From NCBI GenBank assembly GCA_034436975.1, contig DAOTUE010000011.1, positions 68,079-132,078 on the forward strand: a stretch of 64,000 bases of DNA. Reading direction: 5' to 3'. The notes under the pieces are model-generated. The model worked only from the letters and a program-made list of their open reading frames with translations, was not told where the DNA came from and searched no databases. Source of the stretch: Chloroflexaceae bacterium (lineage in GTDB: Bacteria; Chloroflexota; Chloroflexia; Chloroflexales; Chloroflexaceae). Within the stretch, counting starts at the first letter, position 1; each line of letters begins with the position of its first letter. This document shows positions 1-64,000 of this stretch, in pieces. Both the position numbers and the translations under genes were made by a program.

Positions 1-1
1 G

Positions 2-1027
2 ATGGGCTGGCTGGCCCGGCCCGGGCCGCGCCACATCCACCGCGTGCCCATTCCCACAGTGGGGGGGCTGGCCATTCTTGGAGGAGTCATTGGGGCCCTA
101 CTCCTCTCGCTGTTTCTCGAACCGCTTAGCCCGCTCCTGCGTCGTTCTCCCTACGAGCATCTGCGGATATGGCTTCTGCTGGCGGGCGTGGCTGTTATCG
201 CCACCATCAGCCTCATTGACGATATTCGCTCGCTCTCGCCCTGGGTGCGGTTGCCGGTGCATTTTGGCGCGGCCCTCATTGCTGTGGGCCCCTACCTGTG
301 GGATGCCACGCTCTACCCGGACATCCGCGGCAACCCGACCGAGGCCCGCGGGATTATCCTCACCGCGTTTAATTTTCCCATCATTGAGCAGGTGCATCTC
401 CACAATCTTACTCCCTGGCTCTCCATTGTGGCCACGCTGGTCTGGATTGTCGGGTTGCAAAATATGCTCAACTGGGTGGATGGGCTGGATGGTCTCGCGG
501 CGGGGATTACGCTCATTGCCGGACTGGTGCTCGCCCTGCACGCCACCATTCTGGGGCAGTGGACCGTTGCCCTGCTGCCGCTGGCCCTGGCCGGGGCCTG
601 TGCGGGCTTTCTCCCCTTCAACTTCCACCCGGCCCGGGTGTTTATGGGCGATGTGGGGGCCATGTCGCTTGGCTATGTGCTGGCTATCAGTGCTATTCTG
701 GGGGGAGCCAAGCTGGCCACAGCTCTGCTTGTGCTTGGTATCCCCATTATAGATATGGTCTGGCTCATTGTCTGGCGCGTGGCACACCGTCGCTCGGTGG
801 CCGCATCTGGGCGCGATCATCTCCACCACCGTCTGGTAGACCTGGGATACTCACAGCGTCAGGTTGTCGGGTTCTACTATGTGGTGAGCGTTGCCTTTGG
901 GACCATTGCCCTGCTTGATGTGATGACCCCCATGAGCAAGCTCGTTGCGCTGGCAATCATGGGGGTTGTGGTGTTTTCTGTTGTCATCTACGCTGCCACG
1001 CGGGGCCAGCGCAACGGGCCCGCTTGA
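2..1027 (+). CDS. Polyprenyl-phosphate N-acetylhexosamine-1-phosphate transferase (MraY/WecA superfamily, glycosyltransferase family 4); probably 5'-truncated at the window edge
   Basis: Multi-TM ORF beginning at the window edge. Motifs HRVPIPTVGGLAI, NWVDGLDGLAAG and FMGDVGAMSLGY are typical of the family. Family members normally carry extra N-terminal residues that are missing here. Confidence 0.8.
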   Translation: MGWLARPGPRHIHRVPIPTVGGLAILGGVIGALLLSLFLEPLSPLLRRSPYEHLRIWLLLAGVAVIATISLIDDIRSLSPWVRLPVHFGAALIAVGPYLWDATLYPDIRGNPTEARGIILTAFNFPIIEQVHLHNLTPWLSIVATLVWIVGLQNMLNWVDGLDGLAAGITLIAGLVLALHATILGQWTVALLPLALAGACAGFLPFNFHPARVFMGDVGAMSLGYVLAISAILGGAKLATALLVLGIPIIDMVWLIVWRVAHRRSVAASGRDHLHHRLVDLGYSQRQVVGFYYVVSVAFGTIALLDVMTPMSKLVALAIMGVVVFSVVIYAATRGQRNGPA

Positions 1028-1040
1028 ATAATTGAGGAAG

Positions 1041-1138
1041 AACCACAAAGACACAGCGAGCACAAAGGGTCTATGAAAAGGTCTCTCGTTGTGTGCTCCG
1101 TGCCTTTGTGGTAAGCCTATCTACCCGAATATGGCATT
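1041..1138 (+). repeat. Family-B hairpin repeat, copy B1
   Basis: ACCACAAAGACAC...GTGCCTTTGTGG inverted core plus a CTATCTACCCGAATATGGCATTA arm. Close copies lie at 43879-44006 and (inverted) 16434-16525. Its last bases supply the stop codon of the neighbouring minus-strand gene. Confidence 0.8.
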
Positions 1139-3269
1139 ACCTCACAACCAGCGGGAGATAGACCGTCTGCAAGTCCTCCGGATTTATAATCTCCCCACGA
1201 ACATGGAACGTGAACGGGTTTTCGTCAACATCGTTGTTTTCAATCTGCACCGCTCCCTCAACGGTGCCGGCCTGCGTGGTGTTCATTGTCACAATAAACT
1301 CGCGTGAGCTTCCACAGGGCACTCGTGGGGGGATATCCCCAAGCTGGAATCCGGAGGGAACCGAAGAGGTGGTGATGTCAAGAACCAGATCCTCCGTGCC
1401 AACATTTTTGATCGTGAACGTCTCCTCAACTGGCTCGCGGCCCACAACCCCATAGGGAAACTTGATAACAAGTTCTTCTGAGAGGACCTCGGTGCTCGTG
1501 ATATTCGTTTCACCATACCACACTTCTATCTCCGGTCCGGCGGCAACCTTTCCCACAACGGAAAAGGTGAACGATGGTTCATCATTGTCATTGTTTGAGA
1601 GAACAACGTCTCCTTCGTAGCTTCCGGATTCTTTGGCATCAAGCTGAATGGTGAATTTCGCCTCCTGCTCTGGTGCAACGGTCTCTGGCATTTCGCCCAC
1701 AAGCGAAAAGCCATCGGGGATGGTTGGTTGTTTAAGGCTCAGGTTGGCGGTGCCGCTCTCCGGCGTGGCTTCCGTATACACGTTCTTTATCGTGAACTCG
1801 CAGGAGATAGCCTCACCTCGTGGAGTTGTTCCAAACGTCACATCTGGCGATGTGGTAAGATCCTGCGAATAGAAAAAGACCGCGATTTCGGGCGATGCTT
1901 CAAACGCGCCGATGTCAACCCGCTCGTTGATAACTCGTGCATACCCCTCGCCGCGTTGGTCGCCAGCAAGAGGAAGGCTCCCGGCATCGAAGGCCGGGTC
2001 CCCGGCATCAATCGCGGGGCTACCGGGGAGTAGCGCGTGGGTCTGGCTCGACCCGCCGTTGTCGCCGAGCGGGGCCAGCAGGGGAGTTTCAGCAGTGATA
2101 TTGTGCTCAGTTGTCCCTTCTATCGTGCAGCCTCCCGTACTCCCAAAGAGGTTGTAATCCTGCGATACAATCGTTCCGCTACAATCCGGGCCGGAGCCTG
2201 TCACGTCGGTATCGGAGCCAATATAGTTGCCGGCAAGGAGCGTATGATTGATGCTAATGGTGCCACCATTGTTGGCAATACCGCCGCCATTGCCGTCGGT
2301 GCCGGCTGTTGTTCCGCTGGCCCCATTCCCGGCGGTGTTGTTGCTGATGGTTGTATTGAGCAGGGTTATGGTGCCGCCATCGCTGGTGATACCACCACCA
2401 TCGCCGCCAATCCCACCTTCCCGGCAGCCTTCAGGATGACAACTGCCATCTCCCGCAGCATTGCCGCTCAGTGTGCTATTGAGGATAGTAACGGTTCCGC
2501 TATTGTTGGCAATACCGCCGCCATTGCCACCTTCGCCACTTACCCCCCGGCTCGTTCCCCCTTTTCCTGCACGATTGTTGTGAACCAGGCTGTTGACCAG
2601 CGTCAGGGTTCCCTCAACGTTGTATATGCCCCCTCCATTGCCGCCATATCCCCCCAGGGCCTGTCCATATCCGCCCGTGCCTGCGGCATTGTCGCTCACA
2701 ACACAATTGATGAGCGTCAATGTTCCCCGCTCATTGTAGATTCCGCCTCCGTCAACCCCATCACTGGCATCTGTGCCATCGGGCGATTTCCCATTGGTAA
2801 ACGTTACGCCATCAATCTCAACCACCGCTCCTTCGTGGACATGCAAAACCCGGTCGCCAGCGTTTTCCCCCGCTTTGAGGATTGTCTGCTGCGGGCCGCT
2901 CCCGTGGATAGTCAGCATTCCTTTGACATCAAGATCGCCAGTTTCGCTATCACCCTCACGCGGGCCAAGCAGCGAGAGGGTATAGGTGCCTGCCGGGATG
3001 GTGATAACATCATCCCCACTGCCGGCGGGACAATCGCTCGACCCCGATTGATCATCGCGGTTGGCGTTGATAACCGCCTCGCGGAGCGAACATGCGCCAT
3101 TGGTATTGAGTTCGTCGGCTGTTGTTGCAACAGTAATGCTGGCCGCGTGGACCGGCCCCGCGGGCGCAACCTGGGGCAACAACGGAAGGCAAAGGAGAAG
3201 AGCAATCATGAGACGATGGACAAGACGTTGGTTTCTTTGATCGTTTCTAACAGATGTGAACATCATCAT
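1137..3269 (-). CDS. Secreted right-handed beta-helix repeat protein with two C-terminal Ig-like repeats
   Basis: Long ORF 1137..3458. Start chosen at the ATG cluster (MMMFTS) at 3269, ahead of the signal-like LLLCLPLLPQVAPAGPVHA. It has a CSLREAVINANRD motif and many G-rich GGxGGGI turns. Two ~115-aa repeats end in NND(N/V)DE(P/N)xFTF, resembling choice-of-anchor Q/D type modules. Confidence 0.7.
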   Translation of the reverse strand: MMMFTSVRNDQRNQRLVHRLMIALLLCLPLLPQVAPAGPVHAASITVATTADELNTNGACSLREAVINANRDDQSGSSDCPAGSGDDVITIPAGTYTLSLLGPREGDSETGDLDVKGMLTIHGSGPQQTILKAGENAGDRVLHVHEGAVVEIDGVTFTNGKSPDGTDASDGVDGGGIYNERGTLTLINCVVSDNAAGTGGYGQALGGYGGNGGGIYNVEGTLTLVNSLVHNNRAGKGGTSRGVSGEGGNGGGIANNSGTVTILNSTLSGNAAGDGSCHPEGCREGGIGGDGGGITSDGGTITLLNTTISNNTAGNGASGTTAGTDGNGGGIANNGGTISINHTLLAGNYIGSDTDVTGSGPDCSGTIVSQDYNLFGSTGGCTIEGTTEHNITAETPLLAPLGDNGGSSQTHALLPGSPAIDAGDPAFDAGSLPLAGDQRGEGYARVINERVDIGAFEASPEIAVFFYSQDLTTSPDVTFGTTPRGEAISCEFTIKNVYTEATPESGTANLSLKQPTIPDGFSLVGEMPETVAPEQEAKFTIQLDAKESGSYEGDVVLSNNDNDEPSFTFSVVGKVAAGPEIEVWYGETNITSTEVLSEELVIKFPYGVVGREPVEETFTIKNVGTEDLVLDITTSSVPSGFQLGDIPPRVPCGSSREFIVTMNTTQAGTVEGAVQIENNDVDENPFTFHVRGEIINPEDLQTVYLPLVVR

Positions 3270-3473
3270 CAAACCTTTCTTTATTCTCTCCGATACGAAA
3301 TATCCGGAACCAGACCAGTTTCTTTCGTGCATCCAGAAGCGTCTCTGCCAACAGCAGGAACGCAAACATAAGTATATCACATCCGGAGGATAAATGGAAT
3401 GAATTCTTGGAGATTCAGTATCTTCGCCTTCTTCCGACAGTCTTTTATATTGTTTCACAAGTGCCGGGGTATG

Positions 3474-3546
3474 GCCTTCAGACGCGAACCTTCCCGGTGG
3501 AGAGGGTTGTCTGAGAAGCCCAATCCTTGCCTTCAGGATTGGGAGT
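3474..3546 (+). repeat. Family-C repeat, copy C1 (hairpin CCCAATCCT...AGGATTGGG)
   Basis: GCCTTCAGACGCGAACCTTCCCGGTGGAGAGGGTTGTCTGAGAAGCCCAATCCT...AGGATTGGGAG is nearly identical to 51624-51690. It is intergenic. Confidence 0.8.
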
Positions 3547-3650
3547 AGTCACCGGGGAGAGAGGAGTGGGAGAGAGGGGAGTGGATGAGTGGGGAAGGAC
3601 TGGTCTCTGACACTTCCCACTCCTCCGTCCCACTATCCCCTCCCTTACCT

Positions 3651-6566
3651 CTACAGCACCTTGAGCGGCGAGAGCAATCCGGCCCGTTCCGCGTTGGCCG
3701 TCTCAATGGCCTCTGGCGAGCCGAGCACAACGGTCAACCCATCGTGACGCACATGGTCAAGCATATCGGCAAAGGCGCGAAAGTCTGCTGCCGTTGTCGA
3801 GAGGATTTCCTCACGCTTCTGCTGGCGTATCTCATCGGTGTGACCGGCCAGGTGGCGCAGCAGCGAACGGTAGCCGCGAGCATCGGGGAAGAGGTATGCA
3901 TCCAGGTCGCTGATACGCCCGATGATATTTCGCGTCACCTCATCCGCATCGGGGATAGCCTCGCGCAGAAGTTGCCCAAGCTGATCGTAGACATCGAGGG
4001 TTGCCAGCAGGTTCGGGTCACGGTAGGAGACCAGGCTGAGGATGCCCGAATGCCGCCCGAAGCGACAAAAGCTGCCATAGGCTCCCCCCCGCATCCGTAC
4101 CCGCTCCCAGAGCAGCGTGGTGCGGAGGTAGTTGGTTATCACGCCGATAGAGCCGTGGAAGGTATAGCCGTGGGCAAAGAGGTTGACAGCCTTGCCGACA
4201 TAGTTGACACGGGTGGGGGCCGTCAACCCCTCGCCCCCGCTGCCATACTGCGGGGTCCAGGTGGCCAGTCGGAGCGGTGTATTGGGAAAGCGCGTCAGGA
4301 AATCGTCCAGACGCGGTGCAAAGTCGGCCCAGTCATCCCCATCCAGTGTAACATTGCAAATCATCCCGCCGCGGTTGAGCAGCAGTGAGCGGACCTGTTC
4401 GAGCCGCGCTCGCACGCCGGGCCAGTCGTTCCGAATGTCCTCAATAAGCTGGCGCAAGAAGAATAGATAGGTGATTCCTCCCATTTGCTCATTGACCCAG
4501 TCGGCCTCGTTGAAACAGGCCCGCATCCGCAGATTGACAAACCCGCTCCCGCCGGTGAGCACCGAGGTTTCCTCACGCGCCTTCGCCTCCAGCACAATCT
4601 GCTCAAACCGTTCGCGGTCATCAAAATTCGCGGTTTGCAGAATATCGGAGAGTACGTCGAGCAAATCCTGCGCCCGCGACATTGTGGCTTTGGCCCGCAA
4701 AAAGAGCCAGATAGTGCTCTCGCCCGCGTGGGTGATCATTCCCACGGGGTGGGACCGGATACCGCCGGTTTTCATCCCGATGCGCTGGGCAAGCTGGACA
4801 TAGGTTTCCTTCTCCGTGCCCATTTCGCGCAGGGCCCGCGCAAAAATAGCCACAAAGGGGAGCAATTCCTGGGGCAACCCGTGCAGGTTTAGCCCGATGT
4901 CCAGGTAGACAATGCCATTAGTATTGAGGGCATGGTGCAATACCCGCGTCTGCTCACGTTCCATCTCTGTCAGTGGCACCACGCGGTTGTAGCGGTCCAG
5001 ATCTTCCAGCTTCAGGCGGGGGATGGTAGCCAGGGCTTCGGGCGGGTCGGGCGTTTCCTGCATCTGTTTGAGCAAACGGACCGTCTCTATGGTGGACTGG
5101 ACTTCGTCTGGTTTCATCGCAGCCCGTATCTGCTCCAGCCGCTCCCGCTCCGCGCTCGACTCACGCTGTTCCATATCCGGGTCAGGTTCAAGGATGATCG
5201 TTGTGCGATGGGGATTGTGCAGCAGCGAACGCTCAATAATCTGCTCGAAGTAGGGTTCGCCTGCCTCAATGCGCGATTTTATCGTTTCGAGGGCTTCGGT
5301 CCAGGCCAGGGGGGAGAGCGGGTCGCCCCCATAGAGCCAGGTATTGAGCGAACGGAGCATCACAACCAGGCCGCGGGGGTGGTTGCCGGTGTTGTTCTCG
5401 CGGAGCAAAAACTCGGTGGTATTGAGCACCGCCTCAACCGTCCGGCGATCCAGTCCTTCTCGCACGATGGTTTCCAGCGTGTCAAAAATGAGCCGCTCAA
5501 CCGTTTCAGCATCGTCGCGGGCGATGCCCTTCAAGCCCGTAGAGAAATAGGCCTGGCGTAGCCCGCTTGCCATTCCCCCGCCAACGAGATCCTCTCCCAG
5601 TCCCGACTCAATCAATGCCTTTCGCAGGGGCGAGGCCAGCATCCCCACCAGGATATAGCCAACCATTTGCAACGACATCCGCACAAGCATATCTTCCATC
5701 GGGTCGAGCAACCAGTTGACCGTCATAATGGTTTTCTTCTCGGTGGGAGTGTCGGGGTCTATCGGGTAGGGGTAGACGGCCCGTACCGGCTCCGTGAAGG
5801 GTTGCTGAAGCGGGATTGTCGCCTCAACGGGAATCTGCTGAAAATCCTTGAGATACTCCTGGATGATCTGCAACCGTCTTTCGGGGTCGTCATCGCCATA
5901 GAAGAAGATGCGGGCATTGGAGGGGTGGTAGTAGGTCTGGTGAAACTGCCGCAGTTGTTCGTAGGTCAGGTCGGGGATGTGGCGCGGGTCGCCCCCGGAC
6001 GAAAACCCGTAGGGCGTATCGGGGAAGAGCGACTGGCGGCCGTATTCTCCGAGCAAGCGTTCGGGCGCGGAGTAGGCCCCCTTCATCTCGCTGTAGACCA
6101 CGCCGCGCAGGGTGAGGGGACCATCTGGCGAAGGAAGTTCGTAGTGCCAGCCTTCTTGCTGAAAGACCGCCGGGGTCAACCGCGGGTAGAAGACCGCGTC
6201 GAGATAGACATCAATCAGGTTGTAGAAATCGTTGGTGTTCTGACTGGCGGCAGGGTAGCAGGTCTTATCGGGAAAGGTGAAGGCATTGAGGAATGTTTTG
6301 AGCGACCCCTTAATCAGTTCGACAAAAGGTTCCTTGAGCGGGTATTTGCGCGAGCCACAGAGAACGGAATGTTCGAGAATGTGGGAAACGCCGGTCGAAT
6401 CGGTCGGGGGGGTGCAAAAGGTAATCCCAAACAGCTTGTTATCGTCGTCATTTTCGAGCGAGAGAAGCTCGGCTCCGGTCTGGCGGTGGCGAAACAGTCG
6501 CGCCCTCGAACTCAGCTCTTTGATTGTTTCATCGCGGATAAGATCAAACCCATAATAATCAGCCAT
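3651..6566 (-). CDS. M16C-family zinc metallopeptidase (insulinase/PreP-like)
   Basis: 971-aa ORF. The N-terminal HILEHSVLCGSRKYPLKEPF contains the inverted zincin HxxEH motif. Size and layout match presequence-protease-like M16C enzymes. Confidence 0.85.
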   Translation of the reverse strand: MADYYGFDLIRDETIKELSSRARLFRHRQTGAELLSLENDDDNKLFGITFCTPPTDSTGVSHILEHSVLCGSRKYPLKEPFVELIKGSLKTFLNAFTFPDKTCYPAASQNTNDFYNLIDVYLDAVFYPRLTPAVFQQEGWHYELPSPDGPLTLRGVVYSEMKGAYSAPERLLGEYGRQSLFPDTPYGFSSGGDPRHIPDLTYEQLRQFHQTYYHPSNARIFFYGDDDPERRLQIIQEYLKDFQQIPVEATIPLQQPFTEPVRAVYPYPIDPDTPTEKKTIMTVNWLLDPMEDMLVRMSLQMVGYILVGMLASPLRKALIESGLGEDLVGGGMASGLRQAYFSTGLKGIARDDAETVERLIFDTLETIVREGLDRRTVEAVLNTTEFLLRENNTGNHPRGLVVMLRSLNTWLYGGDPLSPLAWTEALETIKSRIEAGEPYFEQIIERSLLHNPHRTTIILEPDPDMEQRESSAERERLEQIRAAMKPDEVQSTIETVRLLKQMQETPDPPEALATIPRLKLEDLDRYNRVVPLTEMEREQTRVLHHALNTNGIVYLDIGLNLHGLPQELLPFVAIFARALREMGTEKETYVQLAQRIGMKTGGIRSHPVGMITHAGESTIWLFLRAKATMSRAQDLLDVLSDILQTANFDDRERFEQIVLEAKAREETSVLTGGSGFVNLRMRACFNEADWVNEQMGGITYLFFLRQLIEDIRNDWPGVRARLEQVRSLLLNRGGMICNVTLDGDDWADFAPRLDDFLTRFPNTPLRLATWTPQYGSGGEGLTAPTRVNYVGKAVNLFAHGYTFHGSIGVITNYLRTTLLWERVRMRGGAYGSFCRFGRHSGILSLVSYRDPNLLATLDVYDQLGQLLREAIPDADEVTRNIIGRISDLDAYLFPDARGYRSLLRHLAGHTDEIRQQKREEILSTTAADFRAFADMLDHVRHDGLTVVLGSPEAIETANAERAGLLSPLKVL

Positions 6567-6647
6567 AGTGCCCCTTTGCTTTATGTTTTATGATTCTTAT
6601 TTTTCTTCTTGCCCTGCTATTGTACCACGACAACGCATTGCTGTGTT

Positions 6648-6692
6648 GTAATCGTTCAGACCCCCACCTATCCTCCCCCCGGTGGGGGACCT
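6648..6692 (+). repeat. Family-A (GTAATCGTTCAG) element, 5' fragment A1
   Basis: GTAATCGTTCAGACCCCCACCTATCCTCCCCCCGGTGGGGG matches the left end of the full copies at 44115 and 59167. Confidence 0.7.
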
Positions 6693-6854
6693 GAAACGAC
6701 CACGAAACCGGAGTGATGTGGGCCCGTATCTGGCCATTGGTCTGCCATAGTCTGTGGTAGAATGATAGGGCAAACGCAGGATAGGATACCTTGTGCTTCC
6801 GGAAAACACGGAGTGGGAAGAAGTAGTCTCAAAAACTGGTCAAAGAGGAGAACC

Positions 6855-8273
6855 ATGAACTATCAGGATGTCGCATGGAGAGAATCGCAGCGTATTCGGC
6901 TTGACGTGAACAATGTGTTGACGCGGGGATGTGGAAACGAGGGGGTAACGGTTGAGGATATTGGAGCGAACGTGGCCCGTGTTGGCGCGGCGGTGGAAGC
7001 AGTGCAGCAGCAACGTGACACGCTTGGGTGGCCCGACCTGCCCGACCAGGATGTCTCCCCTCTCGAAGACTATGCCGCGTCGGTGCGTGACCGTATTGAG
7101 AATGTTGTTGTGCTTGGGATAGGCGGCTCGGCCCTGGGCAATATCGCCACCCAGACGGCCCTCCACGGCCCCTACTACAATAGCCTCCCCCGCGAGCAGC
7201 GCGGCGGGCCCCGCCTCTTTGTGCTCGACAACAGCGACCCGGAGATGAACGCTGGCCTGCTCAACATGCTCGATCTGGATCGTACCCTCTTTAATGTGAT
7301 TAGCAAGAGTGGTACCACCGCCGAAACCATGGCCTCGTTTCTTTTCTTTCGGCAGGCCCTGGTCGAGCGCGTGGGAGCGGAACGTTTGAAGGACCATATT
7401 GTCCTGACGACCGACCCGGAAAAAGGGTTTTTGCGCCAGATTGGCCAGCGCGATGGGCTGACGATGCTTGACCTCCCGCCAAAGGTAGGGGGACGCTTTT
7501 CCGTGCTGACAACCGTTGGTCTCCTCTCTGCTGCAATGACCGGGGGAGACATCCGCGCCCTGCTGGCCGGCGCGGCCTATGGCGACGACATCACCCGCAA
7601 CCCCGACATCCGCCAGAACCCTGCCGCACTTGGGGCCCTTATCAATGAACTCATGCGGCAACGCGGCAAGAACATAGTTGTGATGATGCCCTATGCTCAG
7701 CGGCTGAAAGATGTGGCCGATTGGTTTGCGCAACTCTGGGCTGAGAGCCTGGGCAAGAAGCACGACCGCAACGGGCACGAAGTGCGCGTGGGGGCAACGC
7801 CCTTCAAAGCCCTGGGAGCCACCGACCAGCATTCGCAAGTCCAACTCTACATGGAAGGGCCCTACGATAAACTCATCAACTTCATTGCGGTTGAGCGGTT
7901 TTCTGAAGTGGCCCCCATTCCCACGGCCTACGCCGACCTGGAGGGCGTGAGCTACCTGGGCGGGCACACCATCCAGGAGCTTATCCAGGCCGAACAGCAG
8001 GGCACCGCGATTGCCTTGAGCGAGGCGGGGCAACCCAATATGACCCACATTGTTCCCGAAGTCAACGCCTTCACGCTTGGGCAATTGTTCTTTCTCTTCG
8101 AGATGCAGACGGCCATTGCCGGGGAATTGCTCAACATCAATGCGTTTGACCAGCCGGGTGTCGAGGCGGGCAAGGTCAACACCTACGCTCTGCTTGGGCA
8201 CACAGCCTACGCCCAACGCCGTGGCGAGATTGAGGCCCGTCGGGAGCAGCGGGAGGGGCAGTGGGTCGTGTGA
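6855..8273 (+). CDS. pgi: Glucose-6-phosphate isomerase
   Basis: ORF 6762..8273. ATG at 6855 is preceded by AAGAGGAG. The ISKSGTTAET motif and overall PGI-like sequence (GGRFSVLT, DQHSQVQLYMEGP) support the call. Confidence 0.85.
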   Translation: MNYQDVAWRESQRIRLDVNNVLTRGCGNEGVTVEDIGANVARVGAAVEAVQQQRDTLGWPDLPDQDVSPLEDYAASVRDRIENVVVLGIGGSALGNIATQTALHGPYYNSLPREQRGGPRLFVLDNSDPEMNAGLLNMLDLDRTLFNVISKSGTTAETMASFLFFRQALVERVGAERLKDHIVLTTDPEKGFLRQIGQRDGLTMLDLPPKVGGRFSVLTTVGLLSAAMTGGDIRALLAGAAYGDDITRNPDIRQNPAALGALINELMRQRGKNIVVMMPYAQRLKDVADWFAQLWAESLGKKHDRNGHEVRVGATPFKALGATDQHSQVQLYMEGPYDKLINFIAVERFSEVAPIPTAYADLEGVSYLGGHTIQELIQAEQQGTAIALSEAGQPNMTHIVPEVNAFTLGQLFFLFEMQTAIAGELLNINAFDQPGVEAGKVNTYALLGHTAYAQRRGEIEARREQREGQWVV

Positions 8274-8317
8274 GATAGGGGATAGGGACCTGGGGAGCAC
8301 GGACATCCTGCCGCCCC

Positions 8318-8379
8318 GTGCAAGCGAGACGTTTGTGCTCTCAGAGATTGAGGCTTGCCCGAACCCAGTGAACGCTTAC
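8318..8379 (+). repeat. Family-A element, 3' half (A7)
   Basis: GTGCAAGCGAGACGTTTGTGCTC...TTGCCCGAACCCAGTGAACGCTTAC matches the right half of copy 44115-44250. Confidence 0.7.
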
Positions 8380-8434
8380 CAAATACCCATCCTCGTTGCG
8401 TTCATGATCTATACAGGAGCGTTACAGAAGCGTT

Positions 8435-8968
8435 ATGTGTGTGGTTGCTCCCAACGAATTGCATACCTATCGCCAGCAGTGGCGGCGCGAGGGGATGCGG
8501 GTTGTCCTGACCAACGGCGTGTTTGACCTGCTCCACAGTGGGCATGTGCGCTACCTGGAGCAGGCCCGCTCCCTGGGCGATATTCTGGTTGTTGGTATCA
8601 ACAGTGATGCTTCGACCCGCAAGATCAAGGGGCCGCTGCGCCCCCTTGTGTCCCAGGACGAACGGGCCTACCTGCTCGCTGCAATCCGCTGGGTAGATTA
8701 CGTGACGGTGTTTGACGAACCAACCGCCGAAGCCCTGGTCCGCACTCTTGCACCCGATGTGTACGTCAAAGGAGGGGATTACGCAATGGCCACAACAGAG
8801 GCAGCGATCTCGTTGCACCAGCAGGTAGACGAAACTCGCCTGCCGGAAGCACGGGTGGCCCGGGCCGGCGGCGGGCGCGTTGTGCTGGTGCCATACCATC
8901 CTGGCCTTTCGACCACGGCCCTGATCGAGCGGATTGCCGGGCGATACGGAGGGAAAATTGAGCTATGA
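8435..8968 (+). CDS. hldC: D-glycero-beta-D-manno-heptose-1-phosphate adenylyltransferase-like cytidylyltransferase-fold protein (HldE domain II type)
   Basis: TNGVFDLLHSGHVRYLEQA, INSDAST and VKGGDY motifs follow the HldE C-terminal domain pattern. The TGA overlaps the ATG of the next gene (ATGA at 8965-8968). Confidence 0.65.
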   Translation: MCVVAPNELHTYRQQWRREGMRVVLTNGVFDLLHSGHVRYLEQARSLGDILVVGINSDASTRKIKGPLRPLVSQDERAYLLAAIRWVDYVTVFDEPTAEALVRTLAPDVYVKGGDYAMATTEAAISLHQQVDETRLPEARVARAGGGRVVLVPYHPGLSTTALIERIAGRYGGKIEL

Positions 8969-11900
8969 TCGAAGAAGTCAATCTTCAACAGCAAGACGAG
9001 TATACCCGCTACGAAAAAGGACTGAACGAACTGTTCAAGCGGTTGGGAGAATCTCACCCGACCCTCGCCGAAGCGCACAAATTTCAGCAGCGGTTGCTCA
9101 AAAACATTGCCAACTCTCGGAGATATGGGGAAAGCGAGTTGAGCCGTTCGGAACTGTTGAAAGTGGTTGAACAGATCAACCGTCTCGCGCTCAACGAACT
9201 GGGGGTCTCGTTCTATGAACTGAGCGGATGCCCCACTGTGAGTACGAAAACGGGGCAATGGGCCCTCTTCTCCGATGCCGAGTGTCGCCTGCGCGAACAG
9301 ATTGCCGACCCGGCTCTGCGTTCTAGCATCAACTCGATCCGCCACACGGTTGAGTATATCTGGAATGAGGAAAAACCACGCATTATTCAGGATGGCACCG
9401 ACCACGGGCCGGAGTATTGCAAGCGGTTGATGGAATTTGCCGACCGGCTGCTGGCGGCAAACGATGGTCGCAGCCTCTCGCCCCAGGAACTCTACCTGCT
9501 GCTGGCGGGTATCTACCTGCACGACATCGGGATGCAGTGCGATGTGGTGGAGATGCCGGAAGTGCGCGAGCGGGCCGAAAAGATGGGCGCACGGTTCAAT
9601 GTTGATTTTGGGCAGAAGAAACCAGGGTCCTACACCATCCGACACCAGAAAGCGATCCGCAAAAACCACGCCTACCTCTCGGCGGCCTGGATTGCCTATG
9701 CCCGCCAGACGGGAGACACCGCCCTCGGCCCCGCCGCCATGAGCATCCCCCGCGAGTTGCTCGACGACCTGGTAGATGTGTGTTGCTATCATACGGGGCT
9801 GCCACTGAACGATTGCCCCATCACGTTGAAATTTGACCCGGCCGGGCGCAAACAGCTTATTGTTGCGCTGCTACGCTTTGCCGACGAACTGGATATTGAG
9901 ATCAACCGGGTTCCCATTGAGGTTATCAATACCCATGTTATTGACCAGCGCAACATTGTCTACTGGTGGCTGCACAACCGCGCACGGGTGCTCTTTATTG
10001 CTCGCAACGTCATTCGGCTGGCCATATTTTTGCACCCCGACGACGCAGCAGCCTATGGCGATTTTGTCTACAATGCGTTTATCAACGAGTTTCAGAGCCG
10101 CAATGCGCCAGTCCTCAATATCCTGGCAAAAAACGGCTTCCCCATCGTCATTGATGCCGAATCACAGATAGAAACCTACGAACGCGAAGAATTTCTCCCC
10201 CCCGACGTGGTGCAGGCCTTCCAGACTGCGCTCCAGCGTGAGCCGCTGTATGAGCTGGCCGAAGAGGTGCGGACCTGGCTCCGCGCCATGCGCTATGAAG
10301 TGACTGCACCGCAGCAACGAGAAGAGTATATCTTCGAGATGATAGCAACGCTCGACCTGGGCGCGGTGCGACAACGTATCTGTGTGCGCTGTGTGGGGGG
10401 CACGCTCAAGGTGCAAGACGTGGATGGCCTGGACAAAGTGCTTGGGCGCAAAATGCCCCAGGGTTGGCTCATTTGCGAAAAACGAGTTCCCGACGCGGTG
10501 CATACGCGAATCGAAGCGCAGAAAGACGATGCCATTGAGGTCTTTACCCTGGCAGAGTTTTTGCAGCAGAAGGTGTGGGGGCCCTACCTCGATGCGCTGA
10601 CGGCCCTGGTTGAAAAAGACTGCATTACCAGCTACTATGTAGATCTGAAAGGCTATTTGCCCGATTGGAACGAAGAGAAAGCAGACGGCAGCGACGAAAC
10701 CAAACACATCCCCCTGAGCAGCCTGGATGACTACGTGGACATCTGGCTGTCCGGGCGGGGCAGGCGGCACCTCACCATCCTCGGTGATTATGGCACAGGC
10801 AAAAGTTGGTTTTGCCGCCACTACGCCGACCGCCAGCTCAAACGCTACCTCAAGGACCCCGCCCACGAGCGGCTTCCTCTCCTCATCACCCTGCGCGATT
10901 TTACCAGGGCAATGAATGTGCAACAATTGCTCAATGAGGCCCTGCTGGAACACTATAAACTGCCCTTTGTCGGCAGTGGCTACCCGGTGTTTGACGAAAT
11001 CAACCGGCGTGGCAAACTGCTTCTCATCCTCGATGGCTTTGATGAAATGGCGCGGCAGGCCGACACGAGTGAGGCAATCGCAGAAAACTTCCGCGAACTG
11101 GCGCAACTGGTCGAAGATAACAGCAAAGTCATTCTCACGAGCCAGCCGGGATACTTCTCCTGTGGCAATACAGGGAGAGAGAGCCGTGAGGAACCGCTTC
11201 ATCCTTCAATAGTCTCCCGTCTTCCCGGTTTCGAGGTGCTCTTTCTGGAGCCATTTGACGACGCGCAAATCCGCCGCGTTATCACGCTGCGACTTGGCGC
11301 GAAGCAAGGGCCAGCCCTGGCAGAGCATATCTTGCAAACCCCCAACCTCTCGTTGATTGCCCGCAAAGCAGTGCGCATTGACCTGCTGCTCAGTGCGCTA
11401 CAAGAAGTGAACGAAGAAGTCTTGCAAGAGCTGGCCCATGTCTACCTCTATGCCACCAACGCGCTACTGCTCCGCAACATTGACACCCGCCGCACCTTTA
11501 CCGCATCCACAGACAAGATCTATTTCCTCTGTGAACTGGCCTGGGAGATGATACGCAGCGGCGAGGCTCGTATTCACTACAGCCAGATCCCACAACGCAT
11601 CAAGACATTTTTCGGGCCGCGCCTCAAGGACCAGCACGAACTCGACACCTGGGATTATGACCTGCGCCAGCAAAGATTGTTGCTCCGCAACGCTGCGGGC
11701 TACTACGAATTTTCCCACAAGGTTATTGCCGAATACTTTGTTGCCTACAAGGTTGCGGCCGAACTGGGGTGCCTCTCCCCTCTCTTCCCCGAAACCTATT
11801 GCGACACCGCCGGCTGTGAGTCGGGCATACCACAGCGGGAGTTTGCAGAGCTGGCGGAGACCTTTGGTGCGATAAGCCTGGGAAATCAGCGGATGCAAGG

Positions 11901-12441
11901 TATTCGCACGCTGCTACCGGGAATGCTTACGGATGATGCGCCGGAACGGTTGCGGGCCCTGATAGCTGCTACCAGAGGCAAAACACCACAACAGGTGCGC
12001 TACATCGGGGGGAATGCGATAACCCTGCTCAATACGCTGGGAGAACTATTTGCCAGGGCAAACCTGGAAAATACCGTGTTGACAGGAGGCGATATTCGCG
12101 GGGCGAATCTCAGCGAAGCCAACCTGCGCCACGCCAGCATCTGCGAGACATCGCTGCAAGATGCGATGTTGGACAACACCGACCTGCGTGGGGCCAACCT
12201 GGCCCTGTGCCCTGCGCTGCTGGCTGGCACAACCTGCCGTGGGGCGCAGATTGGCGGTGCTCGCGGGCTGGACCAGCAATTCAGGGATGGCGAAGGGGAA
12301 CCTCTCTATACCCTCCTGGAACTTTTCGCCGAGCGAGGAGCCGTGCTCGACAGCGAGCAGCAGCAGGTGCTTGCAGAAAAGCAGGTGGACCGGCAGGCAG
12401 GAAAGAGAAAGACCGGAACCGCGTCGGGGACGTTTAGATAA
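8965..12441 (+). CDS. STAND/NACHT-type P-loop NTPase with N-terminal helical module, HD phosphohydrolase domain, degenerate restriction-endonuclease-like domain and C-terminal pentapeptide repeats
   Basis: 1158 aa. HD signature: H147, YLH186D187IGM, LLRFAD307ELD. Walker A is GDYGTGK613S and Walker B is LLLILD690GFDE. The C-terminal repeats read ANLENTVLTGGDIRGANLSEANLRHASICETSLQDAMLDNTDLRGANL. Confidence 0.8.
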   Translation: MIEEVNLQQQDEYTRYEKGLNELFKRLGESHPTLAEAHKFQQRLLKNIANSRRYGESELSRSELLKVVEQINRLALNELGVSFYELSGCPTVSTKTGQWALFSDAECRLREQIADPALRSSINSIRHTVEYIWNEEKPRIIQDGTDHGPEYCKRLMEFADRLLAANDGRSLSPQELYLLLAGIYLHDIGMQCDVVEMPEVRERAEKMGARFNVDFGQKKPGSYTIRHQKAIRKNHAYLSAAWIAYARQTGDTALGPAAMSIPRELLDDLVDVCCYHTGLPLNDCPITLKFDPAGRKQLIVALLRFADELDIEINRVPIEVINTHVIDQRNIVYWWLHNRARVLFIARNVIRLAIFLHPDDAAAYGDFVYNAFINEFQSRNAPVLNILAKNGFPIVIDAESQIETYEREEFLPPDVVQAFQTALQREPLYELAEEVRTWLRAMRYEVTAPQQREEYIFEMIATLDLGAVRQRICVRCVGGTLKVQDVDGLDKVLGRKMPQGWLICEKRVPDAVHTRIEAQKDDAIEVFTLAEFLQQKVWGPYLDALTALVEKDCITSYYVDLKGYLPDWNEEKADGSDETKHIPLSSLDDYVDIWLSGRGRRHLTILGDYGTGKSWFCRHYADRQLKRYLKDPAHERLPLLITLRDFTRAMNVQQLLNEALLEHYKLPFVGSGYPVFDEINRRGKLLLILDGFDEMARQADTSEAIAENFRELAQLVEDNSKVILTSQPGYFSCGNTGRESREEPLHPSIVSRLPGFEVLFLEPFDDAQIRRVITLRLGAKQGPALAEHILQTPNLSLIARKAVRIDLLLSALQEVNEEVLQELAHVYLYATNALLLRNIDTRRTFTASTDKIYFLCELAWEMIRSGEARIHYSQIPQRIKTFFGPRLKDQHELDTWDYDLRQQRLLLRNAAGYYEFSHKVIAEYFVAYKVAAELGCLSPLFPETYCDTAGCESGIPQREFAELAETFGAISLGNQRMQGIRTLLPGMLTDDAPERLRALIAATRGKTPQQVRYIGGNAITLLNTLGELFARANLENTVLTGGDIRGANLSEANLRHASICETSLQDAMLDNTDLRGANLALCPALLAGTTCRGAQIGGARGLDQQFRDGEGEPLYTLLELFAERGAVLDSEQQQVLAEKQVDRQAGKRKTGTASGTFR

Positions 12442-12460
12442 CCGGTTAAATAACCAGTTA
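12439..12460 (+). promoter_or_regulatory. Two tandem palindromic 10-mers TAACCGGTTA / TAACCAGTTA (candidate TetR-type operator half-sites)
   Basis: Perfect palindrome TAACCGGTTA (12439-12448), then TAACCAGTTA (12451-12460). A related ACTGGTTA lies at 12727-12734, just downstream of the predicted tetR promoter. Confidence 0.25.
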
Positions 12461-12685
12461 TACCAGATTTGCCTTCAAAATAACAAGAAAGCTGCAAAGG
12501 AGAGGATAGGAAGACAGCTCTGGAAGCGCAAGCGTCCCGCTTGCCATCAGCAGGATGGTGATTGAGGATGTGCAGGTAGACATTGCCCGCCTGAACGATC
12601 CTACCTTGATCCCACCTTGCATGGCAATCAGTATCAAGACCCGGCGTGCCTGGATGAACGCTCCCCTCATCTTCGTATTTGCCCC

Positions 12686-12714
12686 TTGACGCACCCCTCG
12701 CGGTGTGCTATGCT
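12686..12714 (+). promoter_or_regulatory. Candidate sigma70-type promoter of the TetR/ABC efflux operon
   Basis: TTGACG (12686-12691), 17-nt spacer, TATGCT (12709-12714), 45 nt upstream of the tetR-like ATG. Confidence 0.4.
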
Positions 12715-12758
12715 TATTATTGACTGACTGGTTAATCAAGAAACAAGAAAGCAAGAGC

Positions 12759-13403
12759 ATGGCCCGCACAAAAACCACGCACACCGAAAAAAAGTCGCTC
12801 ATCCTCCAGGCGGCTATCAAGACCTTTGCCCAGTATGGCTACGAGGGGACAACCAACAAGCTGATTGCTGCTGAGGTGCGGCGCAGCAGCGGCAGCAGTT
12901 TCACTCCCGCGCTGATCTATCACTACTTTCCAGAGGGCAAACTCCAGCTTCTCTCCAACATTATGCAGCAGTATTCTCCCTTGCAGGAACTGGGGCGGGC
13001 CGTGCGGGAACAGACCGACTCCCCCCCCGATGTCTTCTTGCCAGCGGTTGCCTATGCCTATATTCGCCTGTTTGATGACCTGGAGACGGCGCGGTTGTTT
13101 CGCATCTTCTTCACCGAGGGACCCCGCTATCCGGAGCTGGTGCAGGGCATCACCGAGCGCATTTTTCCGCTCATCATGATTCCAATGGTGCAGTATTTAC
13201 AGCGGCAGGTGCAACAGGGGACCATCAAGCCCGTGCAGCCACTGGCGGCAGTCTTTCAGTTTTTTGGCCCGCTCCTGATGCGCGGCTTGCTGAAAGAAAA
13301 CCTGAACACCATTACCCCGCCCTTCCCGATGCCCTCCGACCAGGAGATGATTGAAAACCATGTGCAAACTTTTTTACACGGCTTGCTGACCAGGAACAAT
13401 TAG
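12759..13403 (+). CDS. TetR/AcrR-family transcriptional regulator
   Basis: The N-terminal helix-turn-helix region KKSLILQAAIKTFAQYGYEGTTNKLIAAEV is typical of TetR_N. ATG at 12759 lies within ORF 12705..13403. Confidence 0.8.
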   Translation: MARTKTTHTEKKSLILQAAIKTFAQYGYEGTTNKLIAAEVRRSSGSSFTPALIYHYFPEGKLQLLSNIMQQYSPLQELGRAVREQTDSPPDVFLPAVAYAYIRLFDDLETARLFRIFFTEGPRYPELVQGITERIFPLIMIPMVQYLQRQVQQGTIKPVQPLAAVFQFFGPLLMRGLLKENLNTITPPFPMPSDQEMIENHVQTFLHGLLTRNN

Positions 13404-13434
13404 AGAACGAACGATTGAAGAAAGCGAACCGGCT

Positions 13435-14559
13435 ATGAGATTGCTCGCGCTCATCCGCAAAGAGTTTATTCAGATTATCCGTGACCCGCGCACGCTGGCC
13501 CTCACGTTTGCCATGCCGATCATGCAGCTTATTCTCCTGGGCTATGCGGCCACAAACGATGTGCGAAACCTTCCCCTAGTCATCTTCGACCAGGACAAGT
13601 CGTCGGCCTCGCGGGAACTGCTGGATGCCTACCGCGTGTCCGACTACTTCCGCGAAACGCACATTGTGCAATCGGAAGCCGACCTTCGCACCCTGCTCGA
13701 CCGTGGCTCGGTGCGTGTGGGCATTGTCATTCCGCCCGACTATGGCAAGCGTATTGCCGACGGGCGCATGGCGCAGGTGGCGTTTGTCATAGATGGCTCC
13801 GACCCGACCGTAGCGGGCACGGCCCTCTCAGCAGCCACGCTGATAGGCCAGGCAAAATCTACCGAACTGCTGCTAGAACGGCTGGAGCGGAGCGGGCAGG
13901 CGGGCGCATTCCGCCCGGCCCTGGAGGTCCGCACGCGGGTATGGTACAACCCCGACCTGGAAAGCTCCTACTACATGGTTCCGGCCCTCATCGGGTTGAT
14001 CCTGCAATTCCTCACAACAATTTTGACAGCCAGTTCTATTGTGCGGGAGCGGGAGCGCGGAACGATTGAGCAGCTTATTGTCACCCCCATCCGCTCGTGG
14101 GAGCTGATTGTTGGCAAGCTGACCCCCTATGTGCTGATTGCCTTTCTCGATGCGGTTGAAATTTTGCTGGCCGGAGTGCTCCTCTTTGGTGTGCCCATCA
14201 ACGGGAGCGTGCCGCTGCTGCTCACACTGGCGGCCCTCTTCCTCATAACGACGCTCGGTATTGGCCTCTTCATCTCAACCATCTCGAACACGCAGCAGGA
14301 AGCAATCCTCTCCTCAATGTTTACCATTTTGCCCTCGCTCTTCCTGTCGGGGTTCTTCTTTCCGCTGGAGGCAATGCCGAAAGTTTTGCAAATCATCAGC
14401 TACGCTATCCCGCTACGCTACTTTCTTATTGTTGTGCGGGGTATCGTGCTCAAAGGGGTGGGAACAGAAATGCTCTGGAAAGAAATACTTTTGCTCAGTC
14501 TTTTCGCCATCATTATTATGGGAGCAGCGGCGGCTCGGTTTCGCAAGCGGCTTGATTAG
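13435..14559 (+). CDS. ABC-2 type transporter permease
   Basis: 374 aa. N-terminal LIRKEFIQIIRDPRTL, a large extracytoplasmic loop, then 5 C-terminal TM segments. This layout resembles YbhS/YbhR-like ABC-2 permeases. Confidence 0.8.
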   Translation: MRLLALIRKEFIQIIRDPRTLALTFAMPIMQLILLGYAATNDVRNLPLVIFDQDKSSASRELLDAYRVSDYFRETHIVQSEADLRTLLDRGSVRVGIVIPPDYGKRIADGRMAQVAFVIDGSDPTVAGTALSAATLIGQAKSTELLLERLERSGQAGAFRPALEVRTRVWYNPDLESSYYMVPALIGLILQFLTTILTASSIVRERERGTIEQLIVTPIRSWELIVGKLTPYVLIAFLDAVEILLAGVLLFGVPINGSVPLLLTLAALFLITTLGIGLFISTISNTQQEAILSSMFTILPSLFLSGFFFPLEAMPKVLQIISYAIPLRYFLIVVRGIVLKGVGTEMLWKEILLLSLFAIIIMGAAAARFRKRLD

Positions 14560-14586
14560 CCCTGGGATAGGGAAGGAGGGGAAGGA

Positions 14587-15417
14587 ATGCATCCGAATCC
14601 GCGACGTATTCTACCGGTGGTCCTGGCGGTGGTGCTGGTGGGGAGCGGCCTCTGGTGGGGCTATCAGGAGTGGTTCGCGCCGGAGCCAACAACGATAACC
14701 GCCACGGGAACCATTGAAGCAACGCAGTTTGTCATTGCCCCCGAACGCTCCGGGCGCATTGCTGATATAGCGGTTGAGGATGGCGAGTCGGTATCGGCAG
14801 GGCAAATGCTCATTACGCTCGAAAGCGACCTCCTGTTGGCGCAACGCGAGCAGGCCGAAGCGGCCTATGTGGCGGCGCAGCAGCAAGCGCAAGCCGCCGA
14901 GGCCCGGCTGCAACTCGAACAGCGCAAGGCCGGCGTGGCCAATGAGCATATCCGCGCTATTGAAGCCGAAGTCGAGGCAGCCCGCGCCCAGGCCCGCGCT
15001 TCGCTGGCCTCCGTGCGGGTGCTCGACATCCAGATAGGCAAGATGACGTTGGTCTCCCCCATTGATGGCGTGGTCATTGAACGCACAGCCGAGCCGGGCG
15101 AAATGGCGATGCCCGGCGGGACACTGCTTGTGCTGGCCGACCTGCGCCACCTGGAAATCACGGTCTATGTTCCCGAAGATCAGTATGGGCACATTCTGCT
15201 CAAGGACCGCGCAACACTGACGGTTGATACCTGGTCCGAGCGCGAGTTTCCCGCTGTGGTCAGCCACATTGCCAGCGAAGCCGAATTTACCCCACGCAAT
15301 GTGCAAACCGTCGAAGGGCGCAAGTTGATGGTGTTTGCCGTCACGCTGGAGGTGGAAAACCCCGACGGGTTGCTCAAGCCGGGCATGCCCGCCGATGTTG
15401 TTTTTGATAGGAGTTGA
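14587..15417 (+). CDS. HlyD-family periplasmic adaptor (membrane fusion protein)
   Basis: N-terminal TM, a coiled-coil region rich in A/Q/E, beta-barrel motifs (LVSPIDGVVIE, LKPGMPADV), and operon context with ABC genes. Confidence 0.75.
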   Translation: MHPNPRRILPVVLAVVLVGSGLWWGYQEWFAPEPTTITATGTIEATQFVIAPERSGRIADIAVEDGESVSAGQMLITLESDLLLAQREQAEAAYVAAQQQAQAAEARLQLEQRKAGVANEHIRAIEAEVEAARAQARASLASVRVLDIQIGKMTLVSPIDGVVIERTAEPGEMAMPGGTLLVLADLRHLEITVYVPEDQYGHILLKDRATLTVDTWSEREFPAVVSHIASEAEFTPRNVQTVEGRKLMVFAVTLEVENPDGLLKPGMPADVVFDRS

Positions 15418-15494
15418 TGAACAATACAGGCGATAGCTTTTCTTTGTAATCACATTATGCTCATAGCGATAGGTGGCAATAGGTAGCAATAGGT

Positions 15495-16436
15495 ATGGAC
15501 GATCTCCGCGTTGAAGCGCACAATCTGCAAAAAACATTCGGGCCTGTCCGGGCTGTCAACGATGTCAGTTTGTGCGTGCGATCTGGCGAAGCCTACGGGC
15601 TGGTGGGCCCCGATGGAGCGGGCAAAACAACAACCATGCGCCTGCTTGTCGGGGCCCTCACCAGCGAAGGTGGCTCGGTGCATATCGGGCCCCATCGGCT
15701 CGACGAACACCCCGAACAGGCCCGCGCCAACATTGGCTACCTGGCGCAGCGGTTCAGCCTCTACGAGGATCTCACCGTTGCCGAAAATCTCCGTTTCTTT
15801 GGCGAGGTGCGCGGACTGAGTGGTTCCACGCTTGAAGAGCGGGCCGCCGAACTGTTCGGGTTTGTCGGGCTGAGCGGCTTCGAGCGGCGGCTGGCCGGGC
15901 GGCTTTCAGGGGGGATGAAGCAGAAGTTGGGGCTGGCCTGCGCTCTGGTCCATCGCCCGGCGGTCCTGCTCCTTGATGAACCCTCCGGCGGGGTTGACCC
16001 GGTGACGCGGCAGGACTTCTGGCGGCTCATCATTCGTCTGCTTGCGGAAACGGGGCTTGCCGTCGTTGTCAGCACCCCTTACATGGACGAGGCGACCCGC
16101 TGCACCCGCGTCGGGTTTATGTCGCAGGGGCGCATGCTGGCCGAGGGCACCCCGCGCCAGCTTACGGCAACGCTCAATGGGCGCATTCTCGAAATTGCCG
16201 CAAAACCGGCCAACAGAGCACGGCAAGTTTGCGAGCAGGACCACGATATAGAAGATGTTGCCACCTTTGGAGACCGGCTGCATCTGCGGCTCCGCGCCGG
16301 CTGCGGCCCCGTGGAGCAAGTGCAGGAGCGGCTCTCCAACGCACTCGCGGCGGACGATGTGCAGGTAACGTTTTTGCGCCCGGTTAAGCCTGGCCTCGAA
16401 GATGTGTTTATCTCGCTGCTGACCGGCACGGGCTGA
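15495..16436 (+). CDS. ABC transporter ATP-binding protein
   Basis: Walker A GPDGAGKTT, signature LSGGMKQKL, Walker B LLLDEPSGGVD. Confidence 0.9.
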   Translation: MDDLRVEAHNLQKTFGPVRAVNDVSLCVRSGEAYGLVGPDGAGKTTTMRLLVGALTSEGGSVHIGPHRLDEHPEQARANIGYLAQRFSLYEDLTVAENLRFFGEVRGLSGSTLEERAAELFGFVGLSGFERRLAGRLSGGMKQKLGLACALVHRPAVLLLDEPSGGVDPVTRQDFWRLIIRLLAETGLAVVVSTPYMDEATRCTRVGFMSQGRMLAEGTPRQLTATLNGRILEIAAKPANRARQVCEQDHDIEDVATFGDRLHLRLRAGCGPVEQVQERLSNALAADDVQVTFLRPVKPGLEDVFISLLTGTG

Positions 16437-16525
16437 TACCAAAGCCGGATAGATAGTTTAACCACAAAGCCTTCGTGCCCTTTGTGTCTTTGTGGTTTTT
16501 TCAAGTGTTCAGGCGAACATGGTAT
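16434..16525 (-). repeat. Family-B hairpin repeat, copy B2 (inverted orientation, short form)
   Basis: The reverse complement reads ATACCATGTTCGCCTGAACAC..AAAAAACCACAAAGACACAAAGGGCACGAAGGCTTTGTGG..CTATCTATCCGGCTTTGGTATCA, matching B5. Confidence 0.8.
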
Positions 16526-16542
16526 GAGAGGGGGGAGAGCCA

Positions 16543-17481
16543 ATGGCGAAAACTGTTGTTCAGGTTGAGAACCTTACGCGGAAGTTTGGCGATTTTACCG
16601 CAGTGGACAATGTCTCATTCGAGGTGCAGGAGGGGGAGATTGTTGGCTACCTGGGCCCGAATGGGAGCGGCAAAACAACAACGATCCGTATGCTGCTTGG
16701 TCTGCTCCAGCCCACGTCGGGGGAGGGCACCGTGCTTGGTTTCGACATTCGGAAGCAGGCCGAATCGTTGCGTCCCCTCGTGGGCTATATGAGCCAGAAA
16801 TTCGCCCTCTACGAAGATCTGACCGTCTATGAAAACCTGGTGTTCTACGCGGGTATCTACGGAATGCGCCCCGGTGACTACCGCCCCCGCATCCGCGACG
16901 TGCTGGACCTGGTGGGGTTGGTGGGGCACGAGCACGAACGGGCCGGGACTATTTCGGGGGGGTGGCGGCAACGGCTCGCGCTTGGGATTGCGCTGGTCCA
17001 TCGGCCCGCCCTGCTCTTTCTCGATGAGCCGACTAGCGGGGTTGACCCGATGGCACGGCGGCAGTTCTGGGATCTTATCTACACGCTGGCAGAAGGCGGC
17101 ACAACAATTTTTGTCACGACGCACTATATGGATGAGGCCGAACACTGTGGGCGGCTCGGTATCATGTTTCAGGGGCGGCTCATAGCGATGGATACGCCCG
17201 TTGCGCTCAAGCAGTCACAGCTTGCGGGGCCGGCCTGGAACATTGTTGCCACGCCCCTGATACCTGCGCTGGACGCACTGGCCACCGTGCCGGGCATCTC
17301 CCGCGTGGGGTTGCTTGGCGATCATCTCCACGCCATTACAACGGGCGACGCACACACCGCGACGAGCCTTGAAACGGCCCTGGCTTCGCTTGGCTTCTCT
17401 CCGGAGCAGGTCGAGCCAGTTGATCCCACACTGGAGGACGTATTTATGACGTTGGCCGCGCCTCCGCAACAGGCCAGCTAA
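16543..17481 (+). CDS. ABC transporter ATP-binding protein (second ATPase of the efflux operon)
   Basis: Walker A GPNGSGKTT, signature ISGGWRQRL, Walker B LFLDEPTSGVD. Confidence 0.9.
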   Translation: MAKTVVQVENLTRKFGDFTAVDNVSFEVQEGEIVGYLGPNGSGKTTTIRMLLGLLQPTSGEGTVLGFDIRKQAESLRPLVGYMSQKFALYEDLTVYENLVFYAGIYGMRPGDYRPRIRDVLDLVGLVGHEHERAGTISGGWRQRLALGIALVHRPALLFLDEPTSGVDPMARRQFWDLIYTLAEGGTTIFVTTHYMDEAEHCGRLGIMFQGRLIAMDTPVALKQSQLAGPAWNIVATPLIPALDALATVPGISRVGLLGDHLHAITTGDAHTATSLETALASLGFSPEQVEPVDPTLEDVFMTLAAPPQQAS

Positions 17482-17539
17482 ACCGTTCCCTGAAAGGTGC
17501 ATCCATTTGCAGGCTGTTTTGCCTGTCCCCTATCCCTCC

Positions 17540-19168
17540 CTACGGCGACACCCGCGGCCCCCACGAGAAAAACCAGAATCCCTTTTTGACCGCACCGGTA
17601 TCTGTAGGGTCAAACCCTTCGGGCCATTTCGTCCGTTTGTTGTATATCGCCTCGCTCAGGTTCACGCCGCTCAGGTTCGCCCCGCTCAGGTTCGCCCACC
17701 GAATATCGGCATTGTTCAGGTCGGCGTTGCTCAGGTCGGCGTTGCTCAGGTCGGCAGAAATCAGGTTTGCCCCCTCCATACTGGCTCCCTGAAAGCTGGT
17801 TCCGCGGAGTTTCGCGCCGCTCAGATCGGTGCCGCGCAGGTCATACCCATGAAAATCGTAGCCACTCAAGTTGGCTTCGCTCAGGTTTGTCCCACGCAGG
17901 TTTGTTCCCTCCAGCCTGGCTCCCGTGAGCTGCGATTCGATCGTAGCCTCGCTCAGGTTTGCCTCGCTCAGGTCAGTCTCGCTCAAATCCAGGTCCCTCA
18001 GGGTAAAGCCACTCAGGTCTAGCCCGCGCAAACTCGCCCGGTGCAGGGTTGCTCTGGTCAGGTTGGCCCAGGCTTCGCCGGTGGGCACCCACTCGCCCTT
18101 GTTGTCCAGCTTGTAGATACGGCGTAAATCGGTCTGGCTGAGATCGATCTCACTCAAATTTGCTTCGGTAAGGTTGGCAGAACCAAACCGTGCCCCCTTC
18201 AAGATTGCTCCGTGCAGGTTTGCCCCCACCAGTTTTGCCTCGCAGACCAGTGCATCGCTCAGATTGGCCCGCTCCATGTGAGCCAGTCCAAGATTTGCTT
18301 GCAGCAGAATAGCACCGCTCAAATCGCTCTCGGTCAGCCTGACCCCATACATAAAGGCTTCGGTCAGGTTTGCGCGGCCCAGGTCGGCCCGCTCCAGGTT
18401 TGTTTCATTCAGGTCCGCATAGCTCAGATTAAACCCGCTCAGGTTGACCCCTTCCATATTCGCCATAGCCAGCCGGGCCCGTATCAGTCGGGACCCTTGT
18501 AGATTGGCCCCGCGGAGGTTCGCACGGCTCAGGTCAATTTCGCTCAGGGGCAACCCGGAGAGGTTTGCTTCCTCCAGATTTGCATCCATCATCAGCACCC
18601 CACTCAGCGTGACCTCGTTCAAGTTAGCCCCGCTCAAGTTGACCCATCGGAGATTGACCTGGTTGAGCACGGCCCCTTGCAGGTTGACCCCGCTCAGAAT
18701 GGCGCGGCTGAGATTTGTTCCATTGAGGATAGCTCCGGAGAGGTTGACCCCGCTCAGGTCGGCCTCGCTCAGGTCGGCCCCACTCAGATTTGCCCTGCTC
18801 AGGTCGGCCCCGCGCATTTCGACACCTATCATCGTGGACCTGCTCAGGTTGGCTTCGGTCAGGGTGGTTTCCAGCAAACCGGAGCCACTCAGATTGGCCC
18901 CGCTCAGGTTGGCCTCGGCCATATTGGCCTGGATCAGATTGGTCTCTATCAGCGTCGCCTCGCTCAACACTGCCTGCGTGAGATCGGACTGACTTAAATT
19001 CGACCGGCTTAAATCTGATTTATTGAATCTGGATTTGCGAAACGAAGCCCCACGCAGCGATAGTTGAGAAAGATTCAGGCGAGTCAGGGTTTCCTCTTCG
19101 AGGACTATTGCCTCTGGTGCTTTCGATTCAATGAGTTGCTCAATTTGCTGTCGGGTCAATTTTGCCAT
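17540..19168 (-). CDS. Large pentapeptide-repeat protein (~540 aa, almost entirely A(D/N)LxX repeats)
   Basis: ORF 17540..19309. ATG at 19168 (MAKLTRQQIEQL). More than 80 consecutive pentapeptide units (ANLSGANLSG..., ADLSEADLSG...), with one short non-repeat insertion and a ~35-aa non-repeat tail. Confidence 0.85.
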   Translation of the reverse strand: MAKLTRQQIEQLIESKAPEAIVLEEETLTRLNLSQLSLRGASFRKSRFNKSDLSRSNLSQSDLTQAVLSEATLIETNLIQANMAEANLSGANLSGSGLLETTLTEANLSRSTMIGVEMRGADLSRANLSGADLSEADLSGVNLSGAILNGTNLSRAILSGVNLQGAVLNQVNLRWVNLSGANLNEVTLSGVLMMDANLEEANLSGLPLSEIDLSRANLRGANLQGSRLIRARLAMANMEGVNLSGFNLSYADLNETNLERADLGRANLTEAFMYGVRLTESDLSGAILLQANLGLAHMERANLSDALVCEAKLVGANLHGAILKGARFGSANLTEANLSEIDLSQTDLRRIYKLDNKGEWVPTGEAWANLTRATLHRASLRGLDLSGFTLRDLDLSETDLSEANLSEATIESQLTGARLEGTNLRGTNLSEANLSGYDFHGYDLRGTDLSGAKLRGTSFQGASMEGANLISADLSNADLSNADLNNADIRWANLSGANLSGVNLSEAIYNKRTKWPEGFDPTDTGAVKKGFWFFSWGPRVSP

Positions 19169-19568
19169 AACACTGTCGCATGGGTACCCACCTGCTGCGT
19201 GTTGTGGGAGAGGGCAACCACTGCTATCCCATCCTTTCTTTTCTTTCTTCTTTCTGTCTGCGCTCCAACTTGGTATCTCTGTGACACTGCTGGACAATTG
19301 CCTGGACAATTGATTGTGCCCATAATAGTATCATACAACGTGAGAATGTGCCACACCCTTTCCAACTTTTCAATGACCGTATAAACCCGCCGCAAGCCAC
19401 GTCACTTTAGTGGCAGTGGTCACATCGGTGTTGCTGGACGGAGAAGTATGCTATACTACCGGAAGTTATGGGATCGTTGCCAGATTTTATACCAGATACG
19501 ACAGGATGTTCTTTCGAGGCAATTCAAGGCATTTGAGAAAAAAGGCTTAAGAGGAATAGACAGAACCT

Positions 19569-20654
19569 ATGCATATTGCAATTATTGGATTGGCAAATAG
19601 TGGCAAAACAACCGCATTTAACGCACTGACTGGCTCAGCCGCCGAAACGACGCTCTATACATCCGGTCAGCTTGAACCAAATCAAGCGGTAGTGAAGGTG
19701 CCAGATGAACGGCTAGAGGTGCTGACGCAGATGTTTCAGCCACGCAAGACGGTTTATGCCGATGTGCAATATGTAGATGTGGCGGGAATTAGTAGCGAGA
19801 AGAAGGGGAGCGGCCTGCCGCCCGCCCTGCTCAACTACATCGGCAAGGCCGATGCGCTGTTGCATGTGGTTCGCGCCTTTGAGGATACAGACGTACCGCA
19901 TCCCGAAGGGTCGGTGGGTATGGCCCGCGATGTTGCCGCCATTGATCTTGAGCTGGCTTTTTCCGACCTGGCGATTATCGAGCGGCGGTTGACGCGGCTC
20001 CAGTCAGAAATCGGTAAGATGAGCGCACGGGAACGCGAGGCCCGCATCGCCGAGCGCGATTTGCTCGTGCGGCTACAAGAGGCCCTGGAAGCAGAAACAC
20101 CTATCCGCGCCCTGGAACTCTCCCCGGATGAAGAGTTGATGATCCGTGGCTATCAGTTTCTCACGGCCAAGCCGATGTTGCTTGTGCTCAACATTGACGA
20201 AGCTCATATCAGCGAACCGCCCGCTCTGCCCGGCGGCTACAACCACCCCCGGAGCGCAGTTGTGCCCTTCTGCGGCAAGATCGAAGCCGAACTTGCCCAG
20301 TTGAGCAGCGACGAAACACAGGCATTTATGGAAGACCTGGGCATTGAGGAGCCAGCCCGCAACCGCGTCATTCGCCTTTCCTACGAGTTGTTGGGGCTTA
20401 TCAGCTTCCTCACCGTGGGGCCCGACGAGGTCCGCGCCTGGCCCATCCGCAAAAACATTCCCGCAGTCGAGGCGGCAGGGGCGGTCCATACCGACATCCA
20501 GCGCGGCTTTATTCGCGTCGAAGTGGTTTCCTACGACGACCTGATGGCTGCTGGCGGAATGAACGAAGCCAAAAAGGCCGGGGTTGTGCGGGTAGAAGGC
20601 AAGCAATATATTGTCCAGGATGGCGACATATGCCATTTTCTCTTTAATATCTGA
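19569..20654 (+). CDS. ychF: Obg-like ribosome-binding ATPase YchF
   Basis: N-terminal G1 motif IGLANSGKTTAFNALT, 361 aa, C-terminal TGS-like end YIVQDGDICHFLFNI. Confidence 0.85.
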   Translation: MHIAIIGLANSGKTTAFNALTGSAAETTLYTSGQLEPNQAVVKVPDERLEVLTQMFQPRKTVYADVQYVDVAGISSEKKGSGLPPALLNYIGKADALLHVVRAFEDTDVPHPEGSVGMARDVAAIDLELAFSDLAIIERRLTRLQSEIGKMSAREREARIAERDLLVRLQEALEAETPIRALELSPDEELMIRGYQFLTAKPMLLVLNIDEAHISEPPALPGGYNHPRSAVVPFCGKIEAELAQLSSDETQAFMEDLGIEEPARNRVIRLSYELLGLISFLTVGPDEVRAWPIRKNIPAVEAAGAVHTDIQRGFIRVEVVSYDDLMAAGGMNEAKKAGVVRVEGKQYIVQDGDICHFLFNI

Positions 20655-20682
20655 CACACATAGTCCACGATAGACAGGACAC

Positions 20683-20730
20683 CCCCACGCAAAGACGCAG
20701 CGAGCACAGATGCTTGTTCTGCGTCTTTTG
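20683..20730 (+). repeat. Family-B related hairpin (degenerate copy B3)
   Basis: CCCACGCAAAGACGCAGCGAGCACAGATGCTTGTTCTGCGTCTTTTGC is a perfect GCAAAGACGCAG/CTGCGTCTTTTGC stem resembling the B1 core. Confidence 0.5.
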
Positions 20731-20805
20731 CATCTCTGGGTTTTATCTATAGCGGTCAGTGGTTCGTTATGAACCATTGACCACAGGAGAAGGGAGAACA
20801 AACCA

Positions 20806-22239
20806 ATGCGGAGAACCAAAATTATTGCAACCATAGGACCATCCAGCAACGACAGAGAAACAATTACGCAGATGCTGCACGCTGGTATGGATGTTGCCCG
20901 GCTGAATTTTTCTCACGGAACCCATAGCGACTATGCAAAAACCATTGCCCTGCTGCGAACGATTGCAGCAGAGATGAACCGTCCACTAACGATAATTCAA
21001 GATCTCCAGGGTCCCAAGATACGCACCGGTGCTTTGCGGGGGAAAGAGCCGGTGATGCTGGCAAAGGGCAACCGCCTGACAATTACGACCAGGGATGAGC
21101 CGGGGACGGCTACACAGGTCAGCACAACGTACCACCCGCTCCCGCGTGATGTCCGCCACGGGGATCGCATCTTGATTTCCGACGGGCTTATCGAATTGCG
21201 CGTCCTTGAAACCACTGCCGATGAGGTGCAGACTGAAATTGTTGTAGGGGGAATACTTCGCGAACACCAGGGGATCAACTTGCCGGGTGTTTCCATTAGC
21301 TCGCCCTCGCTGACAGAAAAAGACATAGCCGACCTGGAGTTTGGCCTGGCACACAGAGTAGACTATGTCGCGCTTTCGTTTGTGCGCCAGGCCAGCGATA
21401 TTGCCGAGATCAAAGAGCGTATTGCCGCGGCAAACAAGGATGTTCCGGTCATTGCAAAAATAGAGAAGCCCGAAGCCCTCGACGATCTGGCTGGCATTCT
21501 CCGTCTGAGCGATGGGATTATGGTTGCCCGCGGCGATCTGGGGGTCGAGATCCCCACGGCCCGCGTCCCCCCGGTGCAGAAGATGCTCATCCAGGCCGCA
21601 AATCAGGCCAGCATCCCCGTCATTACCGCCACACAGATGCTCGACTCAATGATACGCAACCCGCGCCCCACCCGTGCCGAAGCCAGCGACGTGGCAAATG
21701 CCATTCTCGATGGAACCGACGCGGTGATGCTGAGCGGCGAGACGGCGGCGGGGTTGTTTCCTGTCGAAGCTATCCAGATGATGGCCCAGATTGTTGAGGA
21801 AGCCGAATCGCTTGAACGCTGCCCCTTTGTCCATCCAAGCATCCCCATTAGCTGGCAAGAAGATATTCCCCACGCCATCAGCGCAGCGGCCCACGCCATC
21901 ACAGGGGCCCTCTCGGTCAAAGCCATTGTTGCTTTTACCCAGAGCGGCAACACGGCACGCCTGGTGTCACACCAGCGGCCCTGCGTCCCCATTGTCGCGG
22001 TCACGCCCTATGAAAAAGTCTACTTTCGGCTCAACTTGCTCTGGGGGGTGTTGCCCATTATGAGCGAATATGTGAATACCCTGACCGAACTGAGCAACAA
22101 AACAACCGCTATGCTCCTGGAACGGGGGTTGGTCAAGCCCGGCGACCGGGTGATCCTCACTGGAGGGCACCCGATGGCCAGCCGCGGCATGACCGACTTT
22201 CTCAAGATTCTCAAAATCCGTCCGCCGACAGACGATTGA
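20806..22239 (+). CDS. pyk: Pyruvate kinase
   Basis: MRRTKIIATIGPSS N-terminus, MVARGDLGVEIP motif, 477 aa. Confidence 0.9.
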   Translation: MRRTKIIATIGPSSNDRETITQMLHAGMDVARLNFSHGTHSDYAKTIALLRTIAAEMNRPLTIIQDLQGPKIRTGALRGKEPVMLAKGNRLTITTRDEPGTATQVSTTYHPLPRDVRHGDRILISDGLIELRVLETTADEVQTEIVVGGILREHQGINLPGVSISSPSLTEKDIADLEFGLAHRVDYVALSFVRQASDIAEIKERIAAANKDVPVIAKIEKPEALDDLAGILRLSDGIMVARGDLGVEIPTARVPPVQKMLIQAANQASIPVITATQMLDSMIRNPRPTRAEASDVANAILDGTDAVMLSGETAAGLFPVEAIQMMAQIVEEAESLERCPFVHPSIPISWQEDIPHAISAAAHAITGALSVKAIVAFTQSGNTARLVSHQRPCVPIVAVTPYEKVYFRLNLLWGVLPIMSEYVNTLTELSNKTTAMLLERGLVKPGDRVILTGGHPMASRGMTDFLKILKIRPPTDD

Positions 22240-22374
22240 TACCCAGAGGGAACCTTTTGTTTCGCGTGAGCGTCCTGTTGGGTAAGAGGAACGAAACGAA
22301 CGAAACTATTGTCCGATTGTCCCGTTGTCCAGAGGAAAGTCAGAATATCAGACAGGAAGGAAAGAACAGAATCT

Positions 22375-23124
22375 ATGTCATCTCGGAATGCTATCATTGT
22401 GAGTGTTGGGATCGTGCTCGTCTTTGCCGTGCTACTGGTTTTTGTCAACAATGCCAACACCGGCCCGGCTGTGGCCCGCTCCGAAGCGATGCTCGGCACC
22501 CGCCAGGTCACAGTGGTTGGTCATGGAGAGGTCAAGGCCAGTCCTGACACAGCCCATATCCAGCTTGGGGTTGAGACCGAGCGGCGCACGGCCCAGGAAG
22601 CCCTCAAAGAAAATAATGTCCAGGCCAATGAGGTTGTCACAAAGCTGATGGAACTGGGAATTGAGGAGAAAGACATCCAGACCAGCAATTTCTCTATCTA
22701 CCCGACGTATGACGACAATGGGCGTATCATCACGGGCTACCGCGTGAGCAACATTGTTGCTGTCACCATTCGCAACCTGGACCAGGCCGGCGAGTTGCTC
22801 GATCAGGTCGTGCAGGTCGGGGCAAATCGTGTCCACGGCATCCGCTTCAGTGTAGACGATCCTTCGGAGCTGCTGGCGCAGGCCCGCGACCGGGCGATGG
22901 ACGATGCCACGGCAAAGGCCCGCCAGCTTGCCGAAGCCGGCAATGCCGACCTGGGCGAAGTGCTGGTGATAACCGAAAACGTTGGCCAGACAAGTTTTCA
23001 GCTCCAGAATATATCACGCGGGCTTACCGCTGGCGATGAAATGGCACAAGCCGCTCCACCACCGGTCCAGGCTGGCGAGCAGCAATTTACCACGCGGGTC
23101 CAGGTAACATACCGGCTGCGCTAG
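22375..23124 (+). CDS. SIMPL-domain (DUF541) periplasmic/membrane-anchored protein
   Basis: N-terminal TM (IIVSVGIVLVFAVLLVF), then VTVVGHGEVKASPDTAHIQLGVE and the ...ITGYRVSNIVAVTIRNLD pattern typical of SIMPL proteins. Confidence 0.7.
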   Translation: MSSRNAIIVSVGIVLVFAVLLVFVNNANTGPAVARSEAMLGTRQVTVVGHGEVKASPDTAHIQLGVETERRTAQEALKENNVQANEVVTKLMELGIEEKDIQTSNFSIYPTYDDNGRIITGYRVSNIVAVTIRNLDQAGELLDQVVQVGANRVHGIRFSVDDPSELLAQARDRAMDDATAKARQLAEAGNADLGEVLVITENVGQTSFQLQNISRGLTAGDEMAQAAPPPVQAGEQQFTTRVQVTYRLR

Positions 23125-23164
23125 GGCCAGTGGCGATTGATATTGTTTGTGGGTAAACACGTTT

Positions 23165-23362
23165 ACCCGCAAAGGCGCAGAGAGCACAGAGGGGTAGTCC
23201 TGCATATCATAGTAGTGCTGTGGTACAATGCATGAAAAACCAGCCAGAACGGAGGACACACATTCTCCCATCTAGCGGGGGTAGGCTTTTTTCTTCTTCA
23301 CAAGGTCTCTGTGCTCTTTGTGTCTTTGTGGTTTTTTACGTGTTCAGGCGAACATGGTATAT
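23165..23362 (-). repeat. Family-B repeat, copy B4 (interrupted by ~100 bp)
   Basis: The right arm CTCTGTGCTCTTTGTGTCTTTGTGGTTTTTTACGTGTTCAGGCGAACATGGTAT matches B2. Its partner half ACCCGCAAAGGCGCAGAGAGCACAGAGG lies ~110 bp upstream. Confidence 0.6.
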
Positions 23363-23369
23363 ATGGTAT

Positions 23370-23708
23370 TTAGCCCCATTCGGAGCCAGGCAGGGGGTGC
23401 CGCTGCTCGCAGGGCAACGCGAGGCAACTTGAGCAGATACGAAACGGTACTCCCGTCCCATGCTCCATCACCAGCGCATCGCGCCCACCACAATAGCGGC
23501 AAACGCTCAAATTCTCAATATCGTCGGCCCGCCAGAGCTGCGGTGAGGCATCAAACCGCAGTATCCCATTGATCGAAAGGATGCCGACCTTTACACACAC
23601 TGCTGCGGGAAACACCTCTTCAACGCAGGCGAAAAGGCTATGGGCATAGGAGTAGACCTCATCTCCAACGTGAATAGTTCGCATACGAGGATGTTGACGG
23701 ATTTTCAC
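23370..23708 (-). CDS. Hypothetical protein with C-terminal CxxC...CxxC zinc-ribbon-like motif
   Basis: 112-aa ORF (GTG start, or ATG at 23684) downstream of the Cas4-like genes. CRYCGG...CSSC pair. No strong RBS, and the 3' end runs into repeat B4. Confidence 0.35.
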   Translation of the reverse strand: MKIRQHPRMRTIHVGDEVYSYAHSLFACVEEVFPAAVCVKVGILSINGILRFDASPQLWRADDIENLSVCRYCGGRDALVMEHGTGVPFRICSSCLALPCEQRHPLPGSEWG

Positions 23709-23780
23709 AATACTCCGGCCTGCCTATCAAAACCTTTCAACACGTTTGAGGACAATAGCTCAGCACGTTTGCCCAGCTCG

Positions 23781-24296
23781 CTATGCAACAAGCGATTCTT
23801 CGCACACATCGGCAAACCCGCAGCCACGGCAACGATTCGGATTGTTGTGACAACGAGCGCAATCATCCGCCTCCAGGTCGGCCTGCATCGCATCCAGCAC
23901 ATCCAGGAGCCGGCTCCGCACTGCTGGCGTATAGGGAATACGAAAACTGGCCTCAGCGTAGCGCAGCAACCCGTAGGGGGGGCGATGTACGGTTGTCGCT
24001 TCGAGTAGCAAACAGTAAACCACAACCTGCATCATATCTGACTCATAGGGCTGTGGGGCAGTGCGCCCCGGCTTGACCTCAACCGGTATCCAGTGCTGTC
24101 CAACCTGGATTATGTAGTCGGGCTTGCCTGTCAGCCCATAGTCTGACGAAAAGAGCGGTTGTTGGAGCGGCTCTCCCCCGCCGGTATCGCTCCCGACAAC
24201 CCGCACCCACGGAATACCCGTTTTTTCTCGCAGACGCAACGCATACCGCAAGAGAATAAGCGCGAGGAAAAAGCAGACAACAGCAGCAACAAGCAT
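23781..24296 (-). CDS. Cas4/RecB-like PD-(D/E)xK nuclease domain protein, C-terminal part (TM helix + nuclease core + C-x2-C-x5-C)
   Basis: ATG at 24296 (MLVAAVVCFFLALILL). GKPDYII...IPVEVKPG (D...ExK), the QVVVY (QxxxY) motif, and CRGCGFADVC at the C-terminus. Confidence 0.7.
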   Translation of the reverse strand: MLVAAVVCFFLALILLRYALRLREKTGIPWVRVVGSDTGGGEPLQQPLFSSDYGLTGKPDYIIQVGQHWIPVEVKPGRTAPQPYESDMMQVVVYCLLLEATTVHRPPYGLLRYAEASFRIPYTPAVRSRLLDVLDAMQADLEADDCARCHNNPNRCRGCGFADVCEESLVA

Positions 24297-24532
24297 CACA
24301 AGAGCGTGATCAGGCCCAGGATGAGGGCGATGAGGGCCAGGAACAGCAACCCTCCCGCAAGAAGGAGCACCCCGTTGCTTGCATTGACCATCCCGCCGTG
24401 GCGCGTGTGGAGCACCTCGCCCGCGGCGCGACGCTGGTGGCCCGCAGGCTCCAGGCCTGCAACACGGCGCAGCCACCAGGCCCGCGCACAAAAGAGGTAT
24501 TCATTCACTTCGCTGGCTCGGATAATGGCCAT
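24296..24532 (-). CDS. Cas4-like N-terminal part (SEVNEYLFCARAWWL cysteine motif + TM helix), separate ORF overlapping the next by 1 nt
   Basis: 78-aa ORF. The N-terminal motif matches the first Fe-S cysteine region of Cas4/DUF83 proteins. Its TGA overlaps the ATG of the 23781-24296 ORF (TGATG). Confidence 0.6.
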   Translation of the reverse strand: MAIIRASEVNEYLFCARAWWLRRVAGLEPAGHQRRAAGEVLHTRHGGMVNASNGVLLLAGGLLFLALIALILGLITLL

Positions 24533-24773
24533 CTCATACCATCCTGACTACTGACATTCAACCCACCAGTGGGCCAACACATAAACACAGAGAAACACAG
24601 GTTTTTCTCTCCACACCCAGTATACCACATCTTTCTCTTTTCTCTGCCTTCTTGCATTCCCCCTCAGCCCTTCAGCCCTTCAACCAGCACGATTTTGCAG
24701 GTATCTGGAAACCTGCTGCCAGAATCGGAAAGTGGCGGTATAATGAAAAGAGAAAGAAATGTGAGAAGGCGAC

Positions 24774-26066
24774 ATGAACAAACGTTTTGAAAAAGAGACC
24801 TGCACATCATTGCAATTGCAAGCCGAAAACGCAGCCTTGCAGAAGCGGATAGACGAGCTAGAAACAGAACTAAACACCGCATATGCTGATCTGGCCCGCG
24901 CTGCGCGGCTCAAAGATGAGTTTCTCGCCAGCATCAGCCACGAGCTGCGAACACCCCTGAACTCGATCCTGGGGCTTTCAGAATCGCTGGTCGAAGAGGT
25001 ATATGGCTCGCTCTCCGAACGTCAGATCAAGCCGCTACGGATTATTGAGCATAGTGGGCGACAACTCCTTACCCTTATCAACAGCATCCTTGAACTTATC
25101 CGTCTGGAAGCGGGCAAAGTTGCGCTGAATATCGCTTTGTGCGATGTCGCCTTTGCTTGCCACTCAAGCATCCAGGCTGTGAGCAAAGAAGCCAGAGCAA
25201 AACATATCAAACTCACGCTCACGCTCGATCCAGGTATCCCCATGCTGATGGTTGATGAACGCCGTCTGAAGCAGATTCTTATCAACCTGCTGACCAACGG
25301 GGTGAAATTCACCTCCGAGGGAGGAGAAGTTCGCCTTGAGGTGTCGGGCAATGCGGCCCAGCAGACGGTCTTTTTCACCGTGAGCGATACCGGTATCGGG
25401 ATAGCCCGCGAAGATATGTCACGGTTGTTTCAGCCCTTTGTTCAGCTCGATGGCAGCCTCTCGCGGCAGTATGCCGGGGCCGGGCTGGGGCTGGTCCTGA
25501 GCCACCGGCTGGCCCGCTTGCTCGGCGGGAGCATCACGCTCCAGAGCGAGGTAGGCCAGGGGAGCCAGTTTACTCTGGCTATCCCCAGAAACAACGAGAT
25601 GAACAACGAGCATTATCCCTCTGGCTATCATCCCGCCGCTTCCCTTGATGGCCTGCCCGCAGTGCTCGAAGGGTTGGCCACCCCGCTCCTCTTGATGATA
25701 GAGGACCACCGTCCCTGCATCGAGCGGACACAACACCTGCTCCTGGCCAATGGTTTCCGCTTTGTTGCTGCCTGGAACTGGATCGAGGCCGTGGAACGCA
25801 TCTACCAGGACCACCCTCGTCTGGTGCTGCTCAACCGCCACCCCCCGGACCTGGACGGCCTGGAGGCTATCCGACGTATCCGCTCTATTCCCGCTCTGGC
25901 CAATACCCCCATTATCGTTGAGACAACCGTTGTGCTGCCCGACGACGAGAGCCGGTGTCGAGAAGCCGGGGCAAGCGATTACCTCTGCTGGCCGCTCACC
26001 CCCGGCAAACTGCTTCCCATCATAGCCTCCTGCCTGAAGCAGGAGCAACACGTCCCCGCGCTTTAG
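24774..26066 (+). CDS. Cytoplasmic histidine kinase with C-terminal degenerate (pseudo-)receiver domain
   Basis: Coiled-coil N-terminus, H-box FLASISH56ELRTPLN, HATPase N/G boxes (NLLTNGVKFT, DTGIGI, GAGLGL). In the REC-like C-terminus the phospho-Asp position is N354 (LVLLNRHPPDLDG) and the conserved Lys is W406. Confidence 0.8.
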   Translation: MNKRFEKETCTSLQLQAENAALQKRIDELETELNTAYADLARAARLKDEFLASISHELRTPLNSILGLSESLVEEVYGSLSERQIKPLRIIEHSGRQLLTLINSILELIRLEAGKVALNIALCDVAFACHSSIQAVSKEARAKHIKLTLTLDPGIPMLMVDERRLKQILINLLTNGVKFTSEGGEVRLEVSGNAAQQTVFFTVSDTGIGIAREDMSRLFQPFVQLDGSLSRQYAGAGLGLVLSHRLARLLGGSITLQSEVGQGSQFTLAIPRNNEMNNEHYPSGYHPAASLDGLPAVLEGLATPLLLMIEDHRPCIERTQHLLLANGFRFVAAWNWIEAVERIYQDHPRLVLLNRHPPDLDGLEAIRRIRSIPALANTPIIVETTVVLPDDESRCREAGASDYLCWPLTPGKLLPIIASCLKQEQHVPAL

Positions 26067-26611
26067 CCGGCTGACTCAGAGGGTTTCACAACAAGGTTTT
26101 GATAATCGTTTGAGGTAAAGCAGGCCTGCCCTGCCTCCGGCGGGTCCAGCTCCATTGCCATCACTTCCATTGCATACTTGTTTGAGAAGGGCAACTTCCG
26201 GCCGGTCAACCGCTCATACAGTTTGTTCCAACGCCACACCCCTTTTGTCAAATAGGCAAAGGCAAAAACCGCAAGACCCATAATGGTAATGACCGCCCCC
26301 AGGAAGAGATAGAACAGGGGGGGGGTAAAATTCTCATCCACAATGTGTTCAAAAATGTAGATGAGACCACAAATTGCCACGCTAAGGAAGGGAATAATGG
26401 AAAGAAGCCCGAACAATGGGGTCCATATGCCATATTTCAGAGAACATACATTGCAGATAAAAGCAGTTTTTTCAGCTACCTGGTAGCGCACCACATTGAC
26501 TTTGCGATTGCCGCGCTGTCGTCTTTCCTTTCCCGATTCGACACCATAGTAATAATGATAATGCTTTCCTTTTCTGGTTTTCCCACACTTTGCACACACG
26601 TCACGGGGCAT
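26063..26611 (-). CDS. Hypothetical membrane protein with N-terminal zinc-ribbon (CAKCG...CNVC)
   Basis: 182-aa ORF with two clear TM helices. The local sequence is visibly AT-richer than its neighbours. Confidence 0.5.
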   Translation of the reverse strand: MPRDVCAKCGKTRKGKHYHYYYGVESGKERRQRGNRKVNVVRYQVAEKTAFICNVCSLKYGIWTPLFGLLSIIPFLSVAICGLIYIFEHIVDENFTPPLFYLFLGAVITIMGLAVFAFAYLTKGVWRWNKLYERLTGRKLPFSNKYAMEVMAMELDPPEAGQACFTSNDYQNLVVKPSESAG

Positions 26612-26761
26612 ACTCTGGCTCCTTGTTTTTCCTCAATTCAGGAATTACGAAATTGTGGCAATACTGCCGCTGCTGAACCTTTCTTCTTTTCCAATGGCTA
26701 TTGCGCTGTCTTTGTCACATACCATCGCCATTATAGCACAGGTCCTTTGAGCAATTTCAAA

Positions 26762-26790
26762 TAGACAGCACAGAGGCAGTATGATACAAT
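26762..26790 (+). promoter_or_regulatory. Candidate sigma70-type promoter upstream of glpX
   Basis: TAGACA (26762-26767), 17 nt, TACAAT (26785-26790), with an upstream TG (TGATACAAT). It lies ~115 nt before the glpX ATG. Confidence 0.45.
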
Positions 26791-26904
26791 CGCTACACGA
26801 AAAACACCCGTTTTGTGTCAAACATACGCAGTTCAACGGAAAAGGCAAAGGCTGCCCAACCTGTTGAACCATGAAACACAATCAAGCCACTAAGGGAGAA
26901 AGAC

Positions 26905-27912
26905 ATGCAGATTGAGGGTAATCTTGGCCTGGAGCTGCTGCGGGCCACCGAAGCAGCAGCATTGCGGAGTGGCCGCTGGATGGGGCGAGGTGACAAAGAA
27001 GGGTGCGACCACGCGGCGGTAGAAGCGATGCGGTTTGCGCTACAAAGTGTCCCGATGAAAGGAACAGTGGTTATTGGCGAAGGGGAAAAAGACCACGCCC
27101 CCATGCTTTATACCGGCGAAGAAGTTGGCGTGGGAGAAGGAGTCGAGATGGATGTTGCGGTTGACCCGGTGGAGGGGACAACCCTGCTTGCCGAAGGGAT
27201 GCACGGGGCTATCTCGGTGATTGCGGCGGCGGAGCGCGGCTCGCTCTACAACTGGGAGGGGCTGGCCTATATGGATAAGCTCGTTGTAGGCGAAGGGGCA
27301 CGGGGAGCTATTGATATTGAGGCCCCGGTTGCTGTGAATATCCGCAGTGTGGCTCGCTCGCTTGGCAAAGAGATTGGCGATATTACCGTTGTGGTCCTGG
27401 ACCGTCCTCGCCACAAAGATCTCATCCGCCAGATTCGCGCCACTGGCGCACGGATTAAACTCATCATCCACGGCGACGTATCGGCTGGCGTGATGACTTC
27501 GATTGAAGAGCCGCCCGCCGATATTTTGATGGGCATTGGCGGGGCCCCCGAAGCCGTCATTACCGCCTGCGCCATCAAATGCACCGGAGGCGAAATCCAG
27601 TGCAAAGTCTGGCCGCGTAACGACGAGGAGCGGGCCCTCATCCAGGAGAAAAACATTGATGCGAGTCGCGTCTACCTGACCGATGATCTGGTCCGTAGCA
27701 ACAATGTCTTTTTTGCTGCAACTGGCATCACTCCCAGCGAGTTTCTTGAAGGGGTGGAGTATTTGCGGCGAGGGGCCCGGAGCCACAGTGTGGTGATGCG
27801 CTCGACAACCGGCACGGTGCGCTATATCTCTGCCCGCCACCACTGGGACAAGCTGATGCAGGTTGCCGAATTCCCCTATGATCGGGGGGCAAACCCGATG
27901 CCCCAGTTGTAG
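26905..27912 (+). CDS. glpX: Class II fructose-1,6-bisphosphatase (GlpX type)
   Basis: LELLRATEAAALRSGRWMGRGDKEGCDHAAVEAMR and GEGEKDHAPML motifs are typical of GlpX. 335 aa. Confidence 0.85.
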   Translation: MQIEGNLGLELLRATEAAALRSGRWMGRGDKEGCDHAAVEAMRFALQSVPMKGTVVIGEGEKDHAPMLYTGEEVGVGEGVEMDVAVDPVEGTTLLAEGMHGAISVIAAAERGSLYNWEGLAYMDKLVVGEGARGAIDIEAPVAVNIRSVARSLGKEIGDITVVVLDRPRHKDLIRQIRATGARIKLIIHGDVSAGVMTSIEEPPADILMGIGGAPEAVITACAIKCTGGEIQCKVWPRNDEERALIQEKNIDASRVYLTDDLVRSNNVFFAATGITPSEFLEGVEYLRRGARSHSVVMRSTTGTVRYISARHHWDKLMQVAEFPYDRGANPMPQL

Positions 27913-27929
27913 CACAAGAACAACCTGGT

Positions 27930-29372
27930 ATGAAAGCAAGCTACCGCAACACCAGACCACTCCAATCGTCCCCACTCCTCGCGGCCGTGGCCGCCGTGGT
28001 TGTGGGAGGCATTGTCGGGAGTGGGGCCGCGTTCGGCCCCCTCTATGCCGCCGCGGGGGTGTTCGCCCTGGCTGTCGCCTATGCCTTGCTGACCAGCACA
28101 ATCGTGGGGGTGATGCTCGCCTTCGCCATCATTACCTTGCTACCCTTCGGCACGTTGCCATTCAAGACGATTATCACCCCCAACCTGCTTACCCTGGCCC
28201 TCGGTGGCTTGCTGATGGTCTGGGGGCTACGGATGCTGGCCCGCAGCGACACCTACGAACTACGACTTACCCCCCTGGGGTTGCCTATTCTGGGGTTTCT
28301 TGGGTTTACCCTCTTCTCGCTCATCCGCGGGGCCCACGGCGTGCCCGACCCTCGTACACTGCACAACTACGTCAAATTCATCCTCGGTGTTCTCTTTTTT
28401 TTCAGCGTCGTCAACAGCGTGCGGAACCGCAAGCAGGCCCGTGTTGTCCTGCGTGGATTGATGCTCTGTGGGGGGCTTGCTGCGCTCGTGGGGATTGTTC
28501 TTACCACATTGCCCGACGAGACAGCCCTGCGCCTGCTGGTGCGGCTCGGCCCCATTGGCTATCCGACAATCGGGCGGGTGTTGCGCTACGTTGAGGACAA
28601 CCCGGATGGAATGGAGCGCGTCATTGGCCTGTCGGTTGATCCCAATGGGTTCGGGGGGATGCTCGCGTTGGTGATTGCGCTATCGGTGGCCCAACTTTTC
28701 GCGGCCCGCCCGCTCCTGCGGCGCGACCTGCTCGCCGGACTGGTGGGATCGATGGGCGTGGCCCTGCTCTTCACCTTCTCGCGGGCGGCCCTTTTTGGCA
28801 TTATTGCGGTGGCCCTCTACCTTGCCACAATACGCTACCGTCGTCTCTGGTGGGCAATGCTGGCAATGGGTGTGCTGGCGGCAGGGCTGCTCCTGGGGCT
28901 TGGCCTGGCCGAAGATTTCACCCGGCGGTTGAGCGAGGGCGTGCAGTTTCAAGACCAGGCCCAGCAAATGCGGTTGGCCGAGTTTCAAAATGCCTGGAAC
29001 ATCATCAAACGCTACCCGCTCACAGGCATTGGCTTCGGGCAAGCTCCGGAGATTGACCTGGTGGCGGGCGTGAGCAGTATCTACCTCACCATTGCCGAGC
29101 GGATGGGATTGATCGGACTGGCGATATTCCTCGCAATTGTGGCGGCCTGGCTTATCCACTCCTGGCTGGCCGCACAGCAACTTGATGAGGAGCGGGCCGC
29201 CTGGCTCCTGGGGACGCAGTCCGGCATCATTGCTGCGCTCACTGTCGGACTGGCCGACCACTATTTCTTCAATATCGAATTTAGCCACATGGTCGCCCTC
29301 TTCTGGGGGACGATGGGGTTGGGGATGGCCATTATTGCGCTCCCGGAACAGACCACGCCCCCCAATGATTGA
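27930..29372 (+). CDS. O-antigen ligase/polymerase family (Wzy_C-like) integral membrane protein
   Basis: 480 aa with >=10 TM segments, a conserved-looking LLFTFSRAALFGI segment, and a loop before TGIGFGQ. Confidence 0.65.
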   Translation: MKASYRNTRPLQSSPLLAAVAAVVVGGIVGSGAAFGPLYAAAGVFALAVAYALLTSTIVGVMLAFAIITLLPFGTLPFKTIITPNLLTLALGGLLMVWGLRMLARSDTYELRLTPLGLPILGFLGFTLFSLIRGAHGVPDPRTLHNYVKFILGVLFFFSVVNSVRNRKQARVVLRGLMLCGGLAALVGIVLTTLPDETALRLLVRLGPIGYPTIGRVLRYVEDNPDGMERVIGLSVDPNGFGGMLALVIALSVAQLFAARPLLRRDLLAGLVGSMGVALLFTFSRAALFGIIAVALYLATIRYRRLWWAMLAMGVLAAGLLLGLGLAEDFTRRLSEGVQFQDQAQQMRLAEFQNAWNIIKRYPLTGIGFGQAPEIDLVAGVSSIYLTIAERMGLIGLAIFLAIVAAWLIHSWLAAQQLDEERAAWLLGTQSGIIAALTVGLADHYFFNIEFSHMVALFWGTMGLGMAIIALPEQTTPPND

Positions 29373-29377
29373 TGCTG

Positions 29378-30277
29378 CTACCCATCTGGCCCGTGCCGGT
29401 GGGCGTGGTAGCTGCTGCGAACCAGCGGGTTGCTCTCGATATGACGAAACCCCCGCTTTTTTCCCTCCTGCTCAAAGAAAGCAAATTCTTCGGGGGTAAC
29501 ATAGCGATGGATGGGCCAGTGGTGCGCTGTGGGCGCGAGATATTGCCCGATGGTCATCACGTTGACATCCACACCACGCAACAGATCCATCACCTCCAGA
29601 ACTTCGTCGTTTGTTTCGCCCGCCCCAACCATAATGCCGCTTTTGGTGATGAGACTGGCCTGATGCTGCCTTGCCCGCTCCAACAGTTCCAGGCTCCGGG
29701 CAAAGCTGGCACGGGGGCGAAACCGCGGGAAAATAGATGGGACCGTCTCAACATTGTGATTCAACACGTCTGGTTGCTCATCGAGCACGGCCTGGAGCGC
29801 GTCCCAGTTGCCGGCAAAATCGGGAATGAGCACCTCGACTTTGCAGCCGGGGTGGTGCTGGCGAATGAGGCGGATGCTGCGGGCAAAGAGGCGGGCCCCG
29901 CCGTCGGGCAGGTCGTCGCGGGTGACGGAAGTTAGCACCGCGTGTTTGAGTTTCAGGTAGGCGACAGCGTGGGCAATGTGTTCGGGTTCGTCCTCATCCA
30001 GCGGCTTCGGCTGGCCCTTGCTGATGGCGCAGAAGCGGCAATTGCGAGTGCAGATGTCGCCAAGCAGCAAGAATGTGGCGGTGCGGTGGTTCCAGCATTC
30101 GCCAATGTTGGGGCAACGGGCCTCCTCACAGACGGTGTGGAGGTTCAGGTTTCGCATCAGGCGGACAAGTTCGGCGTGGTTTTCTCCCGTCGGGGCGCGG
30201 ACCTTCATCCAGGTTGGCCGCTGCCGCAAGGGAGAGGGTTCATCGCTGGTTTCTGGCTGTATGATGATGTCGGTCAT
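29378..30277 (-). CDS. lipA: Lipoyl synthase
   Basis: ATG at 30277 (MTDIIIQ). CEEARCPNIGECW and radical-SAM CTRNCRFC cysteine motifs. The upstream part of the ORF-track ORF is repeat-derived. Confidence 0.9.
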   Translation of the reverse strand: MTDIIIQPETSDEPSPLRQRPTWMKVRAPTGENHAELVRLMRNLNLHTVCEEARCPNIGECWNHRTATFLLLGDICTRNCRFCAISKGQPKPLDEDEPEHIAHAVAYLKLKHAVLTSVTRDDLPDGGARLFARSIRLIRQHHPGCKVEVLIPDFAGNWDALQAVLDEQPDVLNHNVETVPSIFPRFRPRASFARSLELLERARQHQASLITKSGIMVGAGETNDEVLEVMDLLRGVDVNVMTIGQYLAPTAHHWPIHRYVTPEEFAFFEQEGKKRGFRHIESNPLVRSSYHAHRHGPDG

Positions 30278-30310
30278 CGGGGTGTTCCTTTCGTTTTTGT
30301 CTCTTGCTGT

Positions 30311-30426
30311 GTAATCGTTCAGGCCCCCCACCTGGCCTTCCCCCAGCGGGGGGTATGCATCGGGGCAAGCGAGACGCTTGCGCTTCCAGGGATCAGGGAT
30401 TGCCCGAACACAGGGAACGTTTTCAC
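30311..30426 (+). mobile_element. Family-A MITE-like element, copy A2
   Basis: It starts GTAATCGTTCAGGCCCCCCACCTGG, contains the GCAAGCGAGACGCTTGC hairpin, and ends GGGAACGTTTTCAC. It fills the gap between the nuclease-like gene and lipA. Confidence 0.75.
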
Positions 30427-30992
30427 CGCTTCTGTTTCCGAGCGGGTTTGTCCTTCTTTTGTTGTTTCTGGTCTTGTGTCTGGCGCAGAAAATCGCCGAG
30501 ATCCTCATTTCGTTCAATGGCGTAGTTTTCTGCGCCAAAGAGATCTTCTAGCGGGTCTTTGAATTTTTTTACCTCTTTTTTCGGCATGCTCCCATGCATC
30601 AAGATGTATCCCTTCAGGTGGACCCGTTCCCAGAGCCGGGGAGAGATTGCAGATCGGGCCAGAGTGTTGAGTGCATGGTATGTTGTCTCAATTTGTTTCA
30701 CCGCTTCAGCGATCTCTCTTCCCTTCAATTCTACCAGACAGAGGACAATTTCCTTGCTTTCATTGGCAAAAAAAACGAGCAAATCACAGATGGGTTCTTC
30801 TGATAGTCGAAGTTTTTGACGCATCAGACACGGTGCATTGCGTTGCTGCTGATCATCTATGGGAAAAAAGAGGATGGTTTCTCCTGGACCTGGTGCCATT
30901 CTTACATTACCACGGGCCCTGGGGTCAGGGTCTCGAAAACTCGTTCCATGTTTCAGGCATGTGAGCAGCAACGTATTGAAAGGCATTGGCAC
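30423..30992 (-). CDS. Putative PD-(D/E)xK-fold nuclease (third gene of the ATPase cassette)
   Basis: 189 aa. PICD70LLVFFANESKEIVLCLVE88LK90GREIAEAVKQI fits the strand-D / strand-ExK / helix core. Lys-rich C-terminal tail. GGAGGG RBS 9 nt upstream. Confidence 0.55.
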   Translation of the reverse strand: MPMPFNTLLLTCLKHGTSFRDPDPRARGNVRMAPGPGETILFFPIDDQQQRNAPCLMRQKLRLSEEPICDLLVFFANESKEIVLCLVELKGREIAEAVKQIETTYHALNTLARSAISPRLWERVHLKGYILMHGSMPKKEVKKFKDPLEDLFGAENYAIERNEDLGDFLRQTQDQKQQKKDKPARKQKR

Positions 30993-31007
30993 AAACCCTC
31001 CAAACCC

Positions 31008-32408
31008 TCAAAGATCAAAGTAGATGCGAGTAAGACGGTCCGCGATATTCCCAAACGTTGTCCAATCTATCATTTCCTCTTTCTGCAAGACACTCTTAAC
31101 CGTCCCCTGGTCCACAAGATAGGCCCCAACATTCGCCCGATCAATAAATGCATCTGATTGCTGCAAGAAGAACTTTTCGCGGATTTCTTCCGGGTCGGGG
31201 TGGGCCGCAGCAGCCATCAGGTTTTCCAGATGATCAACGATATAGGGGCTGTGGGTTGTTATCAGCACAGAAACCCCGGCATTGACGAGCATAGCAAGAA
31301 ACTCGGTCATCTTTACCTGCACCTCCGGGTGCAGGTTCATCTCCGGTTCGTCTATGATAATCAAATCGTTTTTTGTGGCGACGTAGCGCAGGTAGAGCAC
31401 GAGCGGGGCAAGGTCTTTGACCATTGAGGACACCACAGACATATCGAGCGCACCACGCCGGGGCACCTGAAAGAGCAAATCGCGATGGAGATCTGGCTCC
31501 GGGGTGGAGAAATTGAGCGTCCCACCGAGAATGTCATGCTCCAGAAGGGAAGCCAGGTCGAGATAGTTCTGGATTGTCGGGGTTGTTTCTGTCTGTTTTT
31601 CCCTTCTTGCCAGACTGCTCCGGAAAATGTTTTCCATCAATCGGACGAAATCAGCGACCGGCACTGGCATCAATCGCCGTGGTTCTTCTTTTTGTATTGC
31701 CTCTCTGGTCTTTGCCAGTTCATCCGAAGGGATAAGCTGAGGCCGATAGGTGATAAACGTTGTTCGATCTGTGGGAAAAATATGAATACTGGTGTAGAGC
31801 ATCTGGTGCAACACACCGAAAATAGTGCCAAAGACAAACTCTTTGATAACCCTATCTGGCAACTTTTCCTGGACATCCGCTCCGGCAGTTGTGTAAAAAT
31901 AGCAGGCCGGATCGTCCGTCGCTTTGCTGGCATTCAGCAAAGCCGTTTCTTTACGCTGACCAACAGAGAGCTTGAACTCCACCGCAAAAGATCGCGCCTG
32001 TTGCAATAACCGTTCTTTCCTCTCCCCTGGCTCTACCGTTATCTCAAGGTCTGCAAACGACACCCGCTCTGTGCCCATAAATTCCTGCATCCACTGGCGG
32101 GCAAGTCGCGCAACGTCGTTGAAATAGTCCTGCGCGCAGGTGTCGGCAAACTGCACCATGTCAATTTTTGCATTGCCCTCATTGAGGAGTTGCTGGAAGG
32201 CCTGCTCCAGCGGGGGATAGGAAACCTGTGTTTGCCCATCCAGATAGCCCCTCAGATACCGTTGCCAGCCGTAGGAGCCCAAAACCCCTGCCAGGACGTA
32301 GGCAATCCAGGACTTGCCCGAATTGTTCGGGCCAATAAAGAGCGTGAGCGGCTTGAGAACAAGGTCCGCCTCGCCAATCGGCCCCAGGTTTTTGATAGAG
32401 ATATTCAC
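31008..32408 (-). CDS. ABC/SMC-like ATPase (AAA_21/AAA_15-type) with long helical insertion
   Basis: GTG start with GGAGGA RBS. Walker A GPNNSGK32S, Q-loop-like IFPTDR, degenerate signature VVSSMVKDL, Walker B DLIIIDEPEMNLHP, H-loop TTHSPY. Confidence 0.8.
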   Translation of the reverse strand: MNISIKNLGPIGEADLVLKPLTLFIGPNNSGKSWIAYVLAGVLGSYGWQRYLRGYLDGQTQVSYPPLEQAFQQLLNEGNAKIDMVQFADTCAQDYFNDVARLARQWMQEFMGTERVSFADLEITVEPGERKERLLQQARSFAVEFKLSVGQRKETALLNASKATDDPACYFYTTAGADVQEKLPDRVIKEFVFGTIFGVLHQMLYTSIHIFPTDRTTFITYRPQLIPSDELAKTREAIQKEEPRRLMPVPVADFVRLMENIFRSSLARREKQTETTPTIQNYLDLASLLEHDILGGTLNFSTPEPDLHRDLLFQVPRRGALDMSVVSSMVKDLAPLVLYLRYVATKNDLIIIDEPEMNLHPEVQVKMTEFLAMLVNAGVSVLITTHSPYIVDHLENLMAAAAHPDPEEIREKFFLQQSDAFIDRANVGAYLVDQGTVKSVLQKEEMIDWTTFGNIADRLTRIYFDL

Positions 32409-32641
32409 TCCTCCGGAGCCTCCTGCAAAAACCGCTTGAGCGTCCGCAATATCGCTCCAATCATGTGCTCCCCGACCACCTCTAGCTGAACCTTGATGTA
32501 GCTATGGGTATTCATTCGCTCATTGACCTCTACCATTTCTTCATGGAAAATCTTCATAAAGACATCTTCATGCTGCTCGATATAGGCAATGAGTTCATCT
32601 CGGATTATTCTTACAATAATGTCGCGTATGCGCTGTTTCAT
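32405..32641 (-). CDS. Small acidic helical protein (first gene of the ATPase-nuclease cassette)
   Basis: 78-aa ORF with an AAGGA RBS, starting 10 nt after the lipB stop. Its TGA overlaps the GTG of the ATPase gene (GTGA). Confidence 0.55.
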   Translation of the reverse strand: MKQRIRDIIVRIIRDELIAYIEQHEDVFMKIFHEEMVEVNERMNTHSYIKVQLEVVGEHMIGAILRTLKRFLQEAPEE

Positions 32642-32651
32642 ATATCCTTAT

Positions 32652-33440
32652 TCAAAAGATAGAAGAGTATCGCTCGTGGCCAATCGTTTCAATCGGGTCT
32701 ATTCCAAACACCTCGGCAAAATGGGCGACAACCTGCCTTACTACCTCTGCCATCGGCGGTGCGCCCCCCAGAAGCTGCTCCAGCGAGGTGACACGGGAGT
32801 TTTGAATGCCACAGGGGATGATCGTCTGGAAACCATGCATCTCTGGCGCAACATTCAGGGCAAAGCCATGCGAGGTGATGCCGCTGGCACTGAGCCGCAC
32901 GCCAATAGCCGCAATTTTAGCGGGAGCTTTCCCCTCAAGCCCAACCCACACCCCGGTAAGCCCCTCGACCCGTCCACCAGCAATCCCATATGTGCCCAGC
33001 GTCCGGATAAGGACCTCTTCGAGATTGCGGAGATACTGAAGTACATTGCCGCCATAGTGAGCCAGTTTGAGCACGGGGTAGCCCACAAGTTGCCCTGGTG
33101 CATGGTAGGTAACATCGCCGCCCCGGTCACTCTCAACCAGGTCAATCCCCTGGCGGGCGAGGTCGTCGGGGGAGAGCAAAATGTGTTCGCTGTGTGCCGC
33201 TCGCCCCAGGGTAATCGTGGGGGGGTGTTCCAGGAGTAAGAGCGTATCGGAACCATCGCCCGCCGATCGCTCGGCCACAAGTTGTTGCTGCCATCGCCAG
33301 GCCTGCCGGTAGTCAACCAGCCCCCCTATCAGGCGCACCAGCAGGCGGTATTTCCCTCTGTCGTCTCCCCGCCCACCTTCTCCCTTTCCAGCAAAAGGGA
33401 GAGGGGCCTGGTTTCTATCTTCTCCGTTTGTCAAACCCAT
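32652..33440 (-). CDS. lipB: Octanoyltransferase (lipoate-protein ligase B)
   Basis: LLLLEHPPTITLGR, DRGGDVTYHAPGQLVGYPVL and PCGI motifs. The start is uncertain: the first ~30 aa are low complexity, and an internal GTG near 33329 is possible. Confidence 0.85.
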   Translation of the reverse strand: MGLTNGEDRNQAPLPFAGKGEGGRGDDRGKYRLLVRLIGGLVDYRQAWRWQQQLVAERSAGDGSDTLLLLEHPPTITLGRAAHSEHILLSPDDLARQGIDLVESDRGGDVTYHAPGQLVGYPVLKLAHYGGNVLQYLRNLEEVLIRTLGTYGIAGGRVEGLTGVWVGLEGKAPAKIAAIGVRLSASGITSHGFALNVAPEMHGFQTIIPCGIQNSRVTSLEQLLGGAPPMAEVVRQVVAHFAEVFGIDPIETIGHERYSSIF

Positions 33441-33625
33441 CTTGCTGTATAATTGTTCCTGTTTTGGGGTAAATCCTGGGAGTGCACGTGTCTCGTTTGC
33501 ATTGGAGCGGGCAGGATGCCCGCGCTCCCTGGAACGAGTCCCCCGAATCTGCGCAGTTACCTTGCTGTGCAGTATACCACAGACTGGTATTCAGACGAGT
33601 CAGGGGACAACATGACAACGTGTTG

Positions 33626-33772
33626 GTAAGCGTTCACTGTGTTTGGGCAATTCCCAATCCCTGGGAGCAAAAGCGTCTCACTTGCCCCGATGCGGGTGCG
33701 TCCCTCCCTCTCCCTCTCCCACTCCCTCCCCCCAGTGGAGGGAGGGCAGGTAGGGGGGGGCTGAACGATTAC
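33626..33772 (-). mobile_element. Family-A MITE-like element, copy A3 (inverted orientation)
   Basis: The plus strand starts GTAAGCGTTCACTG and ends CTGAACGATTAC. The interior carries GCAAAAGCGTCTCACTTGC and long C-run/G-run segments. Confidence 0.75.
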
Positions 33773-33797
33773 ACATGTTGTGTTCTCAATACAGCCA

Positions 33798-33825
33798 TTG
33801 TGCTATCCCTGAGATTTGGTATACT
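33798..33825 (+). promoter_or_regulatory. Candidate extended -10 promoter of the che cluster
   Basis: TTGTGC, 16 nt, TGGTATACT (-10 TATACT at 33820-33825), about 40 nt upstream of cheW. Confidence 0.3.
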
Positions 33826-33863
33826 ACTAATATGATGGTTCCTTGTGGATGGGGAAAAGCAAT

Positions 33864-34367
33864 ATGGCTGTTGTCGAACCCGACGAAATAATCAGCGCAA
33901 CCAGCAAGACAGCAGGCAACAATGAGAGCCTGACCAGCTATCTCTTGCTGAAACTGGGCGAGGAACTCTATTGTGTTCGGGGGACCGATGTCCGCGAGAT
34001 AGCCCGCTGGCGTGAGCCGGTGCTGGTGCCCGGTGCGTCTCCCTCGCTCCCCGGCATCATCAACCAGCGTGGAGTGGTGTTGCCCGTCATTGATCTGCGG
34101 GTTATGCTAGGGTTGCCCCAGAATGCGCCCGAACGATCCACCCGCTATGTCATTGTCCGTACCGAGGGGGTTGAGATGGCTCTGCTGGTTGAGGGAGTAA
34201 CAGACCTGGTCAACCTGTCGGCCAGCGACTTCAAGCCAGTGCCGGCGGGCCTCAACCCGCAGCAAGCCCGCTTTCTTTATGCTGTTGCCCATCTGGAAAG
34301 CGATGATCGGCCCGTTGCGCTCCTCGATCTTGCTGCAATGATCACCACGCTCCGCGATGGGGGCTGA
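33864..34367 (+). CDS. cheW: Chemotaxis coupling protein CheW
   Basis: CheW-like domain (YLLLKLGEELYCV...PGIINQRGVVLPVIDLR...VIVRTEGVEMALLVEGVTDLV). The start is ambiguous (33843 TTG, 33849 or 33864 ATG). Confidence 0.8.
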   Translation: MAVVEPDEIISATSKTAGNNESLTSYLLLKLGEELYCVRGTDVREIARWREPVLVPGASPSLPGIINQRGVVLPVIDLRVMLGLPQNAPERSTRYVIVRTEGVEMALLVEGVTDLVNLSASDFKPVPAGLNPQQARFLYAVAHLESDDRPVALLDLAAMITTLRDGG

Positions 34368-34371
34368 CCCG

Positions 34372-34857
34372 ATGTCCTACGCTGGCCTGCTGCTTATCGT
34401 TATTACCCGCCTGCATCGCTACGTTGTCCGACGCGAGCATATGCTCGAGCTACGGGTTGTGGCAAGCGAGACCGACCTGGAACGACCCGACGAGCACGGC
34501 AAACCACTCGAACGCTGCGAACTGGCCCCCCTGCTCGACCTGCACGATACCCCCACCAGCACCCGCCGTCACGCGCTCATTGTCCCCTCCCATCTGGGCA
34601 GTGTCGCATTTCTGGTTGACCGTATTGAAGATATACAACGCGAAACCAGTACAACAACGATGCAGCCCATGCCCTCGCTCTTTGCACGGCAGTTAAAGCG
34701 GCCCTGGTTCCTGGGGGTCTTTGTGCTGGAGGAAACGCCATTGCTTGTGCTCGACCTGCGCCAGCTTGCCCAGGATGTTTTGATACAGAGAAATGAGGAA
34801 CACGAGGAACACAAAAAACGCGAACAGGAGTCCACGTTATTATGGAACAATCTATGA
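34372..34857 (+). CDS. Divergent CheW-like protein
   Basis: [21 protein letters not shown]...[23 protein letters not shown] follows the CheW fold pattern but is divergent. Alternative ATG at 34357. Confidence 0.6.
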
Positions 34858-36368
34858 CCAGTTCACCAGCCAGTTCACCCGATGTCTCGGTGCAAAAAAA
34901 TCAGAACAAAAAACACTCCGACCCGAAACTGGCCGGCAAACATATTATTGAGCGGGATATAGCCTACCTCATCAAGCGACTTGCCATCATCACGGGGGGG
35001 ATTACGCTGGCGAGTTCGCTAGTTATCGCGGTGGTGCAAATCCTGAGTCCCCAACGGCCCCTGCTGCTGCCCACCAGTCTGGTTGCGCTGCTTATTGTAT
35101 TTGTCTGCGGCTTGACACTGCTTCTGGTTTGGCGCGGGCAAACTTCCATCGCAACCCATATCTACTCCTACGGGCTGGTGTTGACGTGTAGTGTGGCTAT
35201 GATCGTCTATGGAGGTCCGCAGGGGCCCGTGGTCATTGGCTATTTTGCGCCCATCGCCGCTGCCGGCCTGCTCGGACGTAGCCGCGACGCGCTCTTTGTC
35301 AGCCTCTTTGCGCTGCTCTGCTATGTTGCGCTCATTGTTGCTCAGCAGGGGTTCGGGGTGCAGCCGCTCGCCAGCAAGGGCAACCCGTTTATGTTCCTGG
35401 TTTTCTTCCTGGCATCGGGGGGCATCCTGGCCTATCTCTCCGGCGTGACCAGCCACGAGCTGACCCAGGCGTTGCTCAACTCAAGCAAACAGGCCAGCGA
35501 CCTGCTGGAGCGCACCCATCAGCTTGAGGACAAGAACAACCAGCAAATTGAGCTGGGCAGCGAACTTTCTGCCGCCGCCTCGCAGCTCCAGATCACCTCG
35601 CAGCAGCAGGCCAGCGGGGCAACCGAGCAGGCCAGCGCGGTTTCGCAGGTCAGCACCACGGTGGAGGAGCTGGGAGCAACGGCCCGCCAGATTGCGCAGT
35701 CGGCGGAGAATGTGGCCCAGGCCGCCCAGCAAACCCTGGAGCACCTGAGCAACGGGCAGGGAGCCGTGGATGAGAGCGTCCAGGCAATGGAGCGTATTCG
35801 TGTGCGAATGCAGGATATTTCAACACGGGTGCTCAGTCTTGGCGAACGTTCGCAGCAAATCGGCGAAATTATTGACCTGATAGACGATATTTCCGATGAA
35901 ACCCACCTGCTCGCGCTCAATGCCGCCATCGAAGCCGCTGGCGCGGGCGAACACGGGCGACGCTTTGCCGTGGTTGCCGCCGAAGTCAAAAGCCTGGCCA
36001 ATCGCACCCTCGCTGCGGCAAAGGAAGTCCAGGGGGTGATAGCCGAAATTCGGCAGGCAACCAATGCCGCCGTCCTGGCCGCGGAAGAGGGGGGCAAGGA
36101 AGTTGAGCGTGGGGCCGAACTCTCCTACCGCGCCGGGCAGGTGATGGATACGATCCTGATGGTTGCCGAACGCACGGCCCAGAGCGGGTCTGAAATTGGT
36201 ATGGCAACGGCGCAGCAGCAGAGCGCGAGCGAACAAGTTGTCGAGGCCATGCGCGAGATTGCCGAGGTGGCCCGTCAATCTGCATCAGGCGCACGCCAGA
36301 TGGCCGAGTCGGCTTCGATGTTGACAGCCATTGCCGACCGTCTGCACGGAATTACGCAGCAAGAATAG
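34854..36368 (+). CDS. Methyl-accepting chemotaxis protein with ~6 TM segments and no periplasmic domain
   Basis: ATGA overlap with the preceding gene. Conserved signalling hairpin ([37 protein letters not shown]). Confidence 0.85.
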
Positions 36369-36405
36369 ACCGGACGAAAAACCGGAACGTTACCCTGTGA
36401 TCCTA

Positions 36406-38952
36406 ATGGACCTGACGCGATTTTACAACCAGTTTCGAGAAGAAACGACTGAAAACCTCCGCATTCTCAGCGATGGGTTGCTCGCGCTCGAAAAAGTCTC
36501 CGGGCTTGACGACCCCGGAGCGCGTGAGCAGGTAGATGCAATCTTCCGCGCCATGCATACTATCAAAGGCTCGTCGCGGTTGCTTGGCTTTGGTGCAATT
36601 GGCCGCCTGTCCCACACAATGGAAAACATCCTCGGCGCAGTCCGCGAGGGGTCGCACACACTCAACCGCGAACTCATAGACGATATGCTCAAGAGTGGCG
36701 ATGCTCTGCTTGATATGACGATGGCCGCCGTTGAGGGCCGCTCCTCGGAAACAAACGTTGACCAGCTTATTGAGCAACTCACGCGCAATCTTGAGACAGG
36801 AGATCCCCCTCCGCCACCCGCTGCATCCCCCGACGTTTTCCCCGACACGGCAGCACCACAACCCGAACCCGCCACCGATGGCGATAGTGATGGTGTTGGT
36901 GGTGGCGATGACACGACCGGAGATGGCTCCGAAGCGGAGCGCAAAGCACGCAAAGAAGCCCGCCGAGCCAAACTCCGCGAGCGGCGGGCCCGCCTTGCCG
37001 AGGAACGGGCCCGCGAAACCGGCGAAAAAGGACCGTCTGCATCGGACAGACAAGCGAACGCGGAAGCAGACGAAAACAATAAATCACCCCACGCCCCCCC
37101 GGAGAAAGAAGCGGGAAAGCGGGAACCCTCCAGCCCCACAACCCCACTTGCTCTGGGAGATACCATTCAGTCCCTCTCCCGCCAGTCGAGCATTGCCCGC
37201 CAGCAAACCGTGCGGGTGCGCGTGGACCGCCTGGATACCCTGATAAACCTCACGGGGGAACTCGTTGTCGGTAAACAGATCTTGTCTGATCATGCGCAAA
37301 CTCTCTCAACACTGAATACGTTTGCCCAGCAACATTATCAGGAACTGATGGCCCTGGAAACCACCATCCGCAATATGCGCCTTACGACGGAGCACCGCCA
37401 GATGTTGGAGCAACACCTCAACGCACTTCTAAGCAACAGCGACCAGCAACGGCAGATTATCCGCGGGCAGGCCGAAACCTTCAACCACCACCAGGACCAG
37501 CAGCGGATGCTTATTGATGACCTGGAGCAGGAGGTGATGGCCGCACGGATGCTCCCCGTCTCCAATGTCTTTTCCACGCTCCCGCGGGCCGTTCGTGAGC
37601 TGACCCACGCCACAAACAAACAGGTTGAACTGATCATTCGTGGGGAGACAACCGAGTTGGACCGAAAATTGCTGGAGGCTCTCAACGACCCGCTACTCCA
37701 CCTGGTCCGCAATGCCATAGACCACGGCATTGAGCCGCCCGACAAACGTACCGCACAGGGCAAACCTGCCCAGGGACAGATCGAAGTTGTTGCCGAAGCC
37801 ACAGGCGGTGAAGTCCATATCACCATCCGCGACGATGGGCATGGTATGCAGCCCGAAAAGATTCGCACTATCGCCGTAAAGAAAGGGCTTATCAGCAAGG
37901 AAAACGCTTCTCTGCTCTCCGACCAGGAAGCCCTTGAACTCATCTTCCTGCCCGGCTTTAGCTCCGCCGAAATGATTACCGACATCTCCGGGCGTGGTGT
38001 GGGCATGGATGTTGTCCGAACGAATATCACCGAACTTGGCGGGCAGGTGTCCCTCGAATCGCAGCCCGGCAAGGGGACAACAATAACCCTCATTCTCCCG
38101 CTGACCATCGTCACCACACGCATCCTGCTTGTGAATGTTGGCTCACACACTTTTGCCCTGCCAGCCTCCGGCTGCTATGGCATCATCTGGGCCCATCAGG
38201 AGCACATCCGAACCATCGAAGGGCGGGCTATGATCATCCACGAGGGACAACCCGTCCCCCTGCTCCACATGGCCGACCTGATGAACCTTGCCTCCGACCC
38301 CACGATCCAGATCAACCGGCGCGAACCAGCTATCCTGATTGGTATGCCCCAGCGGTTGCTCAGCGTCCTGGTAGACCAGCTTGTTGACGAGCGCGAAGCC
38401 GTGGTCAAGCCCCTCGGCCCCCTCTTTGAAAAGCAGCGGCGGTATAGCGGCGCGGTGCAGCTTGGTGACGGGCAGCTTATACTTTTGCTCAACCCCGTCT
38501 CGCTTGTTCAGGCCGCCCGTGGCATTGCCCAGACCGCTCCTTCCATTGTCAAGACAGCATACCAGCGGCGGCCCCATCTGATGATTGTCGAAGACTCCTT
38601 CACCACCCGCGAACTTATCCGCAGCATCCTCCAGTCGGCGGGCTACGATGTCACCTCGGCGGTAGATGGGCTTGATGCGCTTGACAAACTTCGTCAGCAA
38701 TCCTACGATCTCGTTGTTACCGATGTCGAGATGCCGCGTGTGGACGGGTTTCAACTTACCTCACGCATCCGCGATGAATTGGGAATGCTCGACCTGCCTG
38801 TTGTTATCATCACCAGTCTGGCCTCAGACGACTACCGGCGGCGCGGGCTAGAGGCCGGAGCACAGGCCTATATTGTCAAAAGCCAGTTCAACCAGGATAA
38901 CCTCCTTCGCGTTATCCAACAACTTCTGGGGCATGATATGGCTGATCAATAA
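36406..38952 (+). CDS. cheA: CheA histidine kinase fused to a C-terminal receiver domain
   Basis: Hpt H-box FRAMHTIKGSSR, HATPase (DHGIE, DDGHGM, GRGVGMD), CheW-like P5, and a REC domain (LMIVEDS...VVTDVEMPRVDG...YIVKS). A long charged/Pro-rich linker sits where P2 would be. Confidence 0.85.
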   Translation: MDLTRFYNQFREETTENLRILSDGLLALEKVSGLDDPGAREQVDAIFRAMHTIKGSSRLLGFGAIGRLSHTMENILGAVREGSHTLNRELIDDMLKSGDALLDMTMAAVEGRSSETNVDQLIEQLTRNLETGDPPPPPAASPDVFPDTAAPQPEPATDGDSDGVGGGDDTTGDGSEAERKARKEARRAKLRERRARLAEERARETGEKGPSASDRQANAEADENNKSPHAPPEKEAGKREPSSPTTPLALGDTIQSLSRQSSIARQQTVRVRVDRLDTLINLTGELVVGKQILSDHAQTLSTLNTFAQQHYQELMALETTIRNMRLTTEHRQMLEQHLNALLSNSDQQRQIIRGQAETFNHHQDQQRMLIDDLEQEVMAARMLPVSNVFSTLPRAVRELTHATNKQVELIIRGETTELDRKLLEALNDPLLHLVRNAIDHGIEPPDKRTAQGKPAQGQIEVVAEATGGEVHITIRDDGHGMQPEKIRTIAVKKGLISKENASLLSDQEALELIFLPGFSSAEMITDISGRGVGMDVVRTNITELGGQVSLESQPGKGTTITLILPLTIVTTRILLVNVGSHTFALPASGCYGIIWAHQEHIRTIEGRAMIIHEGQPVPLLHMADLMNLASDPTIQINRREPAILIGMPQRLLSVLVDQLVDEREAVVKPLGPLFEKQRRYSGAVQLGDGQLILLLNPVSLVQAARGIAQTAPSIVKTAYQRRPHLMIVEDSFTTRELIRSILQSAGYDVTSAVDGLDALDKLRQQSYDLVVTDVEMPRVDGFQLTSRIRDELGMLDLPVVIITSLASDDYRRRGLEAGAQAYIVKSQFNQDNLLRVIQQLLGHDMADQ

Positions 38953-39065
38953 GCGAAAAAACTTGTATGGAGTGATGGTTTCTTGGGCCGGGGGCAACGC
39001 ACCCAGGGCAATGGGCCGGGGGCACCCGGACAGGGGCAATCAACAGACAAAAAGAGAGAGGTCTT

Positions 39066-39425
39066 ATGACGACAAAAATACTGGTTGTAGACGACAGCAA
39101 AATGGTGACAGATATTGTCAAAATGCGGTTAGAGATGTATGGCTATGAAGTGCGACTGGCCCATAGTGGCGAAGATGCGCTGACCAGCATCGCGTCCGAT
39201 GTTCCCGATCTCATGGTTCTTGATGTGCAGATGCCAGGGATGGATGGCTACGAGGTGTGCCGCCGTCTGCGCGAAAATCCCGACCTTGATGATTTGTTGA
39301 TTATTATGCTGACCTCAAGTGAGGACAAAAGCGCGGCGTATGAGGCTGGAGTGGATGAATACCTCAACAAGGATATTGATTTGCTCAATCTGCCCAACCG
39401 CGTCAAGCAGTTGCTTGAACTGTAA
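39066..39425 (+). CDS. cheY: CheY-like single-domain response regulator
   Basis: 119 aa. ILVVDDS...LMVLDVQMPGMDG...YLNKD canonical receiver residues. Confidence 0.85.
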   Translation: MTTKILVVDDSKMVTDIVKMRLEMYGYEVRLAHSGEDALTSIASDVPDLMVLDVQMPGMDGYEVCRRLRENPDLDDLLIIMLTSSEDKSAAYEAGVDEYLNKDIDLLNLPNRVKQLLEL

Positions 39426-39499
39426 AGAGAACCACGAGTGTCAGCAAGCGGGTCACGAGAATTGATCTCAAGATAACAAACACAGATGGCAGATGAGCG

Positions 39500-40777
39500 A
39501 TGAACGAACCGTTGCGAGTCCTGATTGTTGATGATTCTGCGCTGGTGCGGGGGGTCCTGCGGGAGTTGCTCGAAAGCGACCACGAGATTGTGGTTGCTGG
39601 CGAAGCAGCAAACGGGCGTGAGGCCCTGTTGCGGGCTGCCGAATTGCGCCCCGACATTATCACAATGGATGTCCGAATGCCAGTGATGGATGGGCTGGAG
39701 ACGACCGAGCAGTTGATGGCCTATACCCCCACGCCGATCCTGGCTATTACGGCCCTCTTCTCGCGTGACGATGTGGATATATCATTCAAGATGCTGGGAG
39801 CCGGCGCGCTGGAAGTTATGGAAAAACCGGACCTCTCCAACCCGACAGAAATCGCCCGTGCTCGCCAGGAACTCATCCGCCGGGTCAAGCTGCTGGCGCG
39901 GGTCAAAGTGGTGACGCATCTGCGCGGGCGGCGACGAGTTGAACCCACCGAAGAGCCTGAACCCTGGCGAGTTCGGCGCACCCGTGAGCCAGTCGCGGCT
40001 CCCGGAGCCAGCGAACCACGCGAACTACCAGCCCCCCCACAGCAGCAAAAGGTGGACAGGCAGGAGCCAGTTTCTTGCCCTCCTTCATCCACCCCACCAC
40101 GCAAACAGACACACCCGCCAGAGCCAGAACCCCGCCGTGCAGAGGGGCGCATGGAAGGGCGCATGGTGGTTGCGCCCCGGCCTGCACCCGCCACTTTTCC
40201 CGTGGTGGTTATCGGGGCATCCACCGGTGGGCCGCGTGTCGTGCAGCAAATTGTCAAAGGGCTACCCCGTTCGCCGGGGGGTGCTGTACTCGTGGTGCAG
40301 CATATCGCCGAAGGGTTTAGCGCGGGGATGGTTGAATGGCTGGATAACACCTGTTCAATGCCGGTGCGACTGGCCAGAGAGAAAGACCGTATTGAGATTG
40401 ACACGGTCCTTGTTGCCCCCGATGGCTATCACCTCTTTGTTCAACATCGCGGCATCGTCCACCTGGACGATCAGCCGGAGGGGCAGCGTCCGTCTGTAGA
40501 TATTACCATGCAAACCGCAGCCGAAGTCTTTGGCTCCCGAACAATCGGCGTATTGCTGACAGGTATGGGCCGCGATGGTGCGTTGGGGATGCAGGCCATC
40601 CACCAGGCCGGCGGCTATACCATTGCCCAGAACGAGGCGACCTGCTCCATCTATGGTATGCCCCGGGCTGCCGTCGAACTCAACGTTGTGAAAACCGTCC
40701 TGCCCCCGGAAGACATTATTTTCGTCATCCTGGAGCGCATCAAAGAGAAAGAAAAAGAAGCGCAAAACAGCGCATAG
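39500..40777 (+). CDS. cheB: Protein-glutamate methylesterase CheB (REC + esterase, unusually long Pro/Arg-rich linker)
   Basis: REC domain (VLIVDDS...IITMDVRMPVMDG) and esterase motifs (VVIGASTGGPRV, QHIAEGFS, TGMGRDGA). The two are separated by a ~100-aa low-complexity linker. Confidence 0.85.
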   Translation: MNEPLRVLIVDDSALVRGVLRELLESDHEIVVAGEAANGREALLRAAELRPDIITMDVRMPVMDGLETTEQLMAYTPTPILAITALFSRDDVDISFKMLGAGALEVMEKPDLSNPTEIARARQELIRRVKLLARVKVVTHLRGRRRVEPTEEPEPWRVRRTREPVAAPGASEPRELPAPPQQQKVDRQEPVSCPPSSTPPRKQTHPPEPEPRRAEGRMEGRMVVAPRPAPATFPVVVIGASTGGPRVVQQIVKGLPRSPGGAVLVVQHIAEGFSAGMVEWLDNTCSMPVRLAREKDRIEIDTVLVAPDGYHLFVQHRGIVHLDDQPEGQRPSVDITMQTAAEVFGSRTIGVLLTGMGRDGALGMQAIHQAGGYTIAQNEATCSIYGMPRAAVELNVVKTVLPPEDIIFVILERIKEKEKEAQNSA

Positions 40778-40786
40778 AGGGCACGC

Positions 40787-42304
40787 ATGGCTCATATTCG
40801 CCAGAAAATAGAACCCCCCGACGACATCCCGGCCTCCCAGTTTGAGCTGCTGCGAACCATTGTTGCGGCGTACAGCGGGGTGTATCTGGACCGAACCAGT
40901 GTACGCTCGCTCCTTTCGGCCCTGAAAACCCGCTTTCAAACCAGGGGAATGATGCTTGAGGATTACCTGGAATATCTCAAGAAACCGGGGGGGCGGGCCG
41001 AACTCCACGAACTCTCCGAGTTGCTGCTGAATCATGAGACCATCTTTTTCCGCAATCAGCCCCACATGCAGGTGCTCCGCGAGGTTATTTTGCCCAGGAT
41101 GCACCGCTACAAGCCTGCACACGAACCAATCCGTCTATGGAGCGCGGGGTGTTCAACGGGAGAAGAACCCTATTCACTGGCTATCATTGTGCTGGAGACG
41201 CTCGGAAGGGTATTGCCGCGCCCGGTGGAAATCTGGGCCACAGACCTGAGTGCGACTGCGTTGGAGCGGGCCCGGAAAGGCATCTACAAGGGCCGCACGC
41301 TCAGCAATGTCACGCCCGATATTGCCGGGCGATATTTTCACAGCCACAACGGAATGCAAGCCGTGAATAGCGAGGTGCGGGACCTTGTGCGCTTCGACCA
41401 ATTCAATCTGCTTGACCCGTTTCCCCCCCAGGCGCAAAACCTCGATATTATCTTTTGCCAGAACGTAACCATATACTTTGAACTGGAAACCTTCCGCAAC
41501 CTGATTGATCGGTTCTACCAGGTGTTGAACGAGGGGGGAATGCTCTTTCTGGGGTTTTCGGAAACGCTCTGGAATATCTACGAAAAATTTCGCCTTCTGG
41601 AGATCAACGGGTCGTTTGTGTATATGAAGGAGACGCGCCCTCAGTCGCCCCCCCCTGCCCCCTCTCCTGCCCCGCTCCCCGCAAGAGAGCCGCAAAAACG
41701 GCGTATCCGCATCAAAGACCCCATCCCCCCCGGAGGGGCTACGGCCAGGCCAGGCCTGGCCCCACTCTCCGACGGATCTCCCACCTCGCGCACAACCGAG
41801 CTGGAGACCATCCGGCGGGGACGCGAACTGCTGGACGAGGGCAAGGCCGAGGAAATGCTGGAATTGCTGGCCCGGGAGCCGCTCACCGGCCCCCATGCGC
41901 CCCAGGCCCTCGCGCTGGTGGCGCGGGCCCACGCCAACCGTGGCGACCTGGACCTGGCCGTTGCCGAGGCGCGGCGGGCCATCGAAATGAACTGGCGCAC
42001 CACCGAAGCCTACCTGCTGCTTGGCATCCTCTATGCGCAGCAAGGGCAGATCCAGGCCGCCACCGCACAGATTGAACGCGCTCGCTACCTCGACCCGGAC
42101 GCGCCCCTCATCTCGTTTCACCTTGCCAACGTCTACACCCAGATGGGCCGCTCGGAATCTGCCCTCCGCGAATATCAAAACACGCTCAACAAACTGGCGG
42201 GCTACGCTCCCGAAACGTTGCTCGATGGTGTGGCGGTCGAGTGGCTCCGCGAAACCTGCGAACGCTACAAAACCAGGTTGCGGAAGAAACAAAGACAATG
42301 GTAA
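40787..42304 (+). CDS. cheR: Chemotaxis methyltransferase CheR fused to C-terminal TPR repeats
   Basis: TIFFRNQPHM, IRLWSAGCSTGEEPYSLAI and IFCQNVTIYF motifs, then a Pro-rich linker and TPR-like repeats. Confidence 0.85.
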   Translation: MAHIRQKIEPPDDIPASQFELLRTIVAAYSGVYLDRTSVRSLLSALKTRFQTRGMMLEDYLEYLKKPGGRAELHELSELLLNHETIFFRNQPHMQVLREVILPRMHRYKPAHEPIRLWSAGCSTGEEPYSLAIIVLETLGRVLPRPVEIWATDLSATALERARKGIYKGRTLSNVTPDIAGRYFHSHNGMQAVNSEVRDLVRFDQFNLLDPFPPQAQNLDIIFCQNVTIYFELETFRNLIDRFYQVLNEGGMLFLGFSETLWNIYEKFRLLEINGSFVYMKETRPQSPPPAPSPAPLPAREPQKRRIRIKDPIPPGGATARPGLAPLSDGSPTSRTTELETIRRGRELLDEGKAEEMLELLAREPLTGPHAPQALALVARAHANRGDLDLAVAEARRAIEMNWRTTEAYLLLGILYAQQGQIQAATAQIERARYLDPDAPLISFHLANVYTQMGRSESALREYQNTLNKLAGYAPETLLDGVAVEWLRETCERYKTRLRKKQRQW

Positions 42305-42338
42305 AATTGAAAGAAGGGAAAACGATCGTCTGGATACT

Positions 42339-43505
42339 ATGAAGGCTCTTCCACAGAATAATCGCATCTCCAGCACATTGCTTTGTCACCGGGCCTCGCG
42401 GAGGCGGTTGGTTCGCCATCTCTCCAACAATCATCACTCCCCCAGAAAAGCTGTTCAGCAGCAGCAGCAAGCCACAGAAGAGGCCTTGCGCCAGCAAGAA
42501 GAAGAGCAACGCCGACAGGCCGAACTCGAAAAAGACCTCCAGCTTGCCCGCGATATTCAGCAAGGGATGCTCCTGGCGGCGGTGCCCTATTTGCCTGGTT
42601 GGGAGTTTAGCGCGGTTTCGTTGCCAGCCCGCGACCTCGGCGGCGACCTCTACGACTTTCTCCCGCTGCACAATGGGCACCAGGCCATTATGATTGGGGA
42701 TGTGTCGGGGAAGGGGTTGCAGGCCGCCCTCCGTATGGCTGTTGCCCGAACGCTCTTTCGCTACGAGGCCCGCAATGGACACTCGCCGGCCTCAACCCTC
42801 GCTTCGATCAACCGCGGCGTGTGCAACGATATTCCCCAGGGAATGGTGACAATGCTCTATGCCACGCTTGACCCGCTGAAAGGGGTGGTCCGCATATCCA
42901 ACGCTGGACACACCTACCCCCTGCTCTTCAATTCCACCGTGCAGGAGTTTGAACTGCCGGGGCTTCCGCTTGGGGTTGACCCCGATATAGACTACGATGA
43001 AGAAGAGACCATCCCTGTTGCCCCCGGCGATAGCCTCTTTCTCTACACCGACGGGGTGAACGAAGCAACCAGTATGGATGAGCAGGAGTTTGGCTTTGAG
43101 CGGCTTCAGCAGGTGTTGCAAACCAGCAATCACATTCGCCCCCGCACCCTGATGAAACGAATTTTGAATGAACTCCGTGCCTGGAGTGCAGGAAACGCGC
43201 AGAGCGATGATATTACAATGGTCGTGCTACGCCGCCGCTTCGCCAGCCTGAGCAACGAACTCCACATTGTGACAATGGATGTTGTGGGGGAAGAGCGGGC
43301 CGCCCCCCTGTGGGAAGAGATACTCCCTCTTCTGGCGGGTACGCCGGAAGAGTCCGGGGGGGAACAGTGGTCGGTGGTGCTTTCGCAGCTTTCTGCCTTG
43401 ATGAAGGGGAATTTTAGCCGCGGGCTTATACGAGAATTATCACAGGAATTTCGCCTGACCATTGAAGAATATCGAAACCCATTGACGCAGGGGGGATTCT
43501 CATGA
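42339..43505 (+). CDS. SpoIIE/PP2C-family protein serine phosphatase (RsbU-like) without recognisable N-terminal sensor
   Basis: ATG at 42339, 34 nt after cheR. LARDIQQGML, GGDLYDF, GDVSGKGLQAAL, TDGVNEA and DDITMVVL motifs. ~95-aa C-terminal extension. Confidence 0.8.
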   Translation: MKALPQNNRISSTLLCHRASRRRLVRHLSNNHHSPRKAVQQQQQATEEALRQQEEEQRRQAELEKDLQLARDIQQGMLLAAVPYLPGWEFSAVSLPARDLGGDLYDFLPLHNGHQAIMIGDVSGKGLQAALRMAVARTLFRYEARNGHSPASTLASINRGVCNDIPQGMVTMLYATLDPLKGVVRISNAGHTYPLLFNSTVQEFELPGLPLGVDPDIDYDEEETIPVAPGDSLFLYTDGVNEATSMDEQEFGFERLQQVLQTSNHIRPRTLMKRILNELRAWSAGNAQSDDITMVVLRRRFASLSNELHIVTMDVVGEERAAPLWEEILPLLAGTPEESGGEQWSVVLSQLSALMKGNFSRGLIRELSQEFRLTIEEYRNPLTQGGFS

Positions 43506-43878
43506 TACGATACAAAATACGACGCAATTATATTGTTTGTGCGCCAGGCATTCCGGGCAAACGGTTTTGAGATGGCGGAAATGGGCGAATGCCGGGGGGT
43601 GGAGATGTCGCCGGGCATCTTTGCACCCCCTCTCTTGCCCTCAAAAAAACCTGGAGCAGCTATCCGAACCACAACCAGATGACGGGCTTCGAGAGAACCA
43701 CGGTTGCGCTGCACACGCTTGAAAATGCCCCCTGGGGCGGGTTGGATGCGAGATGGGATATTCAGAAGTATGGGATAGGCGAGAGCAACCACATTGTCTG
43801 TCCAGGCTACCAGTCCTGAACTGGTCGTCCCCGGTAGTGGCTACGTCGGGACGTAAAACCGCCTGTGGACTGCGTGTT

Positions 43879-44006
43879 ATACCATGTTCGGCTGAACGCC
43901 TGGAAAAAACCACAAAGACACAAAGGGCACAAAGGCTTTGTGAAAGGATTTTTCTTTGTGTACTCCGTGCCTTTGTGGTAAAACTATCTATCCGAATTTG
44001 GTATTA
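43879..44006 (+). repeat. Family-B hairpin repeat, copy B5 (long form)
   Basis: ATACCATGTTCGGCTGAACGCC..AAAAAACCACAAAGACACAAAGGGCAC...GTGCCTTTGTGGTAAAACTATCTATCCGAATTTGGTATTA. Confidence 0.8.
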
Positions 44007-44114
44007 GACGCTCATGTGAGGGCGCAGTGCAGAATGAAGCAGGAATTTCGGAAATGGACAAAGCGTACCTTTGGGTACATTTGAACACGTAGAAAGTAGC
44101 AGAATAAGGTAGTC

Positions 44115-44250
44115 GTAATCGTTCAGGACCCCCACCTGTCCTCCCCCCACTGGGGAGAGGGATTGGGAGGGGGGACGCGCCCGTATCGGGGCAAGCGAGA
44201 CGCTTGCGCTCCCAGGGATTGAGGGTTGCCCGAACCCAGTGAACGTTTAC
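44115..44250 (+). mobile_element. Family-A MITE-like element, copy A4
   Basis: It starts GTAATCGTTCAGG, has the interior CCCCCACCTGTCCTCCCCCC..GGGGAGAGGGATTGGGAGGGG and GCAAGCGAGACGCTTGC, and ends CAGTGAACGTTTAC (imperfect TIR). Confidence 0.8.
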
Positions 44251-44424
44251 AGGTAGTCTATTGAGAAATCTGGAGTTTCTCCAACAGGAACTTCAGGAAA
44301 GGTCCACGGAAACAATTTGCAATTGTCTGGCGGGTTCTGCGTTCTATAAGATATAGTGAAACAAGTAGCAGGAGCAGAGAAGCAGAATGATTGCCAGTCT
44401 GATCAAGCATAGGTGGGGTTTATT

Positions 44425-46005
44425 ATGGCCGCAAAAGAACCGCTAATGTTCATGCCGCTGGATCTGGATACCTTTACAGGAAGTGAGCGATTCGTTGAAG
44501 GAACGCGCATGGGAGCTGCCTTTAGCCTGGGTATTCGCTCCTACCTGCGTGCAGCCTATGCAGATGCGATTGAGCATTTCAAGGCGGCTCTGATTGCGGC
44601 ATATGTGGATGGCGAAGAAAAAGCCCAGATATATGACAGAGAACGGGCCATTATCTACCTCTACATTGGCAATGCGCTTGCCTTTCAAGATGATTGGGAA
44701 GCGGCCATGCGTGAGTATCTGGAGGCGGTGCAGACCGACCCCAAGCTGGCCGAGGCCCACTACAATCTCGGAGTAGCCTTTGCTGCACGAGGGCAGATCG
44801 AACGGGCCATCTCCGGCTTCAAAGAAGCCCTGGAGCACAACCCGAACCTCTACGAAGCCCATTTCTCGCTTGGGCGGTGCTACCAGCGACTGGACGATGC
44901 CGGGCGGGCCTATATTCACTATTCCAACGCTTGCAACACCCGCCCCGGCGCAGCGGAACCGCGCTACTACCTGGGGTTGATGCACCAGAGCCACGGAGCC
45001 TACGAGCTGGCGCAACGCTGTTTTGCCGATGCGCTCCGGGTTGAGCCAAACTTTGTCTCGCCCGCCATGCTCGAAGATCAGGTGCTCGAAACTCGCAGCG
45101 AATCAGAGGTTGTCCAATGGTACTATCGGCTCAGCGAAGACCTGAAACAGCAAAACTATGAGGAAGAGGCCGAACGTATCTACCGTGCGCTCCTGCAATG
45201 GCGGCCCGAAGAATACTACGCCCACTATCTGCTTGGAAACTTGCTGGCGCGGGGAAGGCGGTGGGATGAATCGCTGGAGGAATACCGCAAGGTGCCGCCT
45301 CAGAATAAGTATTATGTGGATGCCCGCCTGCGGATGAGTACCGTATTGCGGCTGCAAAAACGCACGAAAGAAGCCTACGACATCCTCTTTGATTGTGCAA
45401 AACTCCACCCGGCCAACGGGCGGATCTTTCAGAGCATGGGGCGATTGCTCTACGATATGGGCAAAACAGCAAACGCAACGCGGGCCTTCGAGCGGGCCGT
45501 TCAGTTGATGCCCAACAATGCCCAGGTGCATTATTTGCTTGGTTTTACCTATATGACGATGGGGCGAGAAAACTGGACCCTGGCGGCCTGGCGCAAGGCC
45601 GTTGACCTGGCCCCCGACAGCTACTCGCTGCGCTACGACCTGGGCTATATGTATGTCCGGCGGGGGCGGCACGATCTGGCTGCCAGAGAGTTTGTGCTGG
45701 TGCTGGAACACTGGCCTGACGATGTGGAAACGAGTTTTATGCTTGGTTTGTGCTACCGCGAGCTGGTGGAGCCAGCGCGAGCCATCCCGCTCTTCGAGAA
45801 GGTGCTGCGCCGCAACCCGCGCCACGCTCAGGCCCTCTACTATCTCGGTGCCTGCTATCTTCAGATTGGAAATACCTCACTCGGCAAAGCCTACCTGCGC
45901 CGATACGACCACCTGGTCCGCCACAACCCTGTGGCTTCAACATCCCCACGGACGCGATTTCGGAGAAACTACGAACAGGAGGCAGTTGCAAGCCCGTCCA
46001 TGTAA
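44425..46005 (+). CDS. Tetratricopeptide (TPR) repeat protein
   Basis: ~527 aa with many 34-aa TPR units (AEAHYNLGVAFAARGQIERAISGFKEALEHNPN, etc.). Confidence 0.75.
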   Translation: MAAKEPLMFMPLDLDTFTGSERFVEGTRMGAAFSLGIRSYLRAAYADAIEHFKAALIAAYVDGEEKAQIYDRERAIIYLYIGNALAFQDDWEAAMREYLEAVQTDPKLAEAHYNLGVAFAARGQIERAISGFKEALEHNPNLYEAHFSLGRCYQRLDDAGRAYIHYSNACNTRPGAAEPRYYLGLMHQSHGAYELAQRCFADALRVEPNFVSPAMLEDQVLETRSESEVVQWYYRLSEDLKQQNYEEEAERIYRALLQWRPEEYYAHYLLGNLLARGRRWDESLEEYRKVPPQNKYYVDARLRMSTVLRLQKRTKEAYDILFDCAKLHPANGRIFQSMGRLLYDMGKTANATRAFERAVQLMPNNAQVHYLLGFTYMTMGRENWTLAAWRKAVDLAPDSYSLRYDLGYMYVRRGRHDLAAREFVLVLEHWPDDVETSFMLGLCYRELVEPARAIPLFEKVLRRNPRHAQALYYLGACYLQIGNTSLGKAYLRRYDHLVRHNPVASTSPRTRFRRNYEQEAVASPSM

Positions 46006-46177
46006 TTGTATGATGGAAGAGAAGAGCAGGTGTCTTGCCTGGAACATCCGGCCGGGGATGTCTGGCCTGGAAGGTTCGGCCTGGCCTGGAGTGTCCGGGC
46101 AATGTGTATAGCTGTGTGTTTCTCGATTTTTTCTGGGGCAATTCTGGCTGATGCCGCTCACGAAAGGATGTTCGTCT

Positions 46178-46606
46178 ATGGAGTGTATCGAAATCAATAT
46201 ACCTTCTAACCTGCTTTTTGAACGGGTCGTGCGGGCCAGCGCAGCCGAACTCGCCCACACGCAGGGGTTTACCCAGGATCGCATTGAGGATCTCAAACTG
46301 GCTATCAGCGAGGCCGTCACCAACGCGATTGAGCATGGCAATGAGGGAACGGAGAGTAAGCTCGTTGCTGTTGTGTTTACCCTCGACAACCAGAAACTTG
46401 AGGTTCGCATTACGGACCAGGGGGTAGGGGTAGAAAAAATCAATACCGACCGCCGTATTGTTGAAGAGCAAAACCTCGAAGAAGGAAAACTGCGTGGTTT
46501 TGGGATGTATTTGATAGGCGCGCTGGTAGACGATTGGGATGTTATTTCGTCTGAGGATGGTACTATGATTACGCTACGATTTTATCGGGAGGAGAAGGCA
46601 GAATGA
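46178..46606 (+). CDS. RsbW/SpoIIAB-type anti-sigma-factor-like serine kinase (HATPase_c)
   Basis: ISEAVTNAIEHGN N-box and GFGMYLI G-box-like motif, ~140 aa. ATGA overlap with the downstream STAS gene. Confidence 0.7.
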   Translation: MECIEINIPSNLLFERVVRASAAELAHTQGFTQDRIEDLKLAISEAVTNAIEHGNEGTESKLVAVVFTLDNQKLEVRITDQGVGVEKINTDRRIVEEQNLEEGKLRGFGMYLIGALVDDWDVISSEDGTMITLRFYREEKAE

Positions 46607-46929
46607 GCGACGTTGTCAACCGCGAAGAATTTGGCGAAGTTGTCGTTTTGCATATCCGCACCAACAGCATTGATGCGGTATCTGCCGCCGCCATCGAGCA
46701 AGATTGTTCCGATATGCGCCCGATTACCGTACTTGATTTTCAGGAAGTTGCGTTTATCAATTCTGCTGGTATTTCGGTTCTTCTCAAATTTGTTGTGCGG
46801 GCGCGGAAGTCTGGCTACAAGTTGTTTGCAATGAACCTCAGCCCGCACCACCAGAAACTTTTTAAGATGGTTGAGATGTCGCGGTTTATGCCGACGATTG
46901 AGGAGCGAGACCTGGCGGCGTATCGGTAG
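46603..46929 (+). CDS. STAS-domain anti-sigma-factor antagonist (RsbV/SpoIIAA-like)
   Basis: 108 aa. FQEVAFINSAGISVLL carries the conserved phosphorylatable Ser context. Confidence 0.7.
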   Translation: MSDVVNREEFGEVVVLHIRTNSIDAVSAAAIEQDCSDMRPITVLDFQEVAFINSAGISVLLKFVVRARKSGYKLFAMNLSPHHQKLFKMVEMSRFMPTIEERDLAAYR

Positions 46930-46992
46930 GAAAACAGGGAAACCGCTTCGCTCGGTCTTCCCGTCATGGCAAGAAGGACAAAATCCAGCCAC

Positions 46993-48297
46993 TTAGCCAG
47001 ACAGCAGGCCGCAGGTTGTGTAGACCGCTCTCACCTGGGCATATTTGCGGTCCCAGGTCATCTCTTCCAATACTGTCGTATATCCCTGTTCTCCCAACAT
47101 GCGGGCGTATTCCCGCTCGTGGAGCAACCGCTCTATGGTGTGGGAGAGTTCGTCCACTGCGCCAAATGGCACAAGTAGCCCGTTGGTGCCGTGGGTGACA
47201 ACATCGGGAACGCCCCCCGCCCACGCGCCGATCACCGGCACGCGGTAGAGCCACGCCTCCAGGTAGACAATCCCGAAGCTGTCGGTTCGGGAAGGCAACA
47301 CAAAGACATCGGCGGCGGCCAGCGCATCGCGTTTTGTTTGGTCGTCCACAAAGCCGAGAATCCGCATGCGGGCGCGGTCGTGGGGGGGGAGCCGCTGGCA
47401 AAACTGCTGGAAGTGTTCCATTTGGGGACCAATCTGCACCCAGGTTGCCCCGGCTTCGCTGGCATCCCCGCCTTGCTGCTCCCTGGCCCACAAGTGCTGC
47501 ATGGCCTCGACAACGTGGATTGTCCCCTTGTCGTAAGCTGCCACCCCGATGGTCAATACCAGTGGCCCGCTGATGCGGTGTTCGCGGCGAAACCGTTCGC
47601 CATCGCCCCCCGCCAGTTCCTGGGGGGCAACGCCAACCCCCACGGTGTGGAGCGACGATGCGGGCACCCCGGCCTGTTGCAAAAAGGTTCGTTCGCGCCC
47701 GGTCTGCGCGATAACGGCCCGGCAGCGGCGCAGGAGGTCTATCTGGTGGGGCATGGCGTAGTAGCGCAGAATGCGGCGATTGTCCGGCTCGCCCAGGTGG
47801 ACAAACGGTGTGCAGATGTGGGGGATAGCTCGCTGTTCGGCCCATCGCAGGATTGGTACCAGGAAAAAGTCGAGCGTGATATTGGTGGTGTGGATCAGCG
47901 CAACATCGGCCAGGGTTGCGCCTTCGAGATAGGTGAGCAGGCCGGGCACCCGCGGGGTCAGCGAGGCCAGCCGATAGAGCAGCGGAATGGCGAGATGGTT
48001 TTTTGCCGGCAGTCGCGAGATTTCAACCATCAGGCGGCGGAGCACCGGGTAGAGCAGGGCGGGGCCCGGCACCCGCTTCACGGGGAAGCGCACCACCTCC
48101 ACGCCATTGTGGGTGTCGGTGTGGCTCTCGATGTGCTTGCGCCCCGATAGCCAGAGGTGCTCCAGGTCAAAAGCGTTGGTAGCTATGGTGGTGACGCGGT
48201 GTCCCTCGCGGACGAGCCGTTCGCTCACCTCGACAAAGTAGCGGGCCGCCCCGCTCGGAACCGGGCGGTAGAGCTGCACCGCGTGGAGAATGTGCAT
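46993..48297 (-). CDS. Glycosyltransferase family 4 (GT-B, GT1/GT4 type)
   Basis: ATG at 48297 (MHILHAVQLY) with an AAGAGGA RBS. The C-terminal PSRTDSFGIVYLEAWLYRVPVIGAWAGGVPDVV motif is typical of GT4. Confidence 0.8.
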   Translation of the reverse strand: MHILHAVQLYRPVPSGAARYFVEVSERLVREGHRVTTIATNAFDLEHLWLSGRKHIESHTDTHNGVEVVRFPVKRVPGPALLYPVLRRLMVEISRLPAKNHLAIPLLYRLASLTPRVPGLLTYLEGATLADVALIHTTNITLDFFLVPILRWAEQRAIPHICTPFVHLGEPDNRRILRYYAMPHQIDLLRRCRAVIAQTGRERTFLQQAGVPASSLHTVGVGVAPQELAGGDGERFRREHRISGPLVLTIGVAAYDKGTIHVVEAMQHLWAREQQGGDASEAGATWVQIGPQMEHFQQFCQRLPPHDRARMRILGFVDDQTKRDALAAADVFVLPSRTDSFGIVYLEAWLYRVPVIGAWAGGVPDVVTHGTNGLLVPFGAVDELSHTIERLLHEREYARMLGEQGYTTVLEEMTWDRKYAQVRAVYTTCGLLSG

Positions 48298-48316
48298 AAT
48301 CCCGCGTCCTCTTTCG

Positions 48317-48469
48317 TTAAGAAGTGAATGGACTCCTTTCATCCATTGCTTCAAGTGCTTCAAGGATAGGGCGGAACAACTTCCACATGTACCGCTCCGT
48401 TTTCCACAACATAAACCATATGCTGCCAACGGCTATAAAACCAGCAGAAATCAGCAATAGCCATTCCAT
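48317..48469 (-). CDS. Possible small membrane protein (50 aa), below the ORF-track cutoff
   Basis: Hand translation: MEWLLLISAGFIAVGSIWFMLWKTERYMWKLFRPILEALEAMDERSPFTS. One TM helix plus a charged tail. It starts 3 nt after the preceding small ORF. Confidence 0.3.
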   Translation of the reverse strand: MEWLLLISAGFIAVGSIWFMLWKTERYMWKLFRPILEALEAMDERSPFTS

Positions 48470-48472
48470 GTA

Positions 48473-48625
48473 TTACCGCCCATTCCTTCCAAGAGTTGCT
48501 GGTAGCGTGCGTTTCCGGAGTTCTGCTGCTATGAGTTCCAGCTTTTTCTGGCACCAGATGATAACTATCAAAGCCCCAACAACCAGGCCCAACAGGAAAC
48601 TACGCAGTATCCATATGACGATCAT
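48473..48625 (-). CDS. Possible small membrane protein (50 aa), below the ORF-track cutoff
   Basis: Hand translation: MIVIWILRSFLLGLVVGALIVIIWCQKKLELIAAELRKRTLPATLGRNGR. GGAGTGAG sits directly upstream of the ATG. Confidence 0.3.
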   Translation of the reverse strand: MIVIWILRSFLLGLVVGALIVIIWCQKKLELIAAELRKRTLPATLGRNGR

Positions 48626-48787
48626 CTCACTCCTATTCTACCATCAGCCAGGAAACGAGCAAACGACAGATCCTTGCACACCAGATATCCCCCTGCTCAT
48701 TGCCTGCGGGCAGGCTGAGACCACCTGCGCTTCCCTGGCACCCGACCCCTGTTTGCCTTCTTTGCGGTTCAAAAACCGGTTCTGGTA

Positions 48788-49186
48788 TCAGGCCGTTCTC
48801 GGCGCACGCAGGTCCCACCCTTTTGAGATGACCTGCCCGCTTCCCCCGTAGTCGTAGACAAAGATGACGGGTACTTCGTGGTCGGGGTTGTATTTCTCTA
48901 TTTCTTCTCTGGCACTCTCCGAAGGATTGCCGGCCTCAACGAGGTCGGGGTAGGTGAGGTAGTAGAGCGGCGGCATACTGCTAGATCGCCATCCCAACCC
49001 GCCGCGCAGGTCGAAGAGCAGCGTCCCGCGCCCGCGCCGGCGGTACTGCTCGTAGGCAAGGTTTAGCAAATCTTCTGCCATCAACTGGAGAAACGTATGC
49101 TCAATATCCTCGTCTTTTGCCCAGGGATCGTGGATCAGGGTTTGCAGGTGGTCCAGGGCCCGACGGATCTGGTCTTCATTCATCAT
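48788..49186 (-). CDS. Hypothetical protein (~132 aa), partner gene overlapping the DUF4058 gene
   Basis: ORF 48788..49276. The ATGATG at 49186/49183 overlaps the end of the upstream gene. No motif recognised. Confidence 0.5.
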   Translation of the reverse strand: MMNEDQIRRALDHLQTLIHDPWAKDEDIEHTFLQLMAEDLLNLAYEQYRRRGRGTLLFDLRGGLGWRSSSMPPLYYLTYPDLVEAGNPSESAREEIEKYNPDHEVPVIFVYDYGGSGQVISKGWDLRAPRTA

Positions 49187-50024
49187 AGGTTTTTTTCTCC
49201 TCCATATTCGGAAAGGTTGAGGGTTTTTCCGGCTCTCGAAAAGGGGCCAGTACATTCGCAAGCCAGGCCTGGTCATCGTCGCTCAGGTCCGGCGGTGGTG
49301 GGGGAACGGTGTAGTCAAGCAATCGTTGATAGCCAACCAGATCGAAGCATGTGCCAATAGCTGCTTGCAAATCGAGTGGGACATCGGGGTCGGGCAGCAG
49401 CAGCGGCACGGGGATTGTCGGGAGCGGGTTTTGCAATGCAAGTGGCCAGACCTGAGTATAGGGACGGCGAGAAGCCCGGCTCAGGTAGACGTAGTAGGGG
49501 GCGGGGGGCGGCTCGGTCGCCAGACGAATACGCTGTCCGCGGCGCAGCAGATCAATCTCCAGAAGGTGGGTGTGGCTTTGCAATACGGCAATCCTTTGCT
49601 GCTCATAGTCTCGTGCCCCATCCCCCTGTTTATTCGCTGGCGAGAGCAGCTCAATGATTGTCACCAACCGACGATGAGCAATATCGCGGATTTCGATGTG
49701 TACCTGTGGGACCTCTTCGGGGATGAGACTGGAAATTTCAACTTCGGTTGCGGCAATGGCAAACTGGGTATGTTGTTTGGCCGCGAGTGATGATGATGAA
49801 TGGGCACCCCCCACATCAGGATAGATGGCCCGTCCTGGTATTGTGTCCCAATTTTCGAGTGTTGGCGAGAGATCTATGACATAGCGTTTGCCAAGCAAAG
49901 CAACGTATTTTGGTGTGAGCAGGGGCATAAGTTGGGCGCGGATAGCCCCTGCAAGCGTTTGATGAAACTCTTGCCACAGGTCGCCCTCAAGGTATGGGTC
50001 CATGCCGGGGAAGGGGGATGACAT
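49176..50024 (-). CDS. DUF4058-family protein (Uma2/PD-(D/E)xK-like core)
   Basis: MSSPFPGMDPYLEG N-terminus, IEIRD...VTIIELLSPANK and HLLEIDLLRRG motifs characteristic of DUF4058. AGAGGAA RBS. Confidence 0.7.
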   Translation of the reverse strand: MSSPFPGMDPYLEGDLWQEFHQTLAGAIRAQLMPLLTPKYVALLGKRYVIDLSPTLENWDTIPGRAIYPDVGGAHSSSSLAAKQHTQFAIAATEVEISSLIPEEVPQVHIEIRDIAHRRLVTIIELLSPANKQGDGARDYEQQRIAVLQSHTHLLEIDLLRRGQRIRLATEPPPAPYYVYLSRASRRPYTQVWPLALQNPLPTIPVPLLLPDPDVPLDLQAAIGTCFDLVGYQRLLDYTVPPPPPDLSDDDQAWLANVLAPFREPEKPSTFPNMEEKKTYDE

Positions 50025-50061
50025 TATCGTTTCCTCTCTCACCTGTCACGCATCACTGGTA

Positions 50062-51456
50062 TTACCCCTCCAGCAGCAGCGTCTCCGGGTCCTCCAGCAT
50101 CTCCTTGATGCGGACCAGAAACCGCACCGCGACGCTCCCATCCACAATGCGATGGTCGTAGCTCAGCGCAAGGTACATCATCGGGCGGACAGTAATTTCG
50201 CCATTGATGACAACCGGCCGTTCCTCAATCTTGTGCATCCCCAGAATGCCCACCTGTGGCGTGTTCAAGATAGGCGTGGACATGAGCGAGCCGTAGATGC
50301 CGCCGTTGGTGATGCTAAAGGTACCGCCCTGGAGGTCTTCCAGCGTCAGCGTATTGTCGCGGGTGTGACGGGCCAGGTCGGCAATGCCCTGCTCTATCTG
50401 GGCGAAGGTCTTGCGGTCCGCATCGCGCAACACGGGCACAACCAACCCCTGCTCGGTGCCGACGGCAATGCCAAGATCGTAGTAGTGCTTGATGACAATC
50501 TCATCGCCCTGGATTTCTGCATTGAGCATCGGGAAGGCCTTGAGGGCCCCGATACAGGCCTTCACAAAAAACGACATGAAGCCCAGGCTAACCCCATGCA
50601 GTTCCTTGAACTGTTCGCGGCGGCGTTTGCGAATATCTACCACTGCGCCCAGGTCAACCTCGTTGAAGGTGGTCAGCATAGCGGCGGTGTGCTGCGCTTC
50701 GACCAGCCGGCGGGCGATGGTCTGGCGGCGGCGCGACATCCGCACGCGCTCTTCGCGGTGGTCGGGGCCGGCCCCGCTTTCCCCAACCGGGGCGGGTGGG
50801 GCAGGCGTGGTGGGCCCAGGTGGCGTGGGAGCAGGGATACGTTCCTGGGGATGCACAGCGGCTTGAGCATCGGTGTGCTGGCCGGTGCTGCTCACGGGCC
50901 GGGGGGGATGCTCCACAATGCGCTCTCTGGCTTTCTGTTGCAACATATGCTCCAGCACATCCTCTTTTGTCACCCGTCCGCCGGCCCCGCTCCCCTGCAC
51001 CTGCTGGATGTCCACCTCGTTTTCGGCGGCCATTTGCAACGCAACGGGCGTGGCGTGGGCTTCGTCTGCCGTGGTGGGCTGTTGGGCTGGCTGTGGTTGC
51101 AGGGCTGGCGGGGGCGATGGGTCTCCCCCGTTGCCCTGGCCATCCTGCCCACTGGTGGGGGCCGGCTGCCCCCGGCCCTGCTCACTGGCGGAGGGGGGCT
51201 GTCCCCGGCCCTGCTCACTGGCTCCGTCAACAATACCAAGCACATCGCCAATCGTCACGGTTTCGCCTTCGGCTTTCGCAATGGAGACCAGAACCCCCGC
51301 TTGCTCGGCGGGAATCTCCAGGTTTACCTTATCGGTTTCAATCTCAAGCAGCGGTTCGCCCGCTGCCACTGCATCCCCCTCTTGCTTGAGCCACTGGCTG
51401 ATGGTTGCCTCGACAATAGACTCGCCCAACGATGGGACGCGAATTTCAATGGCCAT
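50062..51456 (-). CDS. sucB: Dihydrolipoyllysine-residue succinyltransferase (E2 of 2-oxoglutarate dehydrogenase)
   Basis: The N-terminal lipoyl domain ([15 protein letters not shown]) contains the lipoyl-lysine. Catalytic C-terminus ([10 protein letters not shown]). Sits adjacent to sucA. Confidence 0.85.
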
Positions 51457-51571
51457 ATCGTGATAACTCCTATCTCCTAATTATTCAGGTTTACAGAAAT
51501 AGCCCGTAAAGCCCAGGTGCTTTAGCCCTGGGATATAAGGGCTTTCTCTGCTTCAGCCGCTTTAGATTGCC

Positions 51572-51601
51572 TTGCATACTTGTTCCAAAATATGGTATAA
51601 T
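51572..51601 (+). promoter_or_regulatory. Candidate plus-strand promoter in the sucA-sucB spacer, reading into repeat C2 (antisense to sucAB)
   Basis: TTGCAT (51572-51577), 18 nt, TATAAT (51596-51601), preceded by TGG (TGGTATAAT). Confidence 0.35.
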
Positions 51602-51623
51602 TTCCCCCTAAGGCGGGGGCACC

Positions 51624-51690
51624 GCCTTCAGACGCAAACCTTCCCGGTGGGGAGGGTTGTCTGAGAAGCCCAATCCTTTAGGATTGGGAG
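51624..51690 (+). repeat. Family-C repeat, copy C2
   Basis: Nearly identical to 3474-3546. The hairpin CCCAATCCTTTAGGATTGGG abuts the sucA stop codon. Confidence 0.8.
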
Positions 51691-51693
51691 TTG

Positions 51694-54600
51694 TCACAAC
51701 ACAACTTCACGCAATATGCGGGCCTGCTCCTGCTGATGCTGGCTGAGCGTTCCCTCGGCGGGGCTAGAAAACTCGGGCCGCCCACAGTAGCGGATAGCAA
51801 TACCCGCGCCAGTGTGTGTAGTAATGCGACCCACCAGGTCGCGCAACCGTGGCTCAATATAGCTCCAGGCCCCCATATTCTGTGGTTCCTCTTGCAACCA
51901 GACAATCTCTTTGAGATTGTGGTAGTTGCGGATGATACCATCCAGGTCGGTTGCTGGGAAGGGGTAGAGTTCCTCTATCCGAGCCGCGGCAACGCCCGGC
52001 GGCAGGTGGTGCTCCGATGGGTTGCGTTCGCTGCGCTCTCTGTCGGAATAGGCTCCGGAGATCAGGTCTACAAACACCTTGCCGCTACACAGAATCAGGC
52101 GGGTTATATCTCCGCTGGACTGGTCGGGCGCGGCTATGGGGCCAAGCACCGGCTGGAAGCGGCCCTCGGCCAGGTCGTCGAGCGACGAAGCGGCATCGGG
52201 GTGGCGCAACAAACTTTTGGGAGTCAGCACGACAAGCGGGCGCGGGTCGCTCTGGAGTGTCATGGCCTGCCGCCGCAGCAGGTGGAAGTATTGCGCGGCA
52301 GTGGTGCAGTTGACCACGCGGATATTGTTTTCCGCGGCAAGCTGCAAGAACCGCTCCAACCGTGCGCTCGAATGCTCCGGCCCCTGCCCTTCGTAGCCGT
52401 GGGGCAGCAGCAGCACAAGAGCCGGGGTTTGCCCCCATTTGGTTGCCCCTGACACAATAAACTGGTCAATTACTACCTGCGCACCATTGCAAAAATCGCC
52501 AAACTGTGCCTCCCAGAGCACGAGCACGCCCGGCGCGTGGGAGCTGTAGCCATATTCAAACCCCAGGGCCCCATTTTCCGAGAGGGGGCTGTTGTAGACG
52601 GCAAACGAGGCGCGGGCCTGGGGGAGCGATTGCAGCGGAATAGTGCGGCGGCCACTCTCCTGGTTGTGCAGCACAAGGTGACGCTGGCTAAAGGTCCCGC
52701 GCTCTGCATCCTGGCCGGTCAGACGAATCGGCACGCCCATTGCCAGGATAGTCGCAAAGGCCAGCGTTTCGGCGTGGCCCCAGTCAATCCCGCCCGGCTC
52801 CTGCACCGAGGCAAAGCGACGCTGGATCTGTCGCTCCAGCTTGGGCAAAATAGCTGCATCACTGACGCGGGCCGCTATTGCGTCGTTTAGCTCAAGCAGC
52901 CACGAGCGGGAGATGGGATGCAGCTCGGCAAGGGAACGATGGCGCAACGTGCTCACGGAGACCGCCATAGTTGCCTCAATCCGTCCCCCCTTCTCGACTT
53001 CCTGAAGCGCACGTTGCAGGCGGTTCTTCACTGCGTTCATTGCGGCTTGCGCCTTCTCAGGGGTAATAATTTCCTCCTGCTCCAGCTTCTCGGCCCATAT
53101 CTGCCGCACTGTTGGATGGTCTGCAATGTGCTCATACATTGTCGGCTGCGTATACATTGGCTCGTCGCCTTCGTTGTGCCCCCAACGGCGGTAGCCCACC
53201 AGGTCAACCAAGAAATCTTTGTGGAAATGTTCGCGGTAGGCCCAGGCCATCCGTGCTGCGGCAATGCAGGCGTGGGGGTCATCCGCATTCACATGCACAA
53301 TAGGGATACCAAACCCTTTGGCCAGGTCGCTGGCATAGAGTGTCGAGCGGGAGTCGAGCCAGTCGGTGGTAAAGCCAATCTGGTTGTTGATGATAATGTG
53401 GATGGTGCCGCCAACGTGGTATCCGGACAGGCGCGAGAGGTTGAGCGTTTCGGCAACAATCCCCTGCCCCGGAAACGACGCATCCCCGTGGATGAGCACG
53501 GGCAGCGAGGCATTGCGGTCCCTGGTGGGCGCGCCGGGTTGGTCGCACCGCTCCTGGACGGCTCGCGCCCGCCCTGCAACGACCGGGTTGACCGCTTCGA
53601 GATGACTGGGGTTCGGGGCCAGCGTCACCGGCATTTCAAAGATCCCCCCCTCGCGGTAGGCGCGGCGGGCCCCCAGATGATACTTCACATCGCCCGTCCA
53701 GCCGAGGTAGGTTGCCTTGTTGTAATAGTTCGGGCCCTGAAACTCGGCCAGGATCGCGCTATAGGGCTTGCCCAGCACATGCGCCAGCACATTGAGCCGC
53801 CCGCGGTGGGCCATCCCAATAACCACCTCGTGCGTGCCGGCCAGAGCCGCATTGTGGATAATCGAATCGAGGATAGGCACCAGCATATCATTTCCCTCAA
53901 TCGAAAACCGTTTCTGGCCGGGGTAAGTCTGGTGGAGAAACCGCTCGAACATCTCCACCTCTGTCAACCGTTCGAGAATTTCCCGCTGATACTCCCCGTT
54001 GAAATCGTGGAAAAAACGCTGTGTTTCGGCAGACTCGCGCACCCAGGCCCGCTCTGCATGCACCTGGACATGGTCATCCTCGTAGCCGATGGTCCCACAA
54101 TAAATCTGCCGCATCAGCTCAATGGCTTCAAGCGCATTGGCGGCCTGCTTTGCCACCGGGCTACGTACCACTTCGGCGGGAAGCTCTCGCAACTTCTCTG
54201 CGCTCAACCCCTGCGTTTCAAGATCGAGGCCAGGGTCGCCGGGTGGCGGGGTGCCAAGCGGGTCTATCTGCGCCGCCAGGTGCCCGATTTCGCGGATGAA
54301 GCGATTCAAACGGGCCGCGCTCACAATGTCGGGGATGTGGTATTCGGCAATCTCTCCGATAGCCCGCCCTCCCTCGCTATCGGCAGGGTCAGTCACATCG
54401 GCGGCAGGGTGCGGCACAATGGGGGCAGCAGACGGAGAAACTGTGGACACAGCAGGCCGAGGAGCGGGTTGCTGCGTCCGGGTTGGCTTATCTCGTGTGG
54501 CGATACCGTCGTGCTGACTTGTGTCGGGCCCGGGCACTGCGGGAGCAGTCCGGGCGGGGGGAGCATCTCCGTGGAACCCGTCGGTTTCTGGCTTCCAGTT

Positions 54601-54708
54601 CTCGAAGTAAGCGCGGGTCGCAGCATCAACAGATTGAGGATTTTCCTGGTAGCGTTCGTACAATTCCAGTAGATAGCCCGCGTTGGGGCCATGAAAAGCA
54701 GTAGACAT
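51694..54708 (-). CDS. sucA: 2-oxoglutarate dehydrogenase E1 component
   Basis: 1004 aa. The N-terminus FHGPNAGYLLELYERYQENPQSVD is typical of SucA. It has a ThDP-binding region, and a low-complexity Pro/Ala insert follows the N-terminal helix. Confidence 0.9.
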   Translation of the reverse strand: MSTAFHGPNAGYLLELYERYQENPQSVDAATRAYFENWKPETDGFHGDAPPARTAPAVPGPDTSQHDGIATRDKPTRTQQPAPRPAVSTVSPSAAPIVPHPAADVTDPADSEGGRAIGEIAEYHIPDIVSAARLNRFIREIGHLAAQIDPLGTPPPGDPGLDLETQGLSAEKLRELPAEVVRSPVAKQAANALEAIELMRQIYCGTIGYEDDHVQVHAERAWVRESAETQRFFHDFNGEYQREILERLTEVEMFERFLHQTYPGQKRFSIEGNDMLVPILDSIIHNAALAGTHEVVIGMAHRGRLNVLAHVLGKPYSAILAEFQGPNYYNKATYLGWTGDVKYHLGARRAYREGGIFEMPVTLAPNPSHLEAVNPVVAGRARAVQERCDQPGAPTRDRNASLPVLIHGDASFPGQGIVAETLNLSRLSGYHVGGTIHIIINNQIGFTTDWLDSRSTLYASDLAKGFGIPIVHVNADDPHACIAAARMAWAYREHFHKDFLVDLVGYRRWGHNEGDEPMYTQPTMYEHIADHPTVRQIWAEKLEQEEIITPEKAQAAMNAVKNRLQRALQEVEKGGRIEATMAVSVSTLRHRSLAELHPISRSWLLELNDAIAARVSDAAILPKLERQIQRRFASVQEPGGIDWGHAETLAFATILAMGVPIRLTGQDAERGTFSQRHLVLHNQESGRRTIPLQSLPQARASFAVYNSPLSENGALGFEYGYSSHAPGVLVLWEAQFGDFCNGAQVVIDQFIVSGATKWGQTPALVLLLPHGYEGQGPEHSSARLERFLQLAAENNIRVVNCTTAAQYFHLLRRQAMTLQSDPRPLVVLTPKSLLRHPDAASSLDDLAEGRFQPVLGPIAAPDQSSGDITRLILCSGKVFVDLISGAYSDRERSERNPSEHHLPPGVAAARIEELYPFPATDLDGIIRNYHNLKEIVWLQEEPQNMGAWSYIEPRLRDLVGRITTHTGAGIAIRYCGRPEFSSPAEGTLSQHQQEQARILREVVL

Positions 54709-54747
54709 GGCAGCAATTCCTTTCCGACAGATACTTCAAGTATACCA

Positions 54748-54776
54748 TAGGTAGGCACTCCTGCCCGTGGTATAAT
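54748..54776 (+). promoter_or_regulatory. Candidate extended -10 promoter of the kinase-FGE gene
   Basis: TGGTATAAT at 54768-54776 (weak -35 TAGGTA, 17-nt spacer), 43 nt upstream of the ATG at 54819. Confidence 0.35.
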
Positions 54777-54818
54777 AAGGGGCATGGAACCACTCCTGCC
54801 CATAAGGAAATACCGTCT

Positions 54819-56738
54819 ATGCTTATCTGTCTTGCTCAACGAGGAGATGTTCTTTGTCGAACAACGAATCGGAATGAGGCGAAGCATTGTCGCCAGTGTG
54901 GGAAATCGCTTCGCAACGCTATGTATGTGCATGATCCCGATACCCTGATTGGCAGCTATCGGGTGAAGAAAGTCATTGGTCATGGGAGTTTCGGCGCAGT
55001 CTACCAGGCCGAGCATGTCGAACGGCCCGCGGTGAAAGTCGCGCTCAAGGAAACATTTGACCCCAACAGCATCGCCAGCTTTGCCCACGAATTTGATGTG
55101 CTCTGCAACTATACCCACGACAACCTGCCCGGCTACTACGAAATGTTTGAGCACAGAGGAAATGGCTACCTCGTGATGGAGTTTGTGCCGGGGCAGAGCT
55201 TGCAGAATATCCTCAACAAGCAGCGCGGCTCTGTGCCGACCAGGTTAGTCATATTCTATGCAGAGCAGCTCTGCGATGTGCTTGAATACTTGCACGGACA
55301 AAACCCGCCCATCTTCCACCGCGACATCAAGCCGGCCAACATCCGCCTCACGCCGGAAGGGTTGCTCAAACTGGTGGACTTCGGACTGGTCAAGCAGGGC
55401 ACCGACCAGACCCGTAGCATGATCCGCGGCTTTGGCACGCCAGCATATGAGCCATTCGAGCAGCTTGGCAATGGCACAACCGACCAGCGCAGCGACCTCT
55501 ACAGCACCGCGGCAACGCTCTACCACCTCTTCACGGGCAAGCGTCCTCCGACCGTCCTGGAGCGTATTTCTGTCGCAACAGACCCGCTCATCAATCCTGG
55601 TCAGATCAACCCGAAGATCCCGGAGCATATCTCCAGAACAATTGTTCGGACGATGGCTCCGTTTCAGAAGGACCGCCCCCCCAACGTGGCGGTTTTTCGG
55701 AACATGCTGATGGGAGAGGAAGAAATCGCTCCCTCCGCATCGCTCCCCGCTTCTCAGCCAGCGCAAGCCAGGGTTGTTGCTCCTGCAACCGACACGTCCT
55801 CACTGCTGGCCAGTGTTAGCTCCGAGGTCCAGGTTGCGCTGGATGCGATTTCGTCCACCCAGCACCCTGGTTCTTCCTCAAGCACCCTGAATCTCCCCCA
55901 CAACGTGCGTGAGTGGCGCATCGAGGCCAGAAGACTCAACGAGATGTTTGGCGAACCATCCGGCTACTGGTGTTATGTGCGCCCCGGACGCTACCGTATC
56001 GGTGGGTGGGAGAAAGGCGAGCCATCTCATATTGCCACGCTCCCGGCCTTCTGGATAGCGCGGTTTCCCCTGACCGTCTCTCAATATGTCCCGTTTATAG
56101 AGACTGGAGGCTACGAAGCAAGCAGCCAGGCGTGGTGGACCCCGCAGGGCCGGGAGTGGAAAGCCCGCACGGCCCGAAGCCTGCCTATTTTGTGGGATGA
56201 TCCGGCTTTCACCACCTCGAACCAACCAGTTATTGGGGTAAGCTGGTATGAAGCGGTAGCGTTTGCGGCCTGGCTCAATGAGCAGGTGTGCGACGAATTG
56301 CCAGAGGGCCTCCGCGTCCGTCTCCCCACCGAGGCGGAATGGGAGGCAGCCGAAGCCTACAACGCGGCAATGGAGCGGTGTCACTATCCCTGGGGCAACG
56401 ATGACGACCCCACCCCCGAACACGCCGTCTATGACCGCGGGGAGACCGGGCACACGGCCAGGGTGGGTACCTGCCCGGCGGGAGCAGCGGCCTGTGGTGC
56501 CCAGGATATGGCCGGCAATGTGTGGGAGTGGACAACCAGTAGCTACAAAGGGTATCCCCACGAGAGTACCAGAATGCGCGACGATATTACCGCCGGTGAG
56601 TGGGATGTGCCGGTCCGCGGTGGCTCGTGGTGGGATTACCGCACTTTTATGCGCTGCGGCACCCGCGACCGCTACCGCCCGGACTTTCCGAGCCATATTT
56701 TTGGTTTTCGTCTGGTTATCGCGCCTCTGGTTACGTAA
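54819..56738 (+). CDS. Ser/Thr protein kinase fused to a C-terminal formylglycine-generating-enzyme (FGE/SUMF1)-like domain, with N-terminal zinc ribbon
   Basis: CRQCG zinc ribbon; kinase motifs GHGSFGAVY, HRDIKPANI, DFGL; Ser/Pro linker; FGE-like PVIGVSWYEAVAFAAW, RLPTEAEWE, GNVWEWT, RGGSWW. Confidence 0.8.
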   Translation: MLICLAQRGDVLCRTTNRNEAKHCRQCGKSLRNAMYVHDPDTLIGSYRVKKVIGHGSFGAVYQAEHVERPAVKVALKETFDPNSIASFAHEFDVLCNYTHDNLPGYYEMFEHRGNGYLVMEFVPGQSLQNILNKQRGSVPTRLVIFYAEQLCDVLEYLHGQNPPIFHRDIKPANIRLTPEGLLKLVDFGLVKQGTDQTRSMIRGFGTPAYEPFEQLGNGTTDQRSDLYSTAATLYHLFTGKRPPTVLERISVATDPLINPGQINPKIPEHISRTIVRTMAPFQKDRPPNVAVFRNMLMGEEEIAPSASLPASQPAQARVVAPATDTSSLLASVSSEVQVALDAISSTQHPGSSSSTLNLPHNVREWRIEARRLNEMFGEPSGYWCYVRPGRYRIGGWEKGEPSHIATLPAFWIARFPLTVSQYVPFIETGGYEASSQAWWTPQGREWKARTARSLPILWDDPAFTTSNQPVIGVSWYEAVAFAAWLNEQVCDELPEGLRVRLPTEAEWEAAEAYNAAMERCHYPWGNDDDPTPEHAVYDRGETGHTARVGTCPAGAAACGAQDMAGNVWEWTTSSYKGYPHESTRMRDDITAGEWDVPVRGGSWWDYRTFMRCGTRDRYRPDFPSHIFGFRLVIAPLVT

Positions 56739-56830
56739 TCGTTCAGCCCCCCACCTGTCCTCCCCCCAGTGGGGGGAGGGATTGGGAGGGGAGCGCACGT
56801 GCACCGGTGCAAGCAAGATGCCCGCTTCCT
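56735..56830 (+). repeat. Family-A element, copy A5 (diverged right half)
   Basis: GTAATCGTTCAGCCCCCCACCTGTCCTCCCCCCAGTGGGGGGAGGGATTGGGAGGGG. The stop codon of the kinase gene lies inside the left terminus. Confidence 0.7.
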
Positions 56831-56942
56831 CACTTGAAAATACCCGGTTTTCATTCCGTCAGGGTGCGCGATAGTGCATGGAGTCTAGAACCCCAGACCC
56901 TCTCTACCTATGTTCTTTGCGGTTCAACAACCAGCTACTGGC

Positions 56943-58928
56943 TCAATACTGCAACTTCATCTCCACCTGTATAATCCCCTGGGGCACGTTGTCCAGCAAC
57001 ACATAGCGACTGGTCCCCACCCGTTCGAGCATCGTCGGGGCCCGCTCCCCATTGAATGTTACCCACGATACGCCGGTGGCCTGCGGGGGGAGTAACAACC
57101 GCAAACGGGCCACTTCGCCCGACCCCGTGACCTCCATTCGGAGCCGTTTCGCTTGCTCCATATGCTGCCAGCGATAGGCCACGTAGGCATCGGATGCGGC
57201 ATAGCGCACCACCACGTAGGCATCGTAAACCGGGGCATAGCCCTTGTCCTCATTGACTGAGGCAGGCCAGCGCGGGCTAATTGTCACATTGCTCAGTTTT
57301 ACCCCGTTGTCCTCAACTCCCGCGGCCCCTTCCATCAGGCCGGCCAGCATCGCGCTGGCCCCCCACCCATCGGTGGGGAGCACATTGTGGCCTGTCGCCT
57401 CGCCTCCCGTCGGGTGATACCAGAGATAGGAAGCGTTGGTGCTCCTGATGAGGCTGTGATACCGCTGGAGAATATCGAACCCGTAGGCCTCGTAGCCATA
57501 GCGGAACGCCCCCCGCGATAGCTCGCCGCCCACCAGCGGCATCACCCCGCCATTCACATAGTAGCCAGGGTCCTCCCCCAGTCGGCCCCCCATCCCGAAA
57601 CTGCCCGATGGGAAGGGCGGGTCAATACTCCACCACTCCACAAAGGAAACATTGCCAGCACGGGTGAGGCGGTTGCGGTATTCGTTGAGGATAGCCCGCC
57701 CCTGCTCCGGGGTCAGGACCCCGCGGTTGAGCGCGTAGGCATTGGAGAGACTGAGCTGCGAGGATTCATCCACACCGGGCACGCCGGCCCACGGGCCAAG
57801 TTTGACATGGTGGGTGTAAAACGAGCCGTTCCAGCTCAGGTTGTCGAGGTGGGAGAGGATGGCATCGGCCATGGAGCGGTGCTGGCTGGCGTTGTCGGGT
57901 TGCCCCACGTAGTTCTCAATGGTCGCCAGGGCCCGCAGGGCGCGGACCACGCCGGTATTGTCGCCGTGGAAAATGCCCCATATTGTGCGGTCGTCAATCC
58001 AATGGCGCGGGGCAATCTTTCCGCTGTTCGGGTCAATCGTGGCGGGGCCATACTCAAAATCCCACGTATCTATGGTATAGGGACGTTTGACCAGGCCCAC
58101 CGAAGGCTCCCATCGTAGCGGATTTGTGAGGGTATAATGGATGGCCCGTTGCATCGCTTCCACATTGGAAACAAGCCACGCATCATCCCCCGTCATCTGC
58201 CAGGCCTCGTAGACGGCCAGCACAAAGAGATATTCGACATCGGCTTCAACCGGTGTGCGGTAGGCAGGGATACCATACTCCGGGCGGGCCAGGAAATCGG
58301 GGAAACTCCCGTCCGGGTTCTGCGCCTCGCGGAAGGCATCAATCAAGTTGGTCACGTTGGCATCGAAATACTTGAACCCGCGCCCCTGGTAGTAGTGGTC
58401 GCGGAGCCAGAGCAGGGGGCTGTCGGGGGAGCGGTAGCCATGCACCAGGCGATCATTGAGCCAGTATTCCAGCACGCAGTTATTCATAAACCCCCGAACC
58501 CTCGGGTAGAGATCGTCGTAGGGGAGAACGCCGGTCTGTACGGTAGTTTCCGCTTCCAGCCGATAGAGCACCCCCTCGGCAGTTTTGTTGTCGCCAGCAA
58601 AGAGGGCTGCCCAGTGGTTGCCCAGGCTCCCGCGTGGCAATACCTGGATCGTGGTTGTGCCAGCGGGGGGAATGGTAAACTGCCACGAGCCGGCGGCTCT
58701 CCCCGCCCCATCGAAAACAAGGAGCATGGCGGGGCCGCTGTAGCCCGCCGCCGACACCTGCACATTGACCGGCTGGAGCGGGGCAACAACCTGTTGCTCA
58801 CTGGAAAACCAACCCGCTGACGGAGTTTGTGTGGGGGGCGCGGCCTGGCTCTGGCCCGCCGCGGCAGGCAATCCTACTCCCCCCACCAGACAACACAACA
58901 CAATGACAACACGAACGACAGATCGCAT
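56943..58928 (-). CDS. Secreted protein, possibly a six-hairpin (alpha/alpha)6 glycosidase-like enzyme (family unresolved)
   Basis: 661 aa with a signal peptide (VVIVLCCLVGGVGLPAAAG). Motifs such as LWLRDHYYQGRG and EADVEYLFVLAVYEAWQMTGDDAW resemble six-hairpin glycosidases. The fold assignment is a guess. Confidence 0.5.
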   Translation of the reverse strand: MRSVVRVVIVLCCLVGGVGLPAAAGQSQAAPPTQTPSAGWFSSEQQVVAPLQPVNVQVSAAGYSGPAMLLVFDGAGRAAGSWQFTIPPAGTTTIQVLPRGSLGNHWAALFAGDNKTAEGVLYRLEAETTVQTGVLPYDDLYPRVRGFMNNCVLEYWLNDRLVHGYRSPDSPLLWLRDHYYQGRGFKYFDANVTNLIDAFREAQNPDGSFPDFLARPEYGIPAYRTPVEADVEYLFVLAVYEAWQMTGDDAWLVSNVEAMQRAIHYTLTNPLRWEPSVGLVKRPYTIDTWDFEYGPATIDPNSGKIAPRHWIDDRTIWGIFHGDNTGVVRALRALATIENYVGQPDNASQHRSMADAILSHLDNLSWNGSFYTHHVKLGPWAGVPGVDESSQLSLSNAYALNRGVLTPEQGRAILNEYRNRLTRAGNVSFVEWWSIDPPFPSGSFGMGGRLGEDPGYYVNGGVMPLVGGELSRGAFRYGYEAYGFDILQRYHSLIRSTNASYLWYHPTGGEATGHNVLPTDGWGASAMLAGLMEGAAGVEDNGVKLSNVTISPRWPASVNEDKGYAPVYDAYVVVRYAASDAYVAYRWQHMEQAKRLRMEVTGSGEVARLRLLLPPQATGVSWVTFNGERAPTMLERVGTSRYVLLDNVPQGIIQVEMKLQY

Positions 58929-59013
58929 ACCTTTTTCTATCCCTTTCTCTCAACGCTTTTCCAAACCATATAAACGGCTCTTGTGAACAGGTTTAGTATA
59001 GCATAGAGTCATC

Positions 59014-59049
59014 GGGGTCGGGGTTCGGGGTTCAGGGTTCAGGGTTCAG
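59014..59049 (+). repeat. Short tandem heptamer repeat (GGGGTTC/AGGGTTC x5)
   Basis: GGGGTC GGGGTTC GGGGTTC AGGGTTC AGGGTTC AG, read directly. Confidence 0.85.
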
Positions 59050-59063
59050 ACAATAAACACGCT

Positions 59064-59092
59064 GGAACATATGAGCACACCCGTGGTATAAT
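59064..59092 (+). promoter_or_regulatory. Candidate extended -10 promoter upstream of the MITE copy and the tRNA pair
   Basis: GGAACA, 17 nt, TATAAT preceded by TGG (TGGTATAAT at 59084-59092). Confidence 0.3.
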
Positions 59093-59166
59093 CGGGCCGA
59101 ACAAAAGCGACGATCTTTTCTGCAAAGTGCCCGGCAGCCAGTAAGGATTGTAACACAATGACGAAC

Positions 59167-59297
59167 GTAATCGTTCAGTCCCCCACTTGTCCTCCCCCCA
59201 GCGGAGGGATGGATTGGGAGGGGGGAGCTTCGCCCGTGATCTCAGAAGCGATACTCCTTGTTCTGAAGGATTATATTTATCCCCCCTGAACGATTAC
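59167..59297 (+). mobile_element. Family-A MITE-like element, copy A6 (perfect 12-bp terminal inverted repeats)
   Basis: It starts GTAATCGTTCAG (59167-59178) and ends CTGAACGATTAC (59286-59297). The interior carries CCCCCACTTGTCCTCCCCCC..GGAGGGATGGATTGGGAGGGGGG. Confidence 0.8.
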
Positions 59298-59644
59298 CAT
59301 AAATTGCTATCTTACGGACACATAGGAGAGCAAGTCGTATTATTTTGATTGCTCTGGGATGTAAAAACATAAACGTTCAGTATCAGGAGGTGTACTCATG
59401 GAACAGAAACAGCCAGGTAATCGTGGAGCCTGGTTGCAGTGGGGCACCAGGGCAAGCGCAGAGTGATTCCTCTCAACCCTGAAGGATCGGACTCAAGGAT
59501 CGGGCTTCCAGGATGATCTCATCTTTGTCTCCGTCGGTCTCCCTGTTGACCTCAATTGTGAACTGGCATCTTTCCTATCTTCCTTGACAAACTGTAAAGC
59601 GGGTAGTATCATAGCAAACGTAGGCAAGAAACAGCTGATTGCAG

Positions 59645-59731
<87 letters not shown>

Positions 59732-59736
59732 CCCGA

Positions 59737-59810
59737 TGGGGAATAGTTTAATGGTAGAACGCCTGACTCTGAATCAGGTAGTTGGGGTTCGAATCCCTGT
59801 TCCCCAGCCA
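59737..59810 (+). tRNA. tRNA-Gln (anticodon CTG), CCA encoded
   Basis: Acceptor stem TGGGGAA/TTCCCCA, anticodon stem CCTGA/TCAGG with loop CTCTGAA, T-loop GGTTCGAATCC. Confidence 0.9.
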
Positions 59811-59898
59811 CAAGTCATACCCCCTCGCCCCCTGGCGAGGCTTTTTCATAAGCAGGCAGAGGCCAGGTGTTCCAGTTTAACCCGCGGAGAAGCACAAT

Positions 59899-60129
59899 AT
59901 GAGCAAAGAATTTACCATCACAGAAGAAAACGGCAACTTTATTTATCGGGAAGAGGTGCTCAATATCCGGCTCTATGGGGATGGAATCGCTATTCATGGG
60001 GCGCGAGATACGTTTTCTGGTGAAACCTTGAGCGTGCTCTTTGGTCCCGATGTGGCAACAGCACTGCACCGACTTTTTACCCACCCCGATGTTGTCAAGC
60101 AGCTCAAAAAAAACCTCCCCGCCGAATAG
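59899..60129 (+). CDS. Hypothetical small protein (76 aa)
   Basis: ORF only. It is followed 3 nt later by the next gene. No motif recognised. Confidence 0.45.
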   Translation: MSKEFTITEENGNFIYREEVLNIRLYGDGIAIHGARDTFSGETLSVLFGPDVATALHRLFTHPDVVKQLKKNLPAE

Positions 60130-60132
60130 CAG

Positions 60133-61122
60133 GTGTGGGGTTTTCCTCTGGGCACAGTGGAAGAAAAACGACAACAACCATCCGGGGGCGGATTGTCGCA
60201 TATTCTCGCATATGGTAAGGCAATTGCGATAGGGTATCCCTTTTTGTCCGGATTTGTCTCGACGCTGGTTGTTGCAATCCTTGTGGTTGTTCTGTCTGGC
60301 CTTGTCCGCGGGGCTGGGCCGGCCCAGCCTGATGAGCACACTGTCGCTCTCCAGGCTTCTTCGACAAAAACAGGAGAGGTTTTCCAGGCTCCCATGGTCC
60401 CTCCAACGCCGACTGTCTCGCTCCCTCTCCCGACACCGGATACACCGGACGGGCCCTACCCTGCTCCTACTGTAGCAATGGTGGGAGATCTCCCGGCCGA
60501 TACGGTGCCACCGCCGCCGCCAACTGATACGGTGCCACCGCCGCCAACTGATACGGTGCCGCCAATTGCGGAGACAGCAAGTGTTACCCCGACAGCAACA
60601 GCGGTAGCACCAACCCATGACAACGACACTGAGTTGCCTCCGACAGAACCCGCCGAAACGTCCACTATAACAGCAACCGTCGCAGCAGACCAGGGAACCG
60701 AGGATGGTTCTTCGCGAGGCATCGGGCTAGATATGCCCGCGTGGGAAGATGTCTATGGAAAGCCGACAGGAGAGGATACGCTAGGGTTTGTCTACAAGGA
60801 TGGAGCGTTTATTGTTATTCCCCACGACAACAACAATATTTGGCACCTGGAGCGCGTCTGGGACGCAAAAGAGGCGGTTCCCTTTGAAGATGCAAAGAAA
60901 CTGGCCCAGGGATTCATCCCAACAGACAGTGCATTTGTCAAAGGCTACGATCTGAATACTTCAACCCGGGTTGAAGTATTCCATAGCGATTGGCTGGCAA
61001 CCCGCTATCCAGAAAAAATGGACTGGACCGGCGGCGCGCCCGGCGATTTCATTATGACCTACACCATCAATGACGAGGAGCGAACAATATCGTTCATTAT
61101 CACCACAGGGAACAACCCCTAG
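60133..61122 (+). CDS. Hypothetical membrane-anchored protein with Pro-rich tandem repeats (DTVPPPP x3) and a C-terminal globular domain
   Basis: 329-aa ORF with one TM (FLSGFVSTLVVAILVVVLSG). Tandem DNA repeat GATACGGTGCCACCGCCGCC.. at ~60499-60565. Confidence 0.55.
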   Translation: MWGFPLGTVEEKRQQPSGGGLSHILAYGKAIAIGYPFLSGFVSTLVVAILVVVLSGLVRGAGPAQPDEHTVALQASSTKTGEVFQAPMVPPTPTVSLPLPTPDTPDGPYPAPTVAMVGDLPADTVPPPPPTDTVPPPPTDTVPPIAETASVTPTATAVAPTHDNDTELPPTEPAETSTITATVAADQGTEDGSSRGIGLDMPAWEDVYGKPTGEDTLGFVYKDGAFIVIPHDNNNIWHLERVWDAKEAVPFEDAKKLAQGFIPTDSAFVKGYDLNTSTRVEVFHSDWLATRYPEKMDWTGGAPGDFIMTYTINDEERTISFIITTGNNP

Positions 61123-61133
61123 ATGCATAGCCA

Positions 61134-62219
61134 ATGACCTACTATGTCCGAGAGCATCTTCCATCTGGTCGCCCGCTCTTTGGCAATCGGCGTTCGACTA
61201 TCAACGAGTTTTTCCTTTCCTCATACACGCTGAGTGTCTATACCGGTTGCGAGTATGGGTGTCCCTATTGCGATGGATGGGTCTATCATCCGCGTCCGCT
61301 CAATGAGGTGGTGCAGGTGCCGCTTGATCTCCCCCAACGGTTGGCCGAAGCGTTGACAACCATAGACCGTGGCGATCTCATTGGACTGACAGCCCTGAGC
61401 GACCCCTACCAACCCATTGAGCAGACCTACCGCGTGACGCGGCAGGTGCTCCAGGTTTTTGCCGATGTGGGACAACCGCTCCTCTTGCTGACCAGGAGCG
61501 AAAAGGTGCTGGACGATCTTCCCCTGTTGCAGCAAATCCATGAGCGGAGCCTGGCCATCGTCATGATGACGATATTGACGATGGCTCCGCGGGCCTCTCA
61601 GATCCTCGAAGGCAAGACCCCTTCCCCCGCGTTGCGGTTGGAGACATTGAAAACCCTGAAGCAGGCCGGACTCCCCGTTGGCGTTGCCATTCTCCCCGTG
61701 GTGCCCTACGTCAACGATACAAACTATATGCTCTCCACTCTGCTCCAGAGATGTTTCGAGGTAGGGGTAGACTTTGTTATCTGGGATTTCCTGCATATTC
61801 GCGACAAGAGCCACTACAACCGGATATGCGAACTCCTGCCGCGTCTTGGCTCCTACCCCGTGAGCTACTACCGCGACCTCTACGAAGGGCAGGTACTACC
61901 AAACATAACGTATCGCACTGAGATGAATGCCAATATCATGCATCGTTGTGATACGCTGGCTCTCCCTGTGCGCGTGCCACACAAGATCTTTGCTGGAAAA
62001 CTTGCTCCTGCAAATGAGGCGGCCCTGTTGCTCAAGCATACGGCCTTCCGTGATGCGGTGCAGGGGCGTGTTCACATGGCCACAATCCACCGCGACCTGG
62101 CGGAACGGATATACCAGGGAGACGTAACCGCCGACCAGATCCACGAAAGCCCGCTTTTTCCCACTCTGAAAGAGATATTGTCGTTTACGGCAGATGGGGG
62201 ACTGGCTCAACGGTCATGA
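61134..62219 (+). CDS. Radical SAM protein (SplB/COG1533-like)
   Basis: The CEYGCPYC (Cx3Cx2C) cluster motif lies near the N-terminus. 361 aa. Confidence 0.7.
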   Translation: MTYYVREHLPSGRPLFGNRRSTINEFFLSSYTLSVYTGCEYGCPYCDGWVYHPRPLNEVVQVPLDLPQRLAEALTTIDRGDLIGLTALSDPYQPIEQTYRVTRQVLQVFADVGQPLLLLTRSEKVLDDLPLLQQIHERSLAIVMMTILTMAPRASQILEGKTPSPALRLETLKTLKQAGLPVGVAILPVVPYVNDTNYMLSTLLQRCFEVGVDFVIWDFLHIRDKSHYNRICELLPRLGSYPVSYYRDLYEGQVLPNITYRTEMNANIMHRCDTLALPVRVPHKIFAGKLAPANEAALLLKHTAFRDAVQGRVHMATIHRDLAERIYQGDVTADQIHESPLFPTLKEILSFTADGGLAQRS

Positions 62220-62796
62220 TGATGGCATCTTCGCCCGTTTCGGCGTAGTAGCCAGGACGATGCCCGACCGGGAGAAAGCCATATTTCCGATAGAGTTGCT
62301 GTGCTGCCAGGTTCGAGGCTCGCACTTCGAGGGTTAGCAACGTGGCTCCCCGCTCCCGCGCTGTGGCAATCAATCGTTTGAGGATGAGATCTCCTATTCC
62401 TTGCCGTCGGCAGGAGGGATACACCGCAAGCGCGAGAATATGGGCCTCATCCACAATGATTGATACTCCCCCATAGCCGAGAATGGGAGGGCGGGGAGCA
62501 GCAGGGATACGCTTGAAAGCACGCTTGAGAAATGTGAAAAGAGAAGACCCCGCCCTTGTTGGTGGGACTGGCAAGATGGAAGGCATCGCCGGAGGTACAG
62601 GGCCAGTGGCGCGGGCTATAACATAGCTTGCCCCGCTCGCCAGTTCACGACGGTAGGTTTCAGCAGACCAGGACCCCAACGAACTCGCCTGATCTATGTG
62701 CCGAACATGCTCAATGTCTGCCTCGGTCATTGGCTCAATGACCACCCGCTCAATTCTGACCGGCTCGATACCGTGGGATGTTGCCGATACCGACAT
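62185..62796 (-). CDS. rimI: GNAT-family N-acetyltransferase, RimI-like, with internal Pro-rich insertion
   Basis: The acetyl-CoA motif RRQGIGDLILKRLI, LEVRASNLAAQQLYRKYGF and the C-terminal YY...GEDAIIM pattern match RimI. A ~40-aa insertion (GPVPPAMPS...AAPRPP) is present. Confidence 0.6.
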   Translation of the reverse strand: MSVSATSHGIEPVRIERVVIEPMTEADIEHVRHIDQASSLGSWSAETYRRELASGASYVIARATGPVPPAMPSILPVPPTRAGSSLFTFLKRAFKRIPAAPRPPILGYGGVSIIVDEAHILALAVYPSCRRQGIGDLILKRLIATARERGATLLTLEVRASNLAAQQLYRKYGFLPVGHRPGYYAETGEDAIIMTVEPVPHLP

Positions 62797-62806
62797 CTAG
62801 AGTTTT

Positions 62807-63634
62807 CTAGTTCTCTTCGATAACCGAAGCCGATTCTACATAGAAAATGGACTGATAGGCTCCATCGCGGCCAAACCCGCCCCCCGTCTGAAATGTGCCG
62901 GTGACTTCCACCAGTCCCCAGACATAGCTGTTGCCCGGTCCGAGCGTGAGTTTTTCCGATTTATCGGGAGGAAAGCCTTCCATCCAGATGGGCGAACCAA
63001 GCGACTGAGGGCTACTGCCATCTTGCTCTGTTGCTATTCCCTCGGCCAGCACCCAGATCATCTTATTCCAGAAATAATATCCTCTGGTTGTCACCGTTTG
63101 CCCATTGTAGGCTTCGGGGTTTTGCAGGAGCGTAAAAAACGAAACCTTCCCCTCTCCCAATGGTTCATCGCTAATGGTATGTTCAACCCGCCTGACGCGC
63201 TCAATGGATTGAGCCTGCAAAACACTGAGCCGGTAGGCATAGGAGCCATCTGGTCCATAGGCTTCGCCAGCATCAAACATTCCCGTAACCCGCACAAACC
63301 CGTAGACGGAGTCGCCAGGGCGGTGGAGTTCGGTGGTCACTTCGGGCGGAAAATTTTCTATCCAGATAGGCTCGCCGAGTGGCTGTGCATCGAGGCCACT
63401 GTCGAGGGTACTGACCCCCAGGGCCAGTACCGACATATCCGGGTCGCCTGGTCGCCAGACATACGCTCCGTCAACAGTAATTTCCTGGCCGGTGTACTTC
63501 TGAGCCTCTTCGATAACCTGATGGACATACAATACCCCGCCAGATGCATTGCTGCATGCCACCAGGAAAATCAGGCTGGTGAGCAGCACACTGGTGAGCG
63601 ACATGGCTCGCCACGGAGTATGAACCATTGTCAT
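62807..63634 (-). CDS. Hypothetical lipoprotein with an internal two-fold domain duplication
   Basis: Lipobox-like LVACS. Two ~115-aa repeats share GQ.(I/V)T..G.Y.W...PIW(I/M)E.FPP...VTG.F...G.G.DG.Y. Confidence 0.6.
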   Translation of the reverse strand: MTMVHTPWRAMSLTSVLLTSLIFLVACSNASGGVLYVHQVIEEAQKYTGQEITVDGAYVWRPGDPDMSVLALGVSTLDSGLDAQPLGEPIWIENFPPEVTTELHRPGDSVYGFVRVTGMFDAGEAYGPDGSYAYRLSVLQAQSIERVRRVEHTISDEPLGEGKVSFFTLLQNPEAYNGQTVTTRGYYFWNKMIWVLAEGIATEQDGSSPQSLGSPIWMEGFPPDKSEKLTLGPGNSYVWGLVEVTGTFQTGGGFGRDGAYQSIFYVESASVIEEN

Positions 63635-63769
63635 ACCCTCCTTACAATCTATCTCTTACGTTTTTCTCAACACCGCAAGAATTATAGCAGAAGGGAGAAT
63701 GAATGGCAATACGCCTGCCACTAGTACCGGTTCAGATTCGGGGGTATCGCTCCAGGGAGCGTGGGCATC

Positions 63770-63835
63770 TTGCCGGCATCAATGCAAGCGAGACGCTTGC
63801 GCTCCCTGGATTCACCTTCAAACGTGAACAATTAC
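63770..63835 (+). repeat. Family-A element, 3' half (A8)
   Basis: ATGCAAGCGAGACGCTTGCGCTCCCTGGATT...GTGAACAATTAC matches the right half of copy A4. Confidence 0.65.
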
Positions 63836-63857
63836 AGGGGAACAGGGAAAATTGTGG

Positions 63858-63887
63858 TTGACAAATCTTCTCATCCTGTGGTATGCT
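63858..63887 (+). promoter_or_regulatory. Candidate sigma70-type promoter for the gene starting at the window end
   Basis: TTGACA (63858-63863), 18 nt, TATGCT (63882-63887), with an upstream TG. Confidence 0.45.
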
Positions 63888-63918
63888 GCCTGTGTCAAAG
63901 AAAATGGAGTTGGAACCA

Positions 63919-64000
63919 ATGTCATACCGAAACACCTTCCTGAGCGTAAACCTTGTTATTATTCTTATTCTCGTCCTTATTCTTGTAGGACGAGCATATA
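63919..64000 (+). CDS. Start of a membrane protein gene, truncated by the window end
   Basis: ATG at 63919 with GGAG 9 nt upstream (in-frame ATG also at 63904). MSYRNTFLSVNLVIILILVLILVG... stays open to the end of the window. Confidence 0.3.
   Translation, partial: MSYRNTFLSVNLVIILILVLILVGRAY

Follow-up and report, generated by a model that had tools for sequence, protein, structure and literature searches.

Avs/AVAST systems (Avs1-5 and later families) combine an N-terminal effector, a STAND NTPase and a C-terminal sensor, the latter mostly a TPR-like helical array binding phage terminase, portal and similar proteins. Nucleases, SIR2 and proteases are named as effectors in those parts of the Avs literature that were examined, and the term "HD domain" is absent from the same parts. 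Bacterial NACHT (bNACHT) proteins that bear an enzymatic effector at the N-terminus confer phage protection, for which the Walker A lysine is required; a Walker B motif of the form D[GAS]hDE has been defined as NACHT-specific, and one member, bNACHT25, bears an Mrr-like restriction-endonuclease (REase) effector at its N-terminus (Kibby et al., bioRxiv 10.1101/2022.07.19.500537). NTP-dependent conflict systems of multicellular prokaryotes join STAND NTPases to repeats of supersecondary structure (pentapeptide, WD40, TPR, HEAT) and to effector or adaptor domains that are exchanged at the N-terminus (Kaur, Burroughs, Iyer & Aravind, eLife 2020, 2021). Large single iREase1-NACHT-WD40 proteins, finally, are encoded on plasmids of filamentous cyanobacteria, for example in Nostoc sp. 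C052 (WP_179069641.1, "caspase family protein") and Nostoc ATCC 53789 (WP_114080806.1).

The gene described here, from a filamentous Chloroflexales-type mat bacterium, shares with bNACHT proteins the central NACHT module with D[GAS]hDE motif and winged-helix histidine, the N-terminal enzymatic domain, the single-gene organization, a C-terminus formed by a variable repeat or short region and the fold similarity to NLRP3, NOD2 and NLRC4. Unlike these proteins, it carries HD-CE as predicted effector, an internal and inactive REase-fold domain and a pentapeptide beta-helix as predicted sensor. The host, a mat organism of the Chloroflexales type, differs too, and no close homologue was detectable among the tested bNACHTs (no PADLOC match). 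HD-CE was found neither by term searches of the text of Kibby et al. nor in its Figure 2 abbreviation key (bioRxiv 10.1101/2022.07.19.500537). From aa 431 onward, the protein shares the chassis of NA-iREase1, NACHT and helical region with the cyanobacterial proteins at about 33% identity, whereas those possess a caspase or NNH5 N-terminus in place of three-helix module and HD-CE, and a long WD40 array where the present protein has a short pentapeptide helix. With Avs it has the tripartite layout and the expected ligand-induced oligomerisation activating the effector in common, but Avs proteins belong to a different STAND clade and no PADLOC Avs model matches. The conflict systems of Kaur et al. 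are resembled in the filamentous host, the STAND NTPase, the type of repeats, the swappable N-terminus and an N-terminal module co-occurring with EAD7, bDLD1 and EAD1; in contrast to them, a single gene is present without MoxR-vWA or other partner genes, and the three-helix module falls outside the Pfam EAD/bDLD families.

Results

Gene structure and overall architecture

Within the 64-kb window (the whole stretch of DNA analyzed), the 1158-aa reading frame proposed in the initial annotation was recovered in the ORF list and by translation (Table 1). It runs from an ATG, with a Shine-Dalgarno-like GGAGGG about 10 nt upstream, to a TAA stop, and the ATG overlaps with the stop codon of the preceding rfaE-like gene as ATGA. 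The identical protein was found on 8 metagenome contigs. Profile searches reproduced the earlier HD, REase-like, NACHT and pentapeptide calls, including matches to both HD and NACHT profiles, giving an N-to-C order of three-helix module, HD-CE, NA-iREase1, NACHT, pentapeptide beta-helix and short tail. The AlphaFold2 model of the full-length protein (pLDDT 85, pTM 0.74) returned NLRP3, NOD2 and NLRC4 as top Foldseek matches, all with a probability of 1.0. Compared to a 94% ortholog (P0001), dN/dS is 0.11 for the whole gene and 0.08 over aa 1-1028, with values of 0.05 for HD-CE and only 0.03 for the iREase segment, indicating that the gene is functional and the core under purifying selection, which is strong in the iREase segment.

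Table 1. Features of the NACHT locus, with positions in the window.
Feature	Position	Strand	Basis
rfaE-like cytidylyltransferase gene, positional neighbor	8435..8968	+	Pfam CTP_transf_like
NACHT (NLR-like STAND) gene, complete, 1158 aa	8965..12441	+	ORF list, translation
Three-helix module, aa 10-90, candidate adaptor/interaction domain of conflict systems	8992..9234	+	AlphaFold2, homologue search
HD-CE phosphohydrolase module, aa 100-425, predicted effector	9262..10239	+	Pfam PF24391, conserved residues
NA-iREase1, inactive restriction-endonuclease-fold domain, aa 431-535	10255..10569	+	Pfam PF22722, model
NACHT NTPase module, aa ~599-935: P-loop core, helical domains, winged helix	10759..11769	+	Pfam, invariant residues, Foldseek
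Helical spacer between NACHT module and repeats, aa ~936-1028	11770..12048	+	AlphaFold2 helices 940-1024
Pentapeptide beta-helix, aa ~1029-1103, about 14 pentapeptides, predicted sensor surface	12049..12273	+	Pfam PF00805, PF13599
Variable C-terminal alpha/beta tail, aa 1104-1158	12274..12438	+	AlphaFold2 model
317-bp spacer with promoter/operator region of downstream TetR-ABC operon, outside NACHT gene	12442..12758	.	sigma-70-like site, TetR gene call

N-terminal and central domains

The helical N-terminal module of about 90 aa is present in the AlphaFold2 model as helices 12-27, 34-54, 58-79 and 83-87, the first three at pLDDT 84-92. It matches no Pfam or NCBIfam model, and homologous segments were found in 655 cluster representatives (E ≤ 1e-3), where they accompany EAD7, bDLD1, EAD1, nSTAND1, TIR and FGE-sulfatase domains. 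The module is a separate, widespread mobile domain associated with conflict systems, which the initial annotation had not recognized; in the 64-kb window no second gene encoding it was detected.

HD-CE is matched by PF24391 over aa 145-354 (E = 1.2e-27) and, when modelled alone, reaches a pLDDT of 88.9 and a pTM of 0.90. Conserved residues are H147, H186-D187, H235, H276, E308, D310 and H337. In the family alignment of 55 sequences, from which all motif conservation was read, H186 is invariant and H147 and D187 are at least 90% conserved, as anticipated, while the earlier emphasis on D307 within RFADELD needs correction: E308 and D310 are invariant, whereas D307 is only nearly so and replaced by His in two homologues (P0017 and P0048). 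The H-HD-H-H-D pattern is typical of dinuclear HD phosphodiesterases, Cas3 among them. No close solved relative of the fold was found among the PDB matches; its neighbors there, the HD-like domain of PPX/GppA, SAMHD1 and cyclic-nucleotide phosphodiesterases, are only weak (TM 0.2-0.3, E ≥ 0.009), with the C-terminal HD-like domain of PPX/GppA at an E value of about 0.01 and a probability of 0.9-0.99. The best PDB match by sequence is an uncharacterized HD hydrolase. Fusions of HD-CE modules, about 50% identical to this one, with TPR, FGE-sulfatase, Mrr_cat, GAF or kinase scaffolds exist as well.

The following segment was correctly suspected to be a degenerate REase-like domain: PF22722 matches aa 431-533 (E = 1.2e-18 to 9e-20), and the model displays an alpha-beta-beta-beta-alpha-beta topology. 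Since neither an invariant nor a nearly invariant Asp or Lys exists between aa 431 and 535 in the 55-sequence alignment, catalytic inactivity of the domain is supported.

The NACHT profile PF05729 matches aa 603-729 with 32.4 bits (cut-off 26.7). Walker A (GDYGTGK613S), Walker B (LLLILD690GFDE) and a winged-helix His (FSH918K) are present, with G610, G612, K613, D690, D693 and H918 invariant and E694 at least 90% conserved in the same alignment, bearing out the predicted P-loop core; the NACHT-specific Walker B motif occurs here as DGFDE. The helical spacer following this module is of intermediate conservation.

Pentapeptide C-terminus

PF00805 matches aa 1047-1079 with 36 bits (cut-off 20.2), and the model forms a beta-helix with one strand per 5 residues from about aa 1033 to 1100. 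Hence, the presence of pentapeptide repeats holds, although the helix is slightly longer than the aa ~1030-1085 initially assigned. Compared to the WD40 and TPR arrays of many relatives, the helix of about 14 pentapeptides would be a small sensor. In the tail, strands at 1105-1107 and 1113-1116 and helices at 1117-1123 and 1130-1149 are modelled, and this part is different or missing in most homologues. Identity to P0001 decreases from 96-98% in the core to 83% in the pentapeptide region and 71% in the tail, at dN/dS values of 0.49 and 0.37 for these two segments. With equal dS, dN/dS amounts to 0.44 for pentapeptide plus tail versus the 0.08 of aa 1-1028 (Fisher p = 5e-6), corresponding to non-synonymous change about five times faster than in the remainder of the protein. 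On this comparison, sensor-like evolution of the C-terminus is predicted.

Genomic context and distribution

In several loci (L023, L024-26, L108) the NACHT gene is immediately preceded by the rfaE-like gene, which is also found at loci lacking the former. The NACHT gene keeps this slot in four related lineages, even where the PGI of relatives is only 75% identical, which is unusually stable for a defense gene. However, five loci of equal relatedness (PGI 73-75% identical), each with 8 kb or more of sequence further downstream, have no copy in the PGI-rfaE slot, and the gene thus is not a lineage-wide core gene. Neighboring genes are of housekeeping type (PreP, PGI, rfaE-like, TetR-ABC, YchF, pyruvate kinase). 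No defense island surrounds the gene at its own locus. Toxin-antitoxin (TA), transposase or GmrSD genes occasionally neighbor homologues. None of the PADLOC models, Avs and NLR included, matches (best E = 4e-4 to a CARF_HD motif), and the sole hit to anti-phage NCBIfam models, at 34 bits, stays below the cut-off of 790. Downstream, the spacer is 317 bp long, as annotated, if TetR starts at 12759 according to the gene call of an identical contig; it contains palindromes and a sigma-70-like site (12686-12714), and no terminator-like site was seen on its + strand. The family-A repeat fragment reported upstream corresponds, in all likelihood, to a copy of the dispersed repeat at 8312-8380. This copy does not adjoin the gene but precedes the rfaE-like gene, and 585 bp separate it from the NACHT start.

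Many other proteins have the same architecture, and the family is already catalogued by domain. HD-CE, iREase1 and NACHT are combined in more than 100 protein clusters scattered over Chloroflexota, Firmicutes, Acidobacteriota, Planctomycetota and Methanosarcinales archaea, bearing out the patchy distribution proposed. They are followed by pentapeptides alone, pentapeptides plus WD40, TPR or HEAT; in most relatives, WD40, TPR or HEAT comes after the pentapeptides, a feature overlooked in the initial annotation. Homologues in distant bacterial phyla and Methanosarcinales share 50-56% identity, with different neighbors each time. Because of the slot absences, these cross-phylum homologues and the occasional TA, transposase or GmrSD neighbors, the gene is best regarded as accessory and horizontally moved. 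About 90% of the family starts straight at HD-CE without another enzymatic domain. A minority has a domain ahead of it, namely the three-helix module (six proteins), TIR (two, in Chloroflexaceae homologues) or a 543-aa extension (one). In line with the view that the architecture had not been functionally characterized, no experiments on this family were found in the literature searched.

Discussion

The gene probably encodes a stand-alone NLR-related immune sensor of the bNACHT type with HD-CE as effector. The initial reading as a single-protein immune sensor is supported by the confirmed domains and motifs, the NLR-like fold, the swapped effector slot, the fast C-terminus, the patchy distribution and the precedent of phage-protective NACHT proteins, from which we infer the function. 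Against this reading speak the housekeeping surroundings, the stable position among relatives, the missing defense-model matches, the lack of a close solved relative of HD-CE and the small size of the predicted sensor. Assignment of HD-CE as effector is backed by caspase or NNH5 filling the same slot elsewhere and by the range of other scaffolds, TPR, FGE-sulfatase and Mrr among them, on which HD-CE recurs, that of the pentapeptide region as sensor by its accelerated non-synonymous evolution.

With the same chassis and trigger, HD-CE might not be a nuclease but hydrolyze the nucleotide pool or signal nucleotides, so that metabolite depletion results in defense or growth arrest, either by dNTP depletion as in SAMHD1/dGTPase or by degradation of (p)ppGpp, polyphosphate or cyclic nucleotides. 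The sole PDB fold neighbors act on small phosphate compounds and the closest PDB sequence is an HD hydrolase, but all these fold matches are weak, the H-HD-H-H-D pattern is typical of dinuclear HD phosphodiesterases such as Cas3, and the adjoining REase-fold domain, though inactive, suggests nucleic-acid contact; we regard this variant as rather unlikely. Much less likely still is that HD-CE and iREase form a constant regulatory or nucleic-acid-sensing unit and that the N-terminal module recruits separate effectors homotypically, like EAD/Death-like adaptors. While the variable domain ahead of HD-CE in a family minority and the co-occurrence of the module with EAD7, bDLD1 and EAD1 would fit, most members begin with HD-CE, strong purifying selection acts on its catalytic residues, which do not vary in the family alignment, and a second gene with the module is missing from the window.

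A non-immune housekeeping STAND switch comparable to MalT, AfsR or GutR, inherited vertically in the Chloroflexales lineage and controlling the phosphohydrolase by an endogenous ligand, would account for the retained slot after the rfaE-like gene, the translational coupling to the latter in the window, the housekeeping neighbors and the missing defense-model matches. Such a role is nevertheless improbable, as the protein has no DNA-binding output domain, the slot is empty in equally related genomes, homologues extend to other phyla and archaea with unrelated neighbors, TIR, caspase or NNH5 can occupy the N-terminal slot instead, the C-terminus evolves fast, and the three-helix module is partnered with EAD7, bDLD1, TIR and nSTAND1.

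As an immune sensor, the protein would rest as a closed ADP-bound monomer in which His918 of the winged helix contacts the nucleotide. A ligand derived from the invader, or a host protein changed by it, might bind to the pentapeptide beta-helix and tail, lifting autoinhibition and allowing nucleotide exchange and oligomerisation of NACHT. The dead REase-fold domain may serve as a fixed part of the chassis, either a scaffold or a nucleic-acid-binding platform, and the three-helix module, which EAD/Death-like conflict systems also have, as an adaptor or a domain for interactions. HD-CE domains gathered in this way would act as metal-dependent phosphodiesterase or phosphohydrolase on nucleic acid or nucleotides, by which phage replication would be stopped or the cell killed in an abortive infection.

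Gene Structure and Domain Architecture

The ORF assigned to a 1158-aa STAND NTPase in the initial annotation is complete, with a GGAGGG motif about 10 nt upstream of its start codon and an ATGA overlap between this ATG and the TGA of the preceding rfaE-like cytidylyltransferase gene. All domains proposed from the raw sequence were recovered by Pfam profiles, including NA-iREase1 ("NACHT-associated inactive restriction endonuclease 1"). In the full-length AlphaFold2 model built with the family alignment (mean pLDDT 85, pTM 0.74), three N-terminal helices are followed by the HD region, which is entirely alpha-helical, and by a unit in alpha-beta-beta-beta-alpha-beta order. The P-loop core (alpha/beta) comes next, extended by helical and winged-helix parts, and after a stretch of helices acting as spacer the chain ends in a beta-helix and a small alpha/beta tail. 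The beta-helix shows one strand per five residues, which, together with the Pfam match, agrees with the tandem A(D/N)LXX units and right-handed quadrilateral fold characterizing pentapeptide-repeat proteins.

Features of the NACHT gene, its product, the window and related loci. Amino acid positions refer to the NACHT protein; substitution values (Nei-Gojobori counting) compare the window gene with its 94% ortholog, one pair.
Feature	Location	Profile, model or content	Score	dS	dN/dS
NACHT gene	8965-12441 (+)	1158 codons, ATG to TAA
Residues before the C-terminal part	aa 1-1028			0.24	0.08
Three-helix module	8992-9234	consensus Y.xYE.GL..LL.RLG..HP.Y.EAL.YQQRL.ENI...RRYGDTE..RAER..I...LN.LAL..LG.SFN.LC
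Helices of the module	aa 12-27, 34-54, 58-79	AlphaFold2
HD-CE	aa 145-354	PF24391	E=1.2e-27		0.05
NA-iREase1	aa 431-533	PF22722	E=1.2e-18		0.03
Alpha-beta-beta-beta-alpha-beta unit	aa 427-528	AlphaFold2
P-loop core and extensions	aa ~599-935	AlphaFold2
NACHT	aa 603-729	PF05729	32.4 bits (cut-off 26.7)		0.05-0.07
Pentapeptide	aa 1047-1079	PF00805	36-41 bits (cut-off 20.2)
Beta-helix	aa ~1033-1100	AlphaFold2	pLDDT >90
C-terminal part	aa 1029-end			0.24	0.44
Spacer 3' of the NACHT gene	12442-12758	317 bp
Sigma-70-like promoter	12686-12714	before TetR gene
Large pentapeptide gene	17540-19309 (-)	589 aa; NCBIfam penta_Alr5209	355 bits
Dispersed intergenic repeats	6646-6709, 8312-8380, 30311-30425, 44114-44251, 56733-56796, 59165-59228, 63776-63814	GC-rich, internal palindromes
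L024, TIR_2+AAA_35 gene	333-2126
L024, DUF5615/DUF433 pair	13592-14082	toxin-antitoxin-like
L029, Chloroflexus-like locus	10312-15601	DUF6519 gene
L033, DUF6519 locus	13040-20979	DUF6519, baseplate-J, Mu Gp48-like genes
L108, ortholog with TIR	JAAUSY010000001.1, 10001-14514	Chloroflexaceae MAG
L111, archaeal homologue	5583-13327	Candidatus Argoarchaeum ethanivorans

In the NACHT module, Walker A (GxxxxGK[ST]) is present as GDYGTGK613S and Walker B as LLLILD690-G-F-D-E694. Across the 55-member family alignment, H186, G610, G612, K613, D690, G691, D693 and H918 are invariant, while H147, D187 and E694 are kept in at least 90% of the sequences. H918 lies in YYEFSHKxxAEYFVA, which in our reading resembles the NLR winged-helix motif, H918 then being the putative equivalent of NLRC4 H443. 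Foldseek comparison of the full-length model with the PDB ranked NLRP3, NOD2 and NLRC4 highest (probability 1.0, E 1e-10 to 1e-8, alignments of 530-740 columns), followed by Cdc6/Orc. The NACHT-specific form of Walker B is D[GAS]hDE (Kibby et al., bioRxiv 10.1101/2022.07.19.500537). [quoted passage not shown] It is, on the other side, outside all defence families listed in PADLOC, Avs included: the HMM scan returned only CARF_HD (E=4e-4, over 50 aa) and mad8 (E=4e-3, at the P-loop), and none of the Avs models (Avs/AVAST types 1-5) matched. The NCBIfam model DS8_antiphage scored 34 bits against a cut-off of 790.

The HD signature described in the initial annotation stands for H147 and H186-D187, whereas within RFADELD the invariant residues are E308 and D310 and not D307, which is His in some orthologs. 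Together with the likewise conserved H235 and H276, these residues and the PF24391 match place the domain, with its metal-binding H...HD...D motif, in the HD superfamily of metal-dependent phosphohydrolases. Modelled alone, HD-CE reached pLDDT 88.9 and pTM 0.90. The fold search with this model found weak neighbours, namely the C-terminal HD-like domain of PPX/GppA (E about 0.01) as well as SAMHD1 and cyclic-nucleotide phosphodiesterases (E>0.2), and the HD-CE profile gave no better match among PDB sequences than an uncharacterised HD protein (E=0.11). Hence, HD-CE branches off far from the known members of the HD/PDEase superfamily. The adjoining REase-like segment, for which substituted catalytic positions had been suspected, has not a single invariant or nearly invariant Asp or Lys at aa 431-535 of the 55-member alignment, which fits an inactive PD-(D/E)xK fold and agrees with NA-iREase1 as an REase fold having lost the catalytic D...(D/E)xK residues.

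Family Distribution and Module Exchange

A search of 5.8 billion proteins gave 185 matches to the NACHT protein, more than 100 of which share HD-CE, NA-iREase1 and NACHT at 40-63% identity. According to an approximate reading of the Pfam columns, roughly 40 family members end in pentapeptide repeats only and about 30 in pentapeptide repeats followed by WD40 propellers, with TPR (five) and HEAT/ARM (one) as rarer C-termini. Named sources are Chloroflexaceae, Anaerolineae, Paenibacillus antri, Ruminiclostridium, Bryobacteraceae, Abitibacteriaceae, Candidatus Argoarchaeum and Theionarchaea, to which a scan of GTDB species representatives, not recovering the window's own species, added Brocadiaceae, Pyrinomonadaceae, Lamprocystis, Methanosarcinales and ANME-2 archaea. 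With 51-56% identity to the query, the archaeal homologues are no more distant than the positional ortholog of a related mat organism (50%), which speaks for horizontal transfer. Eight contigs from the microbial-mat metagenome PRJEB25599 and related runs encode the identical NACHT protein. A tblastn check for phage or prophage carriage gave no match in 50,697 phage records.

Plasmids of Nostoc, Calothrix and Acaryochloris encode proteins about 33% identical to the query from aa 431 onward. The two that were checked differ in the N-terminal part, one having a caspase-annotated N-terminus and the other NNH5, each followed by NA-iREase1, NACHT and WD40. Conversely, the HD-CE module (aa 100-425, about 50% identity) is also found N-terminal to TPR, FGE-sulfatase, Mrr_cat, GAF-HD, epimerase and histidine kinase domains. 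Judged from these domain orders, the iREase1-NACHT chassis has an N-terminal slot open to exchange, and HD-CE is a mobile module filling such slots, the combination of slot exchange and mobility being a comparative signature of an effector.

Most family members begin at the equivalent of aa 100 of the query. The additional module, about 98 aa long, occurs only in the query, its 94% ortholog and four further homologs (P0001 as well as P0002, P0017, P0048 and P0053), and is replaced by TIR in P0003 and P0004. Pfam and NCBIfam did not yield a model for it. An exhaustive phmmer search with aa 1-100 against 1.84 billion cluster representatives retrieved 655 proteins (E<=1e-3) bearing the module N-terminally, C-terminally or in tandem, with four stretches in P0271 and 11 in P0275. 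Among 139 of these 655 proteins, the module is most often combined with EAD7 (17), AAA_16/AAA_22, TPR, nSTAND1 (6) and bDLD1 (5), besides FGE-sulfatase, TIR, NACHT, EAD1 and Mrr_cat; one protein combining EAD7 with the module adjoins a second EAD7 protein, an FHA protein and a kinase-FGE-sulfatase protein. It has the appearance of an interaction or adaptor domain, so far unannotated, from the repertoire of conflict systems described by Kaur et al. (eLife 2020 and 2021). Within the 64-kb window, neither the module nor the NACHT gene has a second copy, and cross-matching is limited to the unrelated pentapeptide gene 5 kb downstream, which encodes almost exclusively pentapeptide repeats from DNA with a 15-nt periodicity.

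Genomic Context and Sequence Evolution

Upstream of the NACHT gene lie genes for a PreP-like M16 peptidase, PGI and the rfaE-like enzyme, and downstream a TetR-ABC exporter operon as well as genes for the large pentapeptide protein, for YchF and for pyruvate kinase. The best named relatives of PGI are from Chloroflexus sp. (72%) and Roseiflexaceae (68-69%), so that the window is assigned to a filamentous bacterium of Chloroflexales type. With such ordinary neighbours, the locus does not look like a defence island. Like the window, most homologue loci show housekeeping contexts; near some of them, TA genes, a transposase, GmrSD_N or TIR-AAA_35 were seen. In L024, for example, the TIR_2+AAA_35 gene is located 8 kb upstream of the 50% ortholog and the DUF5615/DUF433 pair directly downstream. 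The spacer behind the NACHT gene bears the sigma-70-like promoter site preceding TetR; the palindrome TTGACTGACTGGTTAATCAA immediately ahead of the TetR start and the related AACCGGTTAAATAACCAGTTA directly after the NACHT stop codon are candidate TetR operators of the exporter operon. Among the dispersed repeats, the copy between the PGI and rfaE-like genes is probably the family-A fragment of the initial annotation.

The rfaE-like gene is followed by the NACHT gene in the window, in the locus of the 94% ortholog and, from the same mat project, in L024-26, where the 50% ortholog is accompanied by PGI and rfaE-like genes encoding 75 and 63% identical proteins. An ortholog at the same rfaE-linked position in L108 carries an additional N-terminal TIR; its WD40 part is encoded in a separate overlapping ORF, which may be due to a frameshift or an assembly error. 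When comparing L027 with L024, the shared downstream DUF433 and radical-SAM genes are 94 and 88% identical, whereas the NACHT proteins share only 73%. The locus is thus old in the lineage, with the NACHT gene changing more rapidly than the genes on either side.

In 12 metagenome loci with PGI 73-75% identical, nine of them with the rfaE-like gene following, a NACHT homologue was found in none (five of the 12 with at least 8 kb of downstream sequence). The gene is therefore not a lineage-wide core gene in conserved synteny. At the two loci examined for the content of the slot behind PGI-rfaE, the Chloroflexus-like L029 and L033, it is filled by DUF6519 genes, and the baseplate-J and Mu Gp48-like genes following in L033 suggest a contractile tail-like cluster; the slot is thus variable. 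The neighbours of distant homologues all differ (pur operon and GmrSD_N; HicB and trp operon; gyrBA and secDF; DDE transposase and UDG). Absence from the same slot and unlike distant neighbours indicate an accessory gene without a conserved partner, and the patchy distribution anticipated in the initial annotation is borne out both as presence or absence at one locus among relatives and as spread across domains. A functional link with the rfaE-like gene, considered for the ATGA overlap and adjacency in four lineages, was dropped as unsupported, since relatives have the rfaE-like gene without the NACHT gene and distant homologues lie beside other genes. In L111, the archaeal homologue is encoded directly downstream of gyrB-gyrA. 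Gyrase is bound by pentapeptide-repeat proteins such as Qnr and MfpA; the arrangement, a single case, is probably coincidence.

Between the window gene and its 94% ortholog, dN/dS differs significantly before and after aa 1029 (Fisher p=5e-6), and identity falls from 96-98% in the core domains to 83% in the pentapeptide region and 71% in the tail. Read from these substitution patterns, the NACHT gene is clearly functional, the "dead" REase domain included. The C-terminus behaves as would a rapidly adapting recognition surface, the signal being an acceleration at dN/dS <1 in one pair and not proof of positive selection. The gene combines the patchy accessory distribution and the fast-evolving predicted sensor looked for in the defence class.

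Discussion

The best-supported model would be an NLR-like single-protein sensor, its mechanism being modelled on tested bNACHT (Kibby et al., bioRxiv 10.1101/2022.07.19.500537) and Avs proteins. At rest, the protein would be a closed, ADP-bound monomer. Upon binding of a ligand to the pentapeptide/tail surface, the NACHT module would swap its nucleotide and oligomerise, and the HD-CE phosphoesterase might then be switched on by proximity, so that the infected cell would stop growing or die.

The main rival concerns the effector step, with HD-CE acting as a nucleotide hydrolase. It is kept because the weak fold neighbours of HD-CE act on small phosphate compounds; against it, the conserved H-HD-H-H-D pattern presumably resembles that of dinuclear HD phosphodiesterases, nucleases included. 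A housekeeping STAND regulator, in line with the genes surrounding the window copy but not with the accessory, patchily distributed character of the NACHT gene, is less likely. The same holds for an adaptor-only output via the N-terminal module, a role its partners would allow, as most family members begin directly with HD-CE. Farther-reaching, and in our view improbable, is a joint reading in which the pentapeptide beta-helix would be a DNA-mimic bait like Qnr/MfpA, for phage DNA-binding proteins or a perturbed host DNA enzyme, for instance gyrase, with HD-CE as a new class of dinuclear phosphodiesterase effector for NLR-like proteins and the three-helix module as a new homotypic adaptor linking single-protein NLRs to the EAD7/bDLD network of filamentous bacteria.

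The literature search did not reveal an experimental or explicit bioinformatic account of this architecture, nor experiments on an HD-effector NACHT protein or a pentapeptide sensor, so that the initial statement of an uncharacterised architecture holds for the literature searched. With curated Pfam models for its domains and an architecture present in more than 100 clusters, the NACHT protein is of a known and not of a new kind. The three-helix module, with 655 clusters and neither a Pfam nor an NCBIfam model, merits family definition. As the family spans bacteria and archaea and differs mainly in the sensor (pentapeptide repeats alone or with WD40, TPR, HEAT), it offers a natural series on how sensor exchange retargets one chassis. 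The NACHT protein is a good candidate for testing. If the preferred NLR-like model is true, an HD phosphohydrolase would join the effector list of prokaryotic NLR-like receptors and a sensor built of pentapeptide repeats would have its first functional case, which would extend a well-established paradigm and not overturn current views.

Follow-up and report, generated by a model that had tools for sequence, protein, structure and literature searches.

The window, i.e., the whole 64-kb stretch of DNA analyzed here, carries between lipB and lipA the gene of an ATPase (gene A) and the gene of a candidate small nuclease (gene B), preceded by a gene for a 78-aa protein. The features of the locus are as follows.

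29378..30277, minus strand: lipA, lipoyl synthase, 299 aa, downstream flank (Pfam Radical_SAM and LIAS_N; ATG at 30277)
30308..30422, no strand: repeat copy 1, ~115 bp, between gene B and lipA, one half of an inverted pair (inverted repeats I1 and I3)
30423..30986, minus strand: gene B, small nuclease with predicted PD-(D/E)xK fold, 187 aa (start from the conserved N-terminus)
31008..32408, minus strand: gene A, ABC (OLD-type) ATPase, 466 aa, GTG start (ORF list and profile matches)
32405..32641, minus strand: gene for a 78-aa acidic three-helix protein (ORF and contexts of homologues)
32652..33440, minus strand: lipB, octanoyltransferase, upstream flank (Pfam LplA-B_cat, 3.5e-48)
33628..33775, no strand: repeat copy 2, ~148 bp including a C/T-rich insertion, inverted relative to copy 1 and located upstream of lipB (inverted-repeat match)

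The gene order described in the first-pass annotation, which had been made from the letters alone, was recovered in full: lipB is followed after 10 nt by the 78-aa ORF, the stop codon of which overlaps the GTG start of the 466-aa ORF (GTGA), the third ORF is preceded by GGAGGG, and the ~115-bp repeat and then lipA lie downstream of gene B. The third protein had been given as 189 aa, and the corresponding ORF (30423-30992, minus strand, 15 nt past the ATPase gene) is indeed present, but because the N-terminus MPFNTLLL is common to all homologues, we place its real start at ATG 30986, giving 187 aa and a spacing of 21 nt from the ATPase gene. The listed 386-aa "lipA" ORF runs too far, through the repeat; the real gene encodes 299 aa, as called in identical contigs. 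The ATG listed for lipB may likewise be ~20 codons upstream of the true start, and homologues of lipB are called at 242-256 aa. Since the junctions are tight and no minus-strand terminator-like site was predicted downstream of lipB as far as the end of gene B, co-transcription of the pair with lipB is likely, as had been suggested, and the transcription unit probably begins with lipB. Within ±10 kb of the locus, neither an integrase or transposase gene nor any other defence gene was found.

The assignment of gene A to the ABC-type AAA_15/AAA_21 ATPases was borne out by Pfam matches to AAA_15 (1.4e-21) and AAA_21 (1.2e-17). Its motifs, i.e., Walker A GPNNSGK32S, signature VVSSMVKDL, Walker B DLIIIDEPEMNLHP, and H-loop TTHSPY, are where they had been read and coincide with columns that are invariant across an alignment of 26 family members. 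More specifically, the invariant residues are G26, N28, G31, K32, R215, S327, S328, M329, D353, E354, and H386, among which K32 belongs to Walker A, R215 occupies the Q-loop position, S327-S328-M329 lie in the signature, D353-E354 in Walker B, and H386 in the H-loop. A region of ~75 residues past the H-loop is conserved as well, with W449, T451, and F452 invariant in the same alignment.

The first-pass annotation had been unable to place the locus in a named family, a statement that no longer holds. Among PADLOC models, PD-T4-4_A (PDLC04033, one of the PD-T4-4 models PDLC04032-04037) matched residues 1-456 of the ATPase over model positions 1-444 of 460 (E 1.1e-56), and PDC-M47A was second best (1.1e-46, nearly full length); PDLC04032 matched at 3.7e-43. 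The PD-T4-4_A/PDC-M47A models were matched by all 26 tested members of the ATPase family, and BLASTP aligned residues 1-463 with a bona fide PD-T4-4_A from an E. coli plasmid at 24% identity (E 7e-26), a comparator that itself scores 2.9e-260 on PDLC04032. Because its score on PDLC04033 (191 bits) is well under that of bona fide PD-T4-4_A members (301-534 bits, and up to 862 bits on PDLC04032), the window ATPase belongs to an outlying clade. AriA, PtuA, GajA, and Old were far weaker matches in PADLOC and the PDB; their best stretches cover approximately residues 320-395, i.e., the Walker B/H-loop segment, and their PADLOC E-values are at least 30 orders of magnitude weaker than that of PD-T4-4_A. 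PDC-M29A matched residues 349-396 only (3e-13). Judged from these profiles, gene A encodes a PD-T4-4_A/PDC-M47A-like putative sensor and regulator subunit, and, since a profile search thereby assigns it to the named system PD-T4-4, the locus is to be regarded as known rather than novel.

Gene B had been read as a PD-(D/E)xK nuclease on the strength of a D70...E88xK90 motif. The motif stands, with corrected numbering (D68/E86/K88 in the 187-aa protein) and the addition of a conserved E36: D68 and E86 are invariant in alignments of both 42 and 70 sequences, and K88 and E36 are invariant among the 42 and at least 90% conserved among the 70. C83 is also among the conserved residues, and the C-terminal tail is rich in lysine and glutamine. 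The AlphaFold model (pLDDT 88.2, pTM 0.85) has D68 opening a strand (69-74), E86xK88 closing a second strand (80-86), a helix at 92-113, and a further strand at 122-129; thus, a beta-beta-beta-alpha-beta core with the motif placement typical of the restriction-endonuclease fold is confidently modelled. Foldseek returned nothing significant for this model, with best E-values of 2.7e-2 (PDB) and 1.5e-3 (BFVD), and the weak top matches are mostly REase-fold proteins (Card1, MUS81, BsmI, EndoMS, PaqCI, LmuA, BstEII, and UL24/UL76). We presume gene B to be the effector of the pair.

The characterised systems closest to this pair are known from E. coli and V. cholerae. PD-T4-4 of E. coli ECOR58 is a validated anti-phage "ATPase, nuclease" system, both genes of which are required and the two ORFs of which span 1,973 bp (Vassallo et al. 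2022, PMC9519451). It is classed in the literature as a P-loop NTPase plus a PD-(D/E)xK nuclease, and EcPD-T4-4 forms higher-order complexes and cut no DNA tested in vitro. Like the window pair, PD-T4-4 consists of two genes on the same strand, A first and B next after a minimal gap, and the sizes agree (~460-483 and 184-210 aa, versus 466 and 187 aa in the window). Its A protein (~460-480 aa) can be aligned with the window ATPase over the entire length, and in its B protein (~190-210 aa) the order and spacing of the PD-(D/E)xK motifs match those of the window protein. In contrast to PD-T4-4, which is found on an ICE, on small plasmids, and in a P2-like phage hotspot, the window pair is chromosomal and lies within a housekeeping operon of a member of the Chloroflexota; moreover, the ATPases are only 24% identical, and window gene B is linked to PD-T4-4_B only transitively or by profile-profile comparison.

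WonAB, from the WASA-1 prophage of V. cholerae, is a relative of PD-T4-4 and has been grouped with an "OLD-ABC ATPase + novel REase" operon; phage resistance requires both genes, the ATPase motifs, and K71 of WonB, an A2-B complex formed via a C-terminal extension is predicted, and the system acts by abortive infection once phage replication is under way, without simple DNA degradation (PMC12137116). By its description, WonAB resembles the window pair in combining an OLD-type ABC ATPase that has a C-terminal extension with a small variant PD-(D/E)xK nuclease (WonA/WonB sequence accessions: AWB73975.1 and AWB73976.1; SHI83489.1 and SHI83462.1). The mutated WonA residues K34/R182/E300/H333 are of the same kinds as K32, R215, E354, and H386 of the window ATPase, to which they would be equivalent as judged from that paper. 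For PD-T4-4-like operons, differences are reported in Insert 1/2 and the C-terminal extension and, in some cases, in the nuclease (PMC12137116). In a tblastn search of phages, the matches were confined to Vibrio phage genes of the PD-T4-4 type. The architecture of the window pair recurs in a bona fide PDC-M47 pair from a cyanobacterial plasmid; PDC-M47 and PDC-M29 are PADLOC defence candidates, the B models of which window gene B does not match, and because they are candidates only, they lend no functional support.

PARIS (AriA/AriB), Septu (PtuA/PtuB), Gabija (GajA), OLD, and Lamassu likewise combine an OLD/ABC-type or SMC-like ATPase with a nuclease effector. Their effectors, however, are of the TOPRIM, HNH, or Cap4 type, whereas window gene B encodes a small protein of predicted REase fold in which no TOPRIM or HNH domain was matched (Pfam, NCBIfam, and PADLOC), and this, together with the partial and much weaker ATPase matches, speaks against the PARIS, Septu, Gabija, or OLD membership that the first-pass annotation had brought into view. 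Unlike in Lamassu-type systems, the ATPase lacks an SMC-like coiled coil, and the pair has no conserved third subunit.

Taken together, we consider it likely that the locus is a two-gene anti-phage module of the PD-T4-4/PDC-M47/WonAB kind that occupies a variable position in the lipB-lipA gap and does not include the 78-aa protein as a subunit. The finding is real, but such a module would be a divergent, distant relative of the known PD-T4-4 and WonAB rather than a system of a new kind. Alternatively, the pair might share only the generic OLD/ABC core with PD-T4-4 and have recruited its nuclease separately, thereby constituting a new type of system. Besides the low ATPase identity, this would fit the behaviour of gene B: the window protein matched no PD-T4-4_B model at E <= 1 in PADLOC and none of PD-T4-4_B, PDC-M47B, and PDC-M29B at E <= 0.01, the family as a whole favours PDC-M29B (26 of 42 members, best 3.4e-8) even though the ATPase PDC-M29A is distant, which hints at partner exchange, and hhalign of the gene B family against PD-T4-4_B/PDC-M47B-type proteins gave a probability of 45% (E 2.2e-4). 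The same hhalign alignment, however, brings E..D..CD..(D/E)xK..Q into register with matching spacing, and other members of the gene B family do reach PD-T4-4_B, L040 matching PDLC04037 over the catalytic core at 6.2e-7 and three members matching PDLC04034 at ~2e-3; PDC-M47B is matched by family members as well. The ATPase, moreover, aligns with PD-T4-4_A and PDC-M47A end to end, across its inserts as well as its C-terminal extension, in contrast to the Walker B/H-loop matches of AriA, PtuA, GajA, and Old, and gene order and protein sizes are common to PD-T4-4. An independent origin is hence improbable. PADLOC, run automatically, would probably not call this system.

The first-pass annotation had treated the locus as a three-gene cassette, with the 78-aa helical protein as an adaptor or regulatory subunit, as is the small subunit of Lamassu. 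Of this proposal, the third subunit does not survive, but the ATPase-nuclease core does as a probable defence module; the pair is obligate, and its closest named relatives are anti-phage systems. Genes A and B form an obligate adjacent pair: a gene B homologue directly follows the ATPase gene in 72 of 76 assessable GTDB loci (median gap, 12.5 nt), and no conserved third gene was found beside the pair in the GTDB loci. Across all ATPase loci, the ATPase is flanked by a homologue of the 78-aa protein only in three nearly identical lineages, the close relatives L006 and L007/L008, and in none of 80 GTDB loci, nor in L010 or L020; co-occurrence of the three genes across genomes, which had been proposed as a check, was not seen. 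An exhaustive phmmer search with the 78-aa protein yielded 9 representative homologues; the two nearest (64% and 48% identical) immediately follow lipB, either overlapping it or 1 nt on, and the distant ones occur in unrelated contexts. In L100, the gene after the 78-aa homologue encodes a membrane protein rather than an ATPase, and in L010 the ATPase gene overlaps lipB directly, with no small gene between them.

Three observations speak for an adaptor nonetheless. The GTGA overlap suggests translational coupling; the 78-aa gene shows exceptional conservation in the three close relatives in which all three genes occur, with 5 synonymous and 0 non-synonymous codon differences relative to L007, dN/dS of 0-0.18, and dS below that of its neighbours; and its low GC resembles that of the pair. 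Low GC is, however, also a property of the small gene in L100, where no ATPase follows. The modelled protein is a three-helix bundle (pLDDT 85), for which no fold match was found. We conclude that the 78-aa ORF is a real, lineage-specific gene linked to lipB and not a conserved part of the module; a functional link to the ATPase in this particular lineage is possible, given the stop-start overlap, and a three-component system is distinctly improbable.

The lipB-lipA gap is a variable spot, the cargo of which differs among relatives. It holds the small gene, gene A, and gene B in the window; the small gene and the membrane-protein gene in L100; genes A and B and a PASTA-domain protein gene in L010; and a PDC-M38-like pair together with genes A and B in L014. 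Genes A and B are thus flanked by lipB and lipA in the window as well as in L010 and L014; the lipB genes of L010 and L014 are 65-67% identical to that of the window, and that of L100, which is on a short contig, is closer (72%). Elsewhere, the pair occurs in Chloroflexota, Cyanobacteria, Methanothrix, and Gammaproteobacteria, a patchy distribution that crosses into the archaea, and in 77 of 80 GTDB ATPase loci neither lipB nor lipA is nearby. In Nostocales, Microcoleus, and Ktedonobacteria, the pair occupies a conserved position amid housekeeping genes and is not on mobile elements. Relative to close relatives, dN/dS is 0.18-0.26 for gene A and 0.19-0.27 for gene B, i.e., both are under purifying selection.

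Horizontal acquisition had been proposed from hand spot counts of GC (~44% in 100 nt of the ATPase gene versus ~62% in 80 nt of lipA). GC is indeed lower, but the contrast is weaker over whole genes: 0.517 for the ATPase gene versus 0.602 for lipA, with 0.477 for gene B, 0.456 for the 78-aa gene, and 0.589 for lipB. GC3 is 0.60 (ATPase gene), 0.48 (gene B), 0.58 (78-aa gene), 0.62 (lipB), and 0.65 (lipA), so the anomaly in the window genome is mild and the GC3 of the ATPase gene essentially native. In contrast, genes A and B of L010 and L014 have GC3 of 0.37-0.49, versus 0.60-0.75 for lipB and lipA. Composition thus provides weak evidence for recent acquisition in the window genome and strong evidence in these related loci.

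These data also bear on the least probable of the readings considered, i.e., a domesticated housekeeping ATPase-nuclease (serving, e.g., DNA repair or RNA processing, and possibly tied to lipoate through its operon position) that is not immune in function: the lipB-lipA position in three diverged lineages, the conserved housekeeping synteny, the native ATPase GC3, a dN/dS near that of lipB, and the absence of mobile-element genes nearby would suit it, but they are outweighed by the 77 loci away from lipB and lipA, the membrane-protein gene in the ATPase position of the closer relative L100, the second defence-candidate pair in the L014 gap, the foreign composition in L010 and L014, the patchy occurrence across domains, and the fact that the nearest characterised homologues, which occur on plasmids, a P2-like phage, and an ICE, have been validated experimentally as defence systems.

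For the two-gene anti-phage module that we favour, WonAB and PD-T4-4 suggest by analogy how it may work. The ATPase would dimerise via its nucleotide-binding sites, and its C-terminal extension would hold the nuclease in an inactive complex. A cue arising once phage DNA replicates would alter the state of the ATPase, whereupon the nuclease would be released or activated and would halt the infected cell before virion assembly, i.e., by abortive infection. Bulk DNA may not be the substrate of the nuclease, given that no DNA tested in vitro was cut by EcPD-T4-4 and that WonAB causes no simple degradation. The 78-aa gene would be a native partner of lipB that lies upstream of the module by chance, the pair having probably become part of the lipB transcription unit in this Chloroflexota genome, a microbial-mat MAG.

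The repeat is present in only two copies in the window. The copy at 30308-30422 is kept at the same place in L006, and the copy at 33628-33775 is absent upstream of lipB in L007. The predicted fold of the former is no better than that of shuffled sequence (z = -0.64); for the latter, z = -2.49.

To establish the gene content of the lipB-lipA locus, we compared the ORF list and the family alignments with the first-pass annotation, and we found that the ORFs, junctions and motifs quoted there are all present. The genes are as follows:

32652-33440, minus strand: lipB (Pfam LplA-B_cat, 3.5e-48)
32405-32641, minus strand: 78-aa ORF from the ORF list, starting 10 nt past lipB
31008-32408, minus strand: 466-aa ATPase ORF (gene A) with a GTG start, its GTGA overlapping the stop of the 78-aa ORF
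30423-30992, minus strand: ORF of the third protein (gene B, a predicted nuclease) as first listed in the ORF list
29378-30277, minus strand: lipA, 299 aa (Pfam Radical_SAM and LIAS_N)

A longer listed ORF that contains lipA is over-extended, the true gene being 29378-30277. The third protein had been described as 189 aa long; its ORF was correct, but its start was not, the true start being the ATG at 30986 (MPFNTLLL..., 187 aa). Likewise, the motif residues named D70, E88 and K90 were rightly picked and become D68, E86 and K88 when counted from this start. A GTG two codons upstream of the ATG is not common to the homologues, and a 158-aa version starting at Met32 (P0002) was rejected because the MPFNTLLL N-terminus is kept family-wide.

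The proteins of the window are 100% identical to those of contigs from the microbial-mat MAG GCA_964484815.1. On one side the locus is flanked by a chemotaxis operon, and on the other by genes whose products have Wzy_C, FBPase_glpX and two-component (HisKA/HATPase_c/Response_reg) domains. The surrounding 10 kb contain no integrase, transposase or other defence gene. The compositional contrast reported between the three genes and lipB/lipA is real but modest in size, both in whole-gene GC (ATPase 0.517, B 0.477 and small gene 0.456, versus 0.589 for lipB and 0.602 for lipA) and at third positions (0.60, 0.48 and 0.58, versus 0.62 and 0.65, respectively). Purifying selection acts on all four genes to a similar degree, with dN/dS of 0.18-0.27 for A, B and lipB. 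No terminator-like site was predicted on the minus strand from lipB to the end of B, in promoter and terminator scans that performed at chance level; promoter-like sites were as frequent as chance would give. It is plausible from the gene arrangement that the pair is co-transcribed with lipB.

Two copies of a repeat also lie at this locus:

30308-30422: repeat copy of ~115 bp beside lipA, inverted relative to the second copy
33628-33775: repeat copy of ~148 bp upstream of lipB, with a C/T-rich insertion

This inverted pair brackets exactly the block of lipB, the 78-aa gene, the ATPase and the nuclease, and the 64-kb window holds no further copies. The lipA-side copy is kept in the related locus L006, and the lipB-side copy is absent from L007. 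The repeat was rejected as a structured RNA, a terminator or a member of a known RNA family (folds not significant or marginal; no Rfam match).

The first-pass annotation had been unable to place the module in a named family. However, the ATPase matches the PADLOC model PD-T4-4_A over its full length (PDLC04033, E 1.1e-56; residues 1-456 on model positions 1-444 of 460), and since a profile search thus returns an already named system, the module counts as known rather than novel by the first-pass annotation's own standard. The next PADLOC models were PDC-M47A, a defence candidate (1.1e-46), and a second PD-T4-4_A model (3.7e-43); matches to AriA, Old, PtuA and GajA had far weaker E-values, with their best stretches confined to the segment from Walker B to the H-loop. 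All of the 26 family members tested match PADLOC as the window ATPase does. In Pfam, the protein matches AAA_15 (1.4e-21) and AAA_21 (1.2e-17). In an alignment of 26 full-length homologues, the motifs quoted in the first-pass annotation occupy invariant columns, at G26, N28, G31 and K32 (Walker A), R215, S327-S328-M329 (signature), D353-E354 (Walker B) and H386 (H-loop).

PD-T4-4 was functionally isolated from E. coli ECOR58 and validated as an 'ATPase, nuclease' system with two ORFs that together cover 1,973 bp (PMC9519451), and later work described it as a P-loop/ABC ATPase with a PD-(D/E)xK nuclease. WonAB of V. cholerae and an 'OLD-ABC ATPase + novel REase' operon have been described as its relatives (PMC12137116). 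As a reference we used bona fide pairs from E. coli plasmids, whose A proteins score 2.9e-260 and 8e-232 on PDLC04032 and whose B proteins score 6.1e-108 and 2.1e-94 on PDLC04035; a PDC-M47 pair from a cyanobacterial plasmid served for further comparison. The E. coli plasmid PD-T4-4_A aligns end to end with the window ATPase (24% identity, E 7e-26), and the operon layout is identical. In contrast to the mobile enterobacterial PD-T4-4, the window pair occupies a non-mobile, in-operon location. A bona fide PD-T4-4 pair also lies between the cI repressor and integrase genes of the P2-like Vibrio phage 1.202.O (MG592573.1, positions 1526-3557; locus L115), where it is annotated merely as 'AAA domain protein' and 'hypothetical protein' and scores 6.4e-185 (A) and 6.5e-18 (B) on PADLOC models.

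At least 1,210 database proteins match the ATPase at E <= 1e-10, and the best 120 of these are 44-53% identical over the full length. Among GTDB representatives (one genome per species) there are at least 391 matching stretches, the best 80 of which come from Chloroflexota (Ktedonobacteraceae, Thermogemmatispora, Chloroflexaceae, Caldilineaceae, Anaerolineae), Cyanobacteria (Microcoleus, Nostoc, Anabaena, Calothrix), Methanothrix and other archaea, Gammaproteobacteria (Thiomargarita, Beggiatoa-like, Methylococcaceae) and Desulfobacterales.

Assignment of the nuclease is the weakest step of the family assignment. Neither the 78-aa nor the 187/189-aa protein has a meaningful family in Pfam, NCBIfam or PADLOC, and window B matches none of the PADLOC B models. 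A weak RmrA match of B (6e-4) was disregarded, since it occurs in just 1 of 42 B-family members. When all 42 members were compared with PADLOC, 26 matched PDC-M29B, another defence candidate (best 3.4e-8), and there were five member-matches each to PDC-M47B and PD-T4-4_B models. One Ktedonobacteraceae member matches PD-T4-4_B PDLC04037 across the catalytic core (6.2e-7). A profile-profile comparison of the family with eight PD-T4-4_B/PDC-M47B-type proteins gave E 2.2e-4 and a probability of 45% over 94 columns, with the motifs E..D..CD..(D/E)xK..Q in register and at matching spacing. On the basis of these indirect matches, together with the full-length ATPase homology and the shared operon layout, we read B as a putative, highly diverged PD-T4-4_B homologue.

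D68 and E86 of B are invariant in both the 42- and the 70-member alignment, and E36 and K88 are invariant in the former and at least 90% conserved in the latter; conservation is likewise high at C67, C83 and Q98, and the C-terminal tail of many members is basic. In a confident AlphaFold2 model built from the 70-sequence alignment (pLDDT 88.2, pTM 0.85), D68 opens strand 69-74 and E86-x-K88 ends the hairpin-partner strand 80-86, which is followed by a long helix (92-113) and strand 122-129, a predicted motif placement that is usual for a restriction-endonuclease core. Foldseek returned no significant match to this model in PDB or BFVD; the weak top matches are mostly nucleases of REase fold, with Card1, MUS81, BsmI, EndoMS, PaqCI, LmuA, BstEII and Avs3 in PDB and UL24/UL76 among viral models. 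A sequence search of PDB found no solved structure of any member of the B family or the 78-aa family.

To determine which genes travel together, we built an HMM of the B family from the few directly detectable homologues and scanned downstream of the ATPase at the best 80 of the at least 391 GTDB loci. A B homologue lies directly 3' of the ATPase in 72 of these 80 (72/76 assessable), at a median gap of 12.5 nt; in the remaining eight, four contigs end too early and four ATPases lack an intact partner. Clustering of all flanking ORFs at the same loci revealed no third conserved gene beyond lineage-specific synteny. Because B follows A in 72 loci and no third gene is conserved, A and B are an obligate two-gene module, and the three-gene unit of the first-pass annotation does not hold, as co-occurrence across loci applies to A and B and not to the 78-aa gene. 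The four loci with a seemingly intact ATPase and no recognisable nuclease gene downstream (L046, L057, L067, L081) are either orphan or decayed modules, or have a partner too diverged for detection.

The 78-aa gene is nonetheless real. Five synonymous and no non-synonymous changes separate it from its L007 counterpart, its dN/dS is 0-0.18, and its synonymous divergence is below that of its neighbours. Apart from the contigs near-identical to the window, a homologue adjoins the ATPase only in the two close relatives L006 and L007/L008, where the ATPase is about 90% identical to that of the window. When 1.84 billion representative proteins were searched exhaustively with phmmer, nine relatives were recovered, each a representative cluster. 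The two closest (L100:1001-1234 and L101:885-1127; 64% and 48% identity) lie directly 3' of lipB, one overlapping the lipB stop and the other 1 nt beyond it, and in L100 the small gene is followed by a membrane-protein gene, not an ATPase; these observations argue against the proposed small third subunit. The lipB genes of the L100 and L101 contigs are 72-73% identical to that of the window, versus 65-67% for L010 and L014, in which A and B follow lipB without the small gene. Distant relatives occur in unrelated gene contexts, and the idea that they follow lipA was rejected, the radical-SAM neighbour of one of them (P0243) not being LipA-like. We conclude that the 78-aa gene is a native lipB partner in the window's lineage, and that the A-B pair either was inserted just 3' of this gene or has been kept at that place. 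Translation of the small gene and the ATPase is likely coupled through the GTGA overlap, but the overlap is no evidence that the 78-aa protein is a subunit. Members of this small, rare family are acidic three-helix proteins in which R6, E25, E35, I49, G57 and F71 are invariant; the window protein was modeled as a three-helix bundle (pLDDT 85), for which a Foldseek search of PDB gave no significant match and no informative structural neighbour.

Among the few related Chloroflexota contigs that were compared, the cargo of the lipB-lipA gap varies. Two other loci, both much more distant, have the A-B pair in this gap. In L010, the order is lipB, A (overlapping lipB), B, a PASTA-domain protein gene and lipA. 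In L014, a Chloroflexaceae MAG, lipB is followed by a PDC-M38-like ATPase pair and then by A, B and lipA, so that the two pairs make up a small islet of defence genes with a housekeeping gene on either side. The additional pair in L014 (4041-5974) matches the PADLOC candidate PDC-M38A/B (AbiLi-like; A 4.5e-70) and lies directly upstream of the PD-T4-4-like pair. GC3 of A and B in these two contigs is 0.37-0.49, versus 0.60-0.75 for lipB/lipA. In the other 77 of the best 80 GTDB loci, neither lipB nor lipA is found near the pair. Nor does the pair track lipoate metabolism, a pattern that the first-pass annotation had listed as one that would speak against its reading. In a neighbour-joining tree of 81 ATPases, those of the window, L010 and L014 fall into one Chloroflexota clade, whose loose resolution and very long branches do not allow one old insertion to be separated from repeated insertions at the same spot. 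As to whether lipB and lipA adjoin in the closest relatives without the trio, L100 and L101 gave a partial answer, and a metagenome scan with lipB for close relatives without the pair was uninformative, returning lipB at 44-46% identity only.

In Nostocales (L044-L066), Microcoleus (L015-L037) and Ktedonobacteria (L042-L090), the genes flanking the pair are the same in 8-12 species per lineage. Such constant flanks suggest that the pair has long been inherited vertically at fixed places in the chromosome and is not carried on mobile elements. Judging from N-terminal sequences, the upstream neighbours in these lineages look like metallophosphoesterase, gpsA and nadA.

WonAB requires the Walker A Lys, an Arg, the Walker B Glu and the H-loop His of its ATPase, as well as K71 of WonB; an inactive ATPase leads to loss of WonB, whose predicted docking site is formed by the dimerised C-terminal extensions of WonA (PMC12137116). 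The system acts by lysis-independent abortive infection, becomes active once phage DNA replication begins, and blocks capsid assembly instead of simply degrading DNA (PMC12137116). Purified EcPD-T4-4 formed higher-order complexes and cut 0 of 11 DNA substrates, and for that reason the study proposed a specific trigger or an RNA/tRNA substrate. By analogy, A and B would form an A2-B(n) complex in which the ATPase may sense an infection cue and then license the nuclease, whose target may be RNA. This model draws on the conserved catalytic residues, the obligate pairing and the purifying selection, together with the behavior of WonAB and EcPD-T4-4.

A further reading, which we consider very improbable, is that the pair is functionally coupled to the small protein or to lipoate status, or else represents a domesticated sub-type with a different trigger. 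For the first part, the pair of this lineage may be wired into the lipB operon via translational coupling to the strongly conserved, lipB-linked 78-aa protein; in that case lipoate or octanoyl metabolism would be linked to the expression or activity of the immune module, or, alternatively, the small protein would be a lineage-specific regulator or anti-toxin of the module. For the second, the Chloroflexota/Cyanobacteria/Methanothrix clade may have become a sub-type that is stably domesticated and differs in trigger or substrate from the mobile enterobacterial PD-T4-4, because it keeps the same position beside housekeeping genes within whole families.

As a PD-T4-4-type module, the locus brings no new principle of defence to light. 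What it adds to the PD-T4-4/WonAB group, which is validated but mechanistically unsolved, is a large and very divergent clade in Chloroflexota, Cyanobacteria, Methanothrix and sulfur-oxidising Gammaproteobacteria; the novelty is limited to this populous clade itself, the unusual non-mobile, in-operon location and the variable lipB-lipA spot. Because the nuclease of the clade escapes current PADLOC B models, defence censuses probably under-count the PD-T4-4-type system in these phyla, and the 70-sequence B alignment could seed a better B profile. In addition, the analysis identified the small lipB-linked 78-aa family, to which our searches assigned no function.

Elsewhere in the window, two adjoining ORFs match separate parts of one nuclease family:

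24296-24532, minus strand: second 78-aa ORF, N-terminal part of Pfam PDDEXK_1/Cas4 (model positions 4-43)
23781-24296, minus strand: 171-aa ORF, C-terminal part of PDDEXK_1/Cas4 (model positions 104-247)

Together, 23781-24532 resembles a Cas4-like nuclease gene that has been split or frameshifted. The ORF at ~24.3 kb was dismissed as a paralogue of the lipB-linked 78-aa protein, the two having no similarity. A second low-GC stretch at 26150-26900 (0.44-0.47, versus 0.57 for the window) lies around a 182-aa gene without a Pfam match and the intergenic region upstream of that gene. Rfam matched nothing in the window except two adjacent tRNA genes at 59645-59807 on the plus strand.
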